Source: a virus (taxonomy: Duplodnaviria; Heunggongvirae; Uroviricota; Caudoviricetes). Taken from it: DNA of 64,000 bases. Shown one piece after another: positions 1 to 64,000 of this stretch (positions are counted from its first letter, which is position 1; every line of letters begins with the position of its first letter). The notes under the pieces were generated by a model. That model worked only from the letters and a program-made list of their open reading frames with translations, ran no database searches and was not told where the DNA came from. The position numbers were made by a program, and so were the translations under genes. The stretch lies in the IMG/VR virus record IMGVR_UViG_2671180890_000004, one strand, 5' to 3'.

Positions 1-275
1 ACACGCTCCCCGTTAACCAGCCTCCCCGGTTCTTCGACGAATACATTCTGACACCGGAAAATAAAGCTGAGCACGAAGAGATCAAAGCGGCGTTGTTCCG
101 GGAAATCAGGAAGATTGCTGAAATGCAACTGGGGGGCGGGCTGGACAGAGTGATGGCGAGAGGAGAATGGGAGTCGCTGTTTGAAAGAGTTTCCCCGGAA
201 TTACTTCCCCTCGCACTGGCTATCGGGATTATGCAGACAGCGGATAAACCTCACTTACGTTCATTAAACACGTAA
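1..275 (+). CDS. 3' end of an unidentified gene (partial; reading frame open from window start)
   Basis: Frame is open from position 3 to the stop at 273-275; no recognisable motif. Product unknown. Confidence 0.3.
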   Translation, partial: TLPVNQPPRFFDEYILTPENKAEHEEIKAALFREIRKIAEMQLGGGLDRVMARGEWESLFERVSPELLPLALAIGIMQTADKPHLRSLNT

Positions 276-655
276 CGCATAATCCGGGATACGCATTCAG
301 CGATGACTGCATTTTCACCGGTTTTTACTGCATCCAGAAGTGACTCTTTAAATGGTGCGGGCCGGGGCTGCAGAAGGGTCGGCGTGGCATTGAGCAGACG
401 GAGCGTTTTTTCCGTGAGGACGACATCAGCCGCTCCCACAGCCAGCAACTGAGAGTAACGAATATAGCTGTTATCCCGAAGCCATATCAGCGTATCAATA
501 AAATACCGGCACTTTTTCTGGTCGTGATCAACCTGGTCCGGGATATCGAAAAAACCAGAATAAATCAAAACCTGAGGTGCCGGATGCGTGTTCAGTAATC
601 GGCAGAATATTTTGCCGGTGAGTGCATAAAAATCATCATTTAAGGAGTGCATCAT
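251..655 (-). CDS. hypothetical protein (134 aa)
   Basis: ORF only; its start codon overlaps the divergent start of the 654..869 ORF, so the true start or reality of this gene is doubtful. Confidence 0.25.
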   Translation of the reverse strand: MMHSLNDDFYALTGKIFCRLLNTHPAPQVLIYSGFFDIPDQVDHDQKKCRYFIDTLIWLRDNSYIRYSQLLAVGAADVVLTEKTLRLLNATPTLLQPRPAPFKESLLDAVKTGENAVIAECVSRIMRYVFNERK

Positions 656-869
656 GAATCCCCGATTAACGTTAACAGAACATCAGCGCCGTGCTGAAGC
701 AGTGAACAATGTTCTGGAAGATATTATCCGGTTACATCGCGGAGAACTGAGTGTCTGTCGTGCCGCTTTTCATTTTCAGGGAATACAAAAGCAGTTTGAT
801 ACTTCTGTTTTTGCAGAAGGTATTACTTATGCCCTGGACCGGATAAGGTCAGAAAATCGCCCCGGATAA
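654..869 (+). CDS. hypothetical protein (71 aa)
   Basis: ATG at 654 preceded by AAGGAG at 642-647; followed by an 11-bp perfect-stem hairpin at 926-956. Confidence 0.35.
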   Translation: MNPRLTLTEHQRRAEAVNNVLEDIIRLHRGELSVCRAAFHFQGIQKQFDTSVFAEGITYALDRIRSENRPG

Positions 870-1060
870 TCCCTAAACCACATTAACAGAAATCCCACTA
901 TCCCTGCCGCATCATGAAAGAACGACCAGCCCGGTGCTTCGGACCCACCGGGCTGGCCATCGTCCCACAGAAGTGGCTGTGAGCCGACCGAGGTTCAGTC
1001 AGTCTCGCGAGACCAGACTAGCCTGCCATATTTTTAATAATTGTAAAAGGCTTACAGATT

Positions 1061-1825
1061 ATGAAAATGAAGACATTACCCATCGTTCCATGGATTGGTG
1101 GCAAACGTCGCCTGGCAAAACACATCCTGCCGCTGTTTCCGGCGCATGAATGTTATGTGGAGCCGTTTTGTGGGGCAGCAGCGCTCTATTTTCTTAAGAC
1201 ACCCGGCAAGATCGAAGTCATCAATGATATCAACGGTGAACTGGTGAATCTGTACCGGGTGGTAAAGCATCACCTGGAAGAATTTGTCCGCCAGTTCAAA
1301 TGGGCGCTGGTCAGCCGTCAGATCTACAAATGGCTGCAGATCACCCCGGAAGAAACACTGACGGATATCCAGCGTGCGGCACGGTTCTACTACCTTCAGA
1401 AGCAGGCGTTTGGCGGCAAGGTGGCAGAGCACAGCTTCGGTACCTCCACCACATCCCCGCCACGCTTCAACCTGCTGCGTATTGAAGAAGAACTGTCAGC
1501 AGCACACCTGCGGCTTTCCAGAACAGTCATAGAACACATGGACTGGCAACAGTGCATTGAGCGTTATGATCGTCCGCACACACTGTTCTACTGCGACCCA
1601 CCGTACCTGGGTACGGAAGGCTATGGTGTGGATTTTCCTGAAGGGAACTACTCGCGGCTGGCAGAGCTGGCCCGGTGCATCAGAGGAAAAATGATAATTT
1701 CGGTGAACGATATCCCACAGATGCGCGAGGTGTTCACTGGACTGAACATACAGACAGTGAACATCAACTACAGTCTGGCGGGGAAATCTACGCCGCGCCG
1801 TGAACTGGTAATCTGCAACTTCTGA
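1061..1825 (+). CDS. DNA adenine methyltransferase, Dam/D12 class
   Basis: N-terminal PIVPWIGGKRRL AdoMet-binding motif and catalytic DPPY motif (FYCDPPYLG) in the order typical of Dam-family enzymes. Confidence 0.8.
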   Translation: MKMKTLPIVPWIGGKRRLAKHILPLFPAHECYVEPFCGAAALYFLKTPGKIEVINDINGELVNLYRVVKHHLEEFVRQFKWALVSRQIYKWLQITPEETLTDIQRAARFYYLQKQAFGGKVAEHSFGTSTTSPPRFNLLRIEEELSAAHLRLSRTVIEHMDWQQCIERYDRPHTLFYCDPPYLGTEGYGVDFPEGNYSRLAELARCIRGKMIISVNDIPQMREVFTGLNIQTVNINYSLAGKSTPRRELVICNF

Positions 1826-1855
1826 AACAAAACCGGAAAGCACAATGCTTTCCGG
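1824..1855 (-). terminator. rho-independent terminator downstream of the minus-strand repressor gene
   Basis: Stem CCGGAAAGC / GCTTTCCGG at 1833-1855; the U-tract is on the minus strand (A-run 1824-1832). Confidence 0.4.
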
Positions 1856-1941
1856 TAAACCAAACAACTTCCACTATGTCACTGGCGATGTTTTCTGAAA
1901 GCATCCAGATCAACCACCTGTCCTTTGTGTCCAGGTCAAAA

Positions 1942-2280
1942 TCAGCCTGCGAGTTTGCTTGGTTTGGGTTGAATGAAGACTTTGCCGACCTCAAGAATTG
2001 CCCTCCGTTGTTCGGGGCTCATTTCGTCGAATGCATCCATTAACTCTTTCTTTTCTTGTGACACATAAGGTGCAACAACAGGCTGACTCCGCACCCCAGT
2101 AACTACATACAAAATATCTACACCGATTTCTGATAGTGCAGATAACTGCACTGCAGTAGGAGAAGTGCGATCTTTTTCCCAATCAATGAAAGTTCTCTTT
2201 GCCACACCTATAGCATCAGCCAACCCTTGCTGTGTAAGAGATAGACGCTCTCTTTCTTCTTTAATACGTAACCCGATCAT
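1942..2280 (-). CDS. XRE-family HTH repressor (phage c-repressor analogue)
   Basis: HTH segment LSLTQQGLADAIGVAKRTFIDWEKD; divergent from the ner-like gene as in Mu. Start chosen at the internal Met (MIGLRIKEERERL). Confidence 0.55.
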   Translation of the reverse strand: MIGLRIKEERERLSLTQQGLADAIGVAKRTFIDWEKDRTSPTAVQLSALSEIGVDILYVVTGVRSQPVVAPYVSQEKKELMDAFDEMSPEQRRAILEVGKVFIQPKPSKLAG

Positions 2281-2304
2281 GTGAGTTTTTCTGCACTCTT
2301 TAAG

Positions 2305-2333
2305 TTGACTGGTGAGGTAATCTGCACCATAAT
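2305..2333 (+). promoter_or_regulatory. candidate sigma70 early promoter (TTGACT-17-CATAAT) driving ner/A/B
   Basis: TTGACT at 2305-2310, 17-nt spacer, CATAAT at 2328-2333, ~50 nt upstream of the ner start. Confidence 0.3.
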
Positions 2334-2380
2334 CTATCACACATAAGGCAAACATCATTGCATCAACAAAGGAGACAACG

Positions 2381-2569
2381 ATGACTGCAGAACAAGTCAA
2401 AGCTCTCTTCCGCCAGCGCGGGATCACTTTCACCCGCTGGGCAGAAGAAAACGGCTACAACCGCAATGAGGTATACCGCGTTCTCAATGGGCAGACCAAA
2501 GCCCGTTACGGTAAATCCCATGAAATCGCCGTGAAGTTGGGGCTGAAATCAACAGCTCAGGCAGCCTGA
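2381..2569 (+). CDS. ner: Ner-like DNA-binding protein
   Basis: 62-aa protein with Ner-family features, positioned between the repressor and the transposase; AGGAG RBS upstream. Confidence 0.65.
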   Translation: MTAEQVKALFRQRGITFTRWAEENGYNRNEVYRVLNGQTKARYGKSHEIAVKLGLKSTAQAA

Positions 2570-2615
2570 AGATTTTGAGTCTTTGTAAAAGGTTATCACA
2601 TATCGCAAAAGAGGT

Positions 2616-2930
2616 ATGCAGATGAGTAAGACGAATGTTTCAAGCTCCGGCAGTCGCATCCTCCGGGTACTCAAAGCGCTGCGCGGTCATGCCCTGAACG
2701 GTATTTCCAACGGTGAACTGGCGGCAGCACTGCACGAGTCACCGGCAAACATCAACCGGGCACTCAACACCCTCATTGAAGAAGGGTTGGCCCTGAAACT
2801 GGAAAACGGGCGTTTCGCGCCGGGCATCCAGTTACTGCAGATCGCTATGGCCCACAGTAACGAGATGGCACGTGCACAGGATCGCATTAACGAAATCAAC
2901 CAACGTGTCATTTCAGGTAGTCGTTTGTAA
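2616..2930 (+). CDS. winged-helix DNA-binding protein
   Basis: wHTH-like segment ISNGELAAALHESPANINRALNTLIEEGLA. Confidence 0.45.
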   Translation: MQMSKTNVSSSGSRILRVLKALRGHALNGISNGELAAALHESPANINRALNTLIEEGLALKLENGRFAPGIQLLQIAMAHSNEMARAQDRINEINQRVISGSRL

Positions 2931-2940
2931 GGAGTAATAA

Positions 2941-3852
2941 ATGGGACGCACCAAATCACCGATTAACACTGAACTGAACGCCGAGGTACCGCTGTCGGAT
3001 GATCTCAATGTCAGTCTGAACGCCATGACACAGCATCGTATGGAGATCATGCAGCAGTTTGGCGATGGTCAGCCCTATGAGCGTGATCGCATAGTTCATG
3101 AGGCTCGGTTTTATATGGCACAGAGCGCTGAGGCCATGCTGGAAGCAGGTAAACGACTTATTATTCTCAAAGAAAATGAACCTCACGGGGACTTTGTTGG
3201 AATTGTAGAAGAACAACTTGGTCTGCATGTGCGCGCAGCACAACGAATGATGAAAGCATCTTTGAAATACCTTTCACCAAAACTAGAGCCAAAAGCGACA
3301 ACGTTGTCGCTTTTAGGTAAGGCAAAATTATTTGAACTTGTTGCTGAAGATGACGACGACCTTGCTGAACTGGCCGACGGTGGCACAGTTGCCGGACTGA
3401 CGCTTGACGATGTTGATCGCATGTCAGTACGTGAATTGCGTCAGGCCCTGCGCGAAGCGCGCGAAACCAACGCAGCACAACAGCGCGTACTCGCCGACAA
3501 AAATGAAAAAATAGACTCACTCTCCACCAGACTGGAGAAGAAATCCCGTATTCAGCCACCTGAGCCTGATGAAGAGGTGAAGAAACTGCGGGCAGAAGTG
3601 ACCGCGTTAGCGGTTGAGGCGGAATCTGCCATCGCCGTTCGACTGTCCAGCGCTTTTGAGACGCTGTGCGCATATTGTGCTGAAAACATGATTGATACCC
3701 CCAGAGACTTCATGGCGGGCCTGGTCTGTCAACTGGAAAGCACAGCGCGTAGCCTGCGCTCCACATTTGACCTGCCGGACGAGCCAACAGGCAATGCAGC
3801 GCCTTCATGGCTGACTGAGCCGACGCCACAGATTAACGGGCTGGAGGCATAA
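2941..3852 (+). CDS. hypothetical phage protein (303 aa)
   Basis: ORF with AAGGAG RBS immediately upstream of the transposase gene; acidic, coiled-coil-rich. Confidence 0.5.
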   Translation: MGRTKSPINTELNAEVPLSDDLNVSLNAMTQHRMEIMQQFGDGQPYERDRIVHEARFYMAQSAEAMLEAGKRLIILKENEPHGDFVGIVEEQLGLHVRAAQRMMKASLKYLSPKLEPKATTLSLLGKAKLFELVAEDDDDLAELADGGTVAGLTLDDVDRMSVRELRQALREARETNAAQQRVLADKNEKIDSLSTRLEKKSRIQPPEPDEEVKKLRAEVTALAVEAESAIAVRLSSAFETLCAYCAENMIDTPRDFMAGLVCQLESTARSLRSTFDLPDEPTGNAAPSWLTEPTPQINGLEA

Positions 3853-3855
3853 CCA

Positions 3856-5625
3856 ATGAATGCTGCCCTGACTGAACGACTGGTTTATGTCGCCCGCGCG
3901 GCACGTGACGCGGGGCATGGTAAACGCGGCGCAGTATACGACGCTGCCTGTGCTGAACTTGGCATGTCCCGCGCCACTCTGCTGCGCAGGCTGAAGGAGG
4001 TATCTGTGACTGATAAACGCAAAAAACGCGCCGATGCCGGGCGCAGCGCCCTGACCCGCGACGAAGCCGCGCTGATATCTGCCACACTGCGTGAGGCCAC
4101 CCGCAAGAACGGTAAGCGTCTCTATTCCATCGCGGATGCAGTGGAAACCCTGCGGGCTAACGGCTTTATATCCGCAGGCAGAACAGATGAAACCACCGGT
4201 GAGTTTTTCCCGTTGTCCGAAGATGCCATCAGCCGAGCCCTGCGTAACTATGGCCTGCACCCGGAACAACTGGATGCCCCTGCGCCGCATACCGAAGTGG
4301 CCAGTCTGCATCCCAATCATGTCTGGCAGATTGACGCCTCACTCTGCACGCTTTACTACCTGAGCAATGGACATAAAGGGCTGCAGGTGATGGACAGCGC
4401 GAAGTTCTACAAGAACAAGCCCGCTAACCTTGCCCGTATCGCCAGTGACCGCGTGTGGAGTTACGAGATTACCGACCATGCCAGCGGCTGGATTTACGTT
4501 GAGTATGTGACGGGCGCGGAATCAGGTGAGAACCTGTGTTCTGTGCTTATCAACGCCATGCAGGAGCGTGGCGGCGCAGACGTGCTGCACGGTGTGCCGA
4601 AAATACTCTATCTCGACCCCGGCTCGGCAAACACCGCGGGTATGACGAAAAACATGTGCCGCTCACTGGGCATCGACCTGATAGCGCACAAGCCGCATAA
4701 CGCCCGCGCCACCGGACAGGTGGAAAAGGCGCGGGACATTATCGAACGCAAGCTGGAGCCGGGTCTGAAGTTCCGGCCGGTTCACAGTCTGGAAGAACTC
4801 AACGCGCTGGCCGCGAAATGGCGCAGCCACTTTAACGCCACGGCTGTTCACAGCCGCCACGGTAAAACCCGCACGGATATCTGGCTGAAGATTACTGCTG
4901 AGCAGCTGAAAAAAGCGCCTTCCGTTGAGGTATGTCGTGAACTGGCTGTGGCGGCACCAGAACTCCGCAAAGTCACGCCAAAACTTCGTGTCTCGTTCCG
5001 GGGCACTGAATTTGACGTATCAACGGTACCGGGCGTACTGGTTGGTGAAAAACTGATGATTACCCGTAACCCGTGGCGCAGCGATGTGGCACAGGTGGTT
5101 CTGACCGGTGAGGACGGCCACGAGACGTTCTTCCTGGTCGAAGAGGTCAGAAAGAACGAGTTTGGCTTTGCTGAAGGCGCGGCGGTATTTGGCGAAAGTT
5201 ACAAAGCCCTGCCGGAAACCCCGGCGCAGATGGCGGCAAAAGAAACCGAAGCGCTGGTCACCGGTACAGACAACGCCGCAGATGCAGCTGCCGCACGCAA
5301 GGCGAAGGCGCTGCCGTTCGGCGGGCGGCTTGACCCGTATAAACATATCGACGACACCACACTTCCGGCCTATATGCCGAAGCGTGGTCAGGCCTCTGAC
5401 GTACGCGGGCCGCGCACTGAACAACGTCCCATGACTTATGTGGAGGCCGCGAAAGCCCTGCGCGATAAGTTCAGCGCCAACGGCTTTACCTGGACGCCGG
5501 AACATTACCGCCAGTTAACGGCACAGTATCCGGACGGCGTACCGGAAGCCGCACTGGATGAAGTCATGGCCACGCTGACCACGCCGGCCCGCAGCAGCGT
5601 TATCAGTATTGTTAACGGCAACTGA
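3856..5625 (+). CDS. Mu-family DDE transposase (A protein)
   Basis: Catalytic-core signatures in MuA-like context and spacing: WQIDASL, YLDPGSANT, GQVEKARD. GGAGG RBS upstream. Confidence 0.85.
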   Translation: MNAALTERLVYVARAARDAGHGKRGAVYDAACAELGMSRATLLRRLKEVSVTDKRKKRADAGRSALTRDEAALISATLREATRKNGKRLYSIADAVETLRANGFISAGRTDETTGEFFPLSEDAISRALRNYGLHPEQLDAPAPHTEVASLHPNHVWQIDASLCTLYYLSNGHKGLQVMDSAKFYKNKPANLARIASDRVWSYEITDHASGWIYVEYVTGAESGENLCSVLINAMQERGGADVLHGVPKILYLDPGSANTAGMTKNMCRSLGIDLIAHKPHNARATGQVEKARDIIERKLEPGLKFRPVHSLEELNALAAKWRSHFNATAVHSRHGKTRTDIWLKITAEQLKKAPSVEVCRELAVAAPELRKVTPKLRVSFRGTEFDVSTVPGVLVGEKLMITRNPWRSDVAQVVLTGEDGHETFFLVEEVRKNEFGFAEGAAVFGESYKALPETPAQMAAKETEALVTGTDNAADAAAARKAKALPFGGRLDPYKHIDDTTLPAYMPKRGQASDVRGPRTEQRPMTYVEAAKALRDKFSANGFTWTPEHYRQLTAQYPDGVPEAALDEVMATLTTPARSSVISIVNGN

Positions 5626-5635
5626 GGAGGGAAAC

Positions 5636-6802
5636 ATGCTGGTACTGAAGCAGCAACTGAAAGAAGCCCGTATTCCACAGGCGGTGGTGGCGAGAGCTGT
5701 CGATGTTTCTGAGGCCACGCTGGCCCAGATTGTGAATCATAACGCGTGGCCCCGCACCAGCCCCGGAGAAGTGCGCCGGCGTCTTGCGTCCTGGCTGGAA
5801 AGTCAGGGGATTGATACAACGAAGAGTTTTGATGCTGTACAGGGCGCGGCCACGCCCCGTACAGCGGGTACCACAGATAAAACGAGCCTCAGTGAGGAAG
5901 AGAATATGTTACTCAAAAAACAGGTGTTATTTCCAGCAACCAAAAAAGCGTTTGGTCTTTTCCGTGACCCGTTCGCCGACGAAGCCATGCAGGGTTCTGA
6001 TGATGTGTTCACCACCCCGGATATTCGCTACGTGCGTGAGGCGTTGTACCAGACAGCCCGTCATGGTGGGTTTATGGCCGTCATCGGTGAGTCCGGTGCG
6101 GGTAAATCCACGCTGCGCCGCGACCTGACTGAACGTATCAACCGCGAGAATGCGCCGGTAATTGTTATCGAGCCATACATCATCGCTATGGAAGACAACG
6201 ATGTGAAAGGGAAAACCCTGAAGGCAGCAGCGATTGCCGAAGCCATTATCAGTACCATCGCACCACTGGAAAGCATCAGACGCAGTCAGGACGCCCGCTT
6301 TCGCCAGTTGCATCGCGTCCTGAAAGACAGCAGCCAGGCGGGGTTCAGCCACGTTCTGGTGATTGAGGAGGCCCACAGTCTGCCCATTCCGACACTGAAA
6401 CACCTCAAACGCTTTTTTGAGCTGGAGTCCGGTTTCAAAAAACTGCTGTCCATCGTGCTGATTGGCCAGCCGGAACTGGCGACAAAACTGTCTGAACGCA
6501 ATATGGAAGTCCGTGAAGTCGTTCAGCGCTGTGAGGTGGTCGAACTTCTGCCTCTGGACAATAACCTTGAAGAGTTTCTGACGTTCAAACTGCAACGGGC
6601 CGGTAAACAACTGACGGACATTATGGACGCCAGCGCAGTGGATGCCATACGTGCCCGCCTGAGCAATCCGGGAAGTCATCGTAAAAATATGGTCAGCCTG
6701 CTGTATCCGCTGGCCGTCAGTAACCTGGTAATAGCCGCCATGAATCTGGCCGCTGAAATCGGGGTTCCACAGGTCAACGCTGACGTTGTCAAAGGGGTTT
6801 AA
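5636..6802 (+). CDS. MuB-like transposition ATPase (AAA+)
   Basis: Walker A GESGAGKST and Walker B VLVIEEAH; located directly after the transposase. Confidence 0.8.
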   Translation: MLVLKQQLKEARIPQAVVARAVDVSEATLAQIVNHNAWPRTSPGEVRRRLASWLESQGIDTTKSFDAVQGAATPRTAGTTDKTSLSEEENMLLKKQVLFPATKKAFGLFRDPFADEAMQGSDDVFTTPDIRYVREALYQTARHGGFMAVIGESGAGKSTLRRDLTERINRENAPVIVIEPYIIAMEDNDVKGKTLKAAAIAEAIISTIAPLESIRRSQDARFRQLHRVLKDSSQAGFSHVLVIEEAHSLPIPTLKHLKRFFELESGFKKLLSIVLIGQPELATKLSERNMEVREVVQRCEVVELLPLDNNLEEFLTFKLQRAGKQLTDIMDASAVDAIRARLSNPGSHRKNMVSLLYPLAVSNLVIAAMNLAAEIGVPQVNADVVKGV

Positions 6803-6804
6803 TA

Positions 6805-7074
6805 ATGAAATCCACCACAGGTATCAACCAGCAAATCAGCAAAGTGCAGTCAGCCATTATGGCGCTTAAGGCGACGAACACGGATGTACAAAGCATCACC
6901 ATCAGGGGTAACAAACCTGTCATCCGCGTTTCCCGGAGTGCGCATTGCATGCGCATGCTTGAGCAGGGAAAGGCCTGTTATCTGTATACCGGTCATGACC
7001 ACAGGGGACATTTCCGTCAGGGCGTTTTCGAACTGCACGGCTGTCGCGTCGTGTGGCCGGAATCTTTGTGGTAA
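6805..7074 (+). CDS. hypothetical early-region protein
   Basis: ORF in the semi-essential region between B and gam. Confidence 0.45.
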   Translation: MKSTTGINQQISKVQSAIMALKATNTDVQSITIRGNKPVIRVSRSAHCMRMLEQGKACYLYTGHDHRGHFRQGVFELHGCRVVWPESLW

Positions 7075-7101
7075 TCAGCACAACAGGAGGAGTCATAAAA
7101 T

Positions 7102-7632
7102 ATGGCAAAAAGTACAAAAGGGGCAAAACGTATCAAAGCCGCAGCAGCACTCTGGGTGCCGGGGACACGCGAAGAGGTCATTGAGGGAATCAGACTGCTT
7201 GGTGACGCGCAACGTGAACTGGTCAGGGCTGAAACAGAAATGAATGACACCATTGGCGACATCACCGCACGTTATGCCCCGCTCACCGAGAGCCTGAAAA
7301 AACGCATGGCCGAACTGCAGTCCGGTATTCAGACATGGTGTGAGGCACACCGTGATGAACTGACCGGCAACGGGAAGGTGAAGTTCGCTAACCTCACCAC
7401 CGGCGAGGTGCAGTGGCGAAACCGTCCGCCGTCAGTCAGTATCCGTGGGGCGGATAATGTTATTGAATTACTGAGACGTCTGGGGCTTGAGCGCTTTATC
7501 CGTGTAAAGGAGGAAATAAATAAAGACGCCATCCTGAATGAAAAGGACGCCGTGAAAAATATTCCCGGTATTACCATAAAAAGTGATATTGAGGATTTTT
7601 CAATAATTCCTTTTGAGCAGAATGTGCAGTAA
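7102..7632 (+). CDS. gam: host-nuclease inhibitor Gam (Mu Gam family)
   Basis: Strong recalled similarity to Mu Gam, e.g. RPPSVSIRG...LGLERFIR...GITIKSDIEDFSIIPFEQ. Confidence 0.8.
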   Translation: MAKSTKGAKRIKAAAALWVPGTREEVIEGIRLLGDAQRELVRAETEMNDTIGDITARYAPLTESLKKRMAELQSGIQTWCEAHRDELTGNGKVKFANLTTGEVQWRNRPPSVSIRGADNVIELLRRLGLERFIRVKEEINKDAILNEKDAVKNIPGITIKSDIEDFSIIPFEQNVQ

Positions 7633-7728
7633 AAACAGCATATAAGCTATTTAAAACAGCCTTTTCTTTTTTATTCCGGCATCAGCGCCGTGGGCTTCTG
7701 CACGCCGGAAACAGAGGAGAATTAAATC

Positions 7729-7923
7729 ATGATATTTAAATGTATTCAGTGCGAGAGGGATATAACAGCCCTGCGTTTTCACAGCGCCATCGCCGTGATG
7801 TCCGGTAAGTACCACGTACCTGCAGTACGCGTCACCCTGGTCTGTCCGTACTGCAGTCAGCATTTTTCGGCAGACGTGCCCGTCATGGAATTCTCCCGCC
7901 CTGACAGGGAGGACTCGCAATGA
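7729..7923 (+). CDS. small Cys-rich (zinc-ribbon-like) protein
   Basis: CxxC...CPYC cysteine pairs in a 64-aa ORF. Confidence 0.4.
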   Translation: MIFKCIQCERDITALRFHSAIAVMSGKYHVPAVRVTLVCPYCSQHFSADVPVMEFSRPDREDSQ

Positions 7924-8192
7924 TTACCCCACAGGAAGCACGACAGCGCACCCGAACCCTTGTTGAACACTATGTCAACGAGTGTGAATGCCGCGACCTC
8001 ACCGATGTGAAGCACGTCCTGACGGCGCTAATCAGCATGACCGCTCAGGCCATTGTGGCGACCAACGGAAAGGCGGCTGCCCTGCAGGTACTGGTGAACA
8101 CACTCACCCACACGGCAGAGCACGATGTGCCGTACCGGATGGAAACCACTGCAGAAGGCGGCCTGAACATCACCGTCGACCGGAAACACTGA
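7920..8192 (+). CDS. hypothetical protein
   Basis: ORF with start overlapping the upstream stop (coupled). Confidence 0.4.
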   Translation: MITPQEARQRTRTLVEHYVNECECRDLTDVKHVLTALISMTAQAIVATNGKAAALQVLVNTLTHTAEHDVPYRMETTAEGGLNITVDRKH

Positions 8193-8201
8193 GGGCGCGG
8201 C

Positions 8202-8507
8202 ATGACACGGAACACCGAACTCACCCGCACCGCCCTCTACCGTCTGGCCCTGCAGCGTTTCGGGCCGGACGCACAGGCCCTGAAACTGACAGAAGAGGCC
8301 GCTGAACTGGCGGCCAGTGCCGCCCGCAACCTGAACGGACAGGGCAGCGAAAGTGACCTCGCGGCAGAGCTGGCAGACGTGGAAATCATGACAGAGCAGC
8401 TGCGCCTTCAGGGAATGGACCGGCTGATTGACTTCCACAAACAGAAAAAACTGGAACGCCTTGCCGCACGGCTGGGCGTCATGTACACCGGAGATACTGA
8501 ACAATGA
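8202..8507 (+). CDS. MazG-like nucleotide pyrophosphohydrolase domain protein
   Basis: EEAAELAA...ELADVEIM helix pair typical of MazG/NTP-PPase. Confidence 0.45.
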   Translation: MTRNTELTRTALYRLALQRFGPDAQALKLTEEAAELAASAARNLNGQGSESDLAAELADVEIMTEQLRLQGMDRLIDFHKQKKLERLAARLGVMYTGDTEQ

Positions 8508-9187
8508 CAGACCAGGATAAACACATTGAGAAACTGAAAAAGTTGCTGGCGCTGGCCGCATCCGGCAACCCTCACGAGGCCGCTCTGGCACTGCGCCGTG
8601 CCCGTAAACTGATGGATGTTCACGGCATCACACATTCCGACATCGCCATGAGTGATATTGATGAAACCATCAGTCACTACTGGCCGACAGGCAGCCTCCG
8701 TCCACCGCGCTACATGCTGGGCCTGATGAACATCATCCGCGAGGCATTTGGTGTTAACTCCATCATTCACCCCGGCACATATCCGGGTGTGGGGTTCTAC
8801 GGCAACCGGGAACGGGCTGCACTGGCTGCGTACACCTGGGAAGTGCTGGCCCGCCAGCTGAAAAAGGCGCGTCAGCAATATATCAGCGCACAGAACAAAA
8901 GAATAAAAACTGCCACCCGTACCAGCCGTGGTGACCAGTTTGCTGAAGGCTGGGTGCTGGCCGTTATCAGTGAAATACAGTCCTTCGCCCTGACCGATGA
9001 CGAACGTGAACTGATGCAGCAGTGGCTGGAACATAAATACCCGCAGACGCAAACCACCAGGGCGCGTAAACCGGGAAGAAGCCGCAATGGCGACGCCTCG
9101 CGCTATGCGGGGTTTCTTGAAGGGCAGAACGTCAGACTGCACCGCCCGGTCAGTGGGCAGGAACAACAGAAACTGGAGGCCAGATGA
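8504..9187 (+). CDS. DUF2786-like phage protein
   Basis: N-terminal KLKKLLALAASGNPHEAALALRRARKLM signature. Confidence 0.5.
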   Translation: MTDQDKHIEKLKKLLALAASGNPHEAALALRRARKLMDVHGITHSDIAMSDIDETISHYWPTGSLRPPRYMLGLMNIIREAFGVNSIIHPGTYPGVGFYGNRERAALAAYTWEVLARQLKKARQQYISAQNKRIKTATRTSRGDQFAEGWVLAVISEIQSFALTDDERELMQQWLEHKYPQTQTTRARKPGRSRNGDASRYAGFLEGQNVRLHRPVSGQEQQKLEAR

Positions 9188-9414
9188 TTACGCTATCAGG
9201 TAAAAGCCGGAAATTAAAAGCCTGCCGAATATCTGCCAGATACCTTTTTGCCCGCGCCTTTTTTAAGAACGTCAGGCCGGGGATCACAATTGGTGTTATT
9301 GCCGGACGCGAACAGGTTGAAAAATACATGTCAGGTGCATGGTGGAATAACGACCCTGTCATTGCTGCCCGTAATATTCATATCAGTTGGGGGGATATTC
9401 AGAATGACGGCTGA
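9184..9414 (+). CDS. hypothetical protein
   Basis: ORF with overlapping stop/start on both sides. Confidence 0.3.
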   Translation: MITLSGKSRKLKACRISARYLFARAFFKNVRPGITIGVIAGREQVEKYMSGAWWNNDPVIAARNIHISWGDIQNDG

Positions 9415-9619
9415 ATCTGTTGTATGTGCCCTGTTCTGGTATTGTTTTGTCGGTTGGTGTACTGCTGAACTGCACCGCCGTTCAGGGTTTTATTCACGTT
9501 ACAGTGGTGCTGGCTACTGGATTAGCTGGTCGGTGATGTTCCTGTGCTGGCCTGTGGCGCTTCCTTTATATGTCGATTATATCGGTGGCGCAGGTAAAAG
9601 GAGCAACGATGATGACTAA
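9404..9619 (+). CDS. small membrane protein
   Basis: Two hydrophobic helices (VVCALFWYCFVGW, WSVMFLCWPVALPLYV). Confidence 0.35.
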   Translation: MTAESVVCALFWYCFVGWCTAELHRRSGFYSRYSGAGYWISWSVMFLCWPVALPLYVDYIGGAGKRSNDDD

Positions 9620-10061
9620 ACAACGTCTTATCCAGCTCATTCATATTGCCCGTAATGAACTGGGTATGGATGAAGACACCTACCGCCAGATGTTACAGGG
9701 GCTGACCGGTAAAGCCTCAACCAAAGGAATGGATACCACACAACTAAACTGCGTGCTGGAATCCATGAAAAGGAAAGGCTTTCGCGTTAAGCCTGCCGGA
9801 AAAGCCAGCTCCGGTTTACCGCTGGATAACCATCCGCAGTCCAGGAAAATCCGTGCGCTATGGCTTGAAATGGCTGCTGCCGGCATTGTTCGTGACCGTT
9901 CAGAAAATGCATTAGCGCGGTGGATCAAGCGGGAAACGGGCATCAGCGCCCTGCGCTGGCTCAGTACTGAACAGGCAAGCAGTGTTATTGAGAAACTGAA
10001 GAAGTGGCAGCGCAGAGCTGCGGGAGTCAAACATGAGCGACCTGAATCAGTTTCGAAGTAA
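9609..10061 (+). CDS. gemA: GemA-like protein (Mu gp16 family)
   Basis: Size and position immediately upstream of mor; AAGGAG RBS. Confidence 0.55.
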   Translation: MMTKQRLIQLIHIARNELGMDEDTYRQMLQGLTGKASTKGMDTTQLNCVLESMKRKGFRVKPAGKASSGLPLDNHPQSRKIRALWLEMAAAGIVRDRSENALARWIKRETGISALRWLSTEQASSVIEKLKKWQRRAAGVKHERPESVSK

Positions 10062-10431
10062 AGGGCCGGAACTCCTGGTGGAGCTGGCACAGCATACCTC
10101 TGAGACCGTTCGCGAGATTATTGATATTGAGCCCGCAATTGCCGACCAGATTGGTCAGGCCGTCGCGAACCGAATGATGCAGGTCTGGGGCGGGCAAAAC
10201 GTTTATTTCCCGATGGGCATGGTATGGAAGGTCAGTCAGCGCGACCGGGAAATCTTCAGGGAGTTTAACGGACGCAACCACCACGAACTGGCCCGCAAGT
10301 TTGGTGTTTCGCTTCAGTGGGTCTACAGCGTGGTTAAGCGGGTCAGAAAAGAAGAACTGGATCGGATGCAGGGCAGGTTGTTTGATGAAGATCTGCCAGA
10401 GGAGACGAAAGACGTTAACAAATCCAGATAA
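10033..10431 (+). CDS. mor: Mor-family middle-operon transcription activator
   Basis: C-terminal HTH (HELARKFGVSLQWVYSVVKRVRK) and position after gemA. Confidence 0.7.
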   Translation: MSDLNQFRSKGPELLVELAQHTSETVREIIDIEPAIADQIGQAVANRMMQVWGGQNVYFPMGMVWKVSQRDREIFREFNGRNHHELARKFGVSLQWVYSVVKRVRKEELDRMQGRLFDEDLPEETKDVNKSR

Positions 10432-10476
10432 TTCCTGCTTGTTAAAGTCCTTTCAAAAATCTCCTTATTGTATAAA

Positions 10477-10507
10477 AGCACGGTAGACCCCTTACCGTGC
10501 TTTTTTT
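10477..10507 (+). terminator. rho-independent terminator after mor
   Basis: Stem GCACGGTA / TACCGTGC followed by T7. Confidence 0.6.
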
Positions 10508-10545
10508 ATGCTCTCTCTTTAGTATTCAGGATGCAGGGAGAAAAT

Positions 10546-11178
10546 ATGTTTGACGTTTCGTTGTTAAATCTGCCATGGGCAACACTGGTGACCCTGACCA
10601 GTGGCTATATTGGGTATTTTATTGCGAATGTGGGACTGAAGGATCACCACAAGCCCATTGAGGTGACTTTTTCTTCGCTGATTTTTGGCCTGACAGCAAT
10701 GATGGCTTACCAGGCTGTTATGTGGGCAGGTCTGAATGCCTGGCTGGCAACACCACCAGCACTTCTGTGTGCCCTTACATGCGGTGCGTGGTGGCGCAGG
10801 TACGGTCGCAAATGGATGTACAGATTACTGTGGAATAATGATATTTCATGGTCTGACGATACCAGCTCAGCATGGCAGGCAATGTTTGATCAAACAGGCT
10901 TCAGCGTTACCGAGGTCAGAGTGATTCTTCGCGATGGTTCCGGTATGATGTCACGGCTGCCAGGGAACTTTGAAGAGTGGCCTAACGGTCCGTTTACCCT
11001 GGGGAATAAAGGCGATATGGTTCTTTACGTCACGCACAGCAGCCCTTCAGGCAGTAACGAATGGGAAGAGTATAAAGGCGTGGTTGATAAGTACTGGGGA
11101 GCTCTGGCAACCTATATTCCAGCAGATCAGATTGCCAGAGTGGAGATCAGGCGCGTTCGTGCAACGAACGATGAATGA
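10546..11178 (+). CDS. membrane protein with C-terminal soluble domain
   Basis: ATG at 10546 with GGGAGA RBS; three or four N-terminal hydrophobic helices. Last gene before the gabP junction. Confidence 0.45.
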   Translation: MFDVSLLNLPWATLVTLTSGYIGYFIANVGLKDHHKPIEVTFSSLIFGLTAMMAYQAVMWAGLNAWLATPPALLCALTCGAWWRRYGRKWMYRLLWNNDISWSDDTSSAWQAMFDQTGFSVTEVRVILRDGSGMMSRLPGNFEEWPNGPFTLGNKGDMVLYVTHSSPSGSNEWEEYKGVVDKYWGALATYIPADQIARVEIRRVRATNDE

Positions 11179-11526
11179 TGTTTATTTTTTCCCTGGGGCA
11201 GGGGCTGCCGGCATAGTGGTTTTATTGGCAGAGGAAGACGATTCTCCTTTTCTACCGGAATCGCGCTCGAACGTCACGATGTGCTTGCTTTTGGGCTTTT
11301 CTGAGTAATCCAGGCTATCATGCTTATTGTTTTGAGTAGTCATTGGAATCATCCTTTTTGTTGCGGGTCATGTTTCAGCAAACTCGATTCTAAGTTGCCA
11401 GGAAGGATGATTTCAATGCCCGACTTATCTATCGTATAGCGGAAAAGAATTTCAGTTCTGTTCACCAGAACCCATGTTAACCCACTCCAATTCGTTATTT
11501 ATCTCACGGATCCCCCTTCATTTATC

Positions 11527-11913
11527 TCATGTCTGATCAGGAATGCCTGGAACCCATGAGTGCAGGATCATGGCGGCGATGTTGGCTTCAAGTGGGATAA
11601 CCAGTACCCAAAACCACCAGTACAACCAGCCGATGGTATAGCCCGCCCAGCGGCCAATGGCTTTATCGGCATAGGTGGAAAACGAACCGGTATCGGGCGT
11701 GGCAACCGCCATTTCCGCCAACATCCGCATAATCATAACCACCAGTAATCCGGCGAACAGATAGGCCAGTAATACCGCCGGGCCCGCTTCGGCGATGGCG
11801 ACGCTGGAACCGACAAACAGACTTGCGCCGATAACACCGGCAATAGACAACATGGTGACGTGGCGTGACTTCAGCCCGCCGCCTAACTCATGTGGTTGCG
11901 ATGATTGCCCCAT
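11527..11913 (-). pseudogene. gabP: gabP, truncated GABA permease (N-terminal ~125 codons only)
   Basis: Near-identical to the E. coli GabP N-terminus up to ...HSWVPGIP, then diverges (DQT-stop); the remaining ~340 codons are absent from the window. Confidence 0.85.
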
Positions 11914-12149
11914 CCTGAATCCTCTCGAAAGTGTGTCACTTGGGAGAGCGCCCCGACATTTCCCGCGTCGGGTCACGCGTTTAATTGTTATTGGTTCTTT
12001 TTGCCGGAGAGCGGCTCCGCCTTATCCGGCCGACATAGATTTATTCCTGTTCACGTACAGATTGTCGGATGCGGCGTAAACGCCTTATCCGACCTGGATT
12101 CTCGTAGGCCGGACAAGCCGCAAAGCGTCGCCTCCGGCATGGTGCGGTG

Positions 12150-13436
12150 CTACAGCTTCGCCTCAGCAAAACACTGGCTGATGATCTCCAGACCCTGACG
12201 GATCTGAGCGTCTTCAATGGTGAGCGGTACAAGGATGCGCAGCACGTTGTAATACGGGCCGCAGGAGAGAAGAATCAGACCCTTATCGCGGGCGCGTGCC
12301 ACGATCTCGGCGGTGAGTTTTGCGTCCGGTTTGCTGTGATCGCCATCTTCAAACAGCTCGATGGCGATCATCGCCCCCAGACCGCGTACGTCGCCGATCT
12401 CCGGGTGTTTTTCGGCTATCGCCAGCAATCCGTCTTTCAGCTTCTGCCCCAGAACGTTGGCTTTTTGCAGCAGATTTTCCTGCTCGAACACCTTCAACAC
12501 TTCCAGCGCCGCTACGCAGGCAATCGGGTTACCGGCATAGGTGCCACCCAGTCCGCCCGGTGCGACGGCGTCCATCACTTCCGCGCGCCCGGTGACGCCC
12601 GCCAGCGGGAAACCGCCTGCGATCGATTTCGCAAAGGTGGTGAGATCTGGTGCCACGCCCATTTGCTCCATCGCAAACAGCGTGCCGGTACGCCCTGCGC
12701 CGCTCTGCACTTCATCGGCAATCAGCATGATCCCGTGCTCGTCACACAGCGCGCGTAAACGCTGCATAAAGGCTGGCGTCGCGGCGTAGAAACCGCCTTC
12801 GCCCTGAACGGGCTCAATCACGATGGCGGCGATATCTTCCGGCGCGGCGTCATTTTTGAAGATCCGGTGGATGCTGGCGATAGCGTCATCCTCGCTTATG
12901 CCGTGCAGCGGGCAAGGATAAAGCGCGCGATAAACATGACCCGGCATCAGCCCCATGCCCGCAGAGTACGGATTCACCTTGCCGGTCAGCGCCAGCGTGT
13001 AATGCGTGCGCCCGTGATACGCACCGCTAAAGGCGATAGTACCGCTACGTTTAGTGGCGGCGCGGGCGATTTTCACCGCATTTTCCACCGCTTCGGAACC
13101 GGTCGTAACCAGCAGAGTTTTCTTGGCAAAATCGCCCGGCACCTTCTGATTCATAATCTCGCACAGCTCCAGATACGGCTCGTAGGCCAGCACCTGGAAG
13201 CAGGTGTGCGACAGTTTTTTCAATTGCGCTTCCACCGCCGCAACCACTTTCGGATGCAGGTGCCCGGTATTGAGCACCGCAATCCCGCCCGCGAAATCAA
13301 GATACTCACGGCCTTCAACGTCCCACACCCGGCAGTTTTCCGCGCGGTCAGCGAAAATCGGGTGAATTTGCCCAACGCCACGGGGAATCGCCTGACTGCG
13401 GCGCTGCATTAACTCTTTATTGCTGATCATTCGCAT
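12150..13436 (-). CDS. gabT: 4-aminobutyrate aminotransferase
   Basis: Full-length match to E. coli GabT (recalled). Confidence 0.95.
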   Translation of the reverse strand: MRMISNKELMQRRSQAIPRGVGQIHPIFADRAENCRVWDVEGREYLDFAGGIAVLNTGHLHPKVVAAVEAQLKKLSHTCFQVLAYEPYLELCEIMNQKVPGDFAKKTLLVTTGSEAVENAVKIARAATKRSGTIAFSGAYHGRTHYTLALTGKVNPYSAGMGLMPGHVYRALYPCPLHGISEDDAIASIHRIFKNDAAPEDIAAIVIEPVQGEGGFYAATPAFMQRLRALCDEHGIMLIADEVQSGAGRTGTLFAMEQMGVAPDLTTFAKSIAGGFPLAGVTGRAEVMDAVAPGGLGGTYAGNPIACVAALEVLKVFEQENLLQKANVLGQKLKDGLLAIAEKHPEIGDVRGLGAMIAIELFEDGDHSKPDAKLTAEIVARARDKGLILLSCGPYYNVLRILVPLTIEDAQIRQGLEIISQCFAEAKL

Positions 13437-13443
13437 TCTCCAG

Positions 13444-14892
13444 TTAAAGACCGATGCACATATATTTGATTTCTAAGTAATCTTCGATGCCATACTTCGA
13501 ACCTTCACGACCCAGACCCGAGGCTTTAATGCCGCCGAACGGGGCCACTTCATTGGAAATAATGCCGGTGTTGATGCCGATGATGCCGTACTCCAGTGCT
13601 TCGCCCACGCGGAAGACGCGGCTTAAATCACGGGCGTAGAAATAGGCTGCAAGTCCAAATTCGGTGTCATTGGCTTGCGCAATCACATCGGCTTCATCTT
13701 TAAAACGGAACAGCGGGGCGAGGGGGCCAAACGTCTCTTCTTTCGACACTTTGGCGTTAGCCGGAACGTCTACCAGAATGGTCGGCTGGAAGAAGTTACC
13801 GCCGCGTTCATGTGCTTTACCGCCGCAAACCACGCGCGCGCCTTTCTCCAGCGCATCAGCAATATGCTCTTCCACTTTTGCTACCGCTTTTTCATCGATC
13901 AACGGCCCGATGGTGACGCCTTTCTCCAGCCCGTCGCCGATGTGCAGTTTGCTCACCGCCTGCTGCAATTTTTCGGCAAAGCGGTCATACACGCTGTCCT
14001 GCACATACAGGCGGTTGGCGCAGACGCAGGTTTGCCCGGCGTTACGGAATTTCGAGGCCAGCGCGCCTTCCACGGCTTTATCGAGATCGGCATCGTCAAA
14101 GACAATAAACGGTGCGTTGCCGCCCAGCTCCAGCGACACTTTTTTGATGTCTTTCGCGCACTGTTCCATTAACTGACGGCCAATTTCGGTCGAGCCGGTA
14201 AACGACAGCTTGCGCACCAGCGGGTTGCTGGTCAGTTCGTTACCGACCGCGCCCGCCGAACCGGTGACCACGTTAAACACGCCAGCCGGAACGCCCGCGC
14301 GAATCGCCAGTTCTGCCAGCGCCAGCGCAGAGAACGGCGTCTGACTGGCGGGCTTCAGCACCATGGTGCAGCCAGCCGCCAGCGCCGGACCAGCTTTACG
14401 GGTAATCATCGCCGCCGGGAAGTTCCATGGCGTGATAGCCGCGGTGACGCCAATCGGCTGCTTGATCACAATCAGGCGTTTATCGGCCTGATGACCGGGA
14501 ATGGTGTCGCCATAAATACGTTTGCCTTCTTCAGCAAACCACTCAATAAATGAGGCGGCGTAGCTGATTTCGCCTTTCGCTTCAGCCAGTGGTTTGCCCT
14601 GTTCGAGGGTCATCAGGCGCGCTAAATCGTCCTGATGCTCCATCATTAAATTGAACCAGTTGCGCAGAATGTTGGCGCGTTCTTTGGCAGTGAGCGCACG
14701 CCAGGCGGGCAGGGCGCGGCTGGCGGCGTCGATAGCGGCGCGGGTTTCATCAGCGCCCATTTTCGGCACGCTACCCAGCTTGTCGCCGTTCGCCGGATTG
14801 GTGACGTCGATGACCTCGCCATTGTTGGCGTCCAGCCATTCCCCGTTAATCAACGCCTGCTGGCGGAATAAGTTACTGTCGTTAAGTTTCAT
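13444..14892 (-). CDS. gabD: succinate-semialdehyde dehydrogenase
   Basis: Full-length match to E. coli GabD (482 aa). Confidence 0.95.
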   Translation of the reverse strand: MKLNDSNLFRQQALINGEWLDANNGEVIDVTNPANGDKLGSVPKMGADETRAAIDAASRALPAWRALTAKERANILRNWFNLMMEHQDDLARLMTLEQGKPLAEAKGEISYAASFIEWFAEEGKRIYGDTIPGHQADKRLIVIKQPIGVTAAITPWNFPAAMITRKAGPALAAGCTMVLKPASQTPFSALALAELAIRAGVPAGVFNVVTGSAGAVGNELTSNPLVRKLSFTGSTEIGRQLMEQCAKDIKKVSLELGGNAPFIVFDDADLDKAVEGALASKFRNAGQTCVCANRLYVQDSVYDRFAEKLQQAVSKLHIGDGLEKGVTIGPLIDEKAVAKVEEHIADALEKGARVVCGGKAHERGGNFFQPTILVDVPANAKVSKEETFGPLAPLFRFKDEADVIAQANDTEFGLAAYFYARDLSRVFRVGEALEYGIIGINTGIISNEVAPFGGIKASGLGREGSKYGIEDYLEIKYMCIGL

Positions 14893-14917
14893 CGCTACAT
14901 CCTGTTTTCAAAGGTTA

Positions 14918-16183
14918 TTAATTAAATGCGGCGTGTAAGGCATCCACACTACGTGCCGCTCGCAGCGTGCGTCCGGGGTTACTCTGGCTTGCCAACAGCG
15001 TTTGTACCTTGCTGACAATATGCGCACCAATAGGAATTGCTGATGTCGCTGCCGGGGAGGGCGCATTACAGGTGTGGATCGTGCGCGGGGTGGTGACAAA
15101 CAGAAAATCGTCAATCAGCTTGCCGTCCGGCGATACCGCCTGCGCCCGCACACCGGGGGGCCAGGGCTGGAGATCGCTTAACGAAAGCCGGGGACAATAC
15201 TTTTGCACCAGCCGCAGATAGCCGCTTTTGCACAGCGAGTTTTTCATCTCGCCCAGTCCTGAGCGTAGATGGTTTTGCAGCACCCGGCGAATCCCCGACG
15301 AGCCTAAAATCTCCAGCGTGTCACTAAATGAGAAGTCGCGCTTGCGGTAGCCTTCGCGTTTGAAAGCCAGCACCGCGTTTGGCCCGACGGTCACGCTGCC
15401 GTCGATCATGCGGGTGAGATGCACGCCCAAAAACGGCATTGCCGGGTCGGGAATGGGGTAAATCAGGTGGTTAACAATCTGGTTATGCTCTGGCGCAAGG
15501 CGGAAATACTCGCCGCGGAACGGGCAGATAATAAAGCCCGGTTCGAGGCCGAGCATTTTCACCAGCCGGTCAGCCATCAGCCCGGAACAACTAATCAGCG
15601 TCGATGCTTCATATTCACCGCCCTGACGGGTACGTATCACCACGCCGTTTTTATGCTCACTGAGGGCGCTGACTTCGGCGTTATAAATAATCTCACCACC
15701 TCTGGCCTGGAAGATTTTTGCCATCGCCGCCGTCACTTCGCGGTAGCTGACAATGCCGCTGGACGGCACAAAAATGCCGCCAAGCCCGGTGATATTCGGT
15801 TCACGCTCGCGCAGCTCCTCGGCGTTTAACCACTCGCGCTCGATCCCGTTTGCCGCCGTGCGTTTCCATAACGCATTCATCCGTTCCATTTCGAGTTCAG
15901 ACGTGGCGACCAGCATCTTGCCGCAGTTGTCGTAGCGAATGCCGTTTTGATCGCAAAAGACTTTAGTGGCGCGGTTCCCCGCCAGGCAAAACTGCGTCTT
16001 CAGGCTACCGGGCGTGTAATAGACTCCGGCATGGATCACGCCGCTGTTGTGGCCCGTCTGGTGACAGGCAGGGCCGGACTCTTTTTCCAGCAACGCAATG
16101 CGGGCGTCAGGATAGATATCAATCAGTTGCATGGCGGTCGACATGCCGATGATGCCGCCGCCAATAATCACAAAATCATACAT
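14918..16183 (-). CDS. lhgO: L-2-hydroxyglutarate oxidase/dehydrogenase
   Basis: Start at MYDFVIIGGG (FAD-binding GxGxxG); matches E. coli LhgO (422 aa). Confidence 0.9.
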   Translation of the reverse strand: MYDFVIIGGGIIGMSTAMQLIDIYPDARIALLEKESGPACHQTGHNSGVIHAGVYYTPGSLKTQFCLAGNRATKVFCDQNGIRYDNCGKMLVATSELEMERMNALWKRTAANGIEREWLNAEELREREPNITGLGGIFVPSSGIVSYREVTAAMAKIFQARGGEIIYNAEVSALSEHKNGVVIRTRQGGEYEASTLISCSGLMADRLVKMLGLEPGFIICPFRGEYFRLAPEHNQIVNHLIYPIPDPAMPFLGVHLTRMIDGSVTVGPNAVLAFKREGYRKRDFSFSDTLEILGSSGIRRVLQNHLRSGLGEMKNSLCKSGYLRLVQKYCPRLSLSDLQPWPPGVRAQAVSPDGKLIDDFLFVTTPRTIHTCNAPSPAATSAIPIGAHIVSKVQTLLASQSNPGRTLRAARSVDALHAAFN

Positions 16184-16202
16184 CCGCTCAATTCCTTTGC
16201 GC

Positions 16203-17279
<1,077 letters not shown>

Positions 17280-17708
17280 TTACATATTGTTTTCTTATTG
17301 TGATCAAAAACAGCAAATTAATAACAAGTAATGTGAGGGATAAGAATTGGGTTGAAAGGAAATGAATAATTAAAACAATATATTAAGTGTGCTTATACTC
17401 TTTTTCGAACTGGTGGCATTTGTTTAAATGCTATTTAAACTGCTTTTTCAGAGTTCAACTTACTGAGTTCCGTGTCGACTAATGTGAGTAAGATCAATCG
17501 CATCCAACCTATGTTACTTGATGGCATCGATAACAATATTAATGAACATACAGATTCCGGGAAGGCTGGCTATGGGGGCAAATTATTCTCTTTCTGGAAA
17601 CGGGTAAATAACAGTGACCATTTGTCGAGAAGCTGATACTGAGCTGAGGGATACTGTATATGTCTGGACTGTAATTGGATGAATTCTATTCAGGGCGGGT
17701 CAGGACCA

Positions 17709-17735
17709 ATAAAAAAGCCCGCATCAGCGGGCTTT
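17709..17735 (-). terminator. rho-independent terminator (minus strand)
   Basis: Stem AAGCCCGC / GCGGGCTT; the U-tract is on the minus strand (A-run 17710-17716). Confidence 0.4.
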
Positions 17736-17863
17736 AATGTCATAGGGAGTCGCGACTCCGTTGCGTATCCTTTTTTGTCTCCTCACCGTCTGGTCGGTGT
17801 CCTGCTGAGACTTATAACTTCCTGTTTTTGTTGGTGTAGTCCTTACACCGTCCAATCATTATT

Positions 17864-17890
17864 TGGTGGAGCTGGCGGGAGTTGAACCCG
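17864..17890 (-). other. ssrA: 27-bp copy of the 3' end of ssrA (tmRNA): prophage attachment-site core
   Basis: TGGTGGAGCTGGCGGGAGTTGAACCCG is the reverse complement of the ssrA 3' terminus; sequence beyond it is not ssrA, so this is an att repeat, not a gene. Confidence 0.7.
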
Positions 17891-18321
17891 TGTCCATAGT
17901 TATGTAATTCATTGAATTTAAATAGCCAAATATTGTTGATTTTACACGCGGCTCTTTTGCGGAACTTTTTCTGTCCTGTTACTGTCTTACTATTTATTTT
18001 AAAATAGTTTCATTTGGAATTAATGGTTTGTGGTTGCAGTTTCGGAGATAGATAGCATTTTTTGCTAAAAAATATTTTTATAAAAAATGTGTGTAAAAAT
18101 GATGTTATGCACAGATTTATACACAGAGGCTTTGTAATAAACCAGATTATTTTGGATAAGTTTGTTTTTTTGTGATTTGTCAACAATATTATTGACTCTT
18201 GTTACTAAAGTGAGTGTTTTCTAAGGTGGCCAGAAGTTGTCCCTTCATGTAATCTTATTAGCCATAAAGAACAAAAAATAATTCAACATCATTACCAACT
18301 ATTTGTAAGATAAGGTTTTTA

Positions 18322-19137
18322 ATGTTGCAGCCAGCAAAAAAAGCATCAGTTATTAGCGCGCGGCTAACTAAATACCTCAAAGATGGAGTGAGGATTGATG
18401 ACTTTAGCTTTAGAAGGATGTTACGTGAGATTGAAGCACTTAGAGATCCTGTCTCTGAGGACTATCTTTTAGCGTTGGTCTATGGTGCACATGGTCAAGT
18501 GAATGAGGCGATAGGCTTCTTTGAGCGTTCCTTGCAGGTATGCCATAATGAGGTTGTTGCAAAGAATTTTCTTGTTTTCTTGTCAGATTACGGTACGTTG
18601 AAGAAAAGCTTTGAAACAAGCATTAAGCTTGCTGAAAGCTTCATATCCCCGTTTATTTATCTTCAAGCTTATGAAAACTCCCTCTTTATGGGGAAGATGG
18701 CGTTGGCGGAGAAGTATTTCCAGTCATACTCTAAATTGTTCGGAGATAAGGAGCCTGAAAAAATGGACAACCATCTTGATGAAGTTGTTTCCCAGGTCGA
18801 ATCCTTTAAGCAACGTGCCGATCTTTCTGGTTTAGAATATGAACTTATTTTCAATAATGTAGCCAATGTCATGGATTCTCAGAAGGTTCATCTTTCGGGA
18901 ATGCGTTTTTATAATATTTCGGAAGAGAAAGTGAATGCGATTGTATTCATGACAAAGTCTTCTGATGCTGAACAAATCGCTGATATGAATATTGAGCTTG
19001 CTTTTTCAATGGCTGAGCACGATTGTTTAGTCGGTAAAGATTTTGCTGTTTGGTTTGAATGTAAAGACACACATATTGAGCAGAATGCTATCTCCGAATT
19101 AGGTCTGATTACCCGGAGGGTTGCACATGCCGGTTAA
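18322..19137 (+). CDS. hypothetical cargo protein (271 aa), first gene of att-int cassette
   Basis: AT-rich ORF between the att core and int; no motif recognised. Confidence 0.5.
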   Translation: MLQPAKKASVISARLTKYLKDGVRIDDFSFRRMLREIEALRDPVSEDYLLALVYGAHGQVNEAIGFFERSLQVCHNEVVAKNFLVFLSDYGTLKKSFETSIKLAESFISPFIYLQAYENSLFMGKMALAEKYFQSYSKLFGDKEPEKMDNHLDEVVSQVESFKQRADLSGLEYELIFNNVANVMDSQKVHLSGMRFYNISEEKVNAIVFMTKSSDAEQIADMNIELAFSMAEHDCLVGKDFAVWFECKDTHIEQNAISELGLITRRVAHAG

Positions 19138-19510
19138 TAGTCAAGATTTTCTCGGTTTTGCAAAAGACTGTCATCAACGTAATGACGAAATCGGCTATCG
19201 AAATGCTATAGCAAGATCCTACTATGGCGCTTACCATCATGTCTTGCCTTGTATGGTAAACGGGCCGAAAGACAGTCATCAGGGGCTAATCAATTATTTG
19301 CAGGGCGATGCTTCAAGAGGAAGTGAAGTATATGAAGCTAGATATCTAAAAGGGATTAGTTTTATCCTGAGTCAACTTAAAGCTCAGAGGATTGTTGCAG
19401 ACTATCGACTTGATCAATCGGTCACTTCTAAACAGTCTGAAGTTGCGATTCTAACAACTGAGAGGCTCTTTGCTAAGTGTACGGAAATGCTTAAATCGAG
19501 AGCCTCCTAA
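19127..19510 (+). CDS. hypothetical cargo protein (~128 aa), coupled to upstream gene
   Basis: ATG at 19127 with GGAGGG RBS, overlapping the upstream stop by 11 nt; contains an R-x6-H segment (RSYYGAYHH) that could be HEPN-like (speculative). Confidence 0.45.
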   Translation: MPVNSQDFLGFAKDCHQRNDEIGYRNAIARSYYGAYHHVLPCMVNGPKDSHQGLINYLQGDASRGSEVYEARYLKGISFILSQLKAQRIVADYRLDQSVTSKQSEVAILTTERLFAKCTEMLKSRAS

Positions 19511-19517
19511 TTGATAA

Positions 19518-19539
19518 AGCCACTTAAGTGGCTTTTTTT
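19518..19539. terminator. bidirectional terminator between cargo operon and int
   Basis: Stem AGCCACTT / AAGTGGCT followed by T7. Confidence 0.5.
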
Positions 19540-20696
19540 GTGATATTGCTGGTCGTATTACCGTCATATTCCTTTAAATATGAACCATAATGACGAAATA
19601 ACATTTCCGGCCCTTTATGCCCCATTTGAGCTGCAAGCCAAAACAGGTTTGCTCCCCGGCTGATATGGCGGGTGGCGAATGTATGCCTAGTTTGATATGG
19701 ATTTCTGTAACGAATACCTGCTTTTCGCAATGTTGGCACCCATGCTTTTTTCCTGATTGCATCAGCACTTGCCCAGGGCTTATTGGTCTTTGGATCTTCA
19801 AAGACAGTAGCATCCTTCATGAATGTAAATGGCTTCTGATTTATCAGCGCCAACATTGCTTCTTCAGTCAGTTCAACTTTACGGGTACCGGCTTTTGTCT
19901 TTGTCCCTTTGATAACACCGACAACACTTGCGCTCTGGACATGGGCAGTTTTTCCAACAAAGTCGATATCACGCCATCGAAGGGCACATAATTCAGAACT
20001 ACGCAGGCCTGTATGTATAGCGAACCGGAACAGATTTTCCCATTGTTTTTTTCCGGCTGCTGCTAGTAATGCATCAACTTCTGCTGGTGATAGCGGATCA
20101 ACCACGTAGCTGCTTTCTGCTTCTGACTTATCACTTTGGTAGCGCGAAGCAGTTACCAACGATACGGGGTTAATTTGAAGTACCCCATCGGTTACGGCTT
20201 CATCAAGTGCTGACCGCAGGAAAGATAACTGGTTGCGAATTGTTTTTAAGGTCGTTTTCTGGCTTTGAATCCACGCTTTCAGGATTGCTGGTGTTAATTC
20301 ACTTGCAGGGCAAATGTGGAGTGAGGCTAACGCACTACGGCATTTTTTATAACCACCAATCGTAGAGGGTGAAAGTTTTCTTGTTTCGCAGATTTCAAGA
20401 TATTCGTCCAGGTACATCTTTACCGTTTTGCCTGCAGCAGCATTACCAAAAATTTTCAAACGAGCAGAACGGGGAAAATATTCTGCATAAATGAATGTTC
20501 CCCTTTCGATCTTATTATGGATTTCGCCGAGTGTACGCTCGGCGTATTTAATGTTCTTTGGTGTTACTTCCAGATTGGAAAGCGGCTCACGACATCTAAC
20601 TCCTTTGTAGGTGAAAGTTATATTGATCGTTTCTCCCTGGCGGTGTTTCCTGATTGTTACGCCGCGCGGTAGTTTGAGCAGTTTTGTCTGGCCCAT
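19524..20696 (-). CDS. int: tyrosine recombinase (phage integrase)
   Basis: C-terminal catalytic region with conserved R (LRSSELCALRWRD), HxxR (HTFATRH) and tyrosine near LFRHYGSY; adjacent to the att core. Confidence 0.85.
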   Translation of the reverse strand: MGQTKLLKLPRGVTIRKHRQGETINITFTYKGVRCREPLSNLEVTPKNIKYAERTLGEIHNKIERGTFIYAEYFPRSARLKIFGNAAAGKTVKMYLDEYLEICETRKLSPSTIGGYKKCRSALASLHICPASELTPAILKAWIQSQKTTLKTIRNQLSFLRSALDEAVTDGVLQINPVSLVTASRYQSDKSEAESSYVVDPLSPAEVDALLAAAGKKQWENLFRFAIHTGLRSSELCALRWRDIDFVGKTAHVQSASVVGVIKGTKTKAGTRKVELTEEAMLALINQKPFTFMKDATVFEDPKTNKPWASADAIRKKAWVPTLRKAGIRYRNPYQTRHTFATRHISRGANLFWLAAQMGHKGPEMLFRHYGSYLKEYDGNTTSNITKKAT

Positions 20697-20902
20697 TTTG
20701 CAACCTCACTAAGATCAATCCACCTCTCCTTAACGCCTTCAACCTTTAAAACCTGAACACCTTCACGCCAAACACCGCGCTGTACACGTTTGTTTATTGC
20801 TTCAGGAGTTTCGCCAGTTTCTTTGCAATAAGTTGAGATAGGAACACAATCGAGGTTCAGCATACGTTTCTCCATTATCCCGTCTGCACACGGGAGCAAC
20901 AT
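20657..20902 (-). CDS. xis: excisionase-like DNA-binding protein
   Basis: Small basic protein overlapping the int start; likely true start at MEKRM (20875) with AGGAG-like RBS. Confidence 0.6.
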   Translation of the reverse strand: MLLPCADGIMEKRMLNLDCVPISTYCKETGETPEAINKRVQRGVWREGVQVLKVEGVKERWIDLSEVAKWARQNCSNYRAA

Positions 20903-20904
20903 TA

Positions 20905-21795
20905 TTAACGAATAGTGTCGTTACTTTGAAGTACAGCAAATGCCATTAATACTTCTAAAGTATATCTTCTATAAAATTTAACAAAACCAACATAGAAAAC
21001 ATAGACGAAGAAAAAGCTAAGCATTATTGAAAGTAAACTATAAAGATAATCACTATGAGTACATAATCGATAAATAAAGGTTGGAACTGATACCCAAAAT
21101 GAAATTATAAAGATTAAACATATGTTTCTGCAAAAACCATATAATGCAACATAGTTTTGAATTTTTGTTTGATGTTGTTTTGAAAACTCATAAACATAAT
21201 GATATGCCAATCTGAAGAGATCATCATCAAGTCCGTTTTTATCTTGTAATAATTGGCGATTTGTTATGAACTTTTTCTCATAACCTTCTTTGATCATTAA
21301 CCATGTTGTATTAGCTAAATGAAATGGTAGAGATTGAGAATAACATAGTTTTTGTGTTATAAAATCCCATAGTATTATTGGACATAATACGCATTTGATT
21401 ATGCGATTCTTTATTTTTGTTTTTTTATCAGCGCTTCTCTCATCGCATGATGGGCTACAAATGCTTTCTGAGGTATCTATCAATTTTTTAAATAGATATT
21501 TGGAAGGATATCCTAATTCTTTATTCATGTATTTTTCGATAAAAAATGCTGACGTGATAGAAATAAAATGTCCAGCTATATAAGATATAATAACTATTGA
21601 AGCGTAGTTCAAAATGCCAAAGATTTGACTTTGACCTCTGAGCAATTCACTTAAGTCAATAACAATATCTAGATCGAATGTCAAACCACAGAAATACATT
21701 AATAGGATGAAAAAACCACCTGGTATTAAATATCCAAGAAAGTCATAGAATGAGAATGGATTTTGATTCATTGTTGCTCTCCAATAATTTTTCAA
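20905..21795 (-). CDS. polytopic membrane protein (296 aa), AT-rich cargo
   Basis: Very AT-rich codon usage; several predicted TM helices; immediately upstream of xis in the leftward operon. Confidence 0.5.
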   Translation of the reverse strand: MKNYWRATMNQNPFSFYDFLGYLIPGGFFILLMYFCGLTFDLDIVIDLSELLRGQSQIFGILNYASIVIISYIAGHFISITSAFFIEKYMNKELGYPSKYLFKKLIDTSESICSPSCDERSADKKTKIKNRIIKCVLCPIILWDFITQKLCYSQSLPFHLANTTWLMIKEGYEKKFITNRQLLQDKNGLDDDLFRLAYHYVYEFSKQHQTKIQNYVALYGFCRNICLIFIISFWVSVPTFIYRLCTHSDYLYSLLSIMLSFFFVYVFYVGFVKFYRRYTLEVLMAFAVLQSNDTIR

Positions 21796-21879
21796 TTTGT
21801 AATATAACCTATATCTATATGTTAATAAATTACTTATATGTTCTTTTATGGCAGAGTTTGAATTCGTACGTGCTGATTT

Positions 21880-22431
21880 TTACGACTCAGTTAACTCTTT
21901 AAAGCGTTCCATAAACATCCCATAGGTATGGCCTGGCGACAGTGGAATAACTTTGAACATCTCTGTTGCCGGGATACCTTCCAGTACGGGCCAGAAAGAG
22001 CCATCATCAAGCCCGAGATCGCGGCGTTCGGTTGCCAGCATGATGAGATCGGCATATTTCACGGGCGTACTCATAACCGGGGGTAACCCGTATTTCTCAC
22101 GGATTACGGCGTCTATTTTTTCTTCCATCCGTTTATAGTCAGGAAGAAGGCGTTTCAGTGGCGCCGGGATGTCCTGGCAATACGCTTCTGTTGCATCATG
22201 CATTAACGCTTCAAAAGCAAATTCCTGCGGTACCAGTTGGCTGCAAAGCACCGCATGTTGGGCGACGCTGTAGAAATGTGAAAGATGTCCTGCAAAGCGA
22301 CAGATATTTGAAAGAGAAACCGCGATATCGTTAATAACGATGTCGTCTTTATTTATCCTGTCATAATAAAAATGCTTCCCGGAAAAAGTTTTAATAAATG
22401 ACATTTTGTTCTCCACGTATATGCGCTGCAC
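21880..22431 (-). CDS. HD-domain phosphohydrolase (YfbR/YfdR-like 5'-deoxynucleotidase family)
   Basis: H...HD motif (RFAGHLSH...ALMHDATEAY). Confidence 0.55.
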   Translation of the reverse strand: MQRIYVENKMSFIKTFSGKHFYYDRINKDDIVINDIAVSLSNICRFAGHLSHFYSVAQHAVLCSQLVPQEFAFEALMHDATEAYCQDIPAPLKRLLPDYKRMEEKIDAVIREKYGLPPVMSTPVKYADLIMLATERRDLGLDDGSFWPVLEGIPATEMFKVIPLSPGHTYGMFMERFKELTES

Positions 22432-22531
22432 CGCGCTGAATTCTGGTAAAAGAAAGCCCTCACCATCCGGCGATTATTGAGTCAATTACGTTTCCATAAA
22501 TGCCCCCGCAGGGGCATTTGCAGTAATGAAA

Positions 22532-23356
22532 TCAGGCGGTAAAAGTACCAATAAAGGTTTCTACTTTGCTGTCCTTGAATTTCTCAACAAGCAGATCACG
22601 AAATTCGTTAGCCATTTCTTCCTGCACTGCTTCCAGCTGAATAATGCGCAGAACCAGTACAGGACGATCGCCAGTGATAATGCTGAGGCGTAATTTAAAC
22701 GGACGTTCTTTCAGGCCTTCAAACGGAACGCATTTAAATTCAAATGTCACTGGCATAATATCTTTGGTCTTCGCTTCGACAGACTCCATCAGGGAGCGTT
22801 TGCCGCTGAAGTCATTGTCTTCAAAATCAGCGGTCTGGTTTGCTTCAATCGTGATTTTACGGACTGCCGCAGCCGCTTTTGTTGCCTGAATGACATCACC
22901 ATTAGCATCAAAGCCCACAAGGTAGTCGGCCCAGTCTTCAATCCATTCTGCCAGTGACTTCTGGGAGTTACGCTCGCCGTTAACAGACAACAGAGCAGAG
23001 AACGGTGCTGTCTTTTTCAGTTTGAGAGTGGCGGTGTTATCTGCGTGACCAGGCTCATCAATAGTACCCAGGTTAAGCACACTGACGGCACGCATATTAT
23101 CGGCATCGATAAAGCAGCGGGTGCCTTCATCCGCAAGATCTTTAGAATAACGGGTAAAGTCATCGATGCTGGCAGTGGAAAGCGCACCACGGAAACGGAA
23201 GCGATTTAAATTAAATTTTTCCAGATCATGAATGCGGAAATTTTCAGGTAATGCCACTGCGTCGGCACCAATCTTACTGATAATTTCATTAACACCCTGA
23301 GCAGAAATAAGGGCATGGATTTGATTAATTGCGGTTGCGTCTAAGTTCTGAGACAT
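22532..23356 (-). CDS. hypothetical early-left protein (274 aa)
   Basis: ORF only; tentative recollection of YfdQ-like prophage proteins, unverified. Confidence 0.45.
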
Positions 23357-23421
23357 AATAAGTCCTCACTATATAAAGATATTCAGTGATGAGATAAATA
23401 ATCAGTTAATTAAGAACGATA

Positions 23422-23784
23422 TTAATGACCTGCTGCGCGGAGTTTTCCGTCAGGTTCACCGGCAAGAGTCAGTAATTGTCCCTGGTCTTCCTGCAGAATA
23501 GTCAGGCGACCACCGCGATTGACATACATCGGCGTTTCGGTGGTGTCTTCTTCGGAAATTTTCCCGCGGTTAGTCGGACGAACATATGAGAGTTTGTGTT
23601 TTATTTTCACACGGTTCTCATCAAACGGTTCGATTTCCAGGTTGAGCGAGACCTTACCTTTGGTTTTCGTGTTCATCACACCGGAAGCGACTTCACTGAG
23701 AACTGCGCCGATTTTGGTTTCAAATACGCCGCCGTCCAGCTCCCCGATAAATTCCTGCACGTTGGTACTGCGTTCGCTAGCCAT
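23422..23784 (-). CDS. hypothetical protein (120 aa)
   Basis: Start at MASERSTN with AGGAG RBS 8 nt upstream. Confidence 0.45.
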   Translation of the reverse strand: MASERSTNVQEFIGELDGGVFETKIGAVLSEVASGVMNTKTKGKVSLNLEIEPFDENRVKIKHKLSYVRPTNRGKISEEDTTETPMYVNRGGRLTILQEDQGQLLTLAGEPDGKLRAAGH

Positions 23785-24384
23785 TTTGCTGCTCCTCATC
23801 ATATCGACCCTGCAAGGCCGATTAGTTTCTCCACAAAACAGAGAAGAACACCTGCGGTGGCAGCCGCCCCGGTGGATTGGGTTATGAGCCCGTCGTCCGG
23901 TGATGCTCTTCTCTGTTTTGTAAAAAGAGCGGTACCAGCCGGAAGCAAGGGTAGAAGCTGGTACCGCCAGGACTACACACAGCATAAAGTTGTGGTGCCG
24001 GGTGCCTCCCGGTGCCTGGCGAAGGTTGCACACCAGGCGGGTGGGTATCCACAGAAGGTCGACTGTCAGCCTCAACCTTAACCCGCGTGCGCTGAGCCGC
24101 ATTCACCACAACGCTAAGGATTCTCTCAGGTTGAAAATACTTAGCTGTTATGTGCCTGTCTTTTCACCACTTCAGGCTCGGTGGTATCCTTTTAAGCCCG
24201 TATACATAAAAGGAAAATCAAATGACTTTTGATGAAAAAGAACTTGATAATGCAATTAATAAAATCATCGTAACGTCGCTCTTTTCCTGTCTCAGCGACA
24301 CTCAGCAAAAACAGTTCTACGAATCGGCTTTCAACATGATCGAGCGTTGTTGTTTCTGCGATGCCGACGAGTTACCTGAAAAAA

Positions 24385-24681
24385 TCAGGAAACAGTTGGC
24401 TGATGCTCTTCGAGTGCGACTTTCTGACCAATTTTCTGAAATGTGCTCTCCGAATTTGGACAAATAGAAAAAGGCCATTTCCATTCAGGGTCTGATGGAA
24501 ATACTTCAGCCTGTTCCAAAGCACGGCGTAAAGAGAACACAACTCCAGCCATAATCTGATGTTTCCCATTGGTCCAGCTATCGCCGCTCTGATCTACAGG
24601 GGCGGCTATGTCGTATGACCAAACGACTTCACAGTTATTGTTTAAAATCTGGACTTTCATTTCATACACCTGCTTTAACAT
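24385..24681 (-). CDS. small hypothetical protein (possible first gene of leftward early operon)
   Basis: ORF only; overlaps a plus-strand ORF (24222..24467), so one of the two is probably spurious. Confidence 0.3.
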   Translation of the reverse strand: MLKQVYEMKVQILNNNCEVVWSYDIAAPVDQSGDSWTNGKHQIMAGVVFSLRRALEQAEVFPSDPEWKWPFSICPNSESTFQKIGQKVALEEHQPTVS

Positions 24682-24817
24682 GAGTGCCTAGTGGCACAAC
24701 ATGACTCAACGAATCATCCTGGACTTCATATGCCCCAGGCGGCTACTTCGTGGGCGTCCTGCCTGTTCGTTGTTTCGCTTAGGTACATTATGTATCTCAA
24801 GGGTACATTGTCAAGTA

Positions 24818-24840
24818 TAAAAAAACCTGCCGAAGCAGGT
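24818..24840 (-). terminator. rho-independent terminator after the repressor gene
   Basis: Stem ACCTGC / GCAGGT with the U-tract on the minus strand. Confidence 0.5.
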
Positions 24841-24853
24841 TCATAAACATTGA

Positions 24854-25528
24854 TTAGGCTTTGATTTTGTATCTTCTTGGTTTTCCTGAGAAAATCACTG
24901 TACCAATTATAGAGCAATTACCGTTGATCTTAATGTAAGGCTCAGGCCAGTTTGGGTTTAACGCTTTGAGATAACGCTGTGTCCCATCTTCTATCAACCT
25001 TTTGAAGGTGGTTTCACCTGTATCGTGCATCAATGCAATAACGTCGTCACCGTGGCAGGCAGGTACTTCAGGATCGACAAAAATCATGTCTCCCGGGCGG
25101 TACTCATCAATCATTGAATCACCTATCACCCGCAAGATATAAGTCATTTCCCCACAGGGTACAGGGCAGGGATACGTTTCTGCTGTGCTCAAATCAACCT
25201 CAGAATATCCAACTTCTTTCCATGCTCCGGCCTGTACCCATGATATGACAGGGACTAATGTGATTTGTTTATTAGTGATTGAAACATCAGGTTTTTTTGT
25301 GATGTTCGTTGTCTGGTGTTCTTGATCGAGCCATCCGACAGGCAGGTCGAAACATTTTTCGATGTGTCGTGCCATGCTGTCACCGATATTTTTAGTAGCA
25401 CCATCTCCCATAAATCTGCTGGTCTGGGTTGGCTCGCGATCAATCATAGTGGCAAAGGAAGAATTCCCGCCAACACCATCTCTCAGTTTTCTGGCGTTAG
25501 ACCGCCGGATGTCATGGATTGTTTTCAT
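24854..25528 (-). CDS. cI: CI-like repressor (HTH + S24 LexA-like peptidase)
   Basis: C-terminal S24 motif VIGDSM and a Lys-containing partner region; divergent from the cro-like gene. Confidence 0.8.
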   Translation of the reverse strand: MKTIHDIRRSNARKLRDGVGGNSSFATMIDREPTQTSRFMGDGATKNIGDSMARHIEKCFDLPVGWLDQEHQTTNITKKPDVSITNKQITLVPVISWVQAGAWKEVGYSEVDLSTAETYPCPVPCGEMTYILRVIGDSMIDEYRPGDMIFVDPEVPACHGDDVIALMHDTGETTFKRLIEDGTQRYLKALNPNWPEPYIKINGNCSIIGTVIFSGKPRRYKIKA

Positions 25529-25543
25529 AACGAAATTAAAACC

Positions 25544-25564
25544 CTTGTACCGTTAAGGTACAAG
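25544..25564. promoter_or_regulatory. operator-like perfect palindrome in the cI-cro intergenic region
   Basis: CTTGTACC-gttaa-GGTACAAG; a second palindrome AATATGTA-n9-TACATATT at 25592-25616 overlaps the cro RBS. Confidence 0.45.
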
Positions 25565-25618
25565 TATCTTGAAGGTTCATTTCAATCATGTAATATGTAT
25601 ACCGGAGGTACATATTGT

Positions 25619-25819
25619 ATGAAAGCGTATTGGGACTCTTTAACCAAAGAACAGCAGGGCGAGTTGGCCGGAAAAGTTGGCTCAACACCTGGCTACTTAC
25701 GGCTGGTTTTCAATGGCTATAAAAAAGCCAGTTTTGTGCTGGCTAAAAAACTTGAGCAATGCACGTCAGGTGCAATTACGAAATCTGACTTAAGACCGGA
25801 TATCTATCCGAAAGATTAG
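25619..25819 (+). CDS. cro: Cro-like HTH regulator
   Basis: 66-aa ORF with GGAGG RBS, divergent from the repressor. Confidence 0.65.
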   Translation: MKAYWDSLTKEQQGELAGKVGSTPGYLRLVFNGYKKASFVLAKKLEQCTSGAITKSDLRPDIYPKD

Positions 25820-25850
25820 CAGAACACTTTCAATTTTTAACCACAGAACG

Positions 25851-26414
25851 ATGAGGCTAATCGTGGGTAAGCATCACTGGAAAATAGAAAAACAGCCTGA
25901 GTGGTACGTGAAAGCTGTCAGAAAAACTATCGCGGCGTTGCCGGGGGGTTACGCTGAAGCGGCTGACTGGCTCGATGTAACAGAAAACGCTTTATTCAAC
26001 CGCCTTCGTGCAGATGGCGATCAGATTTTCCCGCTGGGATGGGCAATGGTTTTACAGCGTGCTGGTGGCACTCACTTCATTGCTGATGCTGTGGCGCAGT
26101 CTGCAAATGGCGTCTTTGTGTCTCTTCCTGACGTCGAGGATGTGGACAACGCCGATATCAACCAGCGCCTGCTGGAAGTCATTGAACAGATTGGCAGTTA
26201 TTCCAGACAGATTCGTTCAGCAATCGAAGACGGTGTAGTGGAACCGCATGAGAAGACAGCAATTAACGACGAGCTGTATCTCTCAATTTCGAAGCTGCAG
26301 GAGCATGCAGCACTGGTCTACAAAATCTTTTGCATTTCAGAAAGTAATGACGCCCGCGAGTGTGCAGCTCCGGGCGCCGTGGCGTGTCGTGACTGTGGAG
26401 AAACTAACGCATGA
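25851..26414 (+). CDS. hypothetical early regulator (187 aa)
   Basis: Position equivalent to cII/YdaT-like genes; no firm motif. Confidence 0.4.
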
Positions 26415-26769
26415 ACAGTTTAACAACACACTACCGTCGCTCGCAACTGATTGCGCTTCCTGTACCGGGTGGAAAAGCGAAGATGGAGTATTGCTATGCA
26501 GTTAATGTACCAGGTGACAGGGAAATTGTAACCCACAGCTTTGCTGAGTGGGCTGTGGGTGATTTCAACCGGCAGAAGGAGACAGTCCTTTGCGAGAAGT
26601 TAACCGCTGGTTCAAAGATCACTACGGAGTGCCCGTCAGAGTCATTCGTTGGGAGCCGGAAACACAACGGGTTATCTACCTCCGCGAAGGCTATGAGCAT
26701 GAGTGCTTCAGCCCGCTCGAACAGTTTCGTCGTAAATTCAGGGAAATAGAGGTCGGTCATGAGCACTAA
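26411..26769 (+). pseudogene. hypothetical gene with apparent frameshift
   Basis: Protein-like translation switches from frame 2 (26411-~26600) to frame 1 (~26590-26769); the annotated frame-2 tail is low-complexity. Confidence 0.3.
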
Positions 26770-27700
26770 ATTAACCGGCTATGTATGGGATGGTTGCGCA
26801 GCGTCAGGCATGAAATTATCCAGCGTGGCAATTATGGCCCGCCTGGCTGATTTCAGTAATGACGAAGGTGTGTGCTGGCCATCAATTGAAACCATTGCCC
26901 GCCAGATTGGCGCGGGGATGAGTACCGTCAGAACGGCTATCGCACGGCTGGAAGCAGAAGGCTGGCTAACGCGTAAGGCGCGTCGCCAGGGTAACCGCAA
27001 TGCGTCGAATGTTTATCAGCTTAACGTTGCGAAGCTTCAGGCAGCGGCATTTTCTCAACTGTCAGATTCTGACCCGTCAAAATCTGACGCATCAAAATCT
27101 GACCCGTCAAAATTTGATGCGTCGAAATCTGGTAAAAAAGCGGGTTTTCACCCGTCAGAATCTGGCGGGGATCCGTCAGTAAAATCAAAACATGATCCGT
27201 CAGATAAAAAACCTTCTCGTCCGGACGCTTCGCAACCGGACACGCAGACGGCTGAACAGGATTTTTTAACTCGCCATCCTGATGCGGTTGTATTCAGCCC
27301 TAAAAAGCGCCAGTGGGGGACGCAGGATGATTTGACCTGCGCACAGTGGCTCTGGAAAAAAATCATCGCCCTGTACGAGCAGGCTGCCGAATGTGACGGC
27401 GAGGTGGTTCGTCCCAAAGAACCGAACTGGACAGCCTGGGCAAACGAAATTCGCCTGATGTGTGTGCAGGATGGTCGTACTCACAAACAAATCTGCGAGA
27501 TGTACAGCCGCGTCAGCCGCGATCCGTTCTGGTGCCGTAACGTGCTCAGCCCGTCGAAGCTGCGGGAAAAATGGGATGAGCTTTCCCTGCGCTTATCGCC
27601 GTCCGTAAGCACGTACACCGAAAAACGCGAAGACCCGTACTTCAAATCCAGTTACGACAACGTGGACTACAGCCAGATCCCGGCAGGATTCAGGGGGTGA
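26759..27700 (+). CDS. replication initiation protein (lambda O-like), contains ori iterons
   Basis: N-terminal HTH region (SVAIMARLADFSNDEGVCWPSIETIARQIG) and internal iterons coding a DxSKSD repeat. Confidence 0.75.
   Translation: MSTKLTGYVWDGCAASGMKLSSVAIMARLADFSNDEGVCWPSIETIARQIGAGMSTVRTAIARLEAEGWLTRKARRQGNRNASNVYQLNVAKLQAAAFSQLSDSDPSKSDASKSDPSKFDASKSGKKAGFHPSESGGDPSVKSKHDPSDKKPSRPDASQPDTQTAEQDFLTRHPDAVVFSPKKRQWGTQDDLTCAQWLWKKIIALYEQAAECDGEVVRPKEPNWTAWANEIRLMCVQDGRTHKQICEMYSRVSRDPFWCRNVLSPSKLREKWDELSLRLSPSVSTYTEKREDPYFKSSYDNVDYSQIPAGFRG
27062..27133. repeat. origin iterons (four to five ~15-bp direct repeats, CGTCAAAATCTGACG-like) followed by an A-rich tract
   Basis: Directly visible tandem units at 27074, 27090, 27104 and 27120. 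Confidence 0.7.
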
Positions 27701-28191
27701 TCATGAGTCTGTTAAATGACGTTCAGAAATTCATTGAAGCCCATCCGGGGTGTACTTCCGGAGACATTGCGGATGCTTTTGCAGGTTACTCACGGCAGCG
27801 CGTTCTGCAGTCTGCAAGCAAGTTACGTCAGAGTGGGCGTGTGGCTCACCGTTGTGAAGGAGATACACGCAGACATTTTCCGCGCCTGACTGAGAGAGCG
27901 CAGGAACCGGAACCACAACCAGTTCGAGAAACCAGATCTGTGCGCAATTTCTATGTCGGCACTAACGATCCTCGGGTGATTTTGTGCCTGACCCGCCAGG
28001 CGGAAGAACTGGAGTCCAGGGGCTTATACCGTCGTGCTGCAACCGTGTGGATGGCGGCATTCCGTGAAAGCCACTCCCAGCCAGAACGAAACAATTTTCT
28101 GGCGCGTCGTGAGCGGTGCTTACGGAAAAGCAGCAAGCGCGCTGCATCGGGTGAAGAGTGGTATCTGTCAGGGAATTACGTGGGGGCTTAA
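27697..28191 (+). CDS. hypothetical protein (164 aa)
   Basis: ORF coupled to the O-like gene. Confidence 0.4.
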   Translation: MIMSLLNDVQKFIEAHPGCTSGDIADAFAGYSRQRVLQSASKLRQSGRVAHRCEGDTRRHFPRLTERAQEPEPQPVRETRSVRNFYVGTNDPRVILCLTRQAEELESRGLYRRAATVWMAAFRESHSQPERNNFLARRERCLRKSSKRAASGEEWYLSGNYVGA

Positions 28192-28844
28192 TGAGTAATA
28201 AATATTGCCAGGCGCTGGTGGAACTGCGGAACAAACCAGCCCATGAACTGAAGGAAGTGGGCGATCAGTGGCGCACGCCGGACAACATTTTCTGGGGAAT
28301 TAACACCCTGTTTGGCCCGTTTGTTCTGGATCTGTTTACTGACGGTGATAACGCCAAATGTGCCGCGTATTACACGGCGGAAGATAACGCGCTGGCGCAT
28401 GACTGGTCAGAACGTCTTGCGGAGCTTAAAGGTGCTGCCTTTGGTAATCCCCCATACAGCCGCGCCAGTCAGCATGAGGGGCAATACATCACCGGCATGC
28501 GTTACATCATGAAACATGCCAGTGCCATGCGTGATAAGGGCGGGCGCTATGTTTTCCTGATCAAAGCGGCCACCAGCGAAGTGTGGTGGCCGGAAGATGC
28601 AGATCATATTGCTTTTATTCGCGGGCGTATTGGTTTTGAACTGCCTGCCTGGTTTATACCGAAGGACGAGAAGCAGGTGCCGACAGGCGCTTTCTTCGCT
28701 GGTGCTATTGCTGTTTTCGACAAGACCTGGAAGGGACCGGCAATCAGCTACATCGGGCGTGATGAACTTGAGGCATGTGGTGAGGCGTTTCTGGCGCAGG
28801 TTCGCCAGCAGGCGGAAAAACTGGTCAGGGAGATGGCGGCATGA
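28191..28844 (+). CDS. phage N6-adenine DNA methyltransferase
   Basis: NPPY catalytic motif (GNPPYS); start at MSNKYCQ. Confidence 0.7.
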   Translation: MSNKYCQALVELRNKPAHELKEVGDQWRTPDNIFWGINTLFGPFVLDLFTDGDNAKCAAYYTAEDNALAHDWSERLAELKGAAFGNPPYSRASQHEGQYITGMRYIMKHASAMRDKGGRYVFLIKAATSEVWWPEDADHIAFIRGRIGFELPAWFIPKDEKQVPTGAFFAGAIAVFDKTWKGPAISYIGRDELEACGEAFLAQVRQQAEKLVREMAA

Positions 28845-29167
28845 CGACGTTAACTCAATGCCAGCAGCAGGTGCTGGATATGCTGATTTCTTACCAGAAA
28901 GAACGTGGCTTCCCGCCAACCAATCAGGAGGTGGCAACCATGCTGGGATACCGTTCAGTGAATGCAGCGGTGGAACATCTTCGCGCACTGGAGAAAAAAG
29001 GCGTCATCACGATAAAGCGTGGCGTGGCCCGGGGTATCACTCTTCATACCGCGGTGAAGGACGACGACAGCGAGGCGGTCGGGATTATCCGCTCACTGCT
29101 TGCCGGTGAGGAAAACGCCAGGCTGCGTGCAACCCACTGGTTACATGAGAGAGGCCTGAAAGTATGA
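28841..29167 (+). CDS. LexA-N-terminal-like winged-helix DNA-binding protein
   Basis: LTQCQQQVLDMLISYQKERGFPPTNQEVATMLGYRSVNAAVEHLRALEKKG resembles the LexA DNA-binding domain. Confidence 0.5.
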   Translation: MTTLTQCQQQVLDMLISYQKERGFPPTNQEVATMLGYRSVNAAVEHLRALEKKGVITIKRGVARGITLHTAVKDDDSEAVGIIRSLLAGEENARLRATHWLHERGLKV

Positions 29168-29553
29168 AGCTGATCCTGCCTTTCCCGCCCAGCGTGAACA
29201 CGTACTGGCGACACCCCAACAAAGGGGCGTTTGCAGGTAAGAGCCTGATAAGCGCGGCGGGGCGAAAATTCCAGAGCGCGGCGTGCGCAGCAATAGTTGA
29301 GCAGTTACGTCGTCTGCCGAAACCAACGTCGGCACCTGCTTCAGTGGAGATCGTGTTGTTTCCTCCGGATAACCGGATCCGCGATCTGGACAACTATAAC
29401 AAGGCGCTGTTTGACGCCCTGACCCACGCGGGTGTGTGGGAAGACGACAGTCAGGTGAAAAGAATGCTGGTGGAGTGGGGACCGGTTATCCCGGAAGGGA
29501 AGGTCGAGATCACTATCAGTAAGTACGAGAAAACGGCGGGTGCAGCCGCCTGA
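29164..29553 (+). CDS. rusA: Holliday-junction resolvase RusA
   Basis: RusA-like pattern including RDLDNYNKALFDALT. Confidence 0.8.
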   Translation: MKLILPFPPSVNTYWRHPNKGAFAGKSLISAAGRKFQSAACAAIVEQLRRLPKPTSAPASVEIVLFPPDNRIRDLDNYNKALFDALTHAGVWEDDSQVKRMLVEWGPVIPEGKVEITISKYEKTAGAAA

Positions 29554-29572
29554 TTAAGAGGAGAAACGAAGT

Positions 29573-30382
29573 ATGAATAATCTGATGGTCATTGATGGTA
29601 TTGAAGTTCGTCGTGATGCTTATGGGCGTTACAGCCTGAACGATCTGCATCGCGCTGCAGTAGCATCTGGTGCAAATGCCAGAACCAAGGAGCCGGGAAA
29701 GTTTCTTTCCAGCCAACAAACTGTTGAGCTTGTTCATGAATTGACCAACACCCAGAATTTGGGTGTTGACCCGGTGAGTGTGATTCATGGGGGAAATGAA
29801 CGGGGAACGTATGTCTGCAAGGAACTGGTGTATGCCTATGCAATGTGGATCAGCCCGTCATTCCATCTGAAGGTGATCCGTACTTTCGATATGGTAACCA
29901 GCGCACCGGAAAAATTATCCGGACAGGCTGCTGACAAGATGCAGGCTGGCGTGATCCTGCTGGACTTTATGCGCCGGGAGTTAAACCTGTCTAACTCTTC
30001 AGTGCTTGGTGCCTGTCAGAAACTCCAGGAGGCTGTTGGCTTACCGAATCTGGCACCGCGCTATGCCATTGATGCTCCTGCTGACGCGCCTGATGGCTCA
30101 AGCCGCCCCACGCTATCATTGAGTGCACTGCTGAAGCAGTATGGTATCCGCCTGACAGCTAATCAGGCATATCACCAGATGGCGAAGCTGGGGATCGTTG
30201 AACAACGTGAACGATACAGCCGCACTGCGATTAACAACATCAAAAAATTCTGGTCGCTGACGGCGAAAGGCTGCATGTTCGGCAAGAACATCACCAGTCC
30301 CGCAAATCCGCGCGAGACGCAGCCGCATTTCTTCGAATCCCGATTCCCTGAGCTGTTAAAGCTGCTCGATACCGTTCATTGA
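29573..30382 (+). CDS. KilA-N domain protein
   Basis: N-terminal KilA-N-like region (VIDGIEVRRDAYGRYSLNDLHRA). Confidence 0.55.
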   Translation: MNNLMVIDGIEVRRDAYGRYSLNDLHRAAVASGANARTKEPGKFLSSQQTVELVHELTNTQNLGVDPVSVIHGGNERGTYVCKELVYAYAMWISPSFHLKVIRTFDMVTSAPEKLSGQAADKMQAGVILLDFMRRELNLSNSSVLGACQKLQEAVGLPNLAPRYAIDAPADAPDGSSRPTLSLSALLKQYGIRLTANQAYHQMAKLGIVEQRERYSRTAINNIKKFWSLTAKGCMFGKNITSPANPRETQPHFFESRFPELLKLLDTVH

Positions 30383-30383
30383 G

Positions 30384-31379
30384 GTGACCGTGAGAGCACT
30401 ACTGACCCCTGAAATTGCCCCGCGTATGGGGATCGTATTGTTCAGACCAGGTTCAGAGCTGATGCCCTTGTTTATGCAGGGGCGTGTCTTGCTGGAGCCT
30501 GAGCCGGAACGTTATTCATCTTTCGCCAGTGGTGCCGTTCCGGCGGCATCACAACCGCTGGCGGATGATCCTGCCGTTCGGGCCGTGTTCCGCAATGAGG
30601 CAGTGATCCGTCGTGCTGGTGGCGTGGAATGTCTTGAAAGCTGGTTACTTCGTGAAAAAGGCTGCCAGTGGCCTCATTCCGACTGGCACAGCGAGAACAT
30701 GACAACAATGCGACACGCTCCGGGCGCAATCCGTTTGTGCTGGCACTGCGATAACCAGCTGCGCGATCAGTTCACGGAACGGCTGGAATCAATGGCAACG
30801 GATAACAGTGCCCGCTGGGTGTTGTCTGTTGTGCGTCGGGATCTCGGTTTTGATGATAGTCACGTTGTGACAATGCCGGAACTGTGCTGGTGGCTGATTC
30901 GTAATGATCTGGCGGATGCCTTACCGGAAAGTGCAGCCCGTAAGGCACTGAGATTACCGAAGCCTGTTGTGCCGTCTGTTACCCGGGAAAGTGACCTTAT
31001 GCCTTCGGTTCCTGCCACCAGCATCATCCAGGATAAGGCGAAAAAGGTGCTGGCGCTGAAAGTGGATCCGGAGTCGCCGGAGTCTTTTATGTTACGCCCC
31101 AAACGTCGCCGCTGGGTTAATGAAAAGTACACGCGATGGGTTAAGACGCAGCCGTGCGCATGTTGTGGAAAACCTGCTGATGATCCCCACCACCTGATAG
31201 GTCACGGTCAGGGTGGAATGGCTACAAAAGCGCATGACCTCTTTGTGTTGCCTTTGTGCAGAAAGCATCACGACGAGCTGCATGCGGATACCGTGGCATT
31301 TGAAGAGAAGTATGGCTCCCAGCTGGAGCTGATATTTCGTTTTATCGATCGTGCACTGGCAATTGGCGTACTGGCCTGA
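30384..31379 (+). CDS. DUF968-family phage protein
   Basis: C-terminal Cys/His cluster (QPCACCGK...HHLIGHG...CRKHHDELH). Confidence 0.55.
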   Translation: MTVRALLTPEIAPRMGIVLFRPGSELMPLFMQGRVLLEPEPERYSSFASGAVPAASQPLADDPAVRAVFRNEAVIRRAGGVECLESWLLREKGCQWPHSDWHSENMTTMRHAPGAIRLCWHCDNQLRDQFTERLESMATDNSARWVLSVVRRDLGFDDSHVVTMPELCWWLIRNDLADALPESAARKALRLPKPVVPSVTRESDLMPSVPATSIIQDKAKKVLALKVDPESPESFMLRPKRRRWVNEKYTRWVKTQPCACCGKPADDPHHLIGHGQGGMATKAHDLFVLPLCRKHHDELHADTVAFEEKYGSQLELIFRFIDRALAIGVLA

Positions 31380-31381
31380 TT

Positions 31382-31738
31382 TTGTGGAGAAAGTTGATGC
31401 GTGATATGTATGAAGTATTGGACCGCTGGGGTGCATGGGCTGCAGCAGATAACAGTGGTGTGGACTGGCAGCCTGTTGCTGCAGGGTTTAAAGGTTTACT
31501 ACCTCATGGAAAGAAAACACGCCAACAATGCGATGATGATGAAGGAATCATGATTGACAGCTGTGTTGCGCGATTGCGGAAATATAAGCCCGAAGAGTAT
31601 GAGTTGGTTATTGCTCATTTTGTTATCGGCATCTCACTAAGAACTATTGCAAAGAAGCAGAAGTGTTCTGATGGGACAATAAGAAAAGAGTTGCAAACAG
31701 CTCTTGGTTTTCTGGATGGTGTGCTTTCAATGTTGTAA
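31382..31738 (+). CDS. late-gene antiterminator Q (QuuD/Q21 type)
   Basis: MRDMYEVLDRWGAWAA...WQPVAAGFKGL...CDDDEG matches the QuuD-type Q family (recalled); likely start at 31397. Confidence 0.7.
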   Translation: MWRKLMRDMYEVLDRWGAWAAADNSGVDWQPVAAGFKGLLPHGKKTRQQCDDDEGIMIDSCVARLRKYKPEEYELVIAHFVIGISLRTIAKKQKCSDGTIRKELQTALGFLDGVLSML

Positions 31739-31742
31739 TATT

Positions 31743-31766
31743 AGGGGGGATTACCCCCCTTTTTTT
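31743..31766 (+). terminator. rho-independent terminator immediately after Q
   Basis: Stem GGGGGG-atta-CCCCCC followed by T7. Confidence 0.7.
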
Positions 31767-32299
31767 CTCTGTTGCTTTAATAAAATTTTAATATTTTGTC
31801 TGATTATGATGAGGCAATGTAATAAAAGAAATACCGTTAGTATTGCAAGCCATACGCAAAATAAGCATGCATATAAATTAGTTGAAAGCCCAATAGTGAA
31901 TTGTGCAATTGCTGTTGTGATAGAACATAATATTGATGTATTAATAAATGAGGATAAATTGTCTAAAGGTTTATAAAGTACACTATCATTGATTTTGTCA
32001 ATAGGTATACCAGTGGCAATGCTATAAATTTCCTTATATTCCTGAGTTGCAAAAACCTTATCGCGTAAATTTATTATGACAAAGGTATGCAGGCTCAATA
32101 AAAATGAGCCCACGGAAATAAAACCGGAGAAGAGATAGCCTCGTAAGTTTTTATGATAAAAATCAAAAAAGTTAACACTTACTTTAGGTGTGTTTCTGTA
32201 CAATAGGTAAAGTGCAAGCAATGCCAGGATCGAGAATGCAAGCAGTGTAAGGTACTGATACCTCAATCTTTTATTTATTAGCCATTCATATAAAGGCAT
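31751..32299 (-). CDS. four-TM membrane protein (182 aa), second gene of AT-rich cassette
   Basis: Four hydrophobic helices; overlaps the upstream gene by 14 nt; very AT-rich. Confidence 0.6.
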   Translation of the reverse strand: MPLYEWLINKRLRYQYLTLLAFSILALLALYLLYRNTPKVSVNFFDFYHKNLRGYLFSGFISVGSFLLSLHTFVIINLRDKVFATQEYKEIYSIATGIPIDKINDSVLYKPLDNLSSFINTSILCSITTAIAQFTIGLSTNLYACLFCVWLAILTVFLLLHCLIIIRQNIKILLKQQRKKGG

Positions 32300-33212
32300 T
32301 TTTATTCGTCCCGTTCAGCATTTCTTCTTTTATCATATCAAAAACAGGGTTTGTTGTATAATTATCGTTTGTCAATCCATTGACTTTATCGGCAATTATA
32401 TCGAAATCGTATGTTTCAAAAAAAACAGGGCAGTTCATAAAATCAATGGTTTTTTCTATTCCTGCATGGTTTACTGCAATAACCTGTGCTTTAGCAACTC
32501 CACTCATAGAATTATAAATATTTGAAAGATTCTGAGATAGTTGTTGCACTTTTGTTCTGTCGCTAGAATTAAAATTCATATCTATTGTGGTGGTGTTAAC
32601 AAATTGTTCAAGCGCAGTCATTGGTCCACCTTTAAAATCTATATAATTAAATTTAAAGCTTGTGCTTTTAATCTCTTTGAATTGACATAAAACACTCTGA
32701 ATGTTGTTTTTATTTGTCATAAGGCTGAAAGTCAGTCTTTCTTTGTATTTTTTATTTATTGCAGTTACTTCTTTTTGTTTTGGTTTATCACCAAGTTTTT
32801 TTATTTCTTCTTTATTTTGATTTCTGATAAATTCATTACTTATTGTTTCTAAATGAGAAAAGAGAGTGTTCAGACTGCATGAACCGTGGTGATACATATA
32901 GAGACCAGAAAGATTAGATTTTTTAATTAAGAAAAAGTTGAAATTAGCAAGTTTGTCACTTCCTTGAAGATCTTCAATTTTAAGCTGGAATTTACCATCA
33001 ACAAATTGCGACTTACAGTTCTTTTTTTGGTTTCTGAATGTGACAACTAATCCATAATAGAAATCATTCACATCCGAAATGAGAATTTTACGAGTATAGT
33101 CTGTGCGACTGTGTTCTCTGTTTGATGCGTTGATAAAAGCATTCATTACGTCAACGGTATTAATATTTTTGTTATTGTTATTTATTGTAAATCCTATGCT
33201 TCTAACTTTCAT
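32286..33212 (-). CDS. hypothetical protein (308 aa), first gene of AT-rich cassette
   Basis: Asn/Lys-rich, AT-rich ORF with no recognised motif; convergent with Q. Confidence 0.6.
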   Translation of the reverse strand: MKVRSIGFTINNNNKNINTVDVMNAFINASNREHSRTDYTRKILISDVNDFYYGLVVTFRNQKKNCKSQFVDGKFQLKIEDLQGSDKLANFNFFLIKKSNLSGLYMYHHGSCSLNTLFSHLETISNEFIRNQNKEEIKKLGDKPKQKEVTAINKKYKERLTFSLMTNKNNIQSVLCQFKEIKSTSFKFNYIDFKGGPMTALEQFVNTTTIDMNFNSSDRTKVQQLSQNLSNIYNSMSGVAKAQVIAVNHAGIEKTIDFMNCPVFFETYDFDIIADKVNGLTNDNYTTNPVFDMIKEEMLNGTNKNAFI

Positions 33213-33477
33213 GTGTATTCCAGGACCGACTAAAGATAGCGAGAATGGGGACGCATAGTTTATAAAAATCCTAACGCGTACGCAAAAAGTATTATATCGT
33301 GTTAAGAGTGGTTACTTCGCCACACAACTTAAACCCGCCGCTGAGCGGTTTTTTTGTACCTGTAAACCTTGTGCAGTACAGTAAACACGCTGGTGGTCGT
33401 GAATACTGGCTTTTTATCTTGCTGGCTTTTTAGACAAGAGTTATTGGTATGTCATGTTAACCAGAAGGGAAAAGACA

Positions 33478-33680
33478 TGCTAAAACAGCAAGATATGACA
33501 GAAACCGCCGCCGCAGTCCTTCATTTCTTACCTGCTGACAAGTGGGTAACGCCACGCATGATGACGAGAACTACCGGAGTAAGCGAAGCCCGGTGCCAGT
33601 TAATACTGACTCAGTTAGTTCTGGCGGGTCTGGCGAAGGATAACGGCGGGTACGGGAATAAATTCAGACGCTGCCAGTAA
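33478..33680 (+). CDS. small winged-helix DNA-binding protein
   Basis: 67-aa ORF with AAGGGA RBS; helix-turn-helix-like VSEARCQLILTQLVLAGLA. Confidence 0.4.
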
Positions 33681-33830
33681 TGGCGGTTTCCTGCTGTGAA
33701 AATGGGCGGCTGGTGGGTGTTGGTAGCACCTGCCAGCCATTCGCTCATGCTTACTGGTCACAAGCGAACCACGGCCCACTGCTTTAGCGCAAAAGCAGAG
33801 TGAGCCTACCAGAGTTACGCTTACTGATCC

Positions 33831-34883
33831 ATGAAAAATACTGTAAAAATAAACAGTGTTGATTTAATCAACGCTGATTGCCTGCATTTTATTCAGTCCC
33901 TGCCTGATGATTCCATTGACCTGATTGTTACCGATCCGCCTTACTTCAAGGTGAAACCCAACGGTTGGGACAATCAGTGGAAAGGGGACGAAGATTACCT
34001 TAAGTGGCTGGACCACTGTCTGGCCCAGTTCTGGCGGGTGTTGAAACCTGCCGGAAGCCTTTACCTGTTCTGTGGGCATCGCCTGGCATCTGATATTGAG
34101 ATCATGATGCGTGAACGTTTCAACGTGCTTAACCATATCATCTGGGCGAAGCCGTCCGGACGTTGGAATGGGTGTAATAAAGAAAGTCTGCGCGCATATT
34201 TTCCTGCCACAGAGCGCGTTCTGTTTGCTGAACATTACCAGGGGCCATATCGCGGCAAAAGTGACGGCTATGCGGCAAAAGAAAGGGAACTCAAACAGCA
34301 CATAATGGCACCGCTGATATCGTATTTCAGGGATGCTCGTGCCGAACTGGGTATAACGGCAAAACAAATTGCCGAAGCCACAGGTAAGAAAAATATGGTT
34401 TCCCACTGGTTTGGTGCCAGTCAGTGGCAGTTGCCGAATGAGGCTGACTATCGGAAGTTACAGGCACTGTTTTCCCGTATAGCGGCAGAGAAGTTTCAGG
34501 AACAACAACTGGAACAACCACACCACCAGCTGGTGGCATCTTATGATTCACTGAATCGCAAATATTCTGAATTGCTGGATGAGTTTAAATCTCTCCGGCG
34601 CTATTTCTCCGTATCAGTCTCCGTGCCTTATACCGATGTCTGGATGCATAAACCCGTTCAGTTCTACCCGGGTAAACATCCGTGTGAGAAACCAGTGGAT
34701 ATGCTCAGGCAAATAATCAATGCCAGTAGTCGACCTGGTGATCTGGTTGCTGATTTTTTTATGGGATCCGGTTCCACAATAAAAGCAGCAATGGCGCTGG
34801 GGCGTCGGGCCTTAGGTGTTGAGCTTGAGTCAGAGCGGTTTAACCAGACAGTGAAAGAGATAAACGAGCTGGTGGGGAAATAA
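33831..34883 (+). CDS. orphan DNA methyltransferase (N6-adenine/N4-cytosine, beta class)
   Basis: Catalytic TDPPYF near the N-terminus and AdoMet motif DFFMGSGST near the C-terminus. Confidence 0.8.
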
Positions 34884-34889
34884 TCTGGT

Positions 34890-34915
34890 GGCCACGTCAG
34901 GTGGCCTTTTTATTT
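34890..34915 (+). terminator. rho-independent terminator between methylase and holin
   Basis: Stem GGCCAC / GTGGCC followed by a T-run. Confidence 0.5.
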
Positions 34916-34950
34916 CCATTACACAGCACCCGCATCTGCGAGGTGGGGTT

Positions 34951-35166
34951 ATGAAATCCATGGATAAGTTAACAACGGGTGTCGCCTATGGCACCTCAGC
35001 AGGTAGTGCCGGGTACTGGTTTTTACAGTTGCTCGATAAAGTCACGCCCTCACAGTGGGCGGCAATAGGTGTGCTGGGTAGTCTGGTATTTGGCCTGCTG
35101 ACGTACCTGACAAACCTTTATTTCAAGATTAAAGAAGATAAGCGCAAGGCTGCGAGAGGTGAATAA
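34951..35166 (+). CDS. pinholin (phage 21 S21-type, dual-start)
   Basis: MKSMDK dual-start motif and near-identity to S21 (recalled). Confidence 0.85.
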
Positions 35167-35663
35167 TGCCTCCATCATTACGAAAAGCAGTTGCTGCTGC
35201 TATTGGTGGCGGAGCAATTGCTATAGCATCAGTGTTAATCACTGGCCCAAGTGGTGACGATGGCCTGGAAGGTGTCAGTTACATACCATACAAAGATATC
35301 GTTGGCGTATGGACTGTATGTCACGGACACACCGGAAAAGACATCATGCTCGGTAAAACGTATACCGAAGCAGAATGCAAAGCCCTCCTGAATAAAGACC
35401 TTGCCACGGTTGCCAGACAAATTAACCCGTACATCAAAGTCGATATACCGGAAACAACGCGCGGCGCTCTTTACTCGTTCGTCTACAACGTGGGTGCTGG
35501 CAATTTCAGAACATCGACGCTTCTTCGCAAAATAAACCAGGGCGATATCAAAGGCGCATGTGACCAGCTACGTCGCTGGATATACGCTGGCGGTAAGCAA
35601 TGGAAAGGCCTGATGACTCGTCGTGAGATTGAGCGTGAAGTCTGTTTGTGGGGGCAACAATGA
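35166..35663 (+). CDS. SAR endolysin (phage 21 R21-type lysozyme)
   Basis: Gly/Ala-rich N-terminal signal-anchor-release helix followed by a lysozyme domain. Confidence 0.85.
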
Positions 35664-36127
35664 GCAGAGTAACCGCGATTATCTCCGCTCTGGTTATCTG
35701 CATCATCGTCTGCCTGTCGTGGGCGGTCAATCATTACCGTGATAACGCCATCGCCTACAAAGAACAGCGAGATAAAAAAGTCAGTGAGCTGAAGGAGGCG
35801 ACCGCCACCATTACTGACATGCAGCAGCGCCAGCGTTCTGCTGATGCACTCGATGCTAAATACACGAAGGAGTTAGCTGATGCGAAAGCTAAAAATGATG
35901 CTCTTCGGCGCAAGCTTGATAATGGTGGTCGGGTGTTCGTCAAAGGAAAATGCCCTGTGCCATCCTCAGCCGAAACCTCCAGCGCCTCCGGCATGGGCAA
36001 TGATGCCACCGTCGAACTCTCTCCAGTTGCTGGACGAAACGTTCTCGGTATCCGGGACGGAATTATCCGCGACCAAACAGCACTGAGAACGCTTCAGGAA
36101 TACATCAGGACGCAATGCCTTCGATGA
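35660..36127 (+). CDS. i-spanin Rz
   Basis: N-terminal TM helix then coiled-coil; follows the endolysin. Confidence 0.75.
35880..36086 (+). CDS. o-spanin Rz1 (lipoprotein embedded in Rz in the +1 frame)
   Basis: Lipobox VVGCSS and Pro-rich mature region, nested within Rz. Confidence 0.7.
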
Positions 36128-36301
36128 TAGCGATAATTTTACTCATCATCCTTCACATCTGGCTCTGTAGACAGGATGGTGATCACTTCTGGAGTGAATC
36201 CAGATTAAACATCTCATTGCTGATGCTTGATATTGAGCATCTTGCGCGCGGTAAGGGGCTGCGTTGAGATAAGAGCCAGTCATTACAAATACCAGGATTT
36301 A

Positions 36302-36325
36302 GCCTCGCATTCGCGGGGCTTTTTA
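36302..36325 (+). terminator. rho-independent terminator after the lysis cassette
   Basis: Stem GCCTCGC / GCGGGGC followed by T5. Confidence 0.5.
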
Positions 36326-36749
36326 TTGCCATTACAAAAGCCACTCCCTACAGAGTGGCTTTGATAATGGCTTATACCCTACACGGGATAGCTTAACTGA
36401 TATCCCTTTTAACGGATAAAGGTATTCAAGCCTGACACATCATGCGCTGTATCGTCGCCGTATTCCCGTATTAACAGAGACCGTAGCCCGACGGGGAACT
36501 CCTTCTGCGCGAGTGTGCGGGAATAATCAAAAACGATGCACACCGGGTTTTTACCGCGTTTATGGTTCGCGGGTTTGTCCCTCATGCTCGCCAGTCCTGT
36601 GCGGGGGTGGAAGAAACAGGACACTTACACAGATTCTTGTGGGCGCGATGCTATGCCTTTCTGGATTATCCCGATGCCATTCATGCAAGGCGTTGTATCA
36701 GACGTTCGTCAGAGCTGTCAGGCTGACGGGTCCTCCCGGTGGGGTGGCC

Positions 36750-36800
36750 TGCCACGGGGCGGGAGCGTCGCGGGAAAAGGCTAGTTTTTGAAATTTCATT
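36750..36800. other. candidate cos site (cosN-like)
   Basis: GGGGCGGGAGCGTCGCGGG resembles lambda cosN GGGCGGCGACCTCGCGGG (recalled); lies just upstream of the terminase small-subunit gene. Confidence 0.4.
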
Positions 36801-36942
36801 CGTCATCACCACTACTGTAATGCATTGATATTACATTGGTTTTATTTTTATGGTGTCGATTTTGATTGTTTTTTGTTCATCACTAACACCGTTTGCCTAA
36901 AGTTGTTCGCAAGATGCATGTTTAAAACATTCTGGAGCGGGT

Positions 36943-37437
36943 ATGGATCGAGAGTTAAAAAATCTGACGCTGAATATCAGTCAACTGGCGGCACTGTCAG
37001 GTGTACATCGCCAGACTGCTGCGGCAAGGCTGCAAAATCTACCCGTTGCAGGGGGGCATGAAAGCAACCTCAAGCTTTATCGGGTGGTTGATATTGTGTC
37101 GGCATTTCTGGCATTACCACCGCCGGTTGCAGAAGGCGAAATGGACGCGCATGAGCGCAAAGCCTGGTATCAGTCTGAACGTGAGCGTCTTAAGTTCGAA
37201 CAGGAAACGGCGCAACTCATTCCGGCCAGTGATGTCAGACGGGAGTTTGCCATCTGGGCAAAAGCGGTCGTGCAGGTGCTGGAGACATTACCGGATATTC
37301 TGGAACGTGACTGCGGTCTGCAGCCTGCCGCTGTGAGCCGTGTTCAGTCCATTATTGATGATCTGCGCGATCAGATAGCCCTGCGGGTGACCGAAGCAGG
37401 TGCGGATGATGAGGAGGAATTACAGCAGGAGGAGTAA
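36943..37437 (+). CDS. terminase small subunit (Nu1-like)
   Basis: N-terminal wHTH (LNISQLAALSGVHRQTAAARL) and position before terminase large subunit. Confidence 0.7.
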   Translation: MDRELKNLTLNISQLAALSGVHRQTAAARLQNLPVAGGHESNLKLYRVVDIVSAFLALPPPVAEGEMDAHERKAWYQSERERLKFEQETAQLIPASDVRREFAIWAKAVVQVLETLPDILERDCGLQPAAVSRVQSIIDDLRDQIALRVTEAGADDEEELQQEE

Positions 37438-39539
37438 TGCTGAATCAGGAAACCGCAAAGGCAGCACGAACCGATTCAGGTTATATCCTTCGCGCACCGA
37501 GGCGAATGCGGGTTGCTGATGCCGTTGCTCAGTATATGCGGGTGCCCATGGGGGCAGGGAACTCAGTCCCGTGGGATCCGCTGGTGGCACCGTATGTTAT
37601 TGAGCCGATGAACTGCCTGGCCTCGCGTGAATACGACGCAGTGATATTTGTTGGCCCGGCACGAACCGGCAAGACTATCGGCCTGATTGACGGCTGGGTG
37701 ATTTACAACGTGATTTGCGATCCTGCTGATATGCTGATCATTCAGATGACGGAGGAAAAAGCCCGCGAACACTCCAAAAAACGACTCGCCAGAACGTTTC
37801 GCGTCAGCCCGGAAGTGGTCAGTCGCCTGAGTCCGAACAAAAATGACAACAACGTTTATGACAGAACATTCCTTGCTGGTAACTACCTGAAAATCGGCTG
37901 GCCGTCAGTCAATATCATGTCCTCATCAGATTATAAATGCGTCGCGCTGACGGATTATGACCGTTTTCCGGAAGATATTGATGGCGAGGGGGATGCTTTC
38001 TCTCTTGCCTCAAAACGTACCACAACATTTATGTCCAGTGGTATGACGCTGGTGGAGAGTTCCCCCGGCAGGGATGTGAAGGATGTGAAATGGCGACGGA
38101 CTTCACCGCATGAGGCTCCACCAACCACGGGGATACTGTCGCTCTATAACCGTGGCGATCGCCGTCGCTGGTACTGGCCCTGTCCACACTGTGGTGAGTA
38201 TTTTCAGCCCTGCGGCGATGTGGTTGCTGGTTTCCGTGATATTGCCGATCCCGTGCTGGCAAGTGAGGCGGCTTATATTCAGTGTCCTTCCTGTTCAGGA
38301 CGGATTATGCCTGAACAAAAACGTGAGCTGAACGGACGTGGGGTCTGGTTGCGGGATGGTGAATCCATCAATGCGGATGGTAGTCGTTATGGTGATCCCC
38401 GACGCTCACGTATTGCGTCATTCTGGATGGAGGGTCCGGCAGCTGCTTACCAGACACTCTCGCAACTCGTTTACAAACTGCTTACTGCAGAACAGGAATA
38501 CGAGACAACCGGAAGTGAAGAAACACTCAGGGCGGTTATCAATACTGACTGGGGATTACCTTATCTTCCCCGCGCCAGCATGGAGCAACGAAAAAGTGAA
38601 CTGCTTGAGCAGCGGGCAGAGCCAGTTCCTTCCCGCAGTGTGCCGGATGGCGTTAATTTCCTTGTGGCGACAGTGGATGTGCAGGCGGGACGTCATCGCC
38701 GTTTTGTGGTTCAGGTAACGGGCTATGGCAGCCGTGGCGAACGCTGGATTATTGATCGTTACAACATCACGCAGTCATTGCGCGGTGACAGCGACGGGGA
38801 GAGCCAGCGAATTGATCCGGCCAGCTATCCGGAAGACTGGGATGTCCTGCTGACGGATGTTTTTCATAAAAGCTGGCCGCTGGCCTCCGATCCTTCTCAA
38901 CAAATGCGACTGATGGCAATGGCGGTGGACTCCGGCGGTGAAGACGGGGTCACTGATAATGCCTATAAATTCTGGCGTCGTTGCCGTCGTGATGGCCTTG
39001 GTAAACGTATTTACCTGTTTAAGGGCGACAGCATCCGGCGCGCAAAACTGATCACCCGTACATTCCCTGATAACACCGGACGAACGGGCCGACGGGCGCA
39101 GGCCGCAGGTGATGTGCCGCTCTGGCTTCTTCAGACGGATGCCCTGAAAGACCGGGTGAATAACGCGTTATGGCGTGACTCGCCAGGTCCCGGCTATGTG
39201 CATTTTCCTGACTGGCTGGGGAGCTGGTTTTACGACGAACTGACGTATGAAGAGCGGAGCAGTGACGGGAAATGGAGTAAGCCGGGGCGCGGTGCCAACG
39301 AAGCCTTTGACCTGATGGTGTATGCCGAGGCTCTGGTCATTCTGCATGGATACGAAAAGATCCGCTGGCCGGATGTACCGGAATGGGCGAGCCGGGAAAC
39401 CTGGCTGGAGTGTGTCCCGGACAGTACCGAACCGTCACCCTCACCGGAACCGGTATCCACGCCTGTTAAAAAACAAAAACGGAAGAAAACAGTAACTGAC
39501 GATGTTAACCCCTGGCTGACTTCCGGAGGATGGTTATGA
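37437..39539 (+). CDS. terminase large subunit (lambda gpA family)
   Basis: Walker A-like VGPARTGKT and gpA-like WYWPCPHCGE zinc-binding segment. Confidence 0.9.
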   Translation: MLNQETAKAARTDSGYILRAPRRMRVADAVAQYMRVPMGAGNSVPWDPLVAPYVIEPMNCLASREYDAVIFVGPARTGKTIGLIDGWVIYNVICDPADMLIIQMTEEKAREHSKKRLARTFRVSPEVVSRLSPNKNDNNVYDRTFLAGNYLKIGWPSVNIMSSSDYKCVALTDYDRFPEDIDGEGDAFSLASKRTTTFMSSGMTLVESSPGRDVKDVKWRRTSPHEAPPTTGILSLYNRGDRRRWYWPCPHCGEYFQPCGDVVAGFRDIADPVLASEAAYIQCPSCSGRIMPEQKRELNGRGVWLRDGESINADGSRYGDPRRSRIASFWMEGPAAAYQTLSQLVYKLLTAEQEYETTGSEETLRAVINTDWGLPYLPRASMEQRKSELLEQRAEPVPSRSVPDGVNFLVATVDVQAGRHRRFVVQVTGYGSRGERWIIDRYNITQSLRGDSDGESQRIDPASYPEDWDVLLTDVFHKSWPLASDPSQQMRLMAMAVDSGGEDGVTDNAYKFWRRCRRDGLGKRIYLFKGDSIRRAKLITRTFPDNTGRTGRRAQAAGDVPLWLLQTDALKDRVNNALWRDSPGPGYVHFPDWLGSWFYDELTYEERSSDGKWSKPGRGANEAFDLMVYAEALVILHGYEKIRWPDVPEWASRETWLECVPDSTEPSPSPEPVSTPVKKQKRKKTVTDDVNPWLTSGGWL

Positions 39540-39748
39540 ACCAGAATGATATCGAAGCCATGATTCAGCGTTATACGGAAGCTGAAATGGCGGTGCTGGA
39601 CGGAAAATCCGTCACCTTTAATGGTCAGCAGATGACCATGGAAAACTTATCTGAGATCCGGCAGGGACGGCAGGAGTGGGAGCGCCGCCTTGCGGCTCTG
39701 ATTACACGACGACGGGGGCATCCCGGGTACCGGCTGGCGAGGTTCTGA
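39530..39748 (+). CDS. head-tail joining protein (gpW-like)
   Basis: Size and position between terminase and portal. Confidence 0.7.
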   Translation: MVMNQNDIEAMIQRYTEAEMAVLDGKSVTFNGQQMTMENLSEIRQGRQEWERRLAALITRRRGHPGYRLARF

Positions 39749-41256
39749 TGGCAATTCTTGATGATGTGATTGGCGTTTTTTCACCAGGATGGAAAGCGGC
39801 AAGGCTGCGTTCCCGTGCGGTGATCCTGGCTTATGAGGCCGTAAAAACGACGCGGACACACAAAGCCCGGCGGGAAAACCGAACTGCCGACCAGTTAAGC
39901 CAGTACGGGGCCGTGTCGTTACGTGAGCAGGCCCGTTACCTTGATAACAACCACGATCTGGTCATTGGTGTATTTGACAAGCTGGAAGAACGGGTGGTGG
40001 GGAAAAACGGGATTATTGTCGAGCCACATCCGGTATTACGCAATGGGGCCATTGCCCGTGACCTGGCTGCGGAGATTCGCACCCGATGGAGTGAATGGTC
40101 TGTCAGCCCGGAAGTCACCGGGCAGTTTACCCGTCCGATGCTGGAACGTCTGATGCTGCGTACCTGGCTGCGCGATGGTGAGGTGTTTGCCCAGATGGTT
40201 TCCGGGCGCATAAACAGCCTGACGCCTTCTGCCGGTGTTCATTTCTGGCTGGAGGCACTTGAGCCGGACTTTATTCCCATGACCAGTGATGAGAGCAACA
40301 GGCTGAATCAGGGCGTGTTTGTTGATGACTGGGGGCGTCCCGAAAAATATCTGGTGTATAAAAGTCGTCCTGTATCCGGACGGCAGATGGAAACCAAAGA
40401 AGTGGATGCAGAGCGAATGCTGCATCTTAAATTTGTTCGCCGTCTGCACCAGATGCGCGGGACGTCTTTATTGTCCGGTGTACTGATCCGCCTCAGTGCC
40501 CTGAAAGAGTATGAAGATTCTGAGCTGACTGCAGCAAGGATCGCCGCTGCTCTGGGGATGTACATCCGCAAAGGCGACGGGCAGAGCTATGAACCGGATG
40601 GTAATGGCAGCAAGGATAAGGAACGCGAGCTTACCATTCAGCCAGGCATTATTTACGACGATCTGAAACCCGGAGAAGAAATCGGAATGGTGAAGTCGGA
40701 TCGTCCCAATCCTAACCTTGAAACTTTTCGTAATGGTCAGTTGCGTGCAGTGGCGGCTGGCAGTCGTCTGAGTTTTTCCAGTACAGCGCGCAACTATAAC
40801 GGCACTTACAGCGCCCAGCGTCAGGAGCTGGTTGAATCCACTGATGGCTACCTGATCCTGCAGGACTGGTTTATTGGTGCCGTCACCCGCCCGATGTACC
40901 GTGCCTGGCTGAAACAGGCTGTGGCATCCGGTGTTATCAGGCTACCCCGCGATCTTGACCGTTCTTCACTGTATACCGCGGTGTATTCCGGACCGGTGAT
41001 GCCGTGGATTGACCCTGTTAAGGAGGCTGAGGCCTGGAAAATCCAGATTCGTGGTGGAGCGGCGACAGAATCAGACTGGGTACGTGCTGGTGGTCGTAAT
41101 CCGGATGATGTCAAACGTCGGCGCAAGGCCGAAATTGATGAAAACCGCAAGCTGGATCTGGTATTTGATACCGATCCGGCCAGTGATAAAGGAGGCAGCA
41201 GTGCCGCAACGAAACGACAGGAGCCGCAGCACATCGACGACCAGTCCGAAGAATAA
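39748..41256 (+). CDS. portal protein (lambda gpB family)
   Basis: ATG overlaps the W stop (TGATG); size and order. Confidence 0.8.
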   Translation: MAILDDVIGVFSPGWKAARLRSRAVILAYEAVKTTRTHKARRENRTADQLSQYGAVSLREQARYLDNNHDLVIGVFDKLEERVVGKNGIIVEPHPVLRNGAIARDLAAEIRTRWSEWSVSPEVTGQFTRPMLERLMLRTWLRDGEVFAQMVSGRINSLTPSAGVHFWLEALEPDFIPMTSDESNRLNQGVFVDDWGRPEKYLVYKSRPVSGRQMETKEVDAERMLHLKFVRRLHQMRGTSLLSGVLIRLSALKEYEDSELTAARIAAALGMYIRKGDGQSYEPDGNGSKDKERELTIQPGIIYDDLKPGEEIGMVKSDRPNPNLETFRNGQLRAVAAGSRLSFSSTARNYNGTYSAQRQELVESTDGYLILQDWFIGAVTRPMYRAWLKQAVASGVIRLPRDLDRSSLYTAVYSGPVMPWIDPVKEAEAWKIQIRGGAATESDWVRAGGRNPDDVKRRRKAEIDENRKLDLVFDTDPASDKGGSSAATKRQEPQHIDDQSEE

Positions 41257-41269
41257 TTCCTGGTTCAGG

Positions 41270-43228
41270 ATGCAGGCTGGTCACCAGAGTGACGCGGATA
41301 TTTATATTTATGACGAGATTGGTTTCTGGGGTGTTACAGCGAAGCAGTTTATCAGTGATCTGAATGCACTGGGCGATATCACCCACATTAATCTCCATAT
41401 CAATTCACCGGGTGGCGATGTCTTTGAAGGCATCGCCATTTTTAATGCACTGAAAACACATGGTGCGTCCATTACCGTTTATGTCGACGGTGTGGCGGCG
41501 TCAATGGCGTCGGTCATTGCGATGGTGGGAAACCCGGTCATTATGCCGGAAAACACCTTCATGATGATTCATAAACCATTTGGCTTTACGGGCGGTGATG
41601 CGGAGGACATGCGCACCTATGCCGACCTGCTCGATAAGGTTGAGGCGGTTCTGTTACCCGCTTATGCACAGAAAACCGGGAAAACCACCGATGAAATTGC
41701 TGCCATGCTGGCGGATGAGACCTGGATGTCCGGTGCCGAATGTCTGGCACAGGGATTTGCTGATCAGGTGACGCCAGCCGTTAAGGCAATGGCATGTATT
41801 CAGTCAAAACGTACAGAGGAATTTAAAAAGATGCCGGAATCCATTCGAAACATGATTACTCCGCCACGCAACAGTGCTCCACGCGTACAGGATGATGAAC
41901 CTGCAGCCTCCCGGACGCCAGTGCAGGCAGCAGCACCCGTGGTGGATGAAAACAGCATCCGTGCGCAGGTACTGGCAGAGCAAAAAGCGCGTGTAAACGG
42001 TATTAATGATCTGTTTGCCATGTTTGGCGGGCGTTATCAGACGCTGCAGGCTCAGTGTCTTGCCGATCCTGAATGTTCGCTGGAGCAGGCCCGCGAAAAG
42101 CTGTTGAACGAGATGGGGCGCGAGTCCACGCCATCCAATAAAAATACCCCGGCTCATATTTATGCCGGTAACGGTAATTTTGTGGGGGACGGGATCCGCC
42201 AGGCGCTGATGGCGCGTGCCGGATTTGAAAAAACCGAACGTGATAATGTCTACAACGGGATGACCCTGCGTGAATATGCCCGTATGTCACTGACTGAACG
42301 GGGTATTGGGGTTTCCAGTTATAACCCGATGCAGATGGTCGGTGCGGCGTTCACACACAGTACGTCTGACTTCGGTAATATTCTGCTGGATGTTGCGAAC
42401 AAAGCCATTCTGCAGGGCTGGGAAGATGCCCCTGAAACCTATGAACAGTGGACGCGGAAAGGTCAGTTGTCTGATTTTAAAATTGCCCATCGTGTGGGTA
42501 TGGGGGGCTTCAGTGCTCTGCGTCAGGTGCGTGAAGGGGCGGAATATAAATACGTCACCACCGGAGATAAACAGGCCACTATTGCACTGGCGACCTATGG
42601 CGAGCTGTTCAGTATCACCCGTCAGGCCATTATCAATGATGATCTGAATATGCTGACCGATGTCCCGATGAAACTGGGCCGTGCGGCGAAATCCACTATT
42701 GCCGATCTGGTTTATGCCATTCTGACGTCTAACCCGAAAATCTCCACAGATAATGTAAGTCTGTTCGATAAAGCGAAACATGCAAACGTACTGGAGAGCG
42801 CTGCAATGGACGTGGCATCGCTGGATAAAGCCCGCCAGTTGATGCGCGTTCAGAAAGAGGGGGAGCGTCATCTGAATATTCGTCCTGCGTTCGTACTGGT
42901 ACCGACGGCGATGGAGTCTGTTGCTAACCAGGTCATTCGCTCCTCAAGTGTCAAGGGGGCTGACATTAACGCCGGTATTATTAACCCGGTGAAAGATTTT
43001 GCGACCGTTATTGCAGAGCCTCGTCTTGATGATAACAGCCAGACCACCTTCTACCTGGCTGCGTCAAAAGGCTCCGATACGATTGAAGTGGCTTATCTCA
43101 ACGGTGTGGATACGCCATATATTGATCAGATGGAGGGCTTCAGTGTGGATGGCGTGACAACGAAAGTGCGTATTGACGCCGGTGTCGCGCCAGTTGATCA
43201 CCGTGGTCTGGTGAAATGTACGGCGTAA
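41270..43228 (+). CDS. prohead protease (S49/ClpP-like) fused to major capsid protein
   Basis: N-terminal ClpP/S49-like region (IYIYDEIGFWGV...INSPGGDVFEG...ASMASVIAM) with a long C-terminal capsid-like domain. Confidence 0.7.
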   Translation: MQAGHQSDADIYIYDEIGFWGVTAKQFISDLNALGDITHINLHINSPGGDVFEGIAIFNALKTHGASITVYVDGVAASMASVIAMVGNPVIMPENTFMMIHKPFGFTGGDAEDMRTYADLLDKVEAVLLPAYAQKTGKTTDEIAAMLADETWMSGAECLAQGFADQVTPAVKAMACIQSKRTEEFKKMPESIRNMITPPRNSAPRVQDDEPAASRTPVQAAAPVVDENSIRAQVLAEQKARVNGINDLFAMFGGRYQTLQAQCLADPECSLEQAREKLLNEMGRESTPSNKNTPAHIYAGNGNFVGDGIRQALMARAGFEKTERDNVYNGMTLREYARMSLTERGIGVSSYNPMQMVGAAFTHSTSDFGNILLDVANKAILQGWEDAPETYEQWTRKGQLSDFKIAHRVGMGGFSALRQVREGAEYKYVTTGDKQATIALATYGELFSITRQAIINDDLNMLTDVPMKLGRAAKSTIADLVYAILTSNPKISTDNVSLFDKAKHANVLESAAMDVASLDKARQLMRVQKEGERHLNIRPAFVLVPTAMESVANQVIRSSSVKGADINAGIINPVKDFATVIAEPRLDDNSQTTFYLAASKGSDTIEVAYLNGVDTPYIDQMEGFSVDGVTTKVRIDAGVAPVDHRGLVKCTA

Positions 43229-43251
43229 ACGTCGCAGACAACAACTCTGAT

Positions 43252-43271
43252 GGCCCGTAAGGGCTTTTTTT
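43252..43271 (+). terminator. weak terminator-like hairpin plus T7 after the capsid gene
   Basis: Short stem GCCC / GGGC followed by T7. Confidence 0.35.
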
Positions 43272-43314
43272 GTACCTGAAATCAGCCCCTGAACGGGGCT
43301 GTGCGGAGACAGTT

Positions 43315-43638
43315 ATGGCAAAGAATTTTGTAGAAGAAGGAAAAACGGTGGCGATTGTTGCCAGTGCAGCCATCAGCAGCGGAGATCTGGTGCAGGTGGG
43401 TGATGTTTTTGCGGTGGCGCTGACCGATATTCCACAGGGTGAAACAGGCGACGGCATGACCGAAGGTGTGTTTATGCTGCCTAAGCTGAAAACGGATGAT
43501 ATGAAAACGGGTAAGAAGGTTTATCTGAAGTCCGGAAAAGTTCAGCTGACTAACAGCGGCTCTGATCCGCTGGTCGGGGTTGTCTGGGCAGATGCCGGAA
43601 CCAGTGCAGAAGAAGTGCCGGTAAAACTCAATGTCTGA
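43315..43638 (+). CDS. head decoration / DUF2190-like protein
   Basis: Start at MAKNF with GGAGA RBS; position after the capsid gene. Confidence 0.45.
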   Translation: MAKNFVEEGKTVAIVASAAISSGDLVQVGDVFAVALTDIPQGETGDGMTEGVFMLPKLKTDDMKTGKKVYLKSGKVQLTNSGSDPLVGVVWADAGTSAEEVPVKLNV

Positions 43639-43906
43639 TCCCTTTTCCCGGCTGGCAGCGCGTATGGATGCGATCACGGTCAGAAAGATGGGAAAGACAG
43701 CCTCGATTAATGATGTCGATATGACTGTGATCCCGGGAGAAACACTGGCAGAGCTGAATGCTCTGTCCGGACCTGCGGTCTCTCTGGTGGTGTTTTCTTC
43801 GGGATACCGCCCACGGCGCGGGGATCGCGTTGTTTATGACGGACAACAATGGACGGTCACACGGCATGAACGCTTTAACGGTAAGCCAATGATCTTTATT
43901 GAGTAA
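43631..43906 (+). CDS. head completion/head-tail connector protein
   Basis: Size and position. Confidence 0.45.
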   Translation: MSDPFSRLAARMDAITVRKMGKTASINDVDMTVIPGETLAELNALSGPAVSLVVFSSGYRPRRGDRVVYDGQQWTVTRHERFNGKPMIFIE

Positions 43907-43917
43907 AGAGGTGTGGG

Positions 43918-44496
43918 ATGAAGGGGCTTGAGAATGCCATCCGCAATCTGAACAGCCTTGATACCCGTATGGTGCCACAGGCCAGCGCATGGGCGATAAA
44001 CCGTGTGGCACAGAAAGCGGTCTCGGTTGCCACCCGGCAGGTTGCCGGGAATACCGTTGCGGGAGATAACCAGGTGAAAGGGATCCCCCTGAAACTGGTA
44101 CGTCAGCGTGTCCGGGTGTTTAAAGCCAGTCCGTCAGGAAAAATGACGGCCAGGATCCGCGTTAACCGGGGCAATCTGCCCGCCATTAAGCTGGGGACAG
44201 CCCGGGTCAGACTGGCCCGGCGTGGTGGAAAACTGCAGTACCGTGGCAGCGTGCTGAAGGTGGGTAAATATCTTTTCCGGGATGCGTTTATTCAGCAACT
44301 GGCGAATGGTCGCTGGCATGTGATGCGACGTATTGATGGCAAAAATCGTTACCCCATTGATGTGGTGAAAATCCCGCTGTCCGGGCCGCTGACACAGGCA
44401 TTTGAAGATGCCCGCGACCACATCATTGCTGCGGAAATGCCGAAACAGCTGGGGTATGCACTGAAACAACAACTGAGGTTATGGCTGACCCGATGA
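43918..44496 (+). CDS. minor tail protein Z-like
   Basis: Size, position and gene order relative to U and V. Confidence 0.6.
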   Translation: MKGLENAIRNLNSLDTRMVPQASAWAINRVAQKAVSVATRQVAGNTVAGDNQVKGIPLKLVRQRVRVFKASPSGKMTARIRVNRGNLPAIKLGTARVRLARRGGKLQYRGSVLKVGKYLFRDAFIQQLANGRWHVMRRIDGKNRYPIDVVKIPLSGPLTQAFEDARDHIIAAEMPKQLGYALKQQLRLWLTR

Positions 44497-44894
44497 ACCG
44501 ACATACACAAATCCGCCAGGCCGTACTGGCACGCCTTCGGGAACAGTGTGGAGACAGCGCCACATTTTTTGACGGGCTTCCGGCATTTATTGATGCGCAG
44601 GAACTGCCTGCCGTGGCGGTGTGGCTGAGTGATGCTCAGTACACCGGAAAAATGACGGATGAAGATGACTGGCAGGCTGTTCTGCATATTGCCGTCTTCA
44701 TCCGGGCACAGGCACCGGATTCAGAGCTGGATATGTGGATGGAGAGCACCATTTTCCCTGCCCTGAATGATATACCGGCACTTTCCGGACTCATCGACAC
44801 CCTGATCCCACTCGGTTTTAACTATCAACGTGATAATGAGATGGCCACCTGGGCGATGGCGGAAATCACGTACCAGATCACGTACACGAATTAA
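44481..44894 (+). CDS. minor tail protein U-like
   Basis: Size and position immediately upstream of the major tail protein. Confidence 0.6.
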   Translation: MADPMNRHTQIRQAVLARLREQCGDSATFFDGLPAFIDAQELPAVAVWLSDAQYTGKMTDEDDWQAVLHIAVFIRAQAPDSELDMWMESTIFPALNDIPALSGLIDTLIPLGFNYQRDNEMATWAMAEITYQITYTN

Positions 44895-44904
44895 GGAGGT
44901 GGTA

Positions 44905-45648
44905 ATGACCACACCAAATCCACTGGCAAAGACGAAAGGTGCGGGGACGACGTTCTGGATGTATACCGGCAACGGCGATGCGTTTGCGAACCCTTTGTCG
45001 GACACTGACTGGCTGCGTCTTGCGATGGTGAAGGATCTGCAACCTGGCGAAATGACCGCTGATGCAGAAGATGACACTTATCTCGATGATGAAGATGCAG
45101 ACTGGAAAACGACAACCCAGGGGCAGAAATCCGTTGGTGATACTTCGGCGACGCTGGCCTGGCGTCCGGGTGACAGCGGGCAGAAAAAACTGGTTCAGTT
45201 GTTCGACTCCGGTGAAGTCTGCGCGTTTCGTATCAAATATCCCAACGGCACTGTTGATGTTTTCCGTGGCTGGCTGAGCTCACTGGGTAAAACCATTGCC
45301 TCAAAAGACGTGATGACCCGCACAGTGAAAATCAGCGGTGTTGGGCGTCCGTATCTGGCAGAGGAAGGCACTGAAACAGTGAGCGTTACCGGGCTGACGG
45401 TGGCACCGGCATCTGCCAGTGTAAAAGTGGGAGCAACCACCACGCTGACCTTTACAGTAAAACCTGACGGAGCCAGTGACAAAGCGATCAGCGTGCATTC
45501 GACAGATCCACAGACTGCCACGGTGACCCTGAACGGGCTTGTGGCCACGGTGAAAGGCGTGAAGCAGGGCAGTGTCAGCATTGTGGGCATGACTTCTGAC
45601 GGCGATTTTGTGGCAGTGGCTACGGTGGCTGTCAGCGCCGCAGGTTAA
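44905..45648 (+). CDS. major tail protein V-like with C-terminal Ig-like domain
   Basis: AGGAGG RBS; C-terminal Ig-like (Big_2) segment VSVTGLTVAPASASVKVGATTTLTFTVKPDGASD. Confidence 0.75.
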   Translation: MTTPNPLAKTKGAGTTFWMYTGNGDAFANPLSDTDWLRLAMVKDLQPGEMTADAEDDTYLDDEDADWKTTTQGQKSVGDTSATLAWRPGDSGQKKLVQLFDSGEVCAFRIKYPNGTVDVFRGWLSSLGKTIASKDVMTRTVKISGVGRPYLAEEGTETVSVTGLTVAPASASVKVGATTTLTFTVKPDGASDKAISVHSTDPQTATVTLNGLVATVKGVKQGSVSIVGMTSDGDFVAVATVAVSAAG

Positions 45649-45705
45649 CAGGACGATACTCATCATTTGCCCCGGTTATCAGGGGCTTTTTTGCAGGTGG
45701 AGAAC

Positions 45706-46095
45706 ATGATGTTTCTGAAACAGGGCACGTTTAATTATGAAAAGCAGTCCGTGGTGCTCAGTGAGCTGTCCGGGCTGCAGAGAATTGAATATCTGGCGTT
45801 TGTTCAGCAGCGAACGGCAAAGTTTGATGCCGAAGAGGGAGAACTGCCGGAGGCTGAACGACAGATTGCTTTTCTGCGGATGGGGATGGATATCAATGCC
45901 TGGCTGGTTTCCCGCTCACTGTGGAATGCGGAACAGTCTCAGGATGTTGAGACGCTTTGCGCATCCGTTATTACAACATGGTCGTATGATGCCCTGGGAG
46001 CGGGGGCGGAGATGGTTCTGTCGCTGAGCGGTATGGGAGCCATTGAGAATGCCGGGGATTTGGAGCATGAGGTGCTGACGCCGGAAAAGTCCTGA
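45706..46095 (+). CDS. tail assembly chaperone G
   Basis: Position before the tape measure; followed by an ORF in the -1 frame. Confidence 0.7.
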   Translation: MMFLKQGTFNYEKQSVVLSELSGLQRIEYLAFVQQRTAKFDAEEGELPEAERQIAFLRMGMDINAWLVSRSLWNAEQSQDVETLCASVITTWSYDALGAGAEMVLSLSGMGAIENAGDLEHEVLTPEKS

Positions 46096-46103
46096 CGCGG
46101 GAA

Positions 46104-46433
46104 ATGCAGTTTGTCATGCGGCTTGCCCGGGAGTTCCGGCGGGCAGACTGGCGGCGGATGCTGTCGGAAATGTCGGCCACTGAGCTTGGTGAGTGGGGCG
46201 ATTATTTCCGGATGCAGAGCTTCAGTGATGTGTGGATGGATGCGCAGTTTGCCTCGCTGAAGGCATTGATCGTGAGAATGGTGTCCGGCAGCAGTGATGC
46301 TGCGGTGGCTGATTTCAGCCTTTTACCGGAAGAGAACGGGATACCGGAGCGAACGGACGAAGAACTGATGCATCTTGGGGAAGGTATTTCCGGAGGTGTG
46401 CGTTATGGACCAGATAGCCAACCTGGTCATTGA
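46104..46433 (+). CDS. tail assembly chaperone T segment (expected to be made as a G-T fusion by -1 frameshift)
   Basis: Frame is -1 relative to G and open from 46080; candidate slip site GGAAAAG at 46083-46089. Confidence 0.6.
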   Translation: MQFVMRLAREFRRADWRRMLSEMSATELGEWGDYFRMQSFSDVWMDAQFASLKALIVRMVSGSSDAAVADFSLLPEENGIPERTDEELMHLGEGISGGVRYGPDSQPGH

Positions 46434-49400
46434 TTTGGGGATTGATGCGGCAGAGTTTAAAAATGAAATTCCCCGTATCAAAAACCTTCTGAATGGTGCA
46501 GCCAGCGATGCAGAACGGTCTTCTGCCCGTATGCAGCGTTTTATGGAGCGTCAGACTCAGGCCGCCCGGCAGACAATGCAGGCGGCGTCTTCGGCTGCAA
46601 CAGCCGCATCCGTCCATGCGCAGACGGTGGAGAAGAGCGCACAGGCTCATGAACGCATGGCCCGCGAGGTGGAGCAAACCCGCCAGCGTATGGAGGCACT
46701 GAGCCAGAAAATGCGCGAGGAACAGGCGCAGGCCATGGCTCTGGCGGAGGCTCAGGATAAAGCGGCTGCCGCGTTTTATCGTCAGATTGACAGTGTGAAA
46801 CAGGCCAGTGCGGGGTTGCAGGAATTACAGCGTATTCAGCAGCAGATCCGACAGGCCAGAAACAGTGGCGGGATTGGTCAGCAGGATTATCTGGCGCTGA
46901 TTTCTGAGGTTACGGCGAAAACCCGTGTTCTTACGCAGGCTGAGGCAGAGGCTACCCGACAGAAAGTGGCGTTTATCCGTCAGCTTAAAGAGCAGGCAAC
47001 CCGCCAGAATCTTTCTTCTTCTGAGTTGCTTCGTGCCAGGGCTGCCCAGCTGGGGGTAAGCAGTGCTGCAGAAGTGTATATCCGCAAAATGGAGCGGGCA
47101 GGAAAAGCCACGCATTCGCTGGGTCTGAAAAGTGCAGCGGCCCGCCAGGAGATAGGCGTTCTGATAGGTGAACTGGCCCGCGGCAATTTAGGGGCGCTGA
47201 GGGGATCCGGGATAACGCTGGCTAACCGTGCCGGATGGATAGACACACTGATGTCACCGAAAGGCATGATGCTGGGCGGGGTTATTGGCGGTATTACCGC
47301 GGCCGTCTATGGTCTGGGTAAAGCCTGGTATGACGGTCAGAAGGAGGGGGAAGAATTTAACCGCCAGCTGTCGCTGACGGGGCATTATGCCGGAGTCACT
47401 GCCGGGCAGCTGTGGACGCTCAGTCGTGCTATTTCCGGGAATGGTATCACGCAACATGCTGCAGCCGGTGCGCTGGCTCAGGTGGTGGGGAGTGGTGCAT
47501 TTCGTGGAAACGATATCGGTATGGTGGCGAGAGCTGCCGCACAGATGGAGCGATCGGTTGGCCAGTCGATCAGCGATACCATAAATCAGTTTAAGCGGCT
47601 GAAGGATGATCCTGTAAATGCCGCGAAGGCTCTGGACAATGAGCTGCATTTTCTTACTGCCACTCAGCTTGAGCAGATACGCATCCTTGGAGAGCAGGGG
47701 CGGTCCAGTGATGCGGCACGGATAGCCATGTCTGCACTGGCAGAGGAAACCGGTCGGCGTACTGCGGATATTGATAATAACCTCAATGCGCTGGGTAGTA
47801 CGCTGCAAACCTTGTCTGACTGGTGGAAGCAGTTCTGGGATGCGGCCATGAATATTGGTCGTGAAGATTCGCTGGATGCGCAGATTGCCACTTTGCAGGA
47901 GAAAGTATCGCGGGCGAAAAGACTCCCCTGGACGGCATCATCTTCTCAGGTTGAATACGATCAGCAGCGTCTTAACGAGCTTCAGGAGAAAAAACGCCAG
48001 AAGGATTTGCAGGATGCAAAAGAGCAGGCAGAGCGGAATTATCAGGAGCAACAGAAACGCCGTAATGCTGAAAATGCTGCACTGAACCGGATGAATGAAA
48101 CGGAAGCAGCACGACATCAGCGTGAAATTGCGCGTATTAATGCCATGCAGTACGCCGATCAGGCTGTCAGGGATGCGGCGATACAACGTGAAAATGAACG
48201 TTACGAGAAAGCCCTGGCATCCGGTAAGAAAAAAACACGCGAAACCCGTAATGATGAGGCCACCCGGTTATTGCTGCAGTACAGCCAGCAACAGGCACAG
48301 GTGGAAGGACAGATTGCTGCTGCCAGACAGTCAGCAGGCATTGCCACTGACAGGATGACAGAAGCGCATAAACAGCTTCTGGCTCTGCAGCAGCGCATCA
48401 GCGACCTGGACGGGAAAAAACTGACGGCAGATGAAAAGAGTGTGCTGGCCCGTAAAGATGAACTGATTCAGGCACTGACGCTGCTGGATGTAAAACAGCA
48501 GGAGCTTCAGAAACAGACGGCACTCAACGATCTGAAGAAAAAAACAATTCAGCTGACCAGTCAACTGGCTGAAGAAGAGCGCGCTCAGCGTCAGCAACAT
48601 GACCTGGATATCGCCACGGTGGGTATGGGTGATCAGCAGCGGCAGCGATATCAGGTACAACTGAGCCTTCGCCAGAAATACCAGCAACAGCTGGAGCAGT
48701 TGAGGCGGGATAGTGAGCAGAAAGGGACATATAACACGGATGACTACAGAAAGGCCGAGCAGGCGCTGACGGAGAGCCTGAACAGGCAACTGAATGAGAA
48801 TCGCCGTTACTGGCAACAGCTTGAAATTGCTCAGGGTAACTGGAAAAACGGTGCCATGCGGGCGTTTCAGAATTTCACGGCAGATGCGGATAATGCGGCA
48901 GGAACAGCAGAACAGGTGTTCTCGTCAGCTTTCAGCAACATGGGAAATGGCCTGGCAACTTTTGTCACTACCGGCAAACTCAACTTCAAATCCTTCACCT
49001 CTTCGGTGCTGTCAGATATGGCGAAAATCCTGGCGCAGGCAACCATGATGAAATCGATAAAAGGGATTGGCAGTGTACTGGGATTTGATCTCAGCAGCCT
49101 TTCCCTGAATGCCAATGGGGGATTTATCAGTCTGCTGATTTGAGTCGTTACAGTGGCACGGTGGTTAACCGTCCGACGTTTTTTGCTTTTGCAAAAGGCG
49201 CGGGTGTGATGGGGGAAGCTGGACCTGAAGCCATTCTGCCACTGCGTCGTGGTGCTGACGGTAAGCTGGGGGTTGTGGCGGATATTGGTGGTTCAGGTAT
49301 GGCGATGTTTGCCCCGCAGTACAACATCGAGATCAATAACGATGGCACGAACGGGCAGATAGGTCCGGCTGCCCTGAAGGTGGTTTATGACCTCGGGAAA

Positions 49401-49469
49401 AAAGCGGCAGCGGACTTTATGCAACAGCAGGCCCGTGATGGTGGTCGGTTAAGTGGAGCATATCGGTAA
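46405..49469 (+). pseudogene. tape measure protein H, split by an apparent 1-nt frameshift near 49117-49140
   Basis: N-part 46405..49143 and C-part 49140..49469 (lambda H-like ...NNDGTNGQIGPAALK... C-terminus) are in different frames. Confidence 0.7.
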
Positions 49470-49798
49470 TGGAGACGTTTCACTGGAAAGTGCGCCCGGA
49501 TATGAATGTGGTATCAGAGCCGAAAGTGGTGACAGTGAAGCTGGGCGATGGTTATGAACAGCGTCGTGCGGCGGGACTGAATAACCAGTTGTCGACTTAC
49601 AGCGTGACGATACGTGTTCGTAAATGTGAACACCCATCTTTAAAAGCCTTTCTGGAACGGCACGGTGGCGTCCGCGCATTTCAGTGGACGCCACCTTATG
49701 ACTGGAAGCCGATCAGGGTGGTTTGTCGTAAATGGTCGGCAAGCGTGGGGGCGCTGTGGGTAACCATAACGGCAGATTTTGAACAGGTCGTGGCATAG
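49469..49798 (+). CDS. minor tail protein M
   Basis: Similarity to lambda M (GDGYEQR...GGVRAFQWTPPY). Confidence 0.8.
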   Translation: METFHWKVRPDMNVVSEPKVVTVKLGDGYEQRRAAGLNNQLSTYSVTIRVRKCEHPSLKAFLERHGGVRAFQWTPPYDWKPIRVVCRKWSASVGALWVTITADFEQVVA

Positions 49799-49804
49799 GA
49801 GGCC

Positions 49805-50506
49805 ATGATGCAGGATATTCCACAGGAAACACATCATGAGACGACACGCCTCACTCAGTCAGCCCAGGTGGTGCTCTGGGAAATCGATCTGACAGAGGTC
49901 GGTGGTGAACGTTATTTTTTCTGTAATGAGCAGAACGAAAAAGGTGAGCCGGTCACCTGGCAGGGGCGGCAGTATCAGGCATACCCCATTCAGGGGACAG
50001 GATTTGAACTGAACGGCAAGGGCAGTGCTGCCCGTCCGACACTGACGGTTTCTAACCTGCACGGTATGGTCACCGGTATGGCGGAAGATCTGCAGAGTCT
50101 GGTCGGCGGAACGGTGGTCCGGCGTAAGGTTTACGCCCGTTTTCTGGATGCGGTGAACTTCGTCAACGGAAACAGTGATGCCGACCCGGAGCAGGAGGTG
50201 ATCAGCCGCTGGCGCATCGAGCAGTGCAGTGAACTGAGTGCGGTCAGTGCTTCTTTTGTACTGTCCACGCCGACGGAAACGGACGGTGCTGTTTTTCCGG
50301 GGCGTATCATGCTGGCCAACACCTGCACCTGGACCTATCGCGGTGATGAGTGCGGTTATAACGGTCCGGCTGTCGCGGATGAATATGACCAGCCGACGTC
50401 CGATATCACGAAGGATAAATGCAGCAAATGCCTGAGCGGCTGTAAGTTTCGCAATAACGTCGGCAACTTTGGCGGTTACCTTTCCATTAACAAACTTTCG
50501 CAGTAA
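49805..50506 (+). CDS. minor tail protein L
   Basis: Lambda L-like; C-terminal Cys cluster (CSKCLSGCKF). Confidence 0.8.
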   Translation: MMQDIPQETHHETTRLTQSAQVVLWEIDLTEVGGERYFFCNEQNEKGEPVTWQGRQYQAYPIQGTGFELNGKGSAARPTLTVSNLHGMVTGMAEDLQSLVGGTVVRRKVYARFLDAVNFVNGNSDADPEQEVISRWRIEQCSELSAVSASFVLSTPTETDGAVFPGRIMLANTCTWTYRGDECGYNGPAVADEYDQPTSDITKDKCSKCLSGCKFRNNVGNFGGYLSINKLSQ

Positions 50507-50511
50507 ATCCC

Positions 50512-51255
50512 ATGACAGAGACAGAATCAGCGATTCTGGCGCACGCCCGGCGATGTGCGCCAGCGGAGTCGTGCGGCTTCGTGGTGAGAATGCCGGAGGG
50601 AGAAAGATATTTTCCCTGCGTGAATATCTCCGGTGAGCCGGAGGCGTATTTCCGGATGGCTCCGGAGGACTGGCTGCGGGCAGAAATGCAGGGTGAGATT
50701 GTGGCGCTGGTCCACAGTCACCCCGGTGGTCTGCCCTGGCTGAGTGAGGCCGATCGGCGGCTGCAGGTGCAGAGTGATTTGCCGTGGTGGCTGGTCTGCC
50801 GCGGGGCGATTCACAAGTTCCGCTGTGTGCCACATCTTACCGGGCGGCGCTTTGAGCACGGGGTGACGGACTGTTACACGCTGTTCCGGGATGCATACCA
50901 TCTGGCGGGAATTGAGATGCCGGATTTTCATCGCGGAGATGACTGGTGGCGTAACGGCCAGAATCTCTATCTTGACAATATGGAGGCGACTGGTTTTTAC
51001 CGTGTCGCACTGACAGAGGCGCAGCCGGGCGATGTGCTGCTGTGCTGTTTTGGTTCATCGGTGCCGAATCATGCCGCCATTTACTGTGGTGATGGCGAGC
51101 TGCTGCACCATATTCCTGAACAACTGAGCAAACGAGAGAGGTATACCGACAAATGGCAGCGACGCACACACTCCCTCTGGCGTCACCGGGCATGGCGCGC
51201 ATCTGCCTTTACGGGGATTTGCAACGATTTGGCCGCCGCATCGACCTTCGTGTGA
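50512..51255 (+). CDS. tail assembly protein K (MPN/JAB plus NlpC/P60)
   Basis: JAMM-like HSHP motif (VALVHSHPGG) and lambda order. Confidence 0.75.
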   Translation: MTETESAILAHARRCAPAESCGFVVRMPEGERYFPCVNISGEPEAYFRMAPEDWLRAEMQGEIVALVHSHPGGLPWLSEADRRLQVQSDLPWWLVCRGAIHKFRCVPHLTGRRFEHGVTDCYTLFRDAYHLAGIEMPDFHRGDDWWRNGQNLYLDNMEATGFYRVALTEAQPGDVLLCCFGSSVPNHAAIYCGDGELLHHIPEQLSKRERYTDKWQRRTHSLWRHRAWRASAFTGICNDLAAASTFV

Positions 51256-51800
51256 AAACGGGGGCTGAAGCCATCCGGGCGCTGGCCACACAGCTTCCGT
51301 CGTTTCGCCAGAAACTGAATGAGGGCTGGTATCAGGTGCGCATTGCCGGGCGTGATGCAGGCGAAAATGAATTATCTGCCCGTCTTAATGAGCCGCTGGA
51401 AAATGGTGCCGTGATTCACATCGTGCCGCGTATGGCGGGAGCTAAAAGTGGCGGTGTGTTTCAGGTGGTGCTGGGGGCGGCGCTGATTGCGGTGGCATGG
51501 TGGAACCCTGTGGGCTGGCTGGGTGCTGCGGCTGTATCGGGCATGTATGCGGCAGGGGCCAGTATGATCCTGGGTGGTGTGGCCCAGATGCTGGCACCGA
51601 AAGCCAGGACGCCCACGGCAGCCAGTACAGATAACGGCAAACAGAACACCTATTTCTCCTCACTGGATAACATGGTTGCTCAGGGCAATGTTCTGCCTGT
51701 TCTGTACGGTGAAATGCGTGTGGGGTCGCGGGTGGTTTCTCAGGAGATCAGCACGGCAGACGAAGGTGACGGTGGTCAGGTTGTGGTGATTGGTCGCTGA
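51153..51800 (+). CDS. tail assembly protein I
   Basis: Lambda I-like C-terminus (NGKQNTYFSSLDNMVAQGNVLPVLYGEMRVGSRVVSQEIS); the 5' end overlaps K, so the true start is probably internal. Confidence 0.7.
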   Translation: MAATHTLPLASPGMARICLYGDLQRFGRRIDLRVKTGAEAIRALATQLPSFRQKLNEGWYQVRIAGRDAGENELSARLNEPLENGAVIHIVPRMAGAKSGGVFQVVLGAALIAVAWWNPVGWLGAAAVSGMYAAGASMILGGVAQMLAPKARTPTAASTDNGKQNTYFSSLDNMVAQGNVLPVLYGEMRVGSRVVSQEISTADEGDGGQVVVIGR

Positions 51801-51821
51801 TGCAAAATGTTTTATGTGAAA

Positions 51822-51842
51822 CCGCCTGCGGGCGGTTTTGTC
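51822..51842 (+). terminator. terminator-like hairpin after I
   Basis: Stem ACCGCC / GGCGGT followed by TTTTG. Confidence 0.35.
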
Positions 51843-51860
51843 GTTTATGGAGCATGACGA

Positions 51861-54800
51861 ATGGGTAAAGGCAGCAGTAAGGGGCATACCCCGCGCGAAG
51901 CGAAGGACAACCTGAAGTCCACGCAGTTGCTGAGTGTGATCGATGCCATCAGCGAAGGGCCGGTTGAAGGTCCGGTGGATGGGTTAAAAAGCGTGCTGCT
52001 GAACAGTACGCCGGTGCTGGACAGTGAGGGGAATACCAATATCTCCGGTGTCACGGTGGTGTTCCGGGCAGGTGAGCAGGAGCAGACTCCGCCGGAGGGG
52101 TTTGAATCCTCCGGTTCCGAGACGGTGCTGGGTACGGAAGTGAAATACGACACGCCGATCACCCGGACCATTACGTCGGCAAACATCGACCGACTGCGCT
52201 TTACCTTCGGTGTGCAGGCACTGGTGGAAACCACTTCAAAGGGTGACCGGAATCCGTCGGAAGTCCGCCTGCTGGTTCAGATACAACGTAACGGTGGCTG
52301 GGTGACGGAAAAAGACATCACCATTAAAGGCAAAACCACCTCGCAGTATCTGGCCTCGGTGGTGGTGGATAACCTGCCGCCGCGCCCGTTTAATATCCGG
52401 ATGCGCAGGATGACGCCGGACAGCACCACAGACCAGCTGCAGAACAAAACGCTCTGGTCGTCATACACCGAAATCATCGATGTGAAACAGTGCTACCCGA
52501 ATACGGCACTGGTCGGCGTACAGGTGGATTCGGAGCAGTTCGGCAGCCAGCAGGTGAGCCGTAATTATCATCTTCGCGGGCGCATTCTGCAGGTGCCGTC
52601 GAACTATAACCCGCAGACGCGGCAATACAGCGGTATCTGGGACGGAACGTTTAAGCCAGCATACAGCAACAACATGGCCTGGTGTCTGTGGGATATGCTG
52701 ACCCATCCGCGCTACGGCATGGGGAAACGTCTTGGTGCGGCGGATGTGGACAAATGGGCGCTGTATGTCATCGGCCAGCATTGCGATCAGTCGGTGCCGG
52801 ACGGTTTTGGCGGCACGGAGCCGCGCATCACCTGTAATGCGTACCTGACCACACAGCGCAAGGCGTGGGATGTGCTCAGTGATTTCTGCTCTGCGATGCG
52901 CTGTATGCCGGTATGGAACGGGCAGACGCTGACGTTCGTGCAGGACCGACCGTCGGATAAGGTGTGGACCTATAACCGCAGTAATGTGGTGATGCCGGAT
53001 GATGGTGCGCCGTTCCGCTACAGCTTCAGCGCCCTGAAGGACCGCCATAATGCCGTTGAGGTGAACTGGATTGACCCGAATAACGGCTGGGAGACGGCGA
53101 CAGAGCTTGTGGAGGACACGCAGGCCATTGCCCGTTACGGTCGTAACGTCACGAAGATGGATGCTTTTGGCTGTACCAGCCGGGGGCAGGCACACCGCGC
53201 CGGGCTGTGGCTGATTAAAACAGAACTGCTGGAAACGCAGACCGTGGACTTCAGCGTGGGTGCCGAAGGGCTTCGCCATGTACCGGGCGATGTCATTGAA
53301 ATCTGCGATGATGACTATGCCGGTATCCGCACCGGCGGGCGCGTGCTGGCGGTAAACAGCCAGACCCGGACGCTGACGCTCGACCGTGAAATCACGCTGC
53401 CATCTTCCGGCACCACGCTGATAAGCCTGGTTGACGGGCAGGGGAGTCCGGTCAGCGTGGAGGTTCAGTCCGTCACCGACGGCGTGAAGGTGAAAGTGAG
53501 CCGTGTTCCTGACGGCGTTGCTGAATACAGCGTATGGGGGCTGAAGCTGCCGACGTTGCGCCAGCGCCTGTTCCGCTGCGTGAGTATCCGTGAGAACGAC
53601 GACGGCACGTATGCCATCACCGCCGTGCAGCATGTACCGGAAAAAGAGGCCATCGTGGATAACGGGGCGCACTTTGACGGCGACCAGAGCGGCACGGTAA
53701 ATGGTGTCACGCCGCCAGCGGTGCAGCACCTGACCGCAGAAGTCACCGCAGACAGCGGGGAATACCAGGTGCTGGCGCGCTGGGACACGCCGAAGGTGGT
53801 GAAGGGCGTGAGCTTCCTGCTTCGCCTGACCGTGGCAGCGGATGACGGCCGTGAGCGGCTGGTCAGCACGGCCCGGACGACGGAAACCACTTACCGCTTC
53901 ACACAACTGGCTCTGGGGAACTACAGGCTGACAGTCCGGGCAGTAAATGCGTGGGGCAGCAGGGCGATCCGGCGTCGGTATCGTTCCGGATTGCCGCACC
54001 GGCAGCGCCGTCGCGGATTGAGCTGACGCCGGGCTATTTTCAGATAACCGCCACGCCGCATCTTGCGGTTTATGACCCGACGGTACAGTTTGAGTTCTGG
54101 TTCTCGGAAAAACGGATTGCGGATATCAGGCAGGTTGAAACCAGCGCGCGTTATCTTGGTACGGCACTGTACTGGATAGCCGCCAGTATCAATATCAAAC
54201 CGGGCCATGATTATTATTTTTACGTTCGCAGTGTGAACACCGTTGGCAAATCGGCATTCGTGGAGGCTGTCGGTCAGCCGAGTGATGATGCATCAGGCTA
54301 TCTGGATTTTTTCAAAGGCGAGATAGGGAAAACCCATCTGGCTCAGGAGCTGTGGACGCAGATTGATAACGGTCAGCTTGCGCCTGACCTGACTGAAATC
54401 AGGACGTCCATAACGGATGTCAGCAATGAAATAACACAGACCGTCAATAAGAAACTGGAAGACCAGAGTGCAGCGATCCAGCAGATACAGAAGGTTCAGG
54501 TTGATACAAATAATAACCTGAACAGCATGTGGGCAGTGAAGCTGCAGCAGATGCAGGACGGACGCCTTTATATTGCGGGTATCGGTGCCGGTATTGAGAA
54601 CACCCCTGACGGCATGCAGAGTCAGGTGCTGCTGGCAGCAGACAGGATTGCGATGATTAATCCTGCGAATGGCAACACAAAGCCGATGTTTGTTGGTCAG
54701 GGCGATCAGATATTCATGAATGAAGTGTTCCTGAAACGCCTGACGGCCCCCACCATTACCAGCGGCGGTAATCCTCCGGCATTTTCCCTGACATCAGACG

Positions 54801-55357
54801 GGAGACTGACGGCGAAAAATGCGGATATCAGTGGCAGTGTGAATGCGAACTCAGGAACGCTCAACAATGTCACGATTAACCAGAACTGTACGATTAAGGG
54901 CATGCTGGAGGCGACCCAGGTCAGAGGAGATTTCGTTAAAGCTGTATCAAAAGCCTTCCCGAAAAAAGTCGGTACGTGGGGTAACACGGAAACACCAAAC
55001 GGTACGGTTACAGTCACCATCAGCGATGATCATAACTTTGACCGCCAGATTATTATTCCGCCCATTATTTTTAACGGTATAGCGTATGACGCTCCGGGGA
55101 GCGGAAATAACCCGGGAGGCACGCGATACACGGGTTATGGTTTTGAAGTTCGCAAAAACGGCGTATTAATCGCATCCAGAGAAACTAAAGGGGCCATTCC
55201 CGGTAGTTACAGTGCAGTTATTGATATGCCTAGTGGTGGTGGTAGCGTCACTCTGGAGTTTAAGATTTTCCAGAAAGGCAATCAGGGGGCAGGCAATATC
55301 ACCGACTGTACGGTGATTGTGACCAAAAAAGCGGCTTCCGGCATCAGTATTCGTTGA
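51861..55357 (+). pseudogene. host-specificity (central tail fibre) protein J, split by a 1-nt deletion at ~53953-53956
   Basis: N-part 51861..54026 ends ...AVNAWG then goes out of frame; C-part 53951..55357 continues the lambda J sequence ([28 protein letters not shown]...) in the -1 frame. Confidence 0.8.
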
Positions 55358-55380
55358 AATATTTATAACCCCAATAAATG

Positions 55381-55406
55381 GCGTCAGGAATGACGCCTTT
55401 TTTATT
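55381..55406 (+). terminator. rho-independent terminator after J
   Basis: Stem GGCGTC / GACGCC followed by a T-run. Confidence 0.45.
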
Positions 55407-55427
55407 GCAGAAAAGCGAGAGGTAATT

Positions 55428-56027
55428 ATGCGTAAAGTTTGTGCCGCCATTTTGTCCGCAGCCATTTGTCTGGCCGTATCCGGTGCGCCTGCATGGGCGT
55501 CTGAACATCAGTCCACGCTGAGCGCGGGGTATCTTCATGCCCGGACCAACGTTCCCGGCAGTGATGATCTGAACGGGATTAACGTGAAATACCGTTATGA
55601 GTTTACGGATACGCTGGGGCTGGTGACGTCATTCAGCTATGCAGGAGACAAGAATCGCCAGCTGACCCATTACAGCGATACTCGCTGGCATGAAGATTCC
55701 GTTCGTAACCGCTGGTTCAGCGTAATGGCGGGGCCGTCTGTGCGCGTGAATGAATGGTTCAGCGCGTATGCGATGGCGGGTGTGGCTTACAGCCGTGTGT
55801 CGACTTTCTCCGGGGATTATCTCCGCGTAACTGACAACAAGGGGAAAACGCACGATGTGCTGATCGGAAGTGATGACGGTCGCCACAGCAACACGTCTCT
55901 GGCGTGGGGGGCTGGCGTGCAGTTTAACCCGACCGAATCCGTGGCCGTTGATGTCGCTTATGAAGGTTCCGGCAGTGGCGACTGGCGCACTGACGGTTTC
56001 ATCGTGGGTGTCGGTTATAAATTCTGA
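55428..56027 (+). CDS. lom: outer-membrane protein Lom (Ail/Lom/PagC family)
   Basis: Signal peptide and beta-barrel-like alternating pattern ending in a C-terminal aromatic (GYKF). Confidence 0.85.
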   Translation: MRKVCAAILSAAICLAVSGAPAWASEHQSTLSAGYLHARTNVPGSDDLNGINVKYRYEFTDTLGLVTSFSYAGDKNRQLTHYSDTRWHEDSVRNRWFSVMAGPSVRVNEWFSAYAMAGVAYSRVSTFSGDYLRVTDNKGKTHDVLIGSDDGRHSNTSLAWGAGVQFNPTESVAVDVAYEGSGSGDWRTDGFIVGVGYKF

Positions 56028-56052
56028 TTAGCCAGGTAACACAGTGTTATGA

Positions 56053-56080
56053 CAGCCCGCCGGTTCAGGCGGGCTTTTTT
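56053..56080 (+). terminator. rho-independent terminator after lom
   Basis: Stem GCCCGCC / GGCGGGC followed by T6. Confidence 0.6.
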
Positions 56081-56091
56081 GTGGGGTGAAT

Positions 56092-59000
56092 ATGGCAGTA
56101 AAGATTTCAGGTGTACTGAAAGACGGCACAGGAAAACCGGTACAGAACTGCACAATCCAGCTGAAAGCAAAACGTAACAGCACCACGGTGGTGGTGAACA
56201 CGCTGGCCTCAGAAAATCCGGATGAAGCCGGGCGTTACAGCATGGACGTTGAGTACGGTCAGTACAGCGTTATTCTGTTGGTGGAAGGATTCCCGCCGTC
56301 ACATGCCGGGACCATCACCGTGTATGAAGATTCCCGACCCGGTACGCTGAATGATTTTCTCGGTGCCATGACGGAGGATGATGCCCGTCCGGAGGCTCTG
56401 CGCCGTTTTGAACTGATGGTGGAAGAGGTGACGCGTAACGCGTCCGCGGTGGCACAGAACACGGCAGCCGCGAAGAAGTCAGCCAGTGATGCCGGCACAT
56501 CTGCCCGTGAGGCGGCAACCCATGCGACTGATGCTGCAGGCTCAGCGCGTGCAGCCAGCACGTCAGCCGGACAGGCCGCGACTTCGGCTCAGGAGGCGTC
56601 TTCCAGCGCAGGAACGGCATCAACAAAGGCCACTGAAGCATCAAAAAGTGCTGCCGCTGCAGAGTCCTCAAAAAGCGCGGCGGCCACCAGTGCCGGTGCG
56701 GCGAAAACGTCAGAAACGAATGCTGCAGCGTCACAAAAATCAGCAGCCACTTCTGCATCCACTGCGACGACGAAAGCGTCAGAAGCCGCCACTTCAGCCA
56801 GAGATGCGGCGGCCTCCAAAGAGGCGGCAAAATCATCAGAAACGAACGCCTCCACAAGCGCCAGCAGTGCAGCCTCCTCGGCAACGGCGGCAGGAAATTC
56901 CGTGAAGGCGGCAAAAACGTCCGAGACGAATGCCAGGTCTTCTGAAACGGCAGCGGAACAGAGCGCCTCAGCTGCGGCAGACTCTGAGACAGCAGCTGCA
57001 TCATCGGCCCGTGAGGCGTCCATTAAGGCAGAGGAGGCAGCAGTCAGTGCCACCGCCGCCGGAAAATCGGCAGAAAGTGCCGCATCGTCTGCTTCAACAG
57101 CCACAACGAAGGCTGGCGAAGCCACTGAACAGGCCAGCGCAGCAGCGAGGTCTGCTTCCGCAGCGAAGACATCCGAGACGAACGCGAAAGCGTCGGAAAC
57201 CAGCGCAGAATCCTCAAAAACGGCTGCCGCATCGTCCGCCAGTTCGGCGGCGTCATCGGCATCATCGGCGTCTGCTTCAAAAGATGAGGCGACCAGACAA
57301 GCGTCCGCAGCGAAGGGCAGCGCCACGACAGCATCCACGAAGGCGACAGAGGCAGCTGGCAGTGCGACGGCGGCAGCACAGAGCAAAAGTACGGCGGAAT
57401 CCGCGGCAACGCGCGCCGAGACAGCGGCAAAACGGGCAGAGGATATTGCATCCGCCGTGGCGCTTGAGGATGCAAGTACGACGAAAAAGGGGATAGTACA
57501 GCTCAGCAGTGCGACCAACAGTACGTCTGAAACGCTGGCGGCAACGCCAAAGGCAGTAAAATCAGCCTATGACAATGCAGAGAAACGTCTGCAGAAAGAC
57601 CAGAACGGCGCTGATATACCCGATAAGGGACGCTTCCTGAACAACATTAACGCGGTCAGTAAAACAGACTTTGCTGATAAGCGTGGTATGCGTTATGTGC
57701 GGGTTAACGCTCCTGCAGGTGCAACATCTGGAAAATATTACCCTGTTGTTGTTATGCGTTCTGCTGGCTCAGTAAGCGAACTGGCATCAAGGGTCATTAT
57801 CACCACGGCAACGCGAACCGCAGGCGATCCGATGAATAACTGCGAGTTTAACGGGTTTGTTATGCCTGGTGGCTGGACTGACAGGGGGCGTTATGCTTAT
57901 GGAATGTTCTGGCAATATCAAAACAATGAACGAGCCATCCACTCAATAATGATGAGTAATAAGGGCGATGATTTGCGCTCTGTGTTCTATGTTGATGGCG
58001 CTGCTTTCCCTGTTTTTGCGTTTATCGAAGATGGCCTGTCAATATCCGCACCTGGTGCTGATCTCGTTGTTAATGATACGACCTATAAGTTTGGGGCAAC
58101 AAATCCAGCGACTGAATGTATCGCGGCGGACGTTATCCTTGATTTTAAGAGTGGGCGTGGTTTTTATGAGTCTCATTCGTTAATCGTTAACGATAACTTG
58201 TCGTGCAAAAAACTTTTTGCCACAGACGAAATTGTAGCGCGTGGTGGTAATCAGATTCGAATGATAGGTGGGGAGTATGGTGCATTATGGCGTAATGATG
58301 GCGCTAAAACTTACCTGCTGCTTACCAATCAAGGTGATGTTTATGGTGGCTGGAATACATTAAGACCGTTTGCTATTGATAACGCAACCGGCGAACTGGT
58401 TATTGGAACCAAACTGTCCGCAAGTCTGAACGGTAATGCATTAACAGCAACAAAGCTGCAAACGCCAAGACTGGTTTCTGGGGTTGAGTTTGATGGTTCC
58501 AGAGATATTACTTTAACCGCTGCGCATGTTGCTGCTTTTGCCAGAAGAGCAACGGATACGTATGCCGATGCGGATGGGGGCGTTCCCTGGAATGCCGAAT
58601 CAGGCGCTTACAATGTCACTCGCTCTGGCGACAGCTATATTCTGGTTAACTTCTATACCGGAGTCGGAAGTTGCCGGACATTGCAGATGAAGGCGCATTA
58701 CAGAAATGGAGGTCTGTTCTACCGTTCCTCAAGAGATGGCTATGGTTTTGAGGAAGGCTGGGCAGAAGTTTATACCTCGAAAAATCTTCCACCAGAAAGC
58801 TACCCAGTCGGCGCACCAATCCCGTGGCCATCAGATACCGTTCCGTCTGGTTATGCCCTGATGCAGGGGCAGACTTTTGACAAATCTGCTTACCCGAAAC
58901 TTGCAGCCGCTTATCCGTCAGGCGTGATCCCTGATATGCGTGGCTGGACGATTAAGGGCAAACCTGCCAGTGGTCGGGCCGTATTGTCTCAGGAACAGGA

Positions 59001-59490
59001 CGGTATTAAATCGCACACCCACAGCGCCAGCGCATCCAGTACGGATTTGGGGACGAAAACCACATCGTCGTTTGATTACGGCACTAAATCCACGAATAAC
59101 ACTGGTGCGCATACCCATAGTTTAAGTGGCAGCACGAATGCAGCTGGTAATCACAGCCATAGAGATGGCCGTCGATTTAACCCCAGTGTTTTTAAAGATA
59201 CTTATCAATATGGTTATACAAGCTCAGGTCAAAATACCTGGGGTGTACAAGGCTCAGTAGGTATGTCTACGGGGTGGTTAGCGAATACCAGTACAGATGG
59301 TAATCATAGCCATTCACTGTCCGGCACAGCAGCATCTGCAGGTGCACACGCGCATACTGTCGGTATTGGTGCTCATACGCACTCCGTTGCGATTGGTTCA
59401 CATGGACACACCATCACCGTTAACGCTGCTGGTAACGCGGAAAACACCGTCAAAAACATCGCATTTAACTATATTGTGAGGCTTGCATAA
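56092..59490 (+). CDS. stf: side tail fibre protein (Stf-like) with Ala/Ser-rich repeats
   Basis: Long Ala/Ser/Thr repeat region and His-rich GxHxH repeats near the C-terminus. Confidence 0.8.
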
Positions 59491-60074
59491 TGGCATTCAG
59501 AATGAGTGAACAAGCACGGACCATAAAAATTTATAATCTGCTGGCCGGAACTAATGAATTTATTGGTGAAGGTGACGCATATATTCCGCCTCATACAGGT
59601 CTGCCAGCAAACAGTACCGATATTGCACCACCAGATATTCCGGCAGGCTTCGTGGCTGTTTTCAACAGTGATGAGGCATCGTGGCATCTCGTTGAAGACC
59701 ATCGGGGTAAAACGGTTTATGACGTGGCTTCCGGCGACGCGTTATTTATTTCTGAACTCGGTCCGTTACCGGAAAATGTTACCTGGTTGTCGCCGGGAGG
59801 GGAATATCAGAAGTGGAACGGCACAGCCTGGGTGAAGGATACGGAAGCAGAAAAACTGTTCCGGATCCGGGAGGCAGAAGAAACAAAAAACAGCCTGATG
59901 CAGGTAGCCAGTGAGCATATTGCGCCACTTCAGGATGCTGTAGATCTGGAAATCGCAACGGAGGAAGAAACCTCATTGCTGGAAGCCTGGAAAAAGTATC
60001 GGGTGTTGCTGAACCGTGTTGATACATCAACTGCACCGGATATTGAGTGGCCAGAAGAACCAGACACCGTGTAA
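59490..60074 (+). CDS. tfa: tail fibre assembly protein
   Basis: Size and position after stf. Confidence 0.75.
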
Positions 60075-60076
60075 GC

Positions 60077-60124
60077 AAAAAAGAAAAACCGCAGACACGA
60101 CGTATGCATGACGTGCTGCGGTTT
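60077..60124. terminator. long hairpin between tfa and the GIY-YIG gene
   Basis: Stem AAACCGCAG...CTGCGGTTT with an A-run on the plus side (U-tract on the minus strand). Confidence 0.4.
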
Positions 60125-60143
60125 ATGCTTATCACTTAAAGAC

Positions 60144-60962
<819 letters not shown>

Positions 60963-61323
60963 TCATTGCAAGGGCTCACAACCAGTAGTGTTGAGAAAAC
61001 CATCGGAGAAATGAGGCTAAGCCTTTGAATTTACATAGTACAAAAAAGATACTTTTCCTCATAATGTGAGCTAATTTTATGTTTCGTTTGATGATTGGAC
61101 CGGTCTCGAAAACCGTAGACACATAGTATGCGTTAATTTATGAACAAACTACTTGTCTGCTGTTTTTCTGTCATTAGTCGTATATAGAATGATTCTCTAT
61201 GCCTAACAAAGCATCACCAGTGCTAGATTACGTTGTAGTCACTGTTTAAATATCCAGATAAAACATTTCCTTCTGGGTTGAATGAGTGATAAAGTTTCAC
61301 CCATTAGACCCCTTGGAGGAATT

Positions 61324-62757
61324 ATGTCTGAATTTGAAGTGTTGGCACAGCATCTGCTGAAGGAAGCCGAGGCGGAAGAAAAGCTGCGACAGGAAAATGA
61401 TAAAAAGCTTATCGAGAAAGTGCTGGAAATCTATGATCAGAAGTATGTGGCTGAATTACTGAGAAAAGTCGGAAAAAATGAGTGGAGCCGTGAAACCATT
61501 AACCGCTGGATTAATGGCAAGTGTTTACCAAAATCGTTGACTTCAGTAGAAGAGTCTCTTCTGCGTAAGATGCTACCAGAACCACCTGCAAACCATCCGG
61601 AATATGCTTTCCGCTTCATTGACTTATTTGCTGGAATTGGAGGGATACGGAAAGGTTTTGAGGCCATTGGAGGCCAGTGTGTTTTTACCAGTGAATGGAA
61701 TAAAGATGCTGTGCGTACATACAAGGCCAACTGGTTTAACGATGAACAGGTGCATAAATTCAATCTCGATATTCGGGAAGTCACGCTGAGTGATAAAACC
61801 GATGTATTGGAAACGGATGCTTATGCATATATTGATGAGCATGTGCCGGATCATGATGTGCTTCTTGCGGGGTTCCCGTGCCAGCCATTTAGCCTTGCTG
61901 GTGTTAGTAAGAAAAACTCACTTGGTCGTGCGCATGGTTTTGAATGTGAAGCACAAGGAACACTTTTTTTTGACGTGGCACGTATTATACGAGCAAAAAA
62001 ACCGGCAATTTTTGTGCTGGAAAATGTCAAAAATCTGAAGAGCCATGATAAGGGTAAAACTTTCAAAGTCATTATGGAGACCCTTGACGAGCTGGGCTAC
62101 GAAGTTGCCGATGCTGCAGAAATGGGAAAAAACGATCCAAAGATTATCGATGGGAAGCATTTTTTGCCTCAGCATCGTGAACGTATTGTTCTGGTCGGAT
62201 TTAGACGAGATCTGAATATTCACAAGGGGTTTACCTTGCGTGATATCAGTCGTTTTTATCCGGAACACCGCCCATCATTTGGTGAATTGCTGGAGCCTGT
62301 AGTCGACAGTAAATATATACTTACGCCAAAACTATGGGAGTACCTTTATAACTACGCCAAAAAGCATGCAGCCAAGGGGAATGGTTTTGGCTTTGGGTTG
62401 GTCAATCCTGAGAATAAGGAAAGCATTGCACGCACACTTTCTGCCAGATATCACAAAGACGGATCAGAAATTCTTATTGATCGTGGTTGGGATATGGCAA
62501 CGGGAGAGGCTGACTTTATGAATGAGAGTAATCAGGCTCGTCGACCACGCAGGCTGACTCCCCGAGAGTGCGCACGCCTTATGGGATTTGAAAAACCTGG
62601 AGGGAAACCATTCCGTATTCCGGTTTCAGATACTCAGTCATATCGGCAGTTCGGTAACTCAGTTGTGGTGCCAGTATTTGAAGCTGTTGCCAGACTTCTG
62701 GAACCCTATATCCTCAAAGCTGTTTCTGCTGATGCTGGTAAGACTGGGCAGCCTTGA
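61324..62757 (+). CDS. DNA cytosine-5 methyltransferase, Dcm/M.EcoRII family (CCWGG)
   Basis: C5-MTase motifs [27 protein letters not shown] and high recalled similarity to Dcm/M.EcoRII; GGAGGA RBS at start MSEFEV. Confidence 0.85.
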
Positions 62758-62763
62758 GAACAT

Positions 62764-62786
62764 CTCCCGGCCTTTTAAGCCGGGAG
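62764..62786. terminator. bidirectional terminator between convergent M and R genes
   Basis: Stem CTCCCGGC / GCCGGGAG with a cttttaa loop. Confidence 0.5.
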
Positions 62787-62791
62787 TCAGC

Positions 62792-64000
62792 CTATGATAG
62801 TTCAGCGTAAAGCTCTATCAGCTCAGTAATGAATGCTCCGAGCGTTATTAATTCTTCTCTAACTGCTTCTGGGTATTTTTTATGTAAAGTTGATGGTACA
62901 ACGAGTCTGACACCCGCATCTTTCATTTCTCGGTATTGTGCTGAAGAAACACCTTCTTGCAGTGTAAATAAATGTACCTGATGGATTTTATCTGCTTCAT
63001 TCAGTATCTGACGCCAGCGATCTTTGCAGGTGGTCTTTACTGCCAGCATACGTAAGTTTTCTACAGGAAATTCAACGTTATGATATGCCTCTGCTGAAGG
63101 AAACAGGAAATCTGGTTTTTTATTACCTTCAGTAACTGCCTGAGTGGAGAAATGCCGTAGTCCGTGCTCGATAAAAAGCTTCTCTAGGTGAAGTTCAAGT
63201 GATTTGCCTGCCCTTGATTTACGTCGATTACTGACAGAGTTGGCTAATGCAATAAACTCATCTACAGAATCGAATCCTTTCTTAATAATATCAAGAACAT
63301 GTAATTCCTCGACGAGTAGAAAAATATCATACTCGACACGCCGACGGTCAATCAGTTGCTCATCTGGATCCTTGGAGTTTTTAGCATAATGGCCAGCAGC
63401 ATATTGAATAATTTCGTTTCCAGAAGGAAAACGCTTCTTCCAGTCTTCAGGAATAACATATTTATGATTTACTGGAGTTTGCTGAAGAGACAATCCGCCC
63501 AAAATTTGTCCGGCAGGGCCGGAAATTAGGGTTCCAGGTATGATTTCGCCAATAGCAGACTCGATGATATCCTCTTCATCGGGATTGACGCAGACCCATA
63601 TATCTACCTCGGAACAGTCAGTGTTCTGTTCGTTTAACCTGAAAGCAAGAATTGTGAGGGCTCCTGTATTTTCAGGGTTCTGTAATGGACTTCCTCTCCC
63701 CCAGCGCGTAATTCTTTTTTCGTTTCGGGTCTTACCAAAATAACGGTTGTTGTAATAAATTGCGCGTGCTTGGGTATCAGGGCAATCATGGGATGATACA
63801 TGCGCAGTAAGGAAGACTGAAGGGTTCAGTTCGCGAGTATGATTGATAGATGGAAAAAGCTTTTCAACGATATTTGAGGGGATATAAAGTCCGACCTGAT
63901 GGCCACCTGTTGCGCCTGTGTCGTTTGCAGAAAGGCGTTTGATGTAGATAAAGTAATTCCCGCTTGCGATATCAAGCAGCCAGTTATGAAAAACCGACAT
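62792..64000 (-). CDS. EcoRII-like type II restriction endonuclease
   Basis: Recalled near-identity to R.EcoRII along its length; convergent with a Dcm-family methylase; start codon is the last three bases of the window. Confidence 0.75.
   Translation of the reverse strand: MSVFHNWLLDIASGNYFIYIKRLSANDTGATGGHQVGLYIPSNIVEKLFPSINHTRELNPSVFLTAHVSSHDCPDTQARAIYYNNRYFGKTRNEKRITRWGRGSPLQNPENTGALTILAFRLNEQNTDCSEVDIWVCVNPDEEDIIESAIGEIIPGTLISGPAGQILGGLSLQQTPVNHKYVIPEDWKKRFPSGNEIIQYAAGHYAKNSKDPDEQLIDRRRVEYDIFLLVEELHVLDIIKKGFDSVDEFIALANSVSNRRKSRAGKSLELHLEKLFIEHGLRHFSTQAVTEGNKKPDFLFPSAEAYHNVEFPVENLRMLAVKTTCKDRWRQILNEADKIHQVHLFTLQEGVSSAQYREMKDAGVRLVVPSTLHKKYPEAVREELITLGAFITELIELYAELS

Follow-up and report, generated by a model that had tools for sequence, protein, structure and literature searches.

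The virus record IMGVR_UViG_2671180890_000004 carries, at the beginning of the stretch analyzed here (64,000 nucleotides, referred to as the window), a set of early genes arranged as in the transposable phage Mu, which no late genes follow. This locus raises the question of whether a transposase and its partner have been left behind in a truncated remnant, or whether they belong to an element organized differently from Mu, with its other genes upstream of the window. The earlier note, which delimited the element at 1826-11536, had considered both readings. The data described below indicate that positions 1..11539 very probably represent one arm, devoted to regulation and transposition, of a transposable myovirus prophage of 38.3 kb which is BcepMu-like (genus Bcepmuvirus) and inserted in gabP. 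This assignment is based on gene identities, homology to and collinearity with BcepMu, an exact right end, the architecture of the ends, 6-bp target duplications and the numerous insertion sites occupied by identical copies.

Gene Content and Extent of the Arm

The features of the arm are collected in Table 1. Searches against Pfam, PHROGs and NCBIfam confirmed the succession of a repressor, a small regulator, a transposase, an ATPase, gam, gemA and mor which had been read from the sequence. The transposase shares 68% identity with BcepMu gp9 over 98% of its length and 56% with B3 TnpA, and D160, D254 and E290, its candidate catalytic residues, do not vary among six phage transposases. Immediately downstream, the ATPase is 59% identical to BcepMu gp8. 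Both proteins had been designated as an A/B pair; while a transposase and an ATPase are indeed present, homology to MuA and MuB is undetectable and they are functional analogues only. Similarly, the proposed ner gene has a counterpart in the Ner/Cro-like first early gene (97 bits with TIGR04111 for an NCBIfam cutoff of 34, and 46% identity to BcepMu gp16), the following winged-HTH gene being a second regulator. The start of the repressor is uncertain and may be 2358 (Logan gene call), 2400 (RefSeq) or 2433.

Table 1. Features of the prophage arm and of its junction with gabP, in window coordinates.
Feature	Position	Strand	Remarks
Hypothetical prophage gene (247 aa), 3' part, cut by window edge	1..275	+	100% identical to L002 19001.. 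of NZ_CP069978.1 (gene 18532..19275)
Prophage gene, phrog_2266	251..655	-	Also annotated in identical copies
Prophage gene, phrog_4490	654..869	+
D12-class DNA adenine methyltransferase (Dam-like)	1061..1825	+	PF02086, E 6e-29; PADLOC MTase_II
Terminator-like hairpin between convergent Dam and repressor genes	1832..1856		Not an element end
cI/Cro-type HTH_3 repressor, BcepMu gp17 homologue	1942..2358	-	PF01381; 36% identity to gp17
Candidate early promoter, TTGACT-17-CATAAT	2305..2333	+	5' of first early gene; consensus scan 10/12
First early gene, small HTH, BcepMu gp16 family, Ner/Cro analogue	2381..2569	+	TIGR04111, phrog_925
Winged-HTH regulator (IclR-type HTH), BcepMu gp12 homologue	2616..2930	+	Domain, PHROG and BcepMu comparison
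DUF3102 protein, BcepMu gp10 homologue	2941..3852	+	Precedes transposase; 44% identity to gp10
DDE (rve) transposase, BcepMu/B3 type	3856..5625	+	PF00665; phrog_310
AAA+ (AAA_22, ExeA-like) transposition ATPase, MuB analogue	5636..6802	+	PF13401, E 4e-20; phrog_296 'DNA transposition protein'
Small early gene, phrog_2041	6805..7074	+
Gam host-nuclease inhibitor	7102..7632	+	PF07352, E 8e-41; 62% identity to Mu Gam
Run of small early genes	7729..9619	+	Includes DUF2786/DUF7168 protein (8504..9187); annotated in identical copies
GemA	9612..10061	+	PF06252, E 1e-40; 45% identity to BcepMu gp2, 36% to Mu GemA
Mor/C-family transcription activator	10033..10431	+	PF08765, E 1e-43; 56% identity to BcepMu gp1, 31% to Mu Mor
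Terminator-like hairpin, 13-bp stem and T run	10474..10504	+	Directly 3' of mor
End-proximal cargo gene (210 aa), three N-terminal predicted TM helices and small beta domain	10546..11178	+	Distant DUF6338 relative
Hydrophilic ORF (53 aa), convergent	11182..11343	-	Promoter-like site 11416..11387; conserved beside cargo gene
Two exact ATTTATCTCA repeats, 23 bp apart	11497-11506, 11520-11529	+	Candidate transposase-binding sites, Mor-side end
Terminal 10 bp of prophage, ...GATCA	11530..11539	+	Other-genome matches stop here; gabP match starts at 11540
GGAATG, predicted right copy of 6-bp target-site duplication	11540..11545		Inferred from 5/5 full copies
gabP 5' remnant, codons 1 to ~125	11540..11913	-	Reads into prophage end, stops at 11527

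As had been noticed, mor is followed by one membrane-protein gene and then by a sharp junction with gabP at 11539/11540, without late-related genes downstream. A candidate left boundary had been placed at ~1860-1940; the spacer between the Dam and repressor genes (1826-1940) holds a terminator-like hairpin and no element-end motif, and the prophage extends without a break to window position 1, with 100% identity to full copies. In prophage coordinates, this position is 26,802 of 38,340, and the window covers 26,802-38,340. The Dam gene, whose membership had been suggested, therefore lies inside the element, as it does in every full copy. Neither an IS nor a rearrangement was found within the arm (1..11539), nor a second copy of the module within the window.

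Right End and gabP Junction

The prophage terminates at 11539, and not at 11536 as previously assigned, with TGTCTGATCA directly followed by GGAATG. Inspection of this candidate end, as had been advised, revealed a ...GATCA terminus and two subterminal repeats. By count, ATTTATCTCA is not enriched in the window (4 found vs. 3.7 expected); its significance comes from its position and from its conservation between the ends and with BcepMu. Indeed, G(A/C)GATAAAT occupies positions 12-20 and 35-43 of both ends in full copies, and likewise of both BcepMu ends. The termini of full copies read TGATG.../...GATCA (5'-TG...CA-3'), and their target duplications are 6 bp long in five out of five cases (GGAAGT, CCAATA, GCGAGG, CCGCGC and GCCAGC). 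In the window copy, the left junction is predicted to consist of ...GGAATG followed by TGATGCGCCGCGCGATAAATG..., beside the remaining part of gabP, a gene which is split because the prophage transposed into it.

Full Copies and Probable Completeness of the Prophage

Among 5,426 complete E. coli genomes, ~117 contain copies 98-100% identical to the element, which interrupt at least 15 different genes, including sfaA, upaG, phnP, clbG, ptsP, gudD and xylR. The two copies measured end to end are 38,340 bp (CP147551) and 38,341 bp (CP071073) long. In these two genomes, as well as in NZ_CP069978 and CP196265, the genes from holin through tail fibre, a Gin-like recombinase and the second end are located upstream of the arm equivalent to the window. 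Upstream of the arm, copies identical to it carry holin, transglycosylase, terminase, head and P2-like tail genes, an invertible tail-fibre segment, the Gin-like recombinase and a normal end, in agreement with the suggestion that the element is organized differently from Mu and that its remaining genes lie upstream. Intact late genes with normal ends and a 5-bp duplication had been put forward as evidence against a remnant; late genes, normal ends and a target duplication are all present in these copies elsewhere, but the duplication is 6 bp. In the window copy, the late arm (lysis, head and tail genes) is expected on the other strand, beyond the upstream edge of the window.

The lack of late genes in the window would also be accounted for by a truncated or defective remnant that retains an intact early arm while deletion or disruption upstream has removed or broken the late region, leaving the transposase and ATPase with one usable end. 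Decay of related copies is also documented: CP146670 has an IS21 element in a baseplate gene and a frameshift in the DUF3102 gene, the tape-measure gene of CP196265 is split, and a 145-bp solo relic of a related end is found on ~105 ColV-type plasmids. However, truncation is unsupported by the arm itself, which runs without IS or rearrangement to the edge of the window and matches full copies there. In addition, the same chimeric gabP-prophage protein is encoded by Logan contig SRR8871715_144 (28,354 bp), which matches window 1527..12091 with full identity and, by its length, reaches at least 16.3 kb beyond window position 1 on the upstream side. The first 10.6 kb of this contig were read; judging from its size, it would contain late genes and stop within the tape-measure gene at its internal repeats, where a short-read assembly is expected to break. 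A remnant hence appears improbable, and the window copy is probably a complete, ordinary mobile prophage, its completeness being likely but not certain because some related copies are damaged.

Relationship to BcepMu, Mu and Other Transposable Elements

In BcepMu (NC_005882), the bottom strand carries genes 1-13 and the top strand carries genes 17-52, with a control region at genes 16/17, and the phage has a Tn552/IS1604-type transposase and a terminal CA (PMC2771037, PMC2628397). Replicative transposition, headful packaging and virion DNA flanked by random host sequence are described for this phage (PMC2771037). The window element shares this two-arm layout, with an early operon reading toward the near end, a divergent cI/gp16 switch, TG...CA termini, a pair of subterminal repeats placed alike at both ends and, in full copies, a P2-like tail. 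Homologues of Mor (gp1), GemA (gp2), gp8, gp9, gp10, gp12, gp16 and gp17 are collinear with BcepMu genes 1-17, and divergent early and late clusters surround the gp16/gp17 control region, the early arm being in the window and the late arm in the 98-100% identical copies. Gam, the Dam methylase and DUF2786 are present in the E. coli element and lacking in BcepMu. The E. coli element also has a Gin-like recombinase with an invertible tail-fibre segment; BcepMu, which has no inversion system, carries an acyltransferase there. Between mor and its end, the E. coli element contains an additional cargo module of two genes. Escherichia phage PhiKM, which is filed under Bcepmuvirus, matches window 9-10391 at 95.5% identity but has a different repressor (33% identity) and no cargo gene. 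Further closest relatives are phiE255, Klebsiella phage KP12 and Escherichia phage Phi06_2974 B. In the Pseudomonas transposable phages B3, JBD25 and kin, which are siphoviruses according to PMC2771037, the transposase gene likewise lies on the bottom strand close to the left end, and its product aligns along the entire length at 56% identity. For all shared proteins that were compared, BcepMu was the closer relative.

An alternative is a genuine Mu-family (Muvirus) prophage in which an inversion or another rearrangement has parted the late region from the early one. It is suggested by Gam, GemA and Mor, which are recognizably homologous to those of Mu (NC_000929; Table 1), and by an early region in Mu-like functional order. 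Both elements are also temperate transposable myoviruses with TG...CA ends, and full E. coli copies have a Mu-like, Gin-type invertible tail-fibre segment. Nevertheless, tblastn against the first 12 kb of Mu (E 1e-3) detected no similarity to c, Ner, A or B, no MuA chain was found among the PDB matches (E up to 1), and neither the transposase nor the ATPase has Mu-specific Pfam domains. While late genes are collinear with the early ones on a single strand in Mu, they diverge from the early operon here, and this two-arm layout is native to BcepMu and to every full E. coli copy. In the same manner, the whole 38.3-kb element has one Mor/C-family gene, which alone matches both Mu Mor and Mu C, instead of the two activators of Mu; the missing separate C gene is normal for the BcepMu-like type. 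The target-site duplication of Mu is 5 bp, in contrast to 6 bp in full copies of the window element, whose P2-like tail module is also unlike that of Mu. A Muvirus origin is already contradicted by these data and has next to no likelihood. Another alternative is a non-viral Tn552- or Tn5053-like transposon combining a DDE transposase and an AAA+ partner with some phage-derived genes. Tn552/IS1604-type transposons, which are not viruses and are likened to the window element by description only, have a transposase of the same rve lineage (according to BcepMu annotation and the literature), an AAA-type partner, here an AAA_22 ATPase, and TG...CA termini. However, in identical copies the same two ends enclose the arm together with a complete set of lysis, head and tail genes, the PhiKM genome was deposited as a phage, and the BcepMu group replicates by transposition and packages host-flanked DNA (PMC2771037). 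A transposon of this kind is therefore extremely improbable, and a BcepMu-like prophage remains the preferred reading.

Proposed Life Cycle and Cargo Module

In the proposed mechanism, lysogeny of the prophage would be controlled by the cI-type repressor and the divergent gp16-family, Cro/Ner-like gene. Upon derepression, the early operon would be transcribed rightwards, toward the nearby element end, possibly from the candidate promoter, yielding the DDE transposase, its AAA+ target-handling partner, Gam, GemA and lastly the single Mor/C-type activator. The transposase would recognize the pairs of subterminal repeats at the two TG...CA ends and catalyze near-random insertion with a 6-bp staggered cut. 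Mor is then predicted to switch on the lysis, head and P2-like tail genes; these would occupy the opposite strand on the far side of the repressor and fall outside the window.

The cargo pair between mor and the tip of the prophage recurs after Mor in a Serratia prophage, where a 48-aa ORF is homologous to the 53-aa ORF. In Bradyrhizobium, a homologue of the cargo gene is accompanied by a similar small convergent ORF, outside any Mu-like context. It is conceivable, though rather doubtful, that the 210-aa protein with its Sm-like beta domain and the 53-aa ORF constitute an accessory module which is conserved in enterobacterial BcepMu-like phages and transcribed separately, perhaps an undescribed superinfection-exclusion or membrane-acting lysogenic-conversion system.

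Implications

BcepMu-type transposable prophages have been described since 2004, and the biology of the element is already known, so that little here is new: ~2% of the complete genomes of E. coli contain this same element, at up to 100% identity, and a genome 95.5% identical to it was deposited as a phage. For annotators, the Mu template is unsuitable; late genes are to be expected on the far side of the repressor, together with a 6-bp duplication. In the source strain, the gene for the GABA permease, gabP, is knocked out. Among extraintestinal E. coli lineages, the element evidently moves, and its interruption of genes such as clbG, sfaA, upaG and ptsP in other strains makes it a genuine cause of insertional variation.

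Gene Content and Family of the Early Arm

The genes at window positions 1-11539 belong to a known 38.3-kb BcepMu-like transposable prophage inserted in gabP and make up its early arm, a finding which is real but ordinary. Gene content was established from the ORF listing and from family searches, which agree that the early genes named in the earlier note are present. In the transposase, the catalytic candidates D160, D254 and E290 (DD-36-E spacing) do not vary among six phage transposases with identities as low as 36%. A PDB sequence search with the transposase and the ATPase returned weak generic retroviral-integrase or P-loop matches only, the MuA chain being absent among those of the transposase.

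Features of the early arm and of its junction with gabP
Feature	Coordinates	Remarks
Dam methylase, D12-class	1061..1825	family search
cI-type repressor, HTH_3	1942..2358	minus strand; alternative longer starts 2400 or 2433
Candidate early promoter	2305-2333	TTGACT-17-CATAAT
62-aa HTH protein	2381..2569	BcepMu gp16 family by NCBIfam, score above cutoff
Winged-HTH protein, IclR-type	2616..2930
DUF3102 protein	2941..3852
DDE transposase, rve	3856..5625
ATPase, AAA_22, ExeA-like	5636..6802
Gam	7102..7632
DUF2786/DUF7168 protein	8504..9187	one of several small genes after Gam
GemA	9612..10061
Mor	10033..10431
Strong terminator-like hairpin	10474..10504	3' of mor
Membrane-protein gene (cargo)	10546..11178	210 aa, three TM helices and small beta domain
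Convergent ORF (cargo)	11182..11343	53 aa, hydrophilic; own promoter-like site
gabP remnant	11540-11913	minus strand

Escherichia phage PhiKM, filed as Bcepmuvirus, is 95.5% identical to window 9-10391, and Klebsiella phage KP12 and Escherichia phage Phi06_2974 B share ~86% identity with the window. At the protein level, BcepMu counterparts were found for the transposase (gp9, 68% identity), the ATPase (gp8, 59%), the gp16-family HTH protein (gp16, 46%), the DUF3102 protein (gp10, 44%), the repressor (gp17, 36%) and the winged-HTH regulator (gp12, 33%), none of which had a detectable match in the first 12 kb of Mu, the part compared. Mor and GemA match both phages (56% to BcepMu gp1 and 45% to gp2, versus 31% and 36% to Mu), while Gam matches Mu (62%) and has no BcepMu counterpart. 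All BcepMu homologues are collinear with their counterparts in that phage and in the same orientation. Unlike BcepMu, the E. coli element possesses Gam, Dam, a Gin-type invertible segment and an extra cargo pair. In BcepMu, genes 1-13 occupy the bottom strand, genes 17-52 the top strand, with a control region at genes 16/17; its transposase is of the Tn552/IS1604 type, unrelated to MuA, and the phage has CA termini, P2-like tails and relatives in other bacteria (PMC2771037; PMC2628397).

The absence of a C gene after mor, which had been noticed earlier as a possible sign of truncation, is only apparent and is normal here. In the entire 38.3-kb element, one single gene is matched, by Mu Mor as well as by Mu C. 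The Mu template, with its collinear late genes, C gene and 5-bp duplication, does not fit this element and is inapplicable to it.

Ends and Target Duplications

Boundaries were mapped by comparing the window with 5,426 complete E. coli genomes in megablast. Copies of window 1 to ~11539, some of them 100% identical, are found at numerous distinct chromosomal sites; from 11540 on, nearly all genomes have ordinary gabP sequence. Because the mobile match stops at ~11539 and ordinary gabP starts at 11540, the right end lies exactly at 11539 (...CATTTATCTCATGTCTGATCA|GGAATGCC), its terminal CA occupying 11538-11539. On the other side, mobile-element homology reaches window position 1. An element end at 1826-1940, where a left end had been suspected (~1860-1940), was rejected, as the only feature of this spacer, on which the Dam and repressor genes converge, is a terminator-like hairpin, and end motifs are absent from it.

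Read inward, the two ends start TGATGCGCCGCGCGATAAATG... and TGATCAGACATGAGATAAATG..., and G(A/C)GATAAAT is present twice in each of them, at positions 12-20 and 35-43. BcepMu is alike in this respect, its ends starting TGAAG... and carrying G(A/C)GATA(A/T)(A/T)T at the same positions. Throughout the arm, neither end motif occurs elsewhere than at the right end; motif enrichment by count alone in the window was not significant. Direct duplications of 6 bp flank all five insertions with both junctions at hand: GGAAGT in sfaA, CCAATA in upaG, GCGAGG in phnP, CCGCGC in clbG/clbH and GCCAGC in ptsP. In the gabP copy, the expected duplication is GGAATG, with its right-hand copy at 11540-11545. The literature search found no open paper stating the duplication length of BcepMu.

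A related Mor-side end survives as a 145-bp relic (window 11386-11530 versus 4001-4144 of plasmid p1, NZ_CP059908.1; 89.7% identity) in unannotated DNA of ~105 large ColV-type plasmids, mostly from avian and human E. coli, and of ~40 chromosomes. The single copy inspected has an IS3 remnant on one side and a LysR gene on the other; both ATTTATCTCA repeats are retained, but the terminal 9 bp differ. The plasmid relic is a true solo remnant of the BcepMu-like phage type.

Completeness and Mobility of the Element

The earlier note had opposed a truncated remnant to an element organized differently from Mu, whose remaining genes would lie upstream of the window and might include the Dam methylase. 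The latter proved correct. In the E. coli genomes NZ_CP069978, CP147551, CP071073 and CP196265, this arm is joined upstream to a contiguous late arm encoded on the opposite strand. This divergent arm consists of holin, SLT transglycosylase and spanin-like genes; small and large terminase, portal (DUF935), Mu F-/G-like morphogenesis and head genes; P2-like sheath, tube, tape measure and baseplate genes; and finally tail fibre genes, with a 2.1-kb segment that occurs in either orientation, and a Gin-like recombinase, followed by the second end. The Dam gene lies well inside these full copies. Measured from one end to the other in two copies, the element spans 38,340 bp (CP147551) and 38,341 bp (CP071073), the window corresponding to element positions 26,802-38,340 with 2 bases differing from the CP147551 copy.

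As for the gabP copy itself, its gabP::prophage junction was found in none of the complete E. coli genomes searched and had no match in genome_contigs; viral_contigs yielded no match to the right junction or to the predicted left junction (...CCAGATGGGAATG|TGATGCGCCGCGCGATAAATG, then the remainder of gabP). The chimeric GabP remnant (...HSWVPGIPDQT*) was retrieved in one Logan contig, SRR8871715_144 (28,354 bp), whose first 10.6 kb, as read, are identical to window 1527..12091. Judged by total length, the part of this contig upstream of window position 1 measures 16.3 kb and reaches about element position 10,540. As this position falls inside the ~260-bp internal tandem repeats of the tape-measure gene (element positions 9,781-10,577), a short-read assembly break is expected there. 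With its late part deduced from length, the contig supports an intact late arm in the gabP copy. The remnant alternative is thus disfavored by the contiguous late arm of identical copies and by a contig sharing the same gabP junction, and the gabP copy is very probably a complete prophage. Damage does occur in some related copies (an IS21 insertion, frameshifts, a split tape-measure gene). The tape-measure repeats also coincide with a sequencing gap in PhiKM.

Besides gabP in the window, copies with 98-100% identity interrupt sfaA, upaG, phnP, clbG, ptsP, gudD, xylR, several ABC genes, and glycosyltransferase, helicase, DUF905, DUF4153 and alkaline-phosphatase-family genes. The Mor-end arm occurs in ~117 of the 5,426 genomes, at no more than three places per genome. 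The 2.1-kb tail-fibre segment (element positions 718-2851), beside the Gin-like recombinase, is inverted between two copies which are otherwise 99.9% identical. Near-identical copies at many sites, with this segment in both orientations, are the sequence signature of a phage recently and repeatedly transposing.

Immunity Region and Proposed Mechanism

By analogy with Mu and BcepMu, the cI-like repressor would keep the divergent candidate early promoter off. Derepression would allow expression of the gp16-family protein and of the early operon toward the near end. The transposase and its AAA+ partner would then act at both TG...CA ends on the subterminal repeat pairs, binding being predicted from Mu and BcepMu, and insert the element with a 6-bp stagger, while Gam would shield free DNA ends. 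Mor, the last early gene, would switch on the divergent lysis and morphogenesis arm.

The RefSeq repressor start (2400) overlaps the start (2381) of the divergent gp16-family gene, and the candidate promoter falls within the 5' coding part of the repressor; either the repressor really begins at a more internal codon or the switch is exceptionally compact. The repressor differs in close relatives: that of PhiKM is 33% identical (versus window 1942-2433), and MS 21-1 (NZ_CP146670) has a shorter HTH gene of 357 nt in its place. Because the flanking genes remain 97-100% identical, these sequences suggest heteroimmune variants arising through replacement of the immunity module. GATC sites are rarer in the arm (2.25 per kb in 1-11539 vs 3.55 per kb in 11540-64000) despite the phage-encoded Dam-like methylase.

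Cargo Pair and Consequences for gabP

Between mor and the element end, the conserved cargo pair has no Pfam, NCBIfam or PADLOC match of its own; it belongs to phrog_12870, and some homologues score for DUF6338. PhiKM and KP12 lack the pair, unlike the window element. A BcepMu-like prophage of Serratia marcescens carries a 57%-identical homologue with a homologous small convergent ORF in the same slot after Mor. In Bradyrhizobium, a homologue accompanied by a similar small ORF lies outside any phage, in a context that is not Mu-like.

Past gabP, the window continues with gabT, gabD, lhgO and glaH, to ~17000. Beyond glaH, G+C falls to 33-44% (~17000-30000 and further); comparison with NZ_CP142953 identified there a lambdoid prophage that is no relative of the transposable phage; it carries a site-specific integrase, yfdPQR, a cI/Cro-like pair, RusA and KilA-N.

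On the minus strand from 11540, GabP is encoded from codon 1 to ~125 before the frame enters foreign sequence and stops at 11527. The C-terminal fragment is not encoded within the window, and its first start codon is 59 codons beyond the junction. Because gabP, which closes the csiD(glaH)-lhgO-gabDTP operon, is interrupted after ~codon 125, the source strain should be without GABA permease. Read-through of the gab operon would continue into the tip of the prophage, in antisense orientation relative to the cargo gene.

Follow-up and report, generated by a model that had tools for sequence, protein, structure and literature searches.

A BcepMu-type transposable prophage adjoining a truncated gabP gene in Escherichia coli

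The gabP gene of an Escherichia coli strain is broken at the exact terminal nucleotide of a prophage that is mobile across E. coli genomes. The prophage is of the BcepMu type and was very probably inserted in gabP by transposition. The stretch of DNA analysed here (64 kb in full, termed the window) holds the Mor-proximal end of this prophage, abutting the 5′ fragment of gabP. Truncation of gabP through insertion of a transposable phage had been put forward in the original prediction, and that central claim is upheld.

The breakpoint in gabP

Two overlapping features define the junction.

11540..11913, minus strand: gabP nt 1–374 (codons 1–124 and two bases of codon 125), 100% identical to the SK1144 gene, 125/125 aa identical to K-12
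11527..11913, minus strand: chimeric 128-aa ORF, GabP residues 1–125 followed by D-Q-T, the exact product being AML05817.1

The minus-strand ORF begins with an ATG at 11913 and terminates with a TGA at 11529–11527, and the first 125 residues of its 128-aa product are identical to those of K-12 GabP at all 125 positions. Alignment to a reference gabP, a step suggested in the original prediction, fixes the breakpoint. The DNA match to the K-12 gene stops after nt 374, at window position 11540 (...GGCATTCC), beyond which K-12 gabP reads CATCTGG and the window TGATCAGACATGAGATAAATG. The gene of strain SK1144 is a closer allele, matching at 374/374 nt and at none past nt 374. The break is located inside codon 125, so that 341 gabP codons are missing from the window. 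The codons for D-Q-T are read from the phage terminus, at 11538–11530, and are followed directly by the TGA. The original prediction was thus right that gabP is truncated and that the frame diverges into DQT-stop, but its figure of about 128 codons describes how long the chimeric product is and not where gabP breaks. Its claim that the remaining ~340 codons are outside the window is confirmed, since neither blastn nor tblastn found gabP nt 375–1401 anywhere in the 64 kb. The same searches of the window found neither csiR (also named gabC) nor the left end of the prophage.

In GenBank the chimeric product is the 'hypothetical protein AVR74_14045' (AML05817.1), encoded on a 4,897,758-bp (4.90-Mb) E. 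coli contig, presumably the one from which the window comes; the product is better regarded as a gabP pseudogene fragment made by the prophage insertion. In place of the full-length ~466-aa, 12-helix GabP permease, the ORF provides residues 1–125 alone before DQT-stop. The stub would contain about the first three of the twelve transmembrane helices, and as such cannot be expected to form a working permease. GabP imports GABA and 5-aminovalerate (PMC6265302). With 125 of 466 residues left, it is reasonable to infer that GabP-mediated uptake of both compounds would be lost, and the strain should fail to take up either of them by this route.

Finding the 3′ fragment of gabP through its predicted product was discarded. 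The frame that runs into gabP from the left end of the phage has no start codon until gabP codon ~183, so the junction would fall outside any predicted product. Exact gabP fragments of 278, 271, 260, 256 and 252 aa are present in the protein collection; they could not be linked to the strain and are not taken as evidence.

The junction in two assemblies

The 128-aa chimeric product is also encoded on the 28,354-bp Logan contig SRR8871715_144, which derives from an independent short-read assembly of run SRR8871715. Over the 10,565 bp compared, this contig is 100% identical to window 12091–1527, and its size puts the DNA past the junction at no less than 27.8 kb. The contig stops 178 bp upstream of the start of gabP, inside a region of REP/BIME-like palindromic repeats (gccggataaggcg...cgccgcatccgaca) located at window ~11985–12100, in the gabT–gabP intergenic region just upstream of gabP. 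It is plausible that such a repeat lies behind the break in the contig.

Misassembly of the junction, a doubt that the original prediction had itself raised, would mean that a prophage end from elsewhere was joined chimerically to the 5′ region of gabP. Assemblies typically break at prophage ends and at repeats such as the REP elements upstream of gabP, and when window 10400–12400 was compared by megablast with 5426 complete E. coli genomes, none of them (0/5426) spanned the gabP junction. However, the same join is present in the Logan assembly and in the 4.9-Mb GenBank contig, and it falls on the exact terminus of the transposon, not inside a repeat. With two assemblies in agreement and a join so placed, misassembly is very unlikely indeed, its probability being close to negligible.

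The prophage within the window

Window 1–11539 makes up the right-hand 11.5 kb of a transposable prophage ~38.3 kb long, and is 99.98–99.99% identical to other copies of the element. It is collinear with complete prophages, and separated from the Esc30 copy by 2 nt and from that of MS20675 by a single nt; the SNP at window 3717, the only one that sets the gabP copy apart from both, is synonymous. The first bases of the window fall within a gene, positions 3–275 encoding the C-terminal 90 aa (from codon ~158) of a 247-aa prophage protein. After it come a DNA adenine methylase, a repressor and the early operon, including Gam, GemA and Mor, and then two small accessory ORFs. The principal features are as follows.

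1..11539, plus strand: Mor-proximal part of the ~38.3 kb BcepMu-type prophage, collinear with the right ends of the Esc30 and MS20675 copies
3856..5625, plus strand: DDE (rve) transposase of the Tn552/BcepMu lineage, 589 aa (Pfam rve, phrog_310)
5636..6802, plus strand: MuB-like transposition ATPase (ExeA/AAA_22 type), 388 aa (Pfam AAA_22, phrog_296)
10033..10431, plus strand: Mor-family late-transcription activator (Pfam Mor, E=1e-43; position equivalent to BcepMu gp01)
10546..11178, plus strand: 210-aa phage ORF of unknown function (phrog_12870, full length, E=3e-133)
11182..11343, minus strand: 53-aa conserved phage ORF of unknown function (phrog_15726, E=1e-41; RefSeq WP_001571575.1)
11344..11539, no strand assigned: non-coding right terminus, ~196 bp, which adjoins seven different host sequences elsewhere

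The ATPase matches AAA_22 with E=4e-20 and belongs to phrog_296, 'DNA transposition protein'; its position is that of BcepMu gp08. Mor is the last conserved early gene before the end of the prophage, from which it is separated by 1.1 kb. Between Mor and the terminus are the 210-aa ORF, annotated in all RefSeq copies, and the 53-aa ORF (WP_001571575.1), annotated in every RefSeq copy examined. Neither has a Pfam match; the 210-aa ORF is missing from BcepMu, and the 53-aa ORF (phrog_15726) has no BcepMu counterpart at that position. Sites of this sort are where prophages carry accessory or moron genes. The ~350 bp of DNA next to the junction that had been described as non-coding in the original prediction therefore comprise the ~196-bp phage terminus together with the 53-aa ORF.

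The gene for the Dam-like DNA adenine methylase (MethyltransfD12; window 1061–1825, plus strand) adjoins that of the repressor (window 1942–2433, minus strand). The repressor/immunity region differs among otherwise near-identical copies, with repressor genes of 339–459 nt, and in the copy of strain M-17 it contains extra genes for a nucleoid-associated protein and a hypothetical protein. This variability suggests that several immunity types exist within the group.

The phage DNA visible in the window amounts to 11.5 kb only, as might be expected if gabP adjoined not a full prophage but a shortened or defective remnant, a module of the early region alone. Yet the window is collinear with full prophages down to its first base and starts inside a gene, the Logan contig with the same junction should, by its length, continue for at least 27.8 kb past it, and the nearest copy, that of MS20675, is 38,341 bp long with an uninterrupted tape-measure ORF. 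A remnant is therefore highly improbable.

Complete copies in other E. coli genomes

In the megablast search many genomes matched the left 1140–1141 bases of window 10400–12400 at 99.7–100% and then gave way to various host genes (sfaA, malE, irp1, rfaH, tdh, rstB and yfaV among them). Since the right-end sequence abuts different host genes from genome to genome, window 11539 marks the point at which a mobile element ends. In 117 of the 5426 complete genomes (~2%) the terminal 1.1 kb is present to 80% or more, beside many different genes, with up to 3 matches in some genomes when short partial relics are included. Copies are found at many unrelated sites, among them malE, irp1, clbG, fryA and gudD.

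The annotated complete copies are 37.7–40.2 kb long, with 38,341 bp for that of MS20675. Starting at the far end, the prophage comprises a Gin-like invertase and an invertible tail-fibre segment, and continues with the late genes, transcribed leftward, for a P2-like baseplate, tail, sheath and tube, a Mu-like head, the portal (DUF935) and terminase, and an SLT lysin and holin. After these come the DNA adenine methylase and an HTH repressor. The early operon then runs rightward through two small DNA-binding proteins, DUF3102, the 589-aa rve transposase, the ExeA-type AAA+ ATPase, Gam, a pyrophosphohydrolase, DUF2786, GemA and Mor, following which the 210-aa and 53-aa ORFs lead to the end of the element.

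Individual copies have features of their own. In several of the copies (loci L004 14495–17707, L013 14655–17867 and L002 17923–21133) the tape-measure gene is split by RefSeq into two pseudogene pieces labelled 'partial'. A defective prophage was considered on account of this split gene and ruled out, as the 1070-aa ORF is uninterrupted in MS20675 and ECAMP047; in these two the 'partial' calls are annotation artefacts. The Esc30 copy has a real length change or frameshift in the tape-measure gene. The MS 21-1 copy (NZ_CP146670.1, L014 34144–36395), located in a fryA-type gene, has its baseplate J gene interrupted by ISEc10, an element of the IS21 family; this insertion accounts for the 40.2-kb length of the copy and probably makes it defective. 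An apparent mismatch of its flanks (fryA/ptsP) was examined as a rearrangement and rejected, because the two flanks come from one fryA-type gene and have the 6-bp repeat GCCAGC in common.

Termini and target-site duplication

The element has the same ends in all seven complete copies, 5′-TGATGCGCCGCGCGATAAATG ... CATTTATCTCATGTCTGATCA-3′. The ends read TGATGCG... and ...TGATCA, and are thus of the form 5′-TG...CA-3′, with the terminal CA at window 11538–11539. Both have TGAT at nt 1–4 and the motif G[AC]GATAAAT at nt 12–20 and 35–43, in inverted orientation. In the window there are two subterminal GAGATAAAT repeats, at 11520–11528 and 11497–11505 (minus-strand sense), and repeats of this type are presumed to be transposase-binding sites.

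Each complete copy (7/7) is located at a different locus, and each is flanked by a perfect 6-bp direct repeat.

malE: GAAGGT
irp1: ACTTGC
kbl/tdh: GAAAGC
rstA/rstB: GCTGGT
clbH/clbG: CCGCGC
fryA: GCCAGC
gudD: CCATGT

The length of 6 bp is that of these seven junction pairs from complete copies, and it replaces the 5-bp duplication anticipated in the original prediction. For BcepMu, text searches of the literature found no explicit figure for the length of the target duplication.

In the window the terminus occupies 11519–11539, and the next six bases, GGAATG, correspond to gabP nt 369–374 on the other strand (CATTCC).

11540..11545, no strand assigned: predicted right-hand 6-bp target-site duplication, GGAATG, from the 6-bp repeats in 7/7 complete copies

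The target duplication in gabP is thus predicted to be GGAATG on the plus strand, with its right-hand half alone visible in the window, and on the same strand the left junction is predicted to read ...CCAGATGGGAATG followed directly by TGATGCG... Exact-pattern scans of genome_contigs and metagenome_contigs gave 0 matches for this predicted left junction (ATCGCGCGGCGCATCACATTCCNATNTGG) and for the observed right junction.

An orphan copy of ~145 bp of the right terminus, ~89.7% identical to window 11386–11530, is present on many large E. coli plasmids and some chromosomes. The plasmids come from poultry and human isolates, and the orphan is unannotated. In the one copy examined, on plasmid p1 (NZ_CP059908.1; L011 4001–4144), it is found in an IS1/IS3-rich mosaic beside a LysR gene, and ends ...CATTTATCTCATTGATGCA, a variant terminus. 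The orphan looks like the relic end of a related transposable phage.

Insertion of the prophage in gabP

The arrangement is best explained as follows. A BcepMu-type temperate myophage with a Mu-like lifestyle would have integrated by DDE transposition through a 6-bp staggered cut in gabP, inserting between nt 374 and 375 and duplicating nt 369–374. The rest of the ~38 kb prophage would extend leftward past the window edge, and beyond it would come the second 6-bp copy, gabP nt 369–1401 and csiR, placing the 3′ part of gabP ~26.8 kb left of window position 1. The outcome would be the 128-aa chimeric stub, with GabP-dependent uptake gone and the catabolic csiD-lhgO-gabDT genes left intact. Since the left edge of the window cuts through a prophage gene, we infer that the left junction and the gabP 3′ part lie beyond its edge. 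No deletion is needed, and the deletion that the original prediction had allowed for after the insertion becomes superfluous. The early region abuts the host junction because the early operon of BcepMu/B3-type phages is inverted, so that it is the Mor-proximal end that is found there; this is the normal layout for the family and not a sign of truncation or deletion.

Transposable phages can produce adjacent deletions and inversions. Following insertion in or near gabP, such an event might have removed or moved the 3′ part of gabP, perhaps together with csiR, leaving the two prophage ends flanked by different genes. This would fit a window that holds no gabP 3′ sequence and has the left junction outside its view, and the multiple copies suggested by some genomes, in which the terminal 1.1 kb is matched as many as 3 times, could act as recombination substrates. 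Against it, the edge of the window in mid-prophage is by itself enough to account for the missing 3′ part, the right junction is exactly on the terminal nucleotide, and all seven complete copies are simple insertions with matching 6-bp repeats. We therefore regard a deletion or inversion as decidedly unlikely, and simple transpositional insertion as the preferred reading.

The neighbouring gab genes

12156..17180, minus strand: gabT, gabD, lhgO and csiD/glaH, the intact upstream genes of the operon (full-length gap-free tblastn alignments)

The original prediction was correct in stating that the upstream genes of the gab operon are intact. The products of csiD/glaH, lhgO, gabD and gabT align with the K-12 proteins over their full length, without gaps and at 96–99% identity. 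The csiR gene is directly downstream of gabP, and its product represses the csiD operon (PMC6265302). In the simple insertion a 38-kb prophage would separate csiR from the gab promoters, and given the position and role of csiR a polar effect on it is conceivable. The consequences could then extend beyond loss of GabP. Expression of CsiR might be lowered with derepression of csiD-lhgO-gabDT, or a phage-mediated rearrangement might have removed the segment from the gabP 3′ part to csiR; we consider this wider effect unlikely. If true, it would mean rewired regulation of the catabolism of glutarate, L-2-hydroxyglutarate and GABA that could be selected in the lineage.

Taken as simple insertion, the split gabP is a routine case of a temperate transposable phage, of a family already described, knocking out a gene by a known mechanism, with no new biology. 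Its practical value is that the TGATGCG.../...TGATCA ends and the 6-bp duplication help to delimit such prophages and to spot the genes that they split.

Relationship to known transposable phages

On the grounds of sequence the prophage is classed as a BcepMu/B3-type, Tn552-related transposable phage, and not as a Mu-type phage. The 589-aa transposase was compared by tblastn with 50,697 phage records, and 69 records matched at E<=1e-5. It is 98% identical to that of Escherichia phage PhiKM and 93.5% to that of Phi06_2974 B, the only two Escherichia records among the 69 by the first word of the organism name. Identity is 68–69% to the Burkholderia phages BcepMu (Bcepmuvirus) and phiE255 and to a Ralstonia phage (68.3% over 98% of the length for BcepMu, 69.2% for phiE255) and 56% to the Pseudomonas B3 group, and the Pfam rve match is above the gathering score. 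Mu, D108 and SfMu are absent from the 69 records matched at this threshold.

Phages of this group have 5′-TG...CA-3′ termini (PMC2628397), a transposase of the Tn552-IS1604 family and two divergent gene clusters (PMC2771037), and in the B3-like phages the early operon is inverted relative to Mu (PMC5977238). The prophage has each of these features. Its rve transposase is homologous to BcepMu gp09 and adjacent to an ExeA-type ATPase; its early operon is inverted with respect to Mu and runs to the nearer end, with Mor beside the terminus and the late genes divergent; and its TG...CA termini have inverted subterminal motifs and occur at many unrelated sites with a duplication of fixed length.

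The prophage matches BcepMu in its transposase, ATPase, Gam, GemA and Mor. The gene order is mirror-collinear (end-Mor-GemA-...-pyrophosphohydrolase-ATPase-transposase-...-repressor-holin-SLT lysin-terminase-portal-head-P2-like tail), with the ATPase directly after the transposase as in gp09-gp08 and Mor as the terminal gene. Both phages have TGA... termini (TGAAG... in BcepMu), with G[AC]GATA[AT][AT]T at nt 12–20 and 35–43 of both ends. Unlike BcepMu, the host is E. coli, the extra 210-aa and 53-aa ORFs are located between Mor and the terminus, and the far end has, in place of the BcepMu acyltransferase, a Gin-like invertase with a switchable tail-fibre segment. At the nucleotide level no similarity of the prophage to BcepMu or phiE255 was detectable.

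Three phages are relatives at the nucleotide level: Escherichia phage PhiKM (PQ738613.1), with 95.5% identity over 84% of the prophage part of the window, and Escherichia phage Phi06_2974 B and Klebsiella phage KP12, ~86% identical over 52–54%. The PhiKM match ends at window 10391, leaving uncovered the terminal 1.1 kb with the 210-aa and 53-aa ORFs. All three are deposited phage records, unlike the prophage resident in gabP. The Pseudomonas B3 group, with 56% transposase identity, is more distant than BcepMu and differs in host; it too has an early operon inverted relative to Mu. The late genes of the B3 group are of the siphovirus type.

With Mu the prophage shares random transpositional integration that knocks out host genes, homologues of Gam, GemA and Mor, TG...CA ends and a Gin-type invertible tail-fibre segment. 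It differs in that its transposase is not related to MuA, its early operon is inverted and its target duplication is 6 bp compared with 5 bp for Mu. The order in Mu is attL-c-ner-A-B-...-mor-lys-head-tail-attR, all rightward after c. In the prophage the late genes are beyond the repressor and run in the opposite direction to the early operon, while Mor is 1.1 kb from the end. The 'Mu-like module' with its early region, as the original prediction had named it, is thus better described as window 1–11539 of a ~38 kb BcepMu/B3-type prophage, the Mor-proximal end of an element with a Tn552-type rve transposase.

Follow-up and report, generated by a model that had tools for sequence, protein, structure and literature searches.

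Beside glaH/csiD, in the 64,000-nucleotide stretch of caudoviral DNA analysed here (the window), lies a 27-nt copy of the 3′ end of ssrA, the tmRNA gene. The question is whether this short sequence marks one end of an element integrated into ssrA and, if so, to which base that end can be fixed and where the intact gene lies. We consider it very probable that the 27-mer is the host's own ssrA 3′ end, displaced by a lambdoid phage of about 46 kb integrating site-specifically into the gene's 3′ end. As an att site, the feature is ordinary and of a kind already known.

The sequence at positions 17864-17890 is TGGTGGAGCTGGCGGGAGTTGAACCCG, and its reverse complement is identical to the last 27 nt of ssrA, CCA included, as the original prediction had read it. 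The comparison set consisted of the annotated ssrA 3′ ends (…CGGGTTCAACTCCCGCCAGCTCCACCA) of five E. coli genomes, all of which matched. The 27-mer occurs once in the window with up to 3 mismatches allowed, a 16-mer from its T-arm part is also single, and none of 100 dinucleotide-preserving shuffles contained a match. The body of ssrA had been predicted to be missing, and this was borne out across the window: ARAGORN detected no tmRNA or tRNA gene, and an Rfam scan found no tmRNA, giving one unrelated match (IS009). A second ssrA-like copy was absent from the window in searches with the 27-mer (3 mismatches) and the 16-mer (2 mismatches). The fragment has the orientation of ssrA, lying on the minus strand of the window, and ssrA is on the minus strand in all the collinear genomes. 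We take the 27-nt block to comprise most of the 5′ strand of the T stem (4 of its 5 nt), the T loop, the 3′ strands of the T stem and of the acceptor, and ACCA. The 7-nt T loop is presumably TTCAACT, with the T-stem inverted repeat on both sides, and on the same assumption the identity block stops within the 5′ strand of the T stem. Past 17890 the likeness to ssrA is weak, with a mismatch at 17891 (T for C), then a matching GTCC, then a degenerate continuation (TGTCCATAGTT against CGTCCGAAATT in ssrA).

The edge of the element was located by comparison with strains in which the site is unoccupied. An empty site was reconstructed by joining window 16900-17890 to the body of ssrA, and was searched against 5426 complete E. 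coli genomes. At least 80% of it was found in one place in 709 of these, and all 30 of the 30 matches listed cover 100% of it in one piece, running from glaH through about 680 bp to an intact ssrA. One such strain, S9, has glaH, 683 bp and then intact ssrA. It is identical to the window at 991 of 991 positions over 16900-17890, including the local CATTATT variant that lies immediately beyond the tmRNA end. The window departs from it at exactly 17891, where S9 goes on into ssrA. Everything up to 17890 is therefore host DNA, and the element begins at 17891; as read from this alignment, the prophage boundary is 17890/17891. The boundary had been predicted at about 17.86 kb, and a precise insertion junction does occur there, but position 17864 is not itself a junction. 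It marks no more than the 3′ end of mature tmRNA, and the native trailer and terminator of ssrA lie to its left. On the other side, the element opens with an arm of about 430 bp that is AT-rich (about 36-42% G+C) and non-coding. The fragment is useful mainly for this reason, in that it fixes one prophage boundary to the base. The features of the window are collected in Table 1.

Table 1. Features of the ssrA junction, its flanks and the integrated element, in window coordinates.
Feature	Position	Strand	Basis
glaH/csiD	16203-17180	-	Annotation of collinear genome
Native intergenic DNA from ssrA terminator to glaH/csiD, outside the element	17181-17703		100% identical to S9 empty site
Native ssrA 3′ trailer and intrinsic terminator, displaced with the 27-mer	17704-17863	-	Identical downstream of intact ssrA in empty-site strains
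Displaced ssrA 3′-terminal 27 nt	17864-17890	-	Exact match to annotated ssrA ends; S9 empty site
Phage-side junction arm	17891-18321		Alignment, composition profile, sequence
Two overlapping cargo ORFs, 271 aa and 129 aa	18322-19510	+	ORF list; hypothetical proteins in collinear genome
Tyrosine integrase, 390 aa	19524-20696	-	Pfam, PHROG integrase, LLS Int likeness
Excisionase, 68 aa	20657-20863	-	phrog_2917 excisionase, E = 7.7e-44; position as putative xis of LLS
Lambdoid prophage body	20905-60074		Annotations of collinear genomes; EC01440 collinearity
Defence cargo, ssrA-proximal prophage end	60144-64000		Pfam and PADLOC
PD-T4-3 GIY-YIG protein	60144-60917	-	Pfam/PADLOC
M.EcoRII-like C5 methyltransferase	61282-62757	+	Pfam/PADLOC
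EcoRII-type endonuclease	62792-64000	-	Pfam/PADLOC; start codon is last codon of window

The displaced DNA is longer than the 27-mer. A terminator hairpin at 17714-17735, followed by a T-run, forms a terminator-like site on the minus strand, and window 17712-17895 matches the ssrA 3′ end together with 152 bp downstream of it in lysogens, at 93.5% identity in UID2309220027 and 91.9% in EC01440. Because this stretch matches the ssrA-proximal copies of lysogens, both prophage ends carry an ssrA 3′ end with trailer and terminator. As judged from these alignments, the repeat at the ends is really about 185 bp long (about 92-93.5% identity), rather than 27 bp.

Within the trailer, a 14-nt palindrome at 17746-17759 reads GGAGTCGCGACTCC in the window and in the empty-site strains. 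A compensatory variant, GGAGCCGCGGCTCC, is present in phage LLS, in the ssrA-side copies of lysogens, and after psaA in K-12. In most strains a second palindrome, CCAATCATGATTGG (17852-17866), overlaps the CCA end; the window and S9 have a broken form of it (CCAATCATTATTTGG). A division of the trailer polymorphisms into phage-type and host-type was considered and dropped. The displaced trailer of K-12 carries the supposedly phage-type allele, and the variants are thus lineage alleles; the assignment of the left-junction copy to the host rests on its identity with the S9 empty site. The homology of the phage-borne trailer to that of the host ssrA, the compensatory palindrome and the palindrome over the CCA end could together suggest that the roughly 150-nt trailer and terminator carried by the phage are a functional module, either for pre-tmRNA maturation and termination in lysogens or as an Int/IHF arm of attP. 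We think this unlikely. If it were true, the tmRNA supply of lysogens would depend on sequence supplied by the phage.

The two copies of the repeat in UID2309220027 allow the place of strand exchange to be narrowed down. Beside the 27-mer they differ at 17842 (A/T), at 17860-17863 (TATT/GAT) and at 17891 (T/C), and the allele at the left junction equals that of the S9 empty site. Sequence of host type extends to 17863 or further and that of phage type begins no later than 17891, which puts the exchange inside 17864-17890. Strand exchange thus probably took place within the 27-mer, and for its exact position we can only infer a site. By analogy with published integration sites in tRNA genes, this may be the T loop, flanked by the T-stem inverted repeat. 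A T-stem/T-loop class of crossover sites for tRNA-gene integrases was reportedly described by Williams in 2002, and the 27-nt block fits it. A 'T-stem region' class of attP is also tabulated in the Islander paper (PMC4383910).

A single integrase lies between the fragment and the end of the window, and it faces the fragment. Its Pfam domains, Arm-DNA-bind_2 (1e-23) and Phage_integrase (1.4e-16), score above the cut-offs, and Phage_int_SAM_5 is also present. Motifs of catalytic type (GLRSSE, HTFATR, GH and RHYGSY) were seen by eye in an alignment with the Int of the free phage LLS, to which the window Int is 86% identical. The excisionase gene overlaps the start of int, and both are read towards the att site. 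The N-terminal arm-binding and C-terminal catalytic domains of Int, with an adjacent Xis, are features of the lambda type. The 3′ fragment oriented like the gene, the internal tyrosine integrase and the uninterrupted site in relatives are likewise features of the Islander signature. A k-mer search of the reconstructed attP for arm-type Int repeats returned only palindromes and one shared 9-mer, none of them convincing. This 9-mer, CCATAGTTA, is common to both reconstructed attP arms (11 nt by eye, TCCATAGTTAT), but it shows no conservation in LLS or, as judged by eye, in the arm of UID2309220027.

The original prediction also expected an intact ssrA at the far end of the element, possibly past the restriction-modification (R-M) genes, and a matching direct repeat there; both were found in relatives. 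Over window 40000-64000, identity is 98.1% to EC01440 and 99.7% to AST81. In both strains the start codon of the EcoRII-type endonuclease gene is followed, 235 bp further on, by an intact minus-strand ssrA and then by smpB. Within that 235-bp stretch the phage-borne trailer and terminator precede the intact ssrA, and the junction between the endonuclease gene and ssrA is present in 128 genomes. The prophage of EC01440 is collinear with window 19578-64000 and is flanked on each side by a copy of the 27-mer, the distance between the copies being 45.9 kb. UID2309220027 has the left junction and int module as in the window, and its element is closed by ssrA at the other end. With relatives at 98-99.7% identity as a guide, ssrA in the window's own genome is predicted to lie about 235 bp past the window end, and the element would run from 17891 to about 64234, roughly 46.3 kb. 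Taken with the precise empty site and with int and xis facing the fragment, the far-end ssrA of the relatives agrees with the earlier reading of the fragment as the partial-repeat end of an ssrA-integrated element.

EC01440 also carries a tandem array at ssrA, in which a second island lies beyond the displaced fragment (L006 12013-12039; region L006 10617-12039). This second island has its own integrase, ParB-like genes and a type I R-M system.

In the events that we propose, attP would bring its own copy of the ssrA 3′ end together with a homologous trailer and terminator. Because the virion of LLS carries the same block, the phage attP can be regarded as the supplier of the replacement 3′ end, trailer and terminator. 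A crossover in the shared block, with Int as the presumed catalyst, would then join the body of ssrA to the 3′ end supplied by the phage, so that tmRNA should stay functional, and the rebuilt gene would sit outside the window, about 235 bp past its right end. The 3′ end, trailer and terminator that belonged to the host would be left at the int-proximal end, fused at 17890/17891 to the phage arm. This int-proximal junction would be attL (BOP′) in the phage convention, and the 'displaced fragment' or attR in the convention used for islands in tRNA genes.

Other explanations of the fragment can be weighed against this evidence. Being identical in phage and host, the 27-mer is by itself unassignable, and the copy at the junction could be that of the phage if the crossover lay further left in the trailer, for example through homologous recombination across the 185-bp repeat. 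The roughly 185 bp shared at 92-93.5% would be enough for RecA-dependent exchange. We nevertheless consider this quite improbable, as the CATTATT to the left of the 27-mer is the host allele found in S9, whereas the ssrA-side copy of UID2309220027 has CATGAT. Only the 27-mer is then left for the exchange, unless gene conversion occurred later.

It is also conceivable that an older ssrA island, part of a tandem array, left the fragment behind as its scar, and that the junction of the present prophage lies elsewhere. Such arrays do occur at ssrA, as the second island of EC01440 with its own integrase illustrates, and 125 tandem arrays are reported in the Islander paper (PMC4383910). In the window, however, there is no other ssrA-like copy, and the stretch from the fragment to the window end has one integrase, which faces that fragment. 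Host sequence equal to the empty site runs to 17890, and the order of core, cargo, int and xis is the attP order of LLS, all of which makes an older scar very improbable. We give next to no weight to a chance resemblance, or to a decayed ssrA duplicate that arose without integration. The shortness of the match is the one point in favour, and it is offset by the absence of matches in the shuffles and by flanks that are native ssrA trailer and terminator on one side and a phage int module on the other. The same architecture recurs in many genomes, and the S9 empty-site comparison already refutes such an origin. Displacement of the host ssrA 3′ end by site-specific integration is the explanation that we retain.

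The element bounded in this way has a mosaic lambdoid body. Its early and middle genes comprise yfdR/yfdQ/yfdP-type early-left genes, an immunity and replication region, Q and lysis genes. The late genes comprise terminase, portal, a ClpP-capsid fusion, a lambda-like tail, J, Lom, and a tail fibre with its assembly gene. The Rfam match to IS009, full-length at 229 bits (59833-60031), lies within the tail-fibre assembly gene (59490-60074). The module from int to yfdP and parts of the early-right region are common to the prophage of UID2309220027, for which window 24184-34945 was compared. The late genes of that prophage are entirely different, whereas the late half of the window prophage matches lambda-like prophages, that of EC01440 among them.

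The two overlapping cargo ORFs between the att site and int match only PHROGs families of unknown function, and have no significant match in Pfam, NCBIfam or PADLOC. Weak matches link the 271-aa ORF to TPR and the 129-aa ORF to a HEPN-like PADLOC model (E = 0.0014). The same slot is filled by RloB and an AAA ATPase in EC01440, and by an AAA ATPase and a DNA adenine methylase in Ecol_732-type strains. It seems to be an exchangeable slot for cargo or defence genes, and the pair in the window may be an uncharacterised defence candidate. At the other end, defence cargo, made up of a PD-T4-3 gene and a complete EcoRII-type R-M pair, occupies the space from the tail-fibre assembly gene to the ssrA trailer borne by the phage. 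A separate R-M islet was considered here and ruled out. Because there is no further ssrA-like copy in the window, the element itself carries the R-M and PD-T4-3 genes as cargo, and they form no island of their own. EcoRII, PD-T4-3 and the two int-adjacent genes of unknown function thus belong to a single att-bounded element of about 46 kb.

On the host side, UID2309220027 is collinear with window 11540-24184 at 99.2% identity. The genes read from it over 11540-17180 are gabP (cut at 11540), gabT, gabD, lhgO and glaH/csiD, all on the minus strand. A Mu-like transposable prophage at window 1-11539, with genes for a DDE transposase, an ExeA/MuB-like ATPase, Gam, Mor and a Dam methylase, interrupts gabP, and its junction is at 11539/11540. 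Copies 100% identical to it are found elsewhere in the chromosomes of other strains, e.g. inside sfaA in FDAARGOS_1299. The insertion in gabP is absent from the 5426 complete E. coli genomes, none of which is collinear across base 11540.

Several known systems resemble the junction described here. At the distal end of the cryptic prophage CP4-57 in K-12, psaA is likewise a short ssrA 3′ fragment, in ssrA orientation, at the far end of an ssrA-integrated element, and the same family of native ssrA trailer and terminator comes after it. The K-12 fragment differs in being 14 nt long and imperfect (CCGCCAGCCCACCA), a shorter repeat than that of the window. CP4-57 is also P4-like, its IntA adjoins the intact ssrA and not the fragment, and the trailer of CP4-57 is unrelated. 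IntA is only 17% identical to LLS Int (PMC12315714). The gene ssrA acts as an integration hotspot at which unrelated elements converge.

The attP of Escherichia phage LLS (PQ299149) is closer, with the same succession of terminator, trailer of about 150 nt, tmRNA 3′ pseudogene, cargo, int and xis. Its 27-mer is identical, and LLS shares the yfdR/yfdQ/yfdP-type early-left genes and belongs to the lambdoid 'no Rec module' group. LLS is, however, a free virion genome, so that its site is an attP and not a junction, and it has other cargo between the core and int. Past the identity block its sequence is CGCCCGTAATTC, against TGTCCATAGTT in the window, and its block is 86.7% identical to the host copy of the window over 186 bp. 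The authors of the LLS description reported 29 bp identical to the ssrA 3′ end, and expected the phage to integrate there without destroying the gene (PMC12315714).

The ssrA prophage of the uropathogenic E. coli (UPEC) strain CFT073 shares the left junction, the two cargo genes and the integrase. It matches window 15500-20500 in one piece at 98.0% identity, in a comparison that covers window 11540-24000 only. Of the exact junction stretch, 17780-18000, at least 80% is present in 17 genomes. UID2309220027 joins the same int module to a late region with tail sheath and baseplate genes, unlike the lambda-like late region of the window.

More generally, the signature of islands located in genes for tRNA and tmRNA (tDNA), and integration into such genes, were reportedly described by Reiter in 1989 and by Williams in 2002 and 2003. 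The principle of integration has been in the literature since 1989-2003, and CFT073 and other sequenced strains carry the junction, so that the locus holds no new biology. A regenerated tDNA and a displaced fragment mark the two ends of such islands, and the tmRNA gene is their most enriched target (PMC4383910). The window has the tyrosine integrase inside the element and the displaced 3′ fragment in gene orientation, and nothing essential differs from that signature. Its repeat is unusually long in comparison, because the attP also carries the trailer and terminator homologue.

What the first reader, a model, noticed from the sequence alone, without database searches (positions are those of the whole stretch)
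17891..19539. Translationally coupled two-gene cargo operon between the att core and integrase
Genes 18322..19137 (271 aa) and 19127..19510 (~128 aa) overlap by 11 nt, with a GGAGGG RBS inside the first gene's 3' end. They lie in AT-rich DNA between the ssrA-derived att core and int, a known hotspot for defence and toxin-antitoxin cargo, and end in a strong terminator shared with int. The second protein has an R-x6-H segment that might indicate a HEPN-like RNase, but this is weak evidence.
Basis: partly seen in the sequence, partly recalled or inferred. Interest (0 to 1): 0.7.

Follow-up and report, generated by a model that had tools for sequence, protein, structure and literature searches.

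The report
Prophage TPR–HEPN two-gene cassette
A prophage in this E. coli chromosome carries, between its attachment site and its integrase, a strictly conserved pair of overlapping genes: a repeat-containing partner protein followed by a small HEPN-type (RNase-like) protein. The pair looks like an untested toxin–antitoxin or anti-phage module, not a housekeeping operon.

Summary
Gene A (18322-19137, 271 aa) and gene B (19127-19510, 127 aa) overlap by 11 nt, with GGAGGG 6 nt before B's ATG. They lie in 38-41% GC DNA between a 28-nt ssrA-derived att core (17863-17890) and a convergent integrase.

B is a HEPN protein of the PF05168/UPF0332 class. A has three TPR repeats plus a ~100-aa alpha/beta C-terminal domain with no detectable relatives and no nucleotidyltransferase motif.

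A-then-B adjacency is strict: 85 of 85 informative loci across Enterobacterales, Aeromonas, Gilliamella, a betaproteobacterial MAG, phage contigs and a small Acinetobacter plasmid. Most junctions overlap by 10-14 nt. A diverges faster than B.

The cassette occupies classic moron sites in temperate phages. In E. coli the same integrase occurs in 396 genomes and the cassette in 44. Other genomes hold other cargo in this slot, including a PD-Lambda-5-like methylase.

Best reading: a type II-like HEPN toxin/effector held by a TPR partner, serving abortive infection or element stabilisation. Toxicity, RNase activity and defence are all untested. It matches no PADLOC model and neither of the two DefensePredictor systems compared (DS-28, DS-40).

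The parts
17712..17895 (-). Displaced original 3' end of ssrA plus its terminator (chromosomal side of the prophage junction). A 92%-identical copy of 185 nt sits next to the intact ssrA at the other prophage end.
   Evidence: blastn of the two ends; terminator-like site 17735-17714 on the - strand; this stretch is present in 3,940 E. coli records.
17863..17890 (-). att core: 28 nt identical to the ssrA 3' end (CGGGTTCAACTCCCGCCAGCTCCACCAA); this is the prophage boundary.
   Evidence: Single copy in the window, 0 matches expected by chance; longest exact match to ssrA of the same genome; partial tmRNA hit at E 6e-6.
18179..18196 (.). Near-perfect palindrome GTCAACAATATTATTGAC. A GTCAA-N-TTGAC element is present in most of 10 aligned upstream regions from different phages. 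It is a candidate operator.
   Evidence: the repeat finder I4; upstream alignment A6; palindrome scan. Its function is inferred.
18226..18256 (+). Promoter-like conserved block: GTGGCC (-35-like, invariant TGG at 18227-18229), an 18-nt spacer, then TGTAATCTT (invariant TGTA..CTT at 18248-18256).
   Evidence: Invariant columns in alignment A6 of 10 loci whose A proteins are only 33-59% identical to the window's. The consensus sigma-70 scan did not pick it up, so promoter activity is inferred.
18322..19137 (+). Gene A, 271 aa: N-terminal helices, three TPR repeats (about residues 42-150), and a C-terminal alpha/beta domain (about 150-250, DMNxELA motif at 221-227) of unknown fold class. It is the predicted partner/neutraliser of B.
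18753..18765 (+). Internal AAGGAG followed by ATG (M148), at the boundary between the TPR half and the C-terminal domain. It is used as the restart ORF in a natural frameshift lineage.
   Evidence: a +1 frameshift at codon 123 in at least 18 contigs; the 124-aa C-terminal-domain ORF and B are both intact there.
19115..19120 (+). Shine-Dalgarno sequence GGAGGG for gene B, located inside the 3' end of gene A.
   Evidence: Sequence; GGAGG-like SD and overlapping junctions are conserved across loci.
19127..19510 (+). Gene B, 127 aa: five-helix HEPN domain of the PF05168/UPF0332 class. Invariant residues are E21, R25, N26, R30, Y32, Y33, H37, H51, R88, D92 and Y93. It is the predicted RNase-type effector/toxin.
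   Evidence: Profile vs PDB: 9xbd_A 2.8e-5, 9xbc_A 1.5e-4, 2hsb (UPF0332 AF0298) 0.016; AF2 pLDDT 92; Foldseek top hits are HEPN proteins; 25/30 relatives hit PF05168; invariant residues.
19516..19542 (+). Intrinsic terminator for the A-B operon: 8-bp stem, 4-nt loop, U7 tract. The hairpin overlaps the last codons of int.
19524..20696 (-). Tyrosine integrase (Arm-DNA-bind_2 + Phage_integrase), convergent with A-B. Excisionase lies at 20657-20902 (-).
   Evidence: Pfam 1e-23 and 1.4e-16; phrog_2917 excisionase 8.3e-45.

Best explanation
Genes A and B form a self-contained, mobile two-gene cassette carried as a 'moron' by temperate phages, and occasionally by a small plasmid.

B is a small HEPN protein of the PF05168/UPF0332 class. 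This is the class in which an Asp replaces the His of the Rx4-6H motif and a conserved His lies elsewhere. B most likely acts as an RNA-cleaving effector, that is, a toxin.

A is translated first and is coupled to B. It is non-enzymatic: three TPR repeats plus a novel C-terminal alpha/beta domain. A most likely binds B and holds it inactive, in the manner of a type II toxin-antitoxin pair. The C-terminal domain is the likely neutralising part. The TPR half is a possible sensor or regulatory surface.

When A is lost, titrated or altered, B would be freed to cut RNA and stop growth. Triggers could be a superinfecting phage, or loss of the element. That would give abortive infection or superinfection exclusion for the lysogen, and/or stabilisation of the prophage or plasmid.

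Shown here: gene structure, coupling, HEPN identity, TPR identity, strict pairing, mobility and moron locations.

Inferred: RNase activity, toxicity, neutralisation by binding, the sensor role of the TPR, and the defence phenotype.
For: - HEPN identity of B: a profile of 30 relatives hits solved HEPN proteins (9xbd_A 2.8e-5, 9xbc_A 1.5e-4, AF0298/2hsb 0.016), with the motifs RAYYA, SH..I and R..sDY aligned. 25/30 relatives hit Pfam PF05168 (best 2e-5). The AF2 model is a five-helix bundle (pLDDT 92), and its best structural neighbours are HEPN proteins.
- Possible active site in B: nine invariant charged or polar residues across 48 unique sequences down to 26% identity. R-x3-D-Y is present in 48/48. 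This fits the 'D replaces H, conserved H elsewhere' description of HEPN-T/PF05168 (PMC3710099).
- A is not an enzyme: only six positions are >=90% conserved in 56 sequences, and none is a catalytic motif. A GS..DxD pattern occurs in 2/56, at unrelated positions.
- Strict pairing with A upstream: 11/11 B-seeded genome loci, 44/44 A-seeded viral loci and 30/30 informative metagenome loci.
- Coupling is conserved: 28 of 38 unique junctions overlap by 10-14 nt and most of the rest have gaps of 2-16 nt (two outliers: a 41-nt overlap and one truncated B), mostly with a GGAGG-like SD.
- The pair is inherited as a unit: pairwise identities of A and B correlate at r = 0.94. A diverges faster than B in 99.8% of pairs (34% vs 53% mean identity). 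Both are under purifying selection (pN << pS).
- Locations: the att-int slot with two different integrase families, the slot before the lysis genes, the Mu-like mor-lysis slot, the tail region, and a 10-kb mobilizable Acinetobacter plasmid.
- The E. coli slot is a swap site that holds defence-like cargo in sister prophages.
- Natural variants fit the toxin-antitoxin expectation: one locus has A intact and only a truncated B ORF, and an E. coli lineage has the TPR half frameshifted while the C-terminal-domain ORF and B stay intact.
- In HEPN/MNT pairs the upstream gene is the antitoxin and HEPN is the RNase toxin (PMC7641770; PMC3710099).
Against: - No toxicity, RNase or phage-challenge data exist for this family.
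- The window protein itself scores below every Pfam threshold.
- Structural matches to HEPN are weak in E-value terms (best 1.1e-2, TM 0.57-0.68).
- The canonical Rx4-6H motif is absent. Some HEPN domains without it are non-catalytic (PMC3710099).
- In the text read here, toxicity was demonstrated for RX4HXY-class HEPN proteins; no toxicity test of PF05168-class ('Class II') proteins was seen (PMC7641770).
- A has no recognisable DNA-binding domain for the autoregulation usual in type II systems.
- The A-B complex was not modelled.
- No PADLOC system matches either protein. There is only a weak HEPN_IX hit (1.3e-3 for the window protein, best 9e-6 in the family).
- The frameshift lineage could equally mean that B is harmless without full-length A.
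Confidence: 0.5

Rival explanations
1. The cassette is a pure addiction (post-segregational killing) module. It is a toxin-antitoxin pair that only stabilises the prophage or plasmid and has no role against other phages.
For: It is present on a 10-kb mobilizable plasmid alongside mob, rep and chr genes. It sits next to att/int, where loss by excision would be penalised. It has toxin-antitoxin-like gene order and coupling.
Against: The TPR module is conserved in all full-length members, but simple addiction does not need it. The cassette also sits at the slot before the lysis genes and in tail-region moron sites, which is typical of lysogenic-conversion or defence cargo. Sister prophages carry defence-like cargo in the same slot. 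The two roles are not mutually exclusive.
Confidence: 0.2
2. The pair is non-toxic. B is a non-catalytic HEPN that binds RNA or a nucleotide, and A is a TPR scaffold. Together they would regulate a host or phage process, for example lysogeny control or counter-defence, rather than kill the cell.
For: The canonical Rx4-6H motif is absent. HEPN domains lacking it are proposed to be binding modules (PMC3710099). An E. coli lineage tolerates a frameshift in A while B stays intact. All 44 complete E. coli genomes keep both genes intact at >=99% identity.
Against: Nine invariant charged or polar residues, including R88/D92/Y93/H51, persist across sequences down to 26% identity. That looks like an active site. 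The same motifs occur in MNT-associated PF05168 HEPNs, which are regarded as toxins. The strict upstream-partner arrangement with overlapping stop and start is the toxin-antitoxin pattern.
Confidence: 0.2
3. Neutralisation is enzymatic, as in type VII HEPN/MNT systems. A would covalently modify B, for example on the invariant Y93, rather than simply binding it.
For: B belongs to the HEPN class normally paired with minimal nucleotidyltransferases. It keeps an invariant Tyr next to the catalytic motif, the position AMPylated in HepT (Y104; PMC7641770).
Against: A has no GS..DxD motif (2/56 chance matches). No NTP_transf Pfam hit appears in 87 members. Its C-terminal topology, alpha-alpha-beta-beta-alpha-beta, is not the nucleotidyltransferase alpha-beta-alpha-beta core; that comparison rests on my own knowledge of the fold. 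Almost no polar residues are conserved in A.
Confidence: 0.05
4. The two reading frames are chance ORFs in AT-rich intergenic DNA.
For: Low GC. Pfam gives the window proteins only sub-threshold TPR hits for A and none for B.
Against: Both proteins have hundreds of relatives. Synteny holds in 85/85 loci. pN << pS. The AF2 models are confident.
Confidence: 0.01

Closest known systems
HEPN/MNT toxin-antitoxin systems, especially 'Class II' (PF05168 HEPN + PF01909 MNT), and type VII HepT/MntA
   Same: Two-gene operon with the partner upstream and a small (~125-135 aa) HEPN downstream, often overlapping. B shares the PF05168/UPF0332 motifs (RAYYA, SH, R..DY). It lacks RX4HXY, exactly as described for Class II (PMC7641770).
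   Different: The partner is not a nucleotidyltransferase. It is a ~255-270 aa TPR protein with a novel C-terminal domain, no GS..DxD motif and no conserved catalytic residues. Neutralisation, if any, must be by binding. The carriers are temperate phages of Gammaproteobacteria, not archaea or thermophiles.
HEPN families linked to TPR/Sel1 proteins in Anantharaman et al. 2013 (LA2681: fused to or in operon with TPR; AbiU2: in operon with a Sel1-repeat protein)
   Same: A HEPN domain combined with a TPR-type repeat protein in a conflict-system context (PMC3710099).
   Different: Those HEPN families keep the canonical Rx4-6H motif, whereas B is of the PF05168 D-variant class. Direct homology of A or B to those families was not tested here because no sequences were at hand.
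RnlA-RnlB / LsoA-LsoB (HEPN toxin plus labile antitoxin, anti-T4 abortive infection in E. coli)
   Same: The working model is the same: a HEPN RNase held by a protein antitoxin and released on infection. This comparison rests on my own knowledge, not on a test here.
   Different: RnlA and LsoA are large multidomain toxins encoded upstream of a small antitoxin. No sequence relationship was detected in PADLOC or Pfam scans.
DefensePredictor DS-28 (experimentally validated E. coli pair: 163-aa HEPN nuclease plus a 252-aa partner)
   Same: A two-gene E. coli accessory system of similar total size that contains a small HEPN protein (PMC13092281).
   Different: No homology: hhalign probability is 0.2% for the HEPN proteins and 0.3% for the partners. 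In DS-28 the HEPN gene comes first and has the canonical RNSVAH motif. The accessions of A and B are absent from that paper's tables as held here, some of which were cut when stored.
PD-Lambda-5 and other cargo of the same att-int slot
   Same: They occupy the identical position, between the ssrA att core and the same integrase, in sister prophages.
   Different: The proteins are unrelated: a methylase matching PD-Lambda-5_B at 5.8e-124 plus an ATPase whose best PADLOC matches are PtuA/GajA-type models.

Membership tests
HEPN superfamily (gene B) | Four- to five-helix up-down bundle with HEPN topology | tested here: met
   The AF2 model has pLDDT 92 and five helices. The Foldseek PDB top hits are HEPN proteins (2hsb, sacsin HEPN 3o10, 2q00, 1o3u, 1wol, AbiV), though E-values are weak at 0.011-0.5 and TM is 0.5-0.68.
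HEPN superfamily (gene B) | Significant profile similarity to recognised HEPN proteins or the Pfam HEPN model | tested here: met
   The family profile hits 9xbd_A at 2.8e-5, 9xbc_A at 1.5e-4 and 2hsb at 0.016. 25/30 relatives hit PF05168, best 2e-5. The window protein alone has no Pfam hit.
HEPN superfamily (gene B) | Rx4-6H catalytic motif at the canonical position | tested here: not met
   The canonical position carries R88-x3-D92-Y93 in 48/48 sequences. An Rx4-6H in the C-terminal half occurs in only 10/48 and is not conserved. This matches the documented PF05168 variant in which 'D replaces H, conserved H elsewhere' (H51) (PMC3710099).
HEPN superfamily (gene B) | RNase activity | not testable with these tools
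   Needs biochemistry.
Type VII HEPN/MNT toxin-antitoxin | The partner is a minimal nucleotidyltransferase with GSX10DXD (PF01909) | tested here: not met
   No NTP_transf hit in 87 A-family members. The motif occurs in 2/56 at unrelated positions. The predicted topology is alpha-alpha-beta-beta-alpha-beta.
Type VII HEPN/MNT toxin-antitoxin | RX4HXY motif in the toxin, with the Tyr as AMP acceptor | tested here: not met
   The motif is R-x3-D-Y. A Tyr is invariant next to it (Y93), but the His is absent.
Type II toxin-antitoxin module | Two small adjacent co-directional genes, antitoxin first, with translational coupling | tested here: met
   The overlap is 11 nt here. 28/38 unique junctions overlap by 10-14 nt. 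A-then-B order holds in 85/85 loci. A is larger (271 aa) than a typical antitoxin.
Type II toxin-antitoxin module | The toxin arrests growth, and the antitoxin neutralises it by direct binding | not testable with these tools
   No complex prediction or experiment was possible. Indirect evidence only: the natural variants.
Type II toxin-antitoxin module | The antitoxin has a DNA-binding domain that autoregulates the operon | tested here: inconclusive
   A has no HTH, RHH or AbrB hit. There is only a sub-threshold VapB15 hit at E 0.048. A conserved palindrome does lie upstream.
TPR repeat proteins (N-terminal half of gene A) | Tandem 34-residue helix-turn-helix repeats matching TPR profiles | tested here: met
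Known anti-phage defence systems (PADLOC-DB v2.0.0) | A match of either protein to a system model | tested here: not met
   A has no hit. B has only a weak hit to the generic HEPN_IX model, 1.3e-3 (family best 9e-6, 11/30 members).

The most novel reading that the evidence does not exclude
The cassette is a previously unrecognised minimal sensor-effector immune system of temperate phages. A TPR protein with a new C-terminal 'clamp' domain would directly gate a D-variant (PF05168-class) HEPN RNase, without any NTPase or nucleotidyltransferase. Binding of an invading phage's protein to the TPR surface would release the nuclease and abort infection. It would be the first functional assignment for the non-MNT branch of PF05168 HEPN proteins, and would define a new antitoxin/sensor fold.
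Probability: 0.3. Interest if true: 0.7.

Novelty: new variant of a known kind. Interest (0 to 1): 0.55.

Why it matters
HEPN nucleases are the effectors of many immune systems (Cas13, Csm6, RnlA, AbiD/F, HepT). PF05168-class HEPNs are very abundant, yet they have been studied almost only as partners of nucleotidyltransferases.

Here a branch of that class has swapped its partner for a non-enzymatic TPR protein. It travels as a compact 1.2-kb cassette between temperate phages, chromosomes and a plasmid.

If it is toxic or defensive, it adds three things:
- a new neutralisation and sensing logic for HEPN toxins;
- a new protein fold for an antitoxin;
- another cargo type for the ssrA prophage att-int hotspot in uropathogenic E. 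coli, including CFT073.

If it is not toxic, it would show that this invariant HEPN residue constellation serves a non-nuclease role.

Tried and rejected
- Single-sequence searches of B found nothing: Pfam and NCBIfam gave 0 hits, and phmmer against PDB gave 0 hits. Only family profiles worked.
- The top PDB 'hits' of the B profile were polyubiquitins. These are an artefact of summing a 25-residue L..D.R.lsDY.l match over nine repeats; each single stretch has an E-value of about 400. I rejected them.
- The search for related loci with the deep A alignment failed because no stretch was conserved enough. The shallower alignment A3 worked.
- The search for homologous proteins with the A profile returned only 12 proteins, a limit of its word index. 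The exhaustive representative search gave 265.
- I tested whether the cassette is DefensePredictor DS-28, and whether the neighbouring 296-aa membrane protein is DS-40. There is no similarity in either case.
- Accession searches in that paper's supplements and in the literature returned nothing.
- Searches for the 9XBD structure paper and for UPF0332 + HEPN found nothing relevant.
- There is no type III-style RNA antitoxin: no tandem repeats of note, and no Rfam family beyond the tmRNA fragment.
- The 5' leader 18240-18330 has no significant fold (z -0.98).
- The consensus sigma-70 scan found no convincing promoter upstream of A. The promoter-like block I report rests on cross-locus conservation only.
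Full report
**Setting.** The window is 100% identical to the chromosome of E. coli G749. CFT073 carries the same region at 99.2% identity.
- To the left lie the chromosomal genes gabT, gabD, lhgO and glaH (csiD).
- At 17863-17890 there is a 28-nt exact copy of the 3' end of ssrA on the minus strand. It occurs only once in the window, with 0 matches expected by chance, and gets a partial Rfam tmRNA hit at E 6e-6.
- The complete ssrA gene lies 235 nt beyond the right end of the window.
- Everything from about 17890 to the window end is therefore one lambdoid prophage of about 46 kb integrated into ssrA. Its genes run from int, xis and yfdR/Q/P through a repressor region, Q, lysis, terminase and tail genes.
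- The exact core sits inside a 185-nt stretch duplicated at 92% identity, which includes the ssrA terminator. The copy at 17712-17895 is the displaced chromosomal original, present in 3,940 E. coli records.

**The observation.** It is correct in every coordinate.
- Gene A is 18322-19137 (271 aa) and gene B is 19127-19510 (127 aa).
- They overlap by 11 nt, and GGAGGG at 19115-19120 lies 6 nt before B's ATG.
- GC is 0.38-0.41 over the genes and 0.30-0.32 in the 431-nt upstream spacer, against 0.53-0.56 in the chromosomal flank.
- The hairpin at 19516-19535 is an 8-bp stem of about -12 kcal/mol (z -2.8). Seven U follow it on the plus strand only.
- On the minus strand no U tract follows, and the int stop codon (19524-19526) lies inside the stem. 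It is a unidirectional terminator of moderate strength for A-B, not a strong shared one.

**Gene B is a HEPN protein.**
- Alone, it hits nothing in Pfam, NCBIfam or PDB.
- A profile of 30 relatives hits solved 'HEPN domain-containing proteins' 9xbd_A (2.8e-5) and 9xbc_A (1.5e-4), and the UPF0332 protein AF0298, 2hsb (0.016).
- Higher-ranked polyubiquitin hits are an artefact of a short motif summed over repeats.
- The 9xbd alignment lines up three motifs: RAYYA in helix 2, S-H at the start of helix 3 (H51), and R-x3-D-Y (R88, D92, Y93).
- 25 of 30 relatives hit Pfam PF05168, best 2e-5. Some sources name relatives 'UPF0332 family' or 'HEPN domain-containing'.
- The AlphaFold2 model is a confident five-helix bundle (pLDDT 92). 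Its best structural neighbours in the PDB are HEPN proteins, although with weak scores (E 0.011-0.5, TM 0.5-0.68).
- Across 48 unique sequences down to 26% identity, E21, R25, N26, A27, R30, Y32, Y33, H37, H51, L81, R88, D92 and Y93 are invariant.
- R-x3-D-Y is present in 48/48, whereas a canonical Rx4-6H in the C-terminal half occurs in only 10/48.
[quoted passage not shown] It also matches what Yao et al. call Class II HEPN, which lacks RX4HXY (PMC7641770).
The HEPN call was right for a partly wrong reason.

**Gene A is a TPR protein with an unknown C-terminal domain.**
- Alone, it gives only sub-threshold TPR hits and matches phrog_17809, a family of unknown function, at 3.8e-38.
- An exhaustive profile search of 1.84 billion cluster representatives found 265 proteins at E<=1e-3. 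Roughly 100 of those listed are single-stretch, full-length matches of 245-290 aa. The rest are long generic TPR proteins hit on residues about 40-110.
- The AF2 model (pLDDT 81, pTM 0.77) shows helices to residue 140. After that comes helix 152-166, helix 170-187, a beta hairpin (191-199 and 204-211), helix 216-231 and strand 242-247.
- This C-terminal domain has no Pfam hit in any of the 87 members and no solved relative by sequence.
- Only six positions of A are >=90% conserved in 56 sequences (K7, A63, F67, N82, F162, N223). The nucleotidyltransferase GS..DxD pattern is absent (2/56 chance matches).
- A is therefore not an MNT and very probably not an enzyme.

**The pair is a strict, mobile unit.**
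- Every locus seeded with B has an A homologue immediately upstream on the same strand: 11/11 species genomes and 30/30 informative metagenome contigs. One further contig is cut at B.
- Every locus seeded with A has B immediately downstream: 44/44 IMG/VR viral contigs, although one has only a truncated B ORF.
- The species genomes include Mixta, Serratia, Pseudocitrobacter, Enterobacter, Xenorhabdus, Aeromonas, Gilliamella and a betaproteobacterial MAG.
- The pair is also on the 10-kb mobilizable Acinetobacter plasmid p5AsACE. Its A homologue is annotated 'tetratricopeptide repeat protein' and matches the A profile at hhalign probability 94%; its B matches at 7.6e-22.
- It is also in Klebsiella phage ST405-OXA48phi1.3, where B is intact but mis-annotated.
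- Of 38 unique junctions, 28 overlap by 10-14 nt and most others have gaps of 2-16 nt, generally with a GGAGG-like SD inside A.
- Pairwise identities of A and B correlate at r = 0.94, so the two genes are inherited together.
- A is the more diverged partner in 99.8% of pairs (mean 34% vs 53% identity).
- Both genes are under purifying selection (pN 0.25 vs pS 0.75 or more). Between G749 and a CFT073-like copy, A has 7 non-synonymous and 2 synonymous changes while B has 0 and 1.

**Where the cassette sits.**
- In several phage contigs it lies, as here, directly before a convergent integrase. At least two unrelated integrase families are involved.
- In others it lies just before the holin/endolysin genes, downstream of RusA-like or methyltransferase genes.
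- In Aeromonas Mu-like prophages it lies between the mor region and the endolysin.
- It is also found among tail genes, and in plain chromosomal spots (Mixta murJ-flgN; Gilliamella frr-MFS).
- These are the classic 'moron' positions of temperate phages.
- In E. coli complete genomes, the integrase of this prophage occurs at 95-99% identity in 396 genomes, but A-B occurs in only 44 (0.8% of 5,426). All 44 copies are >=99% identical and intact.
- Sister prophages fill the same att-int slot with other genes. UTI89 and SF-468 have a three-gene set including a STAS-like protein. Ec-042 has an ATPase with PtuA/GajA-type matches plus a methylase matching PD-Lambda-5_B at 5.8e-124. R12 has a single 259-aa gene.

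**Regulatory anatomy.**
- Ten upstream regions were aligned. Their A proteins are only 33-59% identical to the window's.
- Most carry a GTCAA-N-TTGAC palindrome; it is at 18179-18196 here.
- All share an invariant TGG (18227-18229) and TGTA..CTT (18248-18256), spaced like a -35 and an extended -10.
- I read this as the cassette's own promoter plus a candidate operator. This is inference: the simple sigma-70 scan did not pick it up.

**Natural variants.**
- An E. coli lineage seen in at least 18 contigs has a +1 frameshift at codon 123 of A. The TPR half is truncated.
- A 124-aa ORF then restarts at M148 behind an AAGGAG that is also present in the window (18753-18765). That ORF covers the whole C-terminal domain, and B is intact and identical.
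- One viral contig has A intact and only a truncated B ORF.
- Both cases are what one expects if B is harmful and the C-terminal domain of A is the neutralising part. They are also compatible with a harmless B.

**Mechanism proposed.** B is a HEPN RNase-type effector, and A holds it inactive by direct binding, as in a type II pair. This rests on five points:
- the HEPN identity and invariant polar cluster of B;
- the non-enzymatic nature and faster divergence of A;
- the strict partner-first, coupled arrangement, which is the arrangement in HEPN/MNT systems, where HEPN is the toxin (PMC3710099, PMC7641770);
- the carriage by phages and a small plasmid;
- the natural variants.

The TPR half would be a sensor or regulatory surface, and release of B would give abortive infection and/or post-segregational killing. 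None of the functional steps is shown. I put 0.5 on this model as a whole.

**Rivals.**
- Addiction only, with no defence role: 0.2.
- A non-toxic binding or regulatory pair: 0.2.
- Enzymatic (type VII-like) neutralisation: 0.05.
- Chance ORFs: 0.01.

**Comparison with known systems.**
- The closest is the Class II HEPN/MNT pair, from which this differs in the defining partner: the MNT features were tested and not met.
- HEPN-TPR/Sel1 associations are recorded for other HEPN families (LA2681, AbiU2) in PMC3710099. I could not test homology to them.
- The cassette matches no PADLOC v2 system.
- It is unrelated to the validated DefensePredictor pair DS-28.
- Its accessions are absent from that study's tables as held here, some of which were cut when stored.
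- I found no paper on it.
- I therefore class it as a new variant of a known kind: a HEPN toxin/effector module with a new partner class. It has moderate interest until toxicity or defence is shown.

Noticed in passing
window 20905-21795 (-): A 296-aa multi-pass membrane protein lies between xis and yfdR in very AT-rich DNA (GC 0.27-0.30). It matches phrog_12528 (unknown function) and weakly matches the type VI-B CRISPR accessory protein Csx27 (PADLOC 1.4e-5). It is present in some prophages with the same integrase (UTI89, SF-468) and replaced by two small genes in others (Ec-042, R12). It looks like a second moron. It shows no similarity to DefensePredictor DS-40.
   Followed up: partly
window 60144-64000 (REase 62792-64000 -, C5 methyltransferase 61324-62757 +, GIY-YIG LEM-3-like 60144-60917 -): The opposite, ssrA-proximal end of the same prophage carries a type II restriction-modification pair and a GIY-YIG protein next to the tail-fibre genes. 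Both ends of this prophage are therefore loaded with defence-type cargo. Coordinates were converted from the G749 annotation.
   Followed up: no
window about 1-11,400; gabP remnant about 11539-11913: By the G749 annotation, a Mu-like transposable prophage (Mor, gp16, Gam, DDE transposase, ExeA/MuB-like ATPase, Dam methylase, lysis genes) lies next to a truncated amino-acid permease pseudogene. I take the pseudogene to be gabP from its position, and the prophage appears to have inserted into it.
   Followed up: no
window 17712-17895 versus NZ_CP014488.1 2766701-2766884 (L013 14702-14885): The att duplication is much longer than the exact 28-nt core. A 185-nt stretch at 92% identity covers the ssrA 3' end and its terminator. 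The phage therefore supplies a replacement 3' end and terminator for ssrA.
   Followed up: yes
window 18179-18196 and 18226-18256; alignment A6 of 10 loci: Non-coding elements upstream of gene A are conserved across phages whose A proteins are only 33-59% identical to the window's. They are a GTCAA-N-TTGAC palindrome and the invariant blocks TGG and TGTA..CTT. In one subgroup there is also a leader hairpin, GATTGCTT...AAGCAAC.
   Followed up: partly
L062 3001-4190 (GCA_028491845.1) and at least 17 further contigs: An E. coli lineage has a +1 frameshift at codon 123 of gene A. An ORF restarts at M148 behind AAGGAG and encodes only the C-terminal domain. Gene B is intact and identical to the window's.
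   Followed up: partly
L014 2566-4436 (UTI89), L015 1699-4411 (Ec-042), L017 3640-4419 (R12): The same att-int slot holds alternative cargo. UTI89 has a 303-aa protein, a STAS-like protein and a 199-aa protein, none with a PADLOC hit. Ec-042 has a 577-aa ATPase with PtuA/GajA/AriA-type matches plus a methylase matching PD-Lambda-5_B (5.8e-124). R12 has a 259-aa protein with no hit.
   Followed up: partly
L098 about 4260-4650 (Klebsiella phage ST405-OXA48phi1.3, MK416008.1): The B homologue is intact in one frame (hmmsearch 1.1e-34). GenBank annotates two short ORFs (43 and 71 aa) over the stretch instead of one B gene.
   Followed up: yes
L099 2222-3378 (Acinetobacter schindleri plasmid p5AsACE, NZ_CP015620.1): The A-B pair also sits on a 10-kb MOBQ mobilizable plasmid, next to chromate-resistance genes. 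This is the only plasmid hit among 72,556 records.
   Followed up: partly

What the first reader, a model, noticed from the sequence alone, without database searches (positions are those of the whole stretch)
20905..21795. Very AT-rich polytopic membrane protein directly upstream of xis
This 296-aa protein with several predicted TM helices has codon usage very different from the phage backbone and sits in the int-proximal cargo region. Single membrane proteins here are often superinfection-exclusion or abortive-infection factors.
Basis: inference. Interest (0 to 1): 0.45.

Follow-up and report, generated by a model that had tools for sequence, protein, structure and literature searches.

The report
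Orphan prophage four-helix membrane protein
A real, very AT-rich gene in an E. coli prophage encodes an inner-membrane protein of a large, unnamed and never-tested family that temperate phages carry in their cargo slots; an anti-phage role is plausible but unproven.

Summary
The gene is real, but it starts at the ATG at 21771 (288 aa), not at the TTG at 21795. It has 28.5% G+C in a 44-46% prophage backbone, four transmembrane helices, and lies 41 nt upstream of xis. It matches no Pfam, NCBIfam, PDB or BFVD entry, and no transporter or envelope enzyme. It belongs to a broad, patchy family (942 clusters at 50% identity, many phyla). Members stand alone, with no conserved neighbour, and have lower G+C than their flanks in 76 of 76 loci. 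E. coli alleles are under purifying selection (dN/dS about 0.2). In Enterobacteria the gene recurs just upstream of at least four unrelated excisionase families. It also lies in the P2 gpA-gpQ hotspot, where Rousset 2022 list it, untested, as the third commonest cassette (with a DUF4760 protein). Only its N-terminal two-helix module resembles Csx27, tm_4 and PDC-M48A; it is not a Csx27. The conserved residues sit at the cytoplasmic face. The best reading is a mobile, single-gene membrane factor in phage-phage conflict (exclusion or abortive infection), at about 0.4. No experiment exists. It is a well-defined candidate, not a discovery.

The parts
20905..21771 (-). Coding sequence of the 288-aa four-TM protein (stop codon included).
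   Evidence: ORF list. RefSeq annotation WP_001075212.1. GGAG RBS and ATG. Homologue N-termini. dN/dS of 0.16-0.24 among alleles.
21532..21759 (-). N-terminal module (aa 5-80): the NPFSxYDFLGYxxPG motif, TM1 (aa 12-34), a short variable periplasmic loop and TM2 (aa 52-78, with Y64, G67, H68, S74, E79). This is the only part resembling Csx27, tm_4 and PDC-M48A.
   Evidence: PADLOC hits of N-terminal halves only, at model positions 4-65. 41 of 58 members hit Csx27. Reversed-sequence control 0 of 20. NCBIfam Csx27 hits 13 of 58 members, all below the cut-off. Invariant columns.
21232..21531 (-). Basic helical insert of about 100-125 aa between TM2 and TM3 (aa 81-180), predicted cytoplasmic. Its sequence is poorly conserved apart from GYPS (aa 87-90) and P131.
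   Evidence: Family mean charge: K+R 18.5 against D+E 11.8. Helices in the AF2 model. Entropy profile.
20932..21231 (-). Family-specific C-terminal core (aa 181-280). It comprises the juxtamembrane helix DxFRxxYHYxxExxxxHxxKxQNYVALYGFxR, TM3 (aa 207-232), a short variable periplasmic loop, TM4 (aa 243-267) and the FxKFYRRxTLExLMA tail. This is the most conserved part and has no match to anything known.
   Evidence: Alignments A1 and A2. Entropy. No PADLOC hit for C-terminal halves. Core dN/dS 0.05-0.13.
21796..21825 (-). Promoter-like site TTAACA-18 nt-TACAAA, 25 nt upstream of the ATG, inside the 108-nt AT-rich spacer after yfdR (21772-21879). It is weak in this allele.
   Evidence: Sequence. 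It falls below the scan threshold here. The same position in the 85% allele reads TTAACA-18-TATAAT, 11 of 12. The proximal 65 nt are more conserved than the coding sequence. Other alleles have their own TATAAT or 10-of-12 sites. AT-rich DNA gives many chance matches, so this is weak evidence.
20878..20895 (-). Hairpin TCCCGT-GTGCAG-ACGGGA between the gene's stop codon and the xis Shine-Dalgarno sequence. It is a gene-boundary element that travels with the 3' end of the gene.
   Evidence: The same loop with compensating stems follows alleles of 100 to 48% identity, ahead of unrelated excisionase genes. The window holds 3 such hairpin+SD sites against 0.2 expected.
20657..20863 (-). xis (68 aa), the downstream flank of the cargo slot. 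It overlaps the start of int (19524-20696).
   Evidence: phrog_2917 excisionase, E=8e-45. RefSeq coordinates.
21880..22404 (-). yfdR (5'-deoxynucleotidase), the upstream flank of the slot. Homology with other prophages ends at its stop codon.

Best explanation
The gene is a self-contained, horizontally mobile cargo cassette of temperate phages. It encodes an inner-membrane protein with four TM helices. The N-terminus, the basic insert and the C-terminus are all predicted to be cytoplasmic. Its conserved polar residues (D10, H68, S74, E79, H191, E195, H200, K203, N206, R215, K265, R268, E273) cluster at the cytoplasmic face of the membrane, and the periplasmic loops are short and free to vary. 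The most likely role is in phage-phage conflict. Made in the lysogen (or early after induction), the protein would sit in the inner membrane. It would respond at its cytoplasmic face to an infection cue, or to the incoming DNA-translocation machinery. It would then either block genome entry (exclusion) or perturb the membrane (abortive infection). Shown here: the gene, its composition, predicted four-TM fold (modelled, not determined), family, mobility, genomic slots and purifying selection. Inferred: topology (positive-inside rule), expression in lysogens, and the whole functional step.
For: (1) It is a real, selected gene: dN/dS is 0.16-0.24 among E. coli alleles whose dS reaches 0.4-0.8, while the adjacent xis stays 90-99% identical. 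Old alleles have therefore been swapped into one slot.
(2) It recurs in accessory slots. It lies immediately upstream of excisionases of at least four unrelated families, close to the prophage end. In one arrangement it is the only gene between the repressor's terminator and xis. It also lies in the P2 gpA-gpQ hotspot, which Rousset 2022 showed to be rich in defence systems. There it is part of cassette #3, with 1102 occurrences.
(3) It is solitary and mobile. No neighbour is conserved across 81 loci from many phyla. G+C is below the flanks in 76 of 76 loci, by a mean of 10 points, against +1 for control genes.
(4) The N-terminal module is shared with Csx27, tm_4 (type VI-B CRISPR accessories) and PDC-M48A (a defence-island candidate). 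A reversed-sequence control was clean.
(5) Some members lie in defence-like islands or next to type I R-M systems. The neighbours beyond int are HEPN-like, putAbiC, DUF4238 or Panacea genes.
(6) It is found only in temperate phages (9 phage records) and hardly ever on plasmids.
Against: No phenotype exists anywhere. There is no hit for its accessions in the searched literature, nor in the supplementary files of DefensePredictor that are held, some of which are truncated. It matches no known Sie or Abi model. Outside Enterobacteria most neighbours are housekeeping genes: 112 different Pfam families among 148 neighbours, with R-M in only about 3 of 37 loci. The P2 hotspot also holds non-defence cargo such as partition systems and toxins. 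In the window the gene lies in the leftward early operon, and its own promoter is weak in this allele. Expression in the lysogen is therefore not assured, and such AT-rich DNA may be silenced by H-NS (general knowledge). The conserved core faces the cytoplasm, which does not fit exclusion factors that act in the periplasm.
Confidence: 0.4

Rival explanations
1. The gene is an early phage function that serves the phage itself. It would be transcribed with the leftward early operon after induction or infection. The membrane protein would then remodel or take over the host membrane, exclude superinfecting phage only during lytic growth, or counteract a host membrane-associated defence. The last idea is by analogy with Csx27, which lowers Cas13b interference.
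For: It has the same strand and order as yfdP-yfdQ-yfdR-gene-xis-int. It occupies the position of the lambda 'ea' genes (general knowledge). The hairpin-SD junction links it to xis as it links other early genes. The gene-proximal promoter is weak in this allele. Csx27 represses Cas13b in E. coli.
Against: Most family members are not in phages at all. The 78% allele is kept intact in a decayed, integrase-less prophage remnant found in more than 2000 assemblies. Other alleles carry good promoters of their own and, in one case, follow the repressor's terminator. E. coli has no Cas13b to inhibit.
Confidence: 0.2
2. The protein is a membrane enzyme or lysogenic-conversion factor that acts on a lipid, a lipid-linked or another envelope substrate at the inner leaflet. 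Any phage resistance would come indirectly, through an altered envelope.
For: There is an invariant cluster of H, E, K, R, S, N and Y residues at the membrane-cytoplasm interface, including H191xxxE195xxxxH200. Purifying selection on that core is strong. The family is widespread in non-phage contexts next to metabolic genes. AT-rich polytopic envelope-modifying genes often sit near phage att sites (general knowledge).
Confidence: 0.15
3. The protein is a Csx27-type membrane channel for nucleic acid. Makarova et al. 2019 predicted this for the Csx27 family: a conduit or gate for single-stranded DNA across the inner membrane.
For: The N-terminal module is homologous to Csx27 and tm_4. Secondary sources report the channel prediction for Csx27. 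The cytoplasmic insert is basic.
Against: The similarity covers only about 75 N-terminal residues, and the family-defining C-terminal half is unrelated. None of the Csx27-family neighbours is present: no competence genes, ubiquitin-like modules, WYL-HTH or cas13b. The channel idea itself has never been tested. The primary paper could not be read.
Confidence: 0.1
4. The gene is a functionless hitch-hiker or a decaying ORF.
For: Extreme AT-richness, no annotation and a weak promoter.
Against: dN/dS is 0.05-0.13 in the core. The full-length reading frame is intact in hundreds of clusters across phyla. A high-confidence fold is predicted from co-variation.
Confidence: 0.02

Closest known systems
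Cassette #3 ('DUF4760') of the P2 gpA-gpQ hotspot, Rousset et al. 2022, Table S5B
   Same: Its second protein (280 aa, '4 TM') belongs to the same family. It is 42-43% identical over the full length, with the same motifs. It is carried by a temperate phage in a variable cargo locus.
   Different: In P2 it is paired with a 165-aa, single-TM DUF4760 protein. That partner is absent from the window and from every other locus examined. The cassette was catalogued but not tested.
Csx27 (type VI-B1 CRISPR accessory protein) and the related PADLOC families tm_4 and PDC-M48A
   Same: All are four-TM proteins. They share an N-terminal module (aromatic/Gly/Pro-Gly motif plus TM1 and TM2). It is detected by two independent Csx27 models and is clean in a reversed-sequence control.
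   Different: Scores lie far below the curated cut-off (14.9 bits against 65). Similarity is confined to about 75 residues. This family has an extra cytoplasmic insert of about 100-125 aa and an unrelated, highly conserved C-terminal half. No cas13b or CRISPR context is present.
RexB of phage lambda, and RexB-like 4-TM proteins of P4 hotspots
   Same: It is a prophage-encoded four-TM inner-membrane protein, the classic membrane effector of abortive infection (general knowledge).
   Different: No sequence similarity: hhalign E=0.49 for a RexB-like control and no PADLOC Rex hit. RexB needs RexA, whereas this gene stands alone.
Membrane superinfection-exclusion proteins (P22 SieA, lambda SieB, T4 Imm, HK97 gp15)
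   Same: Each is a single small inner-membrane protein of a phage that blocks other phages. That is the mechanism class proposed here (general knowledge).
   Different: tblastn against 50,697 phage records finds only Klebsiella prophage-type phages and P2-like phages, none of the phages named. The conserved surface here is cytoplasmic.
Csx28 (type VI-B2 accessory pore)
   Same: It is a membrane accessory protein of an immune system. It was shown to form a pore that depolarises the membrane, and so models how a small TM defence protein can work.
   Different: It is an unrelated protein with a HEPN-like domain, it depends on Cas13b, and no similarity was detected.

Membership tests
Csx27 (type VI-B1 CRISPR accessory protein) | Score at or above the curated family cut-off (NCBIfam NF040557, 65 bits) | tested here: not met
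   The window protein scores 14.9 bits, E=0.02. The best of 58 relatives reaches E=3.7e-5. All are below the cut-off.
Csx27 (type VI-B1 CRISPR accessory protein) | Colinear similarity over the whole four-TM protein of about 200 aa | tested here: not met
   Only N-terminal halves match (model positions 4-65 of 206). C-terminal halves of five members give no hit.
Csx27 (type VI-B1 CRISPR accessory protein) | Encoded next to cas13b and a CRISPR array | tested here: not met
   The neighbours are yfdR, xis and int. No cas gene lies within 6 kb on either side in the RefSeq annotation of the identical locus.
Csx27-like superfamily (shared N-terminal two-TM module) | Specific, composition-independent similarity of the N-terminal motif plus TM1-TM2 | tested here: met
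   41 of 58 members hit the PADLOC Csx27 model (best E=1.3e-8) and 15 of 58 hit tm_4. Reversed sequences give 0 of 20.
Prophage superinfection-exclusion / abortive-infection factor | Carried by temperate phages in a variable accessory locus | tested here: met
Prophage superinfection-exclusion / abortive-infection factor | Homology to a known Sie, Abi or defence family | tested here: not met
   PADLOC gives only the weak Csx27 and tm_4 hits. The PHROG family has unknown function. No P22, lambda, T4 or HK97 matches.
Prophage superinfection-exclusion / abortive-infection factor | Expressed in the lysogen and reduces infection by other phages | not testable with these tools
   Only promoter-like sequences are available. 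No published phenotype was found.
Defence-island gene (guilt by association) | Most family members lie next to known defence genes | tested here: inconclusive
   Genes within two positions either side, in 37 loci, show type I R-M in about 3 loci and integrases in 2. The rest are diverse housekeeping genes. Only 4 genes per locus were sampled and there was no formal background. One member lies in a clear defence-like island.
P2-hotspot cassette #3 (DUF4760 + 4-TM protein) | 4-TM protein of the same family | tested here: met
   42-43% identity over 285 aa.
P2-hotspot cassette #3 (DUF4760 + 4-TM protein) | Adjacent DUF4760 partner | tested here: not met
   tblastn with the DUF4760 protein finds it only in the P2-like loci, not in the window.

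The most novel reading that the evidence does not exclude
This could be the founding, prophage-borne representative of a new, widespread, single-gene membrane immunity family. On this reading, a stand-alone relative of the Csx27, tm_4 and PDC-M48A module guards the cytoplasmic face of the inner membrane against incoming phage genomes. Its study would also explain what the still-enigmatic Csx27-type accessory proteins do. The KTGCAG hairpin-SD junctions would be the joints by which such cassettes are shuffled between lambdoid early operons.
Probability: 0.25. Interest if true: 0.7.

Novelty: new variant of a known kind. Interest (0 to 1): 0.45.

Why it matters
If it is a defence or exclusion factor, it adds a common, compact system. 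It is one gene of 867 bp, present in about 4% of complete E. coli genomes as this allele alone, and it is the third commonest P2-hotspot cassette. It is missing from Pfam and the NCBIfam naming models, and PADLOC (v2.0.0) has no model that recognises it as a defence family. It would also give an experimentally easy E. coli entry point to the Csx27-like membrane module, whose role in type VI-B CRISPR systems is still unexplained. If it is not defensive, it is still a large, strongly conserved membrane-protein family with a confidently predicted fold that has no solved relative.

Tried and rejected
- Pfam, NCBIfam, PHROGs and PADLOC scans of the protein and of 58 relatives gave no informative family except weak Csx27, tm_4 and PDC-M48A hits.
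- A profile search against PDB sequences found nothing.
- Ten longer relatives were checked for domain fusions. They have no extra Pfam domain, only longer loops or extra TM segments.
- A conserved-neighbour search over 81 genome loci found none.
- Treating the Csx27 hits as a compositional artefact was rejected by the reversed-sequence control.
- Full Csx27 membership was rejected by the half-protein scans.
- SNIPE (PD-lambda-1) was considered as an analogue. It is unrelated: single TM, DUF4041 and GIY-YIG.
- Literature and supplement searches for the accessions, the N-terminal peptide and DUF4760 found only the untested Rousset table entry. Some DUF4760 proteins are listed as 'predicted novel defence genes' in DefensePredictor.
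- The primary Csx27-family paper (Makarova 2019) is not held.
- Rfam found nothing at the hairpin or downstream of cI. There are no tRNAs in the window.
- A pseudogene or junk reading was rejected by dN/dS.

Full report
**Observation**

The window is E. coli chromosome carrying a lambdoid (CPS-53/yfd-type) prophage next to csiD. An identical locus is annotated in strain ST70. The reported ORF exists at 20905-21795 on the minus strand.

The real start is almost certainly the ATG at 21771, giving 288 aa:
- It has a GGAG 6 nt upstream.
- RefSeq annotates exactly this 867-nt gene as hypothetical protein WP_001075212.1.
- The PHROG profile and every homologue start at MNQNPF.

The gene has 28.5% G+C (GC3 21.8%). 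The values for int, xis, yfdR, yfdQ and cI are 44-46% (GC3 38-47%), and the window as a whole is 50.7%. An uninterrupted 296-codon frame in such AT-rich DNA has a chance probability of about 1e-11.

Hydropathy gives four TM helices at aa 12-34, 52-78, 207-232 and 243-267, with a soluble segment of about 125 aa between TM2 and TM3. AlphaFold2 with a 58-sequence alignment gives an all-helical model with pLDDT 89.5 and pTM 0.88. A 19-sequence alignment gave only 70.5.

The stop codon is 41 nt from the xis start, and int follows.

**The slot**

In 2970 of 5426 complete E. coli genomes something matches the 1.9-kb query. Only 204 hold the whole of it. Elsewhere, homology stops exactly at the yfdR stop codon (about 21885). 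The interval down to xis then carries other small genes: yfdS, DUF551, DUF4222 or hypotheticals. The gene is therefore a cassette in a variable slot at the distal end of the leftward early operon.

**The family**

- A single-sequence search finds 593 clusters at 90% identity, all 'hypothetical' and without Pfam.
- A profile search of 1.84 billion representatives finds 942 clusters at 50% identity (487 at E<=1e-10). Nearly all are 270-300 aa.
- A second profile search again returns only unnamed proteins.
- Members occur in Gammaproteobacteria, Bacteroidota, Bacillota, Chloroflexota, Acidobacteriota, Gemmatimonadota and others.

Sixteen columns are invariant over 58 diverse members: F6, G13, Y14, P17, G18, Y64, G67, S74, E79, P89, P131, H191, Y207, R215, K265 and E273. 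Many more are nearly invariant, including N4, D10, H68, E195, H200, K203, N206 and R268.

Across the family the insert carries K+R 18.5 against D+E 11.8, and the C-tail 4.0 against 2.8. The two short loops are neutral to acidic. By the positive-inside rule, the N-terminus, insert and C-terminus are cytoplasmic. This topology is an inference.

Conservation is concentrated in the cytoplasm-proximal parts (aa 1-20, 61-90, 191-220, 261-280). The periplasm-proximal halves of the helices and both periplasmic loops are the most variable regions.

**What it is not**

- No Pfam or NCBIfam family reaches significance for the window protein or recurs across its relatives.
- No PDB sequence matches the profile.
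- Foldseek against viral models finds nothing.
- Longer relatives carry no extra known domain.

It cannot be excluded for an unknown enzyme class.

**Relation to Csx27**

PADLOC gives a weak Csx27 hit for the window protein (E=1.4e-5). Of 58 relatives, 41 hit the Csx27 model (best E=1.3e-8), 15 hit tm_4 and a few hit PDC-M48A. An independent NCBIfam Csx27 model hits 13 of 58, all far below its 65-bit cut-off.

Reversed sequences of 20 members give no such hits, so composition is not the cause. When five members were split, only the N-terminal 90-odd residues matched (model positions 4-65 of 206). C-terminal halves matched nothing.

Another small 4-TM protein from the P2 hotspot aligns weakly to the same module (hhalign E=0.0023). 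A RexB-like control does not.

The protein therefore shares an N-terminal two-helix module with several defence-associated membrane proteins, but it is not a Csx27. Csx27 itself is mechanistically unexplained. It lowers Cas13b interference in E. coli and was predicted to be a DNA channel. A 2026 review adds nothing further.

**Genomic contexts**

Across 81 genome loci no neighbouring gene family is shared by more than three loci. Genes within two positions either side of the family member, sampled in 37 loci, hit 112 different Pfam families. Type I R-M appears in about three loci and integrases in two.

Individual look-ups show varied settings:
- one member lies between fabA/fabB and threonine-biosynthesis genes;
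- one lies beside a urease operon;
- one lies in an integrative element full of defence-like genes: WYL, AAA, NYN, a restriction-like gene, methylase with Vsr, and a MORC-like ATPase.

In all 76 loci with enough flank, the family member has lower G+C than its surroundings. The mean difference is -10 points, and 66 of 76 are below -5. Control genes in the same loci average +1, with 11.6% below -5. The family is thus a solitary, patchy, foreign-looking gene everywhere.

**In Enterobacteria it is phage cargo**

tblastn finds it only in temperate phages: Klebsiella phages, again directly before xis-int, and P2-like phages. It is almost never on plasmids (4 of 72,556 records).

In 77 viral contigs:
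- Alleles of 100, 85 and 78% identity sit before the same xis-int (90-100% identical).
- Alleles of 52-48% identity sit before excisionase genes of at least three further, mutually unrelated families, about 1.3-2.4 kb from the prophage end.
- In an icd-integrated prophage, the gene is the only gene between the terminator of the cI-like repressor and xis. A 10-of-12 promoter match lies 110 nt upstream.
- The 78% allele is kept intact in an integrase-less prophage remnant next to dinF-lexA. That protein is indexed in more than 2000 blocks of the assembly collection.
- The 42-43% alleles lie between gpQ and gpA of P2-like phages.

Rousset et al. 2022 showed that the gpQ-gpA interval is a hotspot containing many anti-phage systems, along with partition systems and toxins. 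Their Table S5B lists this very protein ('4 TM in protein 2') with a 165-aa DUF4760 protein as system #3, with 1102 occurrences. It does not appear in their table of tested systems. The DUF4760 partner is confined to the P2 loci.

Some larger DUF4760 proteins are 'predicted novel defence genes' in DefensePredictor. The 4-TM protein was not found in the files of that paper that are held, and some of those files are truncated.

**Selection and expression signals**

Among E. coli alleles dN/dS is 0.16-0.24 overall. It is 0.05-0.13 in the conserved core and 0.23-0.88 in the periplasm-proximal regions. dS reaches 0.4-0.8 although the adjacent xis is nearly identical. The gene is functional, and old alleles have been exchanged by recombination.

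The 65 nt before the ATG are better conserved than the coding sequence. In the 85% allele they contain TTAACA-18-TATAAT (11 of 12). In the window allele the same site reads TTAACA-18-TACAAA at 21796-21825, below the scan threshold. Promoter-like matches are frequent in AT-rich DNA, so autonomous expression is suggested, not shown.

**Mechanism**

The best-supported reading (confidence about 0.4) is a single-gene, mobile membrane factor used in phage-phage or phage-host conflict. The protein would be an inner-membrane four-helix protein whose conserved, charged cytoplasmic face senses or binds something. Candidates are a phage product, the DNA-entry machinery or a small ligand. It would then block genome entry or compromise the membrane.

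The steps shown are composition, predicted four-TM fold, family, mobility, slots and selection. Topology, timing of expression and the activity itself are inferred.

Rivals:
- an early phage function, including anti-defence (0.2);
- an unrecognised membrane enzyme or lysogenic-conversion factor, suggested by the invariant H, E and K cluster (0.15);
- a Csx27-type nucleic-acid channel (0.1);
- junk (0.02, contradicted by selection).

**Novelty and verdict**

The family is unnamed in Pfam and NCBIfam, is not recognised as a defence family by PADLOC, has no solved structural relative, and has no published phenotype. It has been seen before only as an untested line in a supplementary table. Its N-terminal module ties it loosely to Csx27-like proteins. 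I rate it a new variant of a known kind (phage-borne membrane accessory proteins), with interest 0.45. It is a clean, cheap-to-test candidate rather than a demonstrated novelty.

Noticed in passing
window 20878-20895 (-), 23803-23822 (-), 29535-29550 (+); also L002, L087-L138, L177: A recurrent gene-boundary element: a 5-7 bp hairpin with an invariant loop KTGCAG, followed 3-14 nt later by a Shine-Dalgarno sequence and a start codon. The window has 3 against 0.2 expected from shuffles. The enterobacterial prophage loci hold about 30 distinct versions with many different, complementary stems (one further match in a non-enterobacterial locus, L029, looks like chance). It follows the TM gene ahead of unrelated excisionase families. 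There is no Rfam match. It may be a recombination joint of lambdoid early operons or an RNA processing/translation signal. My recollection of 'boundary sequences' in HK97/HK620-type phages could not be confirmed in the library. The stems were selected for pairing, so no unbiased covariation test was made.
   Followed up: partly
window 18322-19137 (+) and 19121-19510 (+): A two-gene, overlapping, fairly AT-rich module lies between host csiD and the prophage int. It encodes a 271-aa protein with weak TPR hits (phrog_17809) and a 129-aa protein with a weak HEPN hit (PADLOC HEPN_IX, E=0.0014, with an R-x6-H motif in RSYYGAYH; phrog_5176). It looks like a second cargo slot (att-int) holding a candidate toxin-antitoxin or defence pair. 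Related prophages carry other genes there: DUF6650, putAbiC or DUF4238.
   Followed up: no
window about 24700-24770; L177 about 5300-5370: A block of about 65 nt is nearly identical in two otherwise different prophages. It lies just downstream of the intrinsic terminator of the cI-like repressor gene. No convincing ORF and no Rfam family were found (best E=0.49). It may be an unannotated sRNA or operator region.
   Followed up: partly
L171-L176 (E. coli/Shigella chromosomes near dinF-lexA): The 78% allele of the TM gene persists intact in an integrase-less prophage remnant (yfdP-yfdQ-yfdR-TM-PyocinActivator-like gene). A SocA/Panacea-domain gene lies next to it. The remnant is very widespread, indexed in more than 2000 blocks of the assembly collection.
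   Followed up: partly
L003 4470-4964 (+) (Escherichia phage vB_EcoM-705R2, ON470623): The DUF4760 gene of the P2-hotspot cassette is 100% identical to the Rousset Table S5B protein. It is not annotated in the GenBank record, which instead calls small ORFs on the opposite strand.
   Followed up: no
window 59833-60031 (+): This is the only Rfam gathering-score hit in the window: IS009 (RF02111, 229 bits). No tRNA gene is present anywhere in the 64 kb, so the prophage is not integrated at a tRNA within the window.
   Followed up: no
L004-L083 (family members in many phyla): Every family member has lower G+C than its flanks (76 of 76 loci), including in hosts with 60-70% G+C, where the gene is still 10-28 points lower. 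This low G+C is a family-wide property, not a peculiarity of the E. coli copy.
   Followed up: yes
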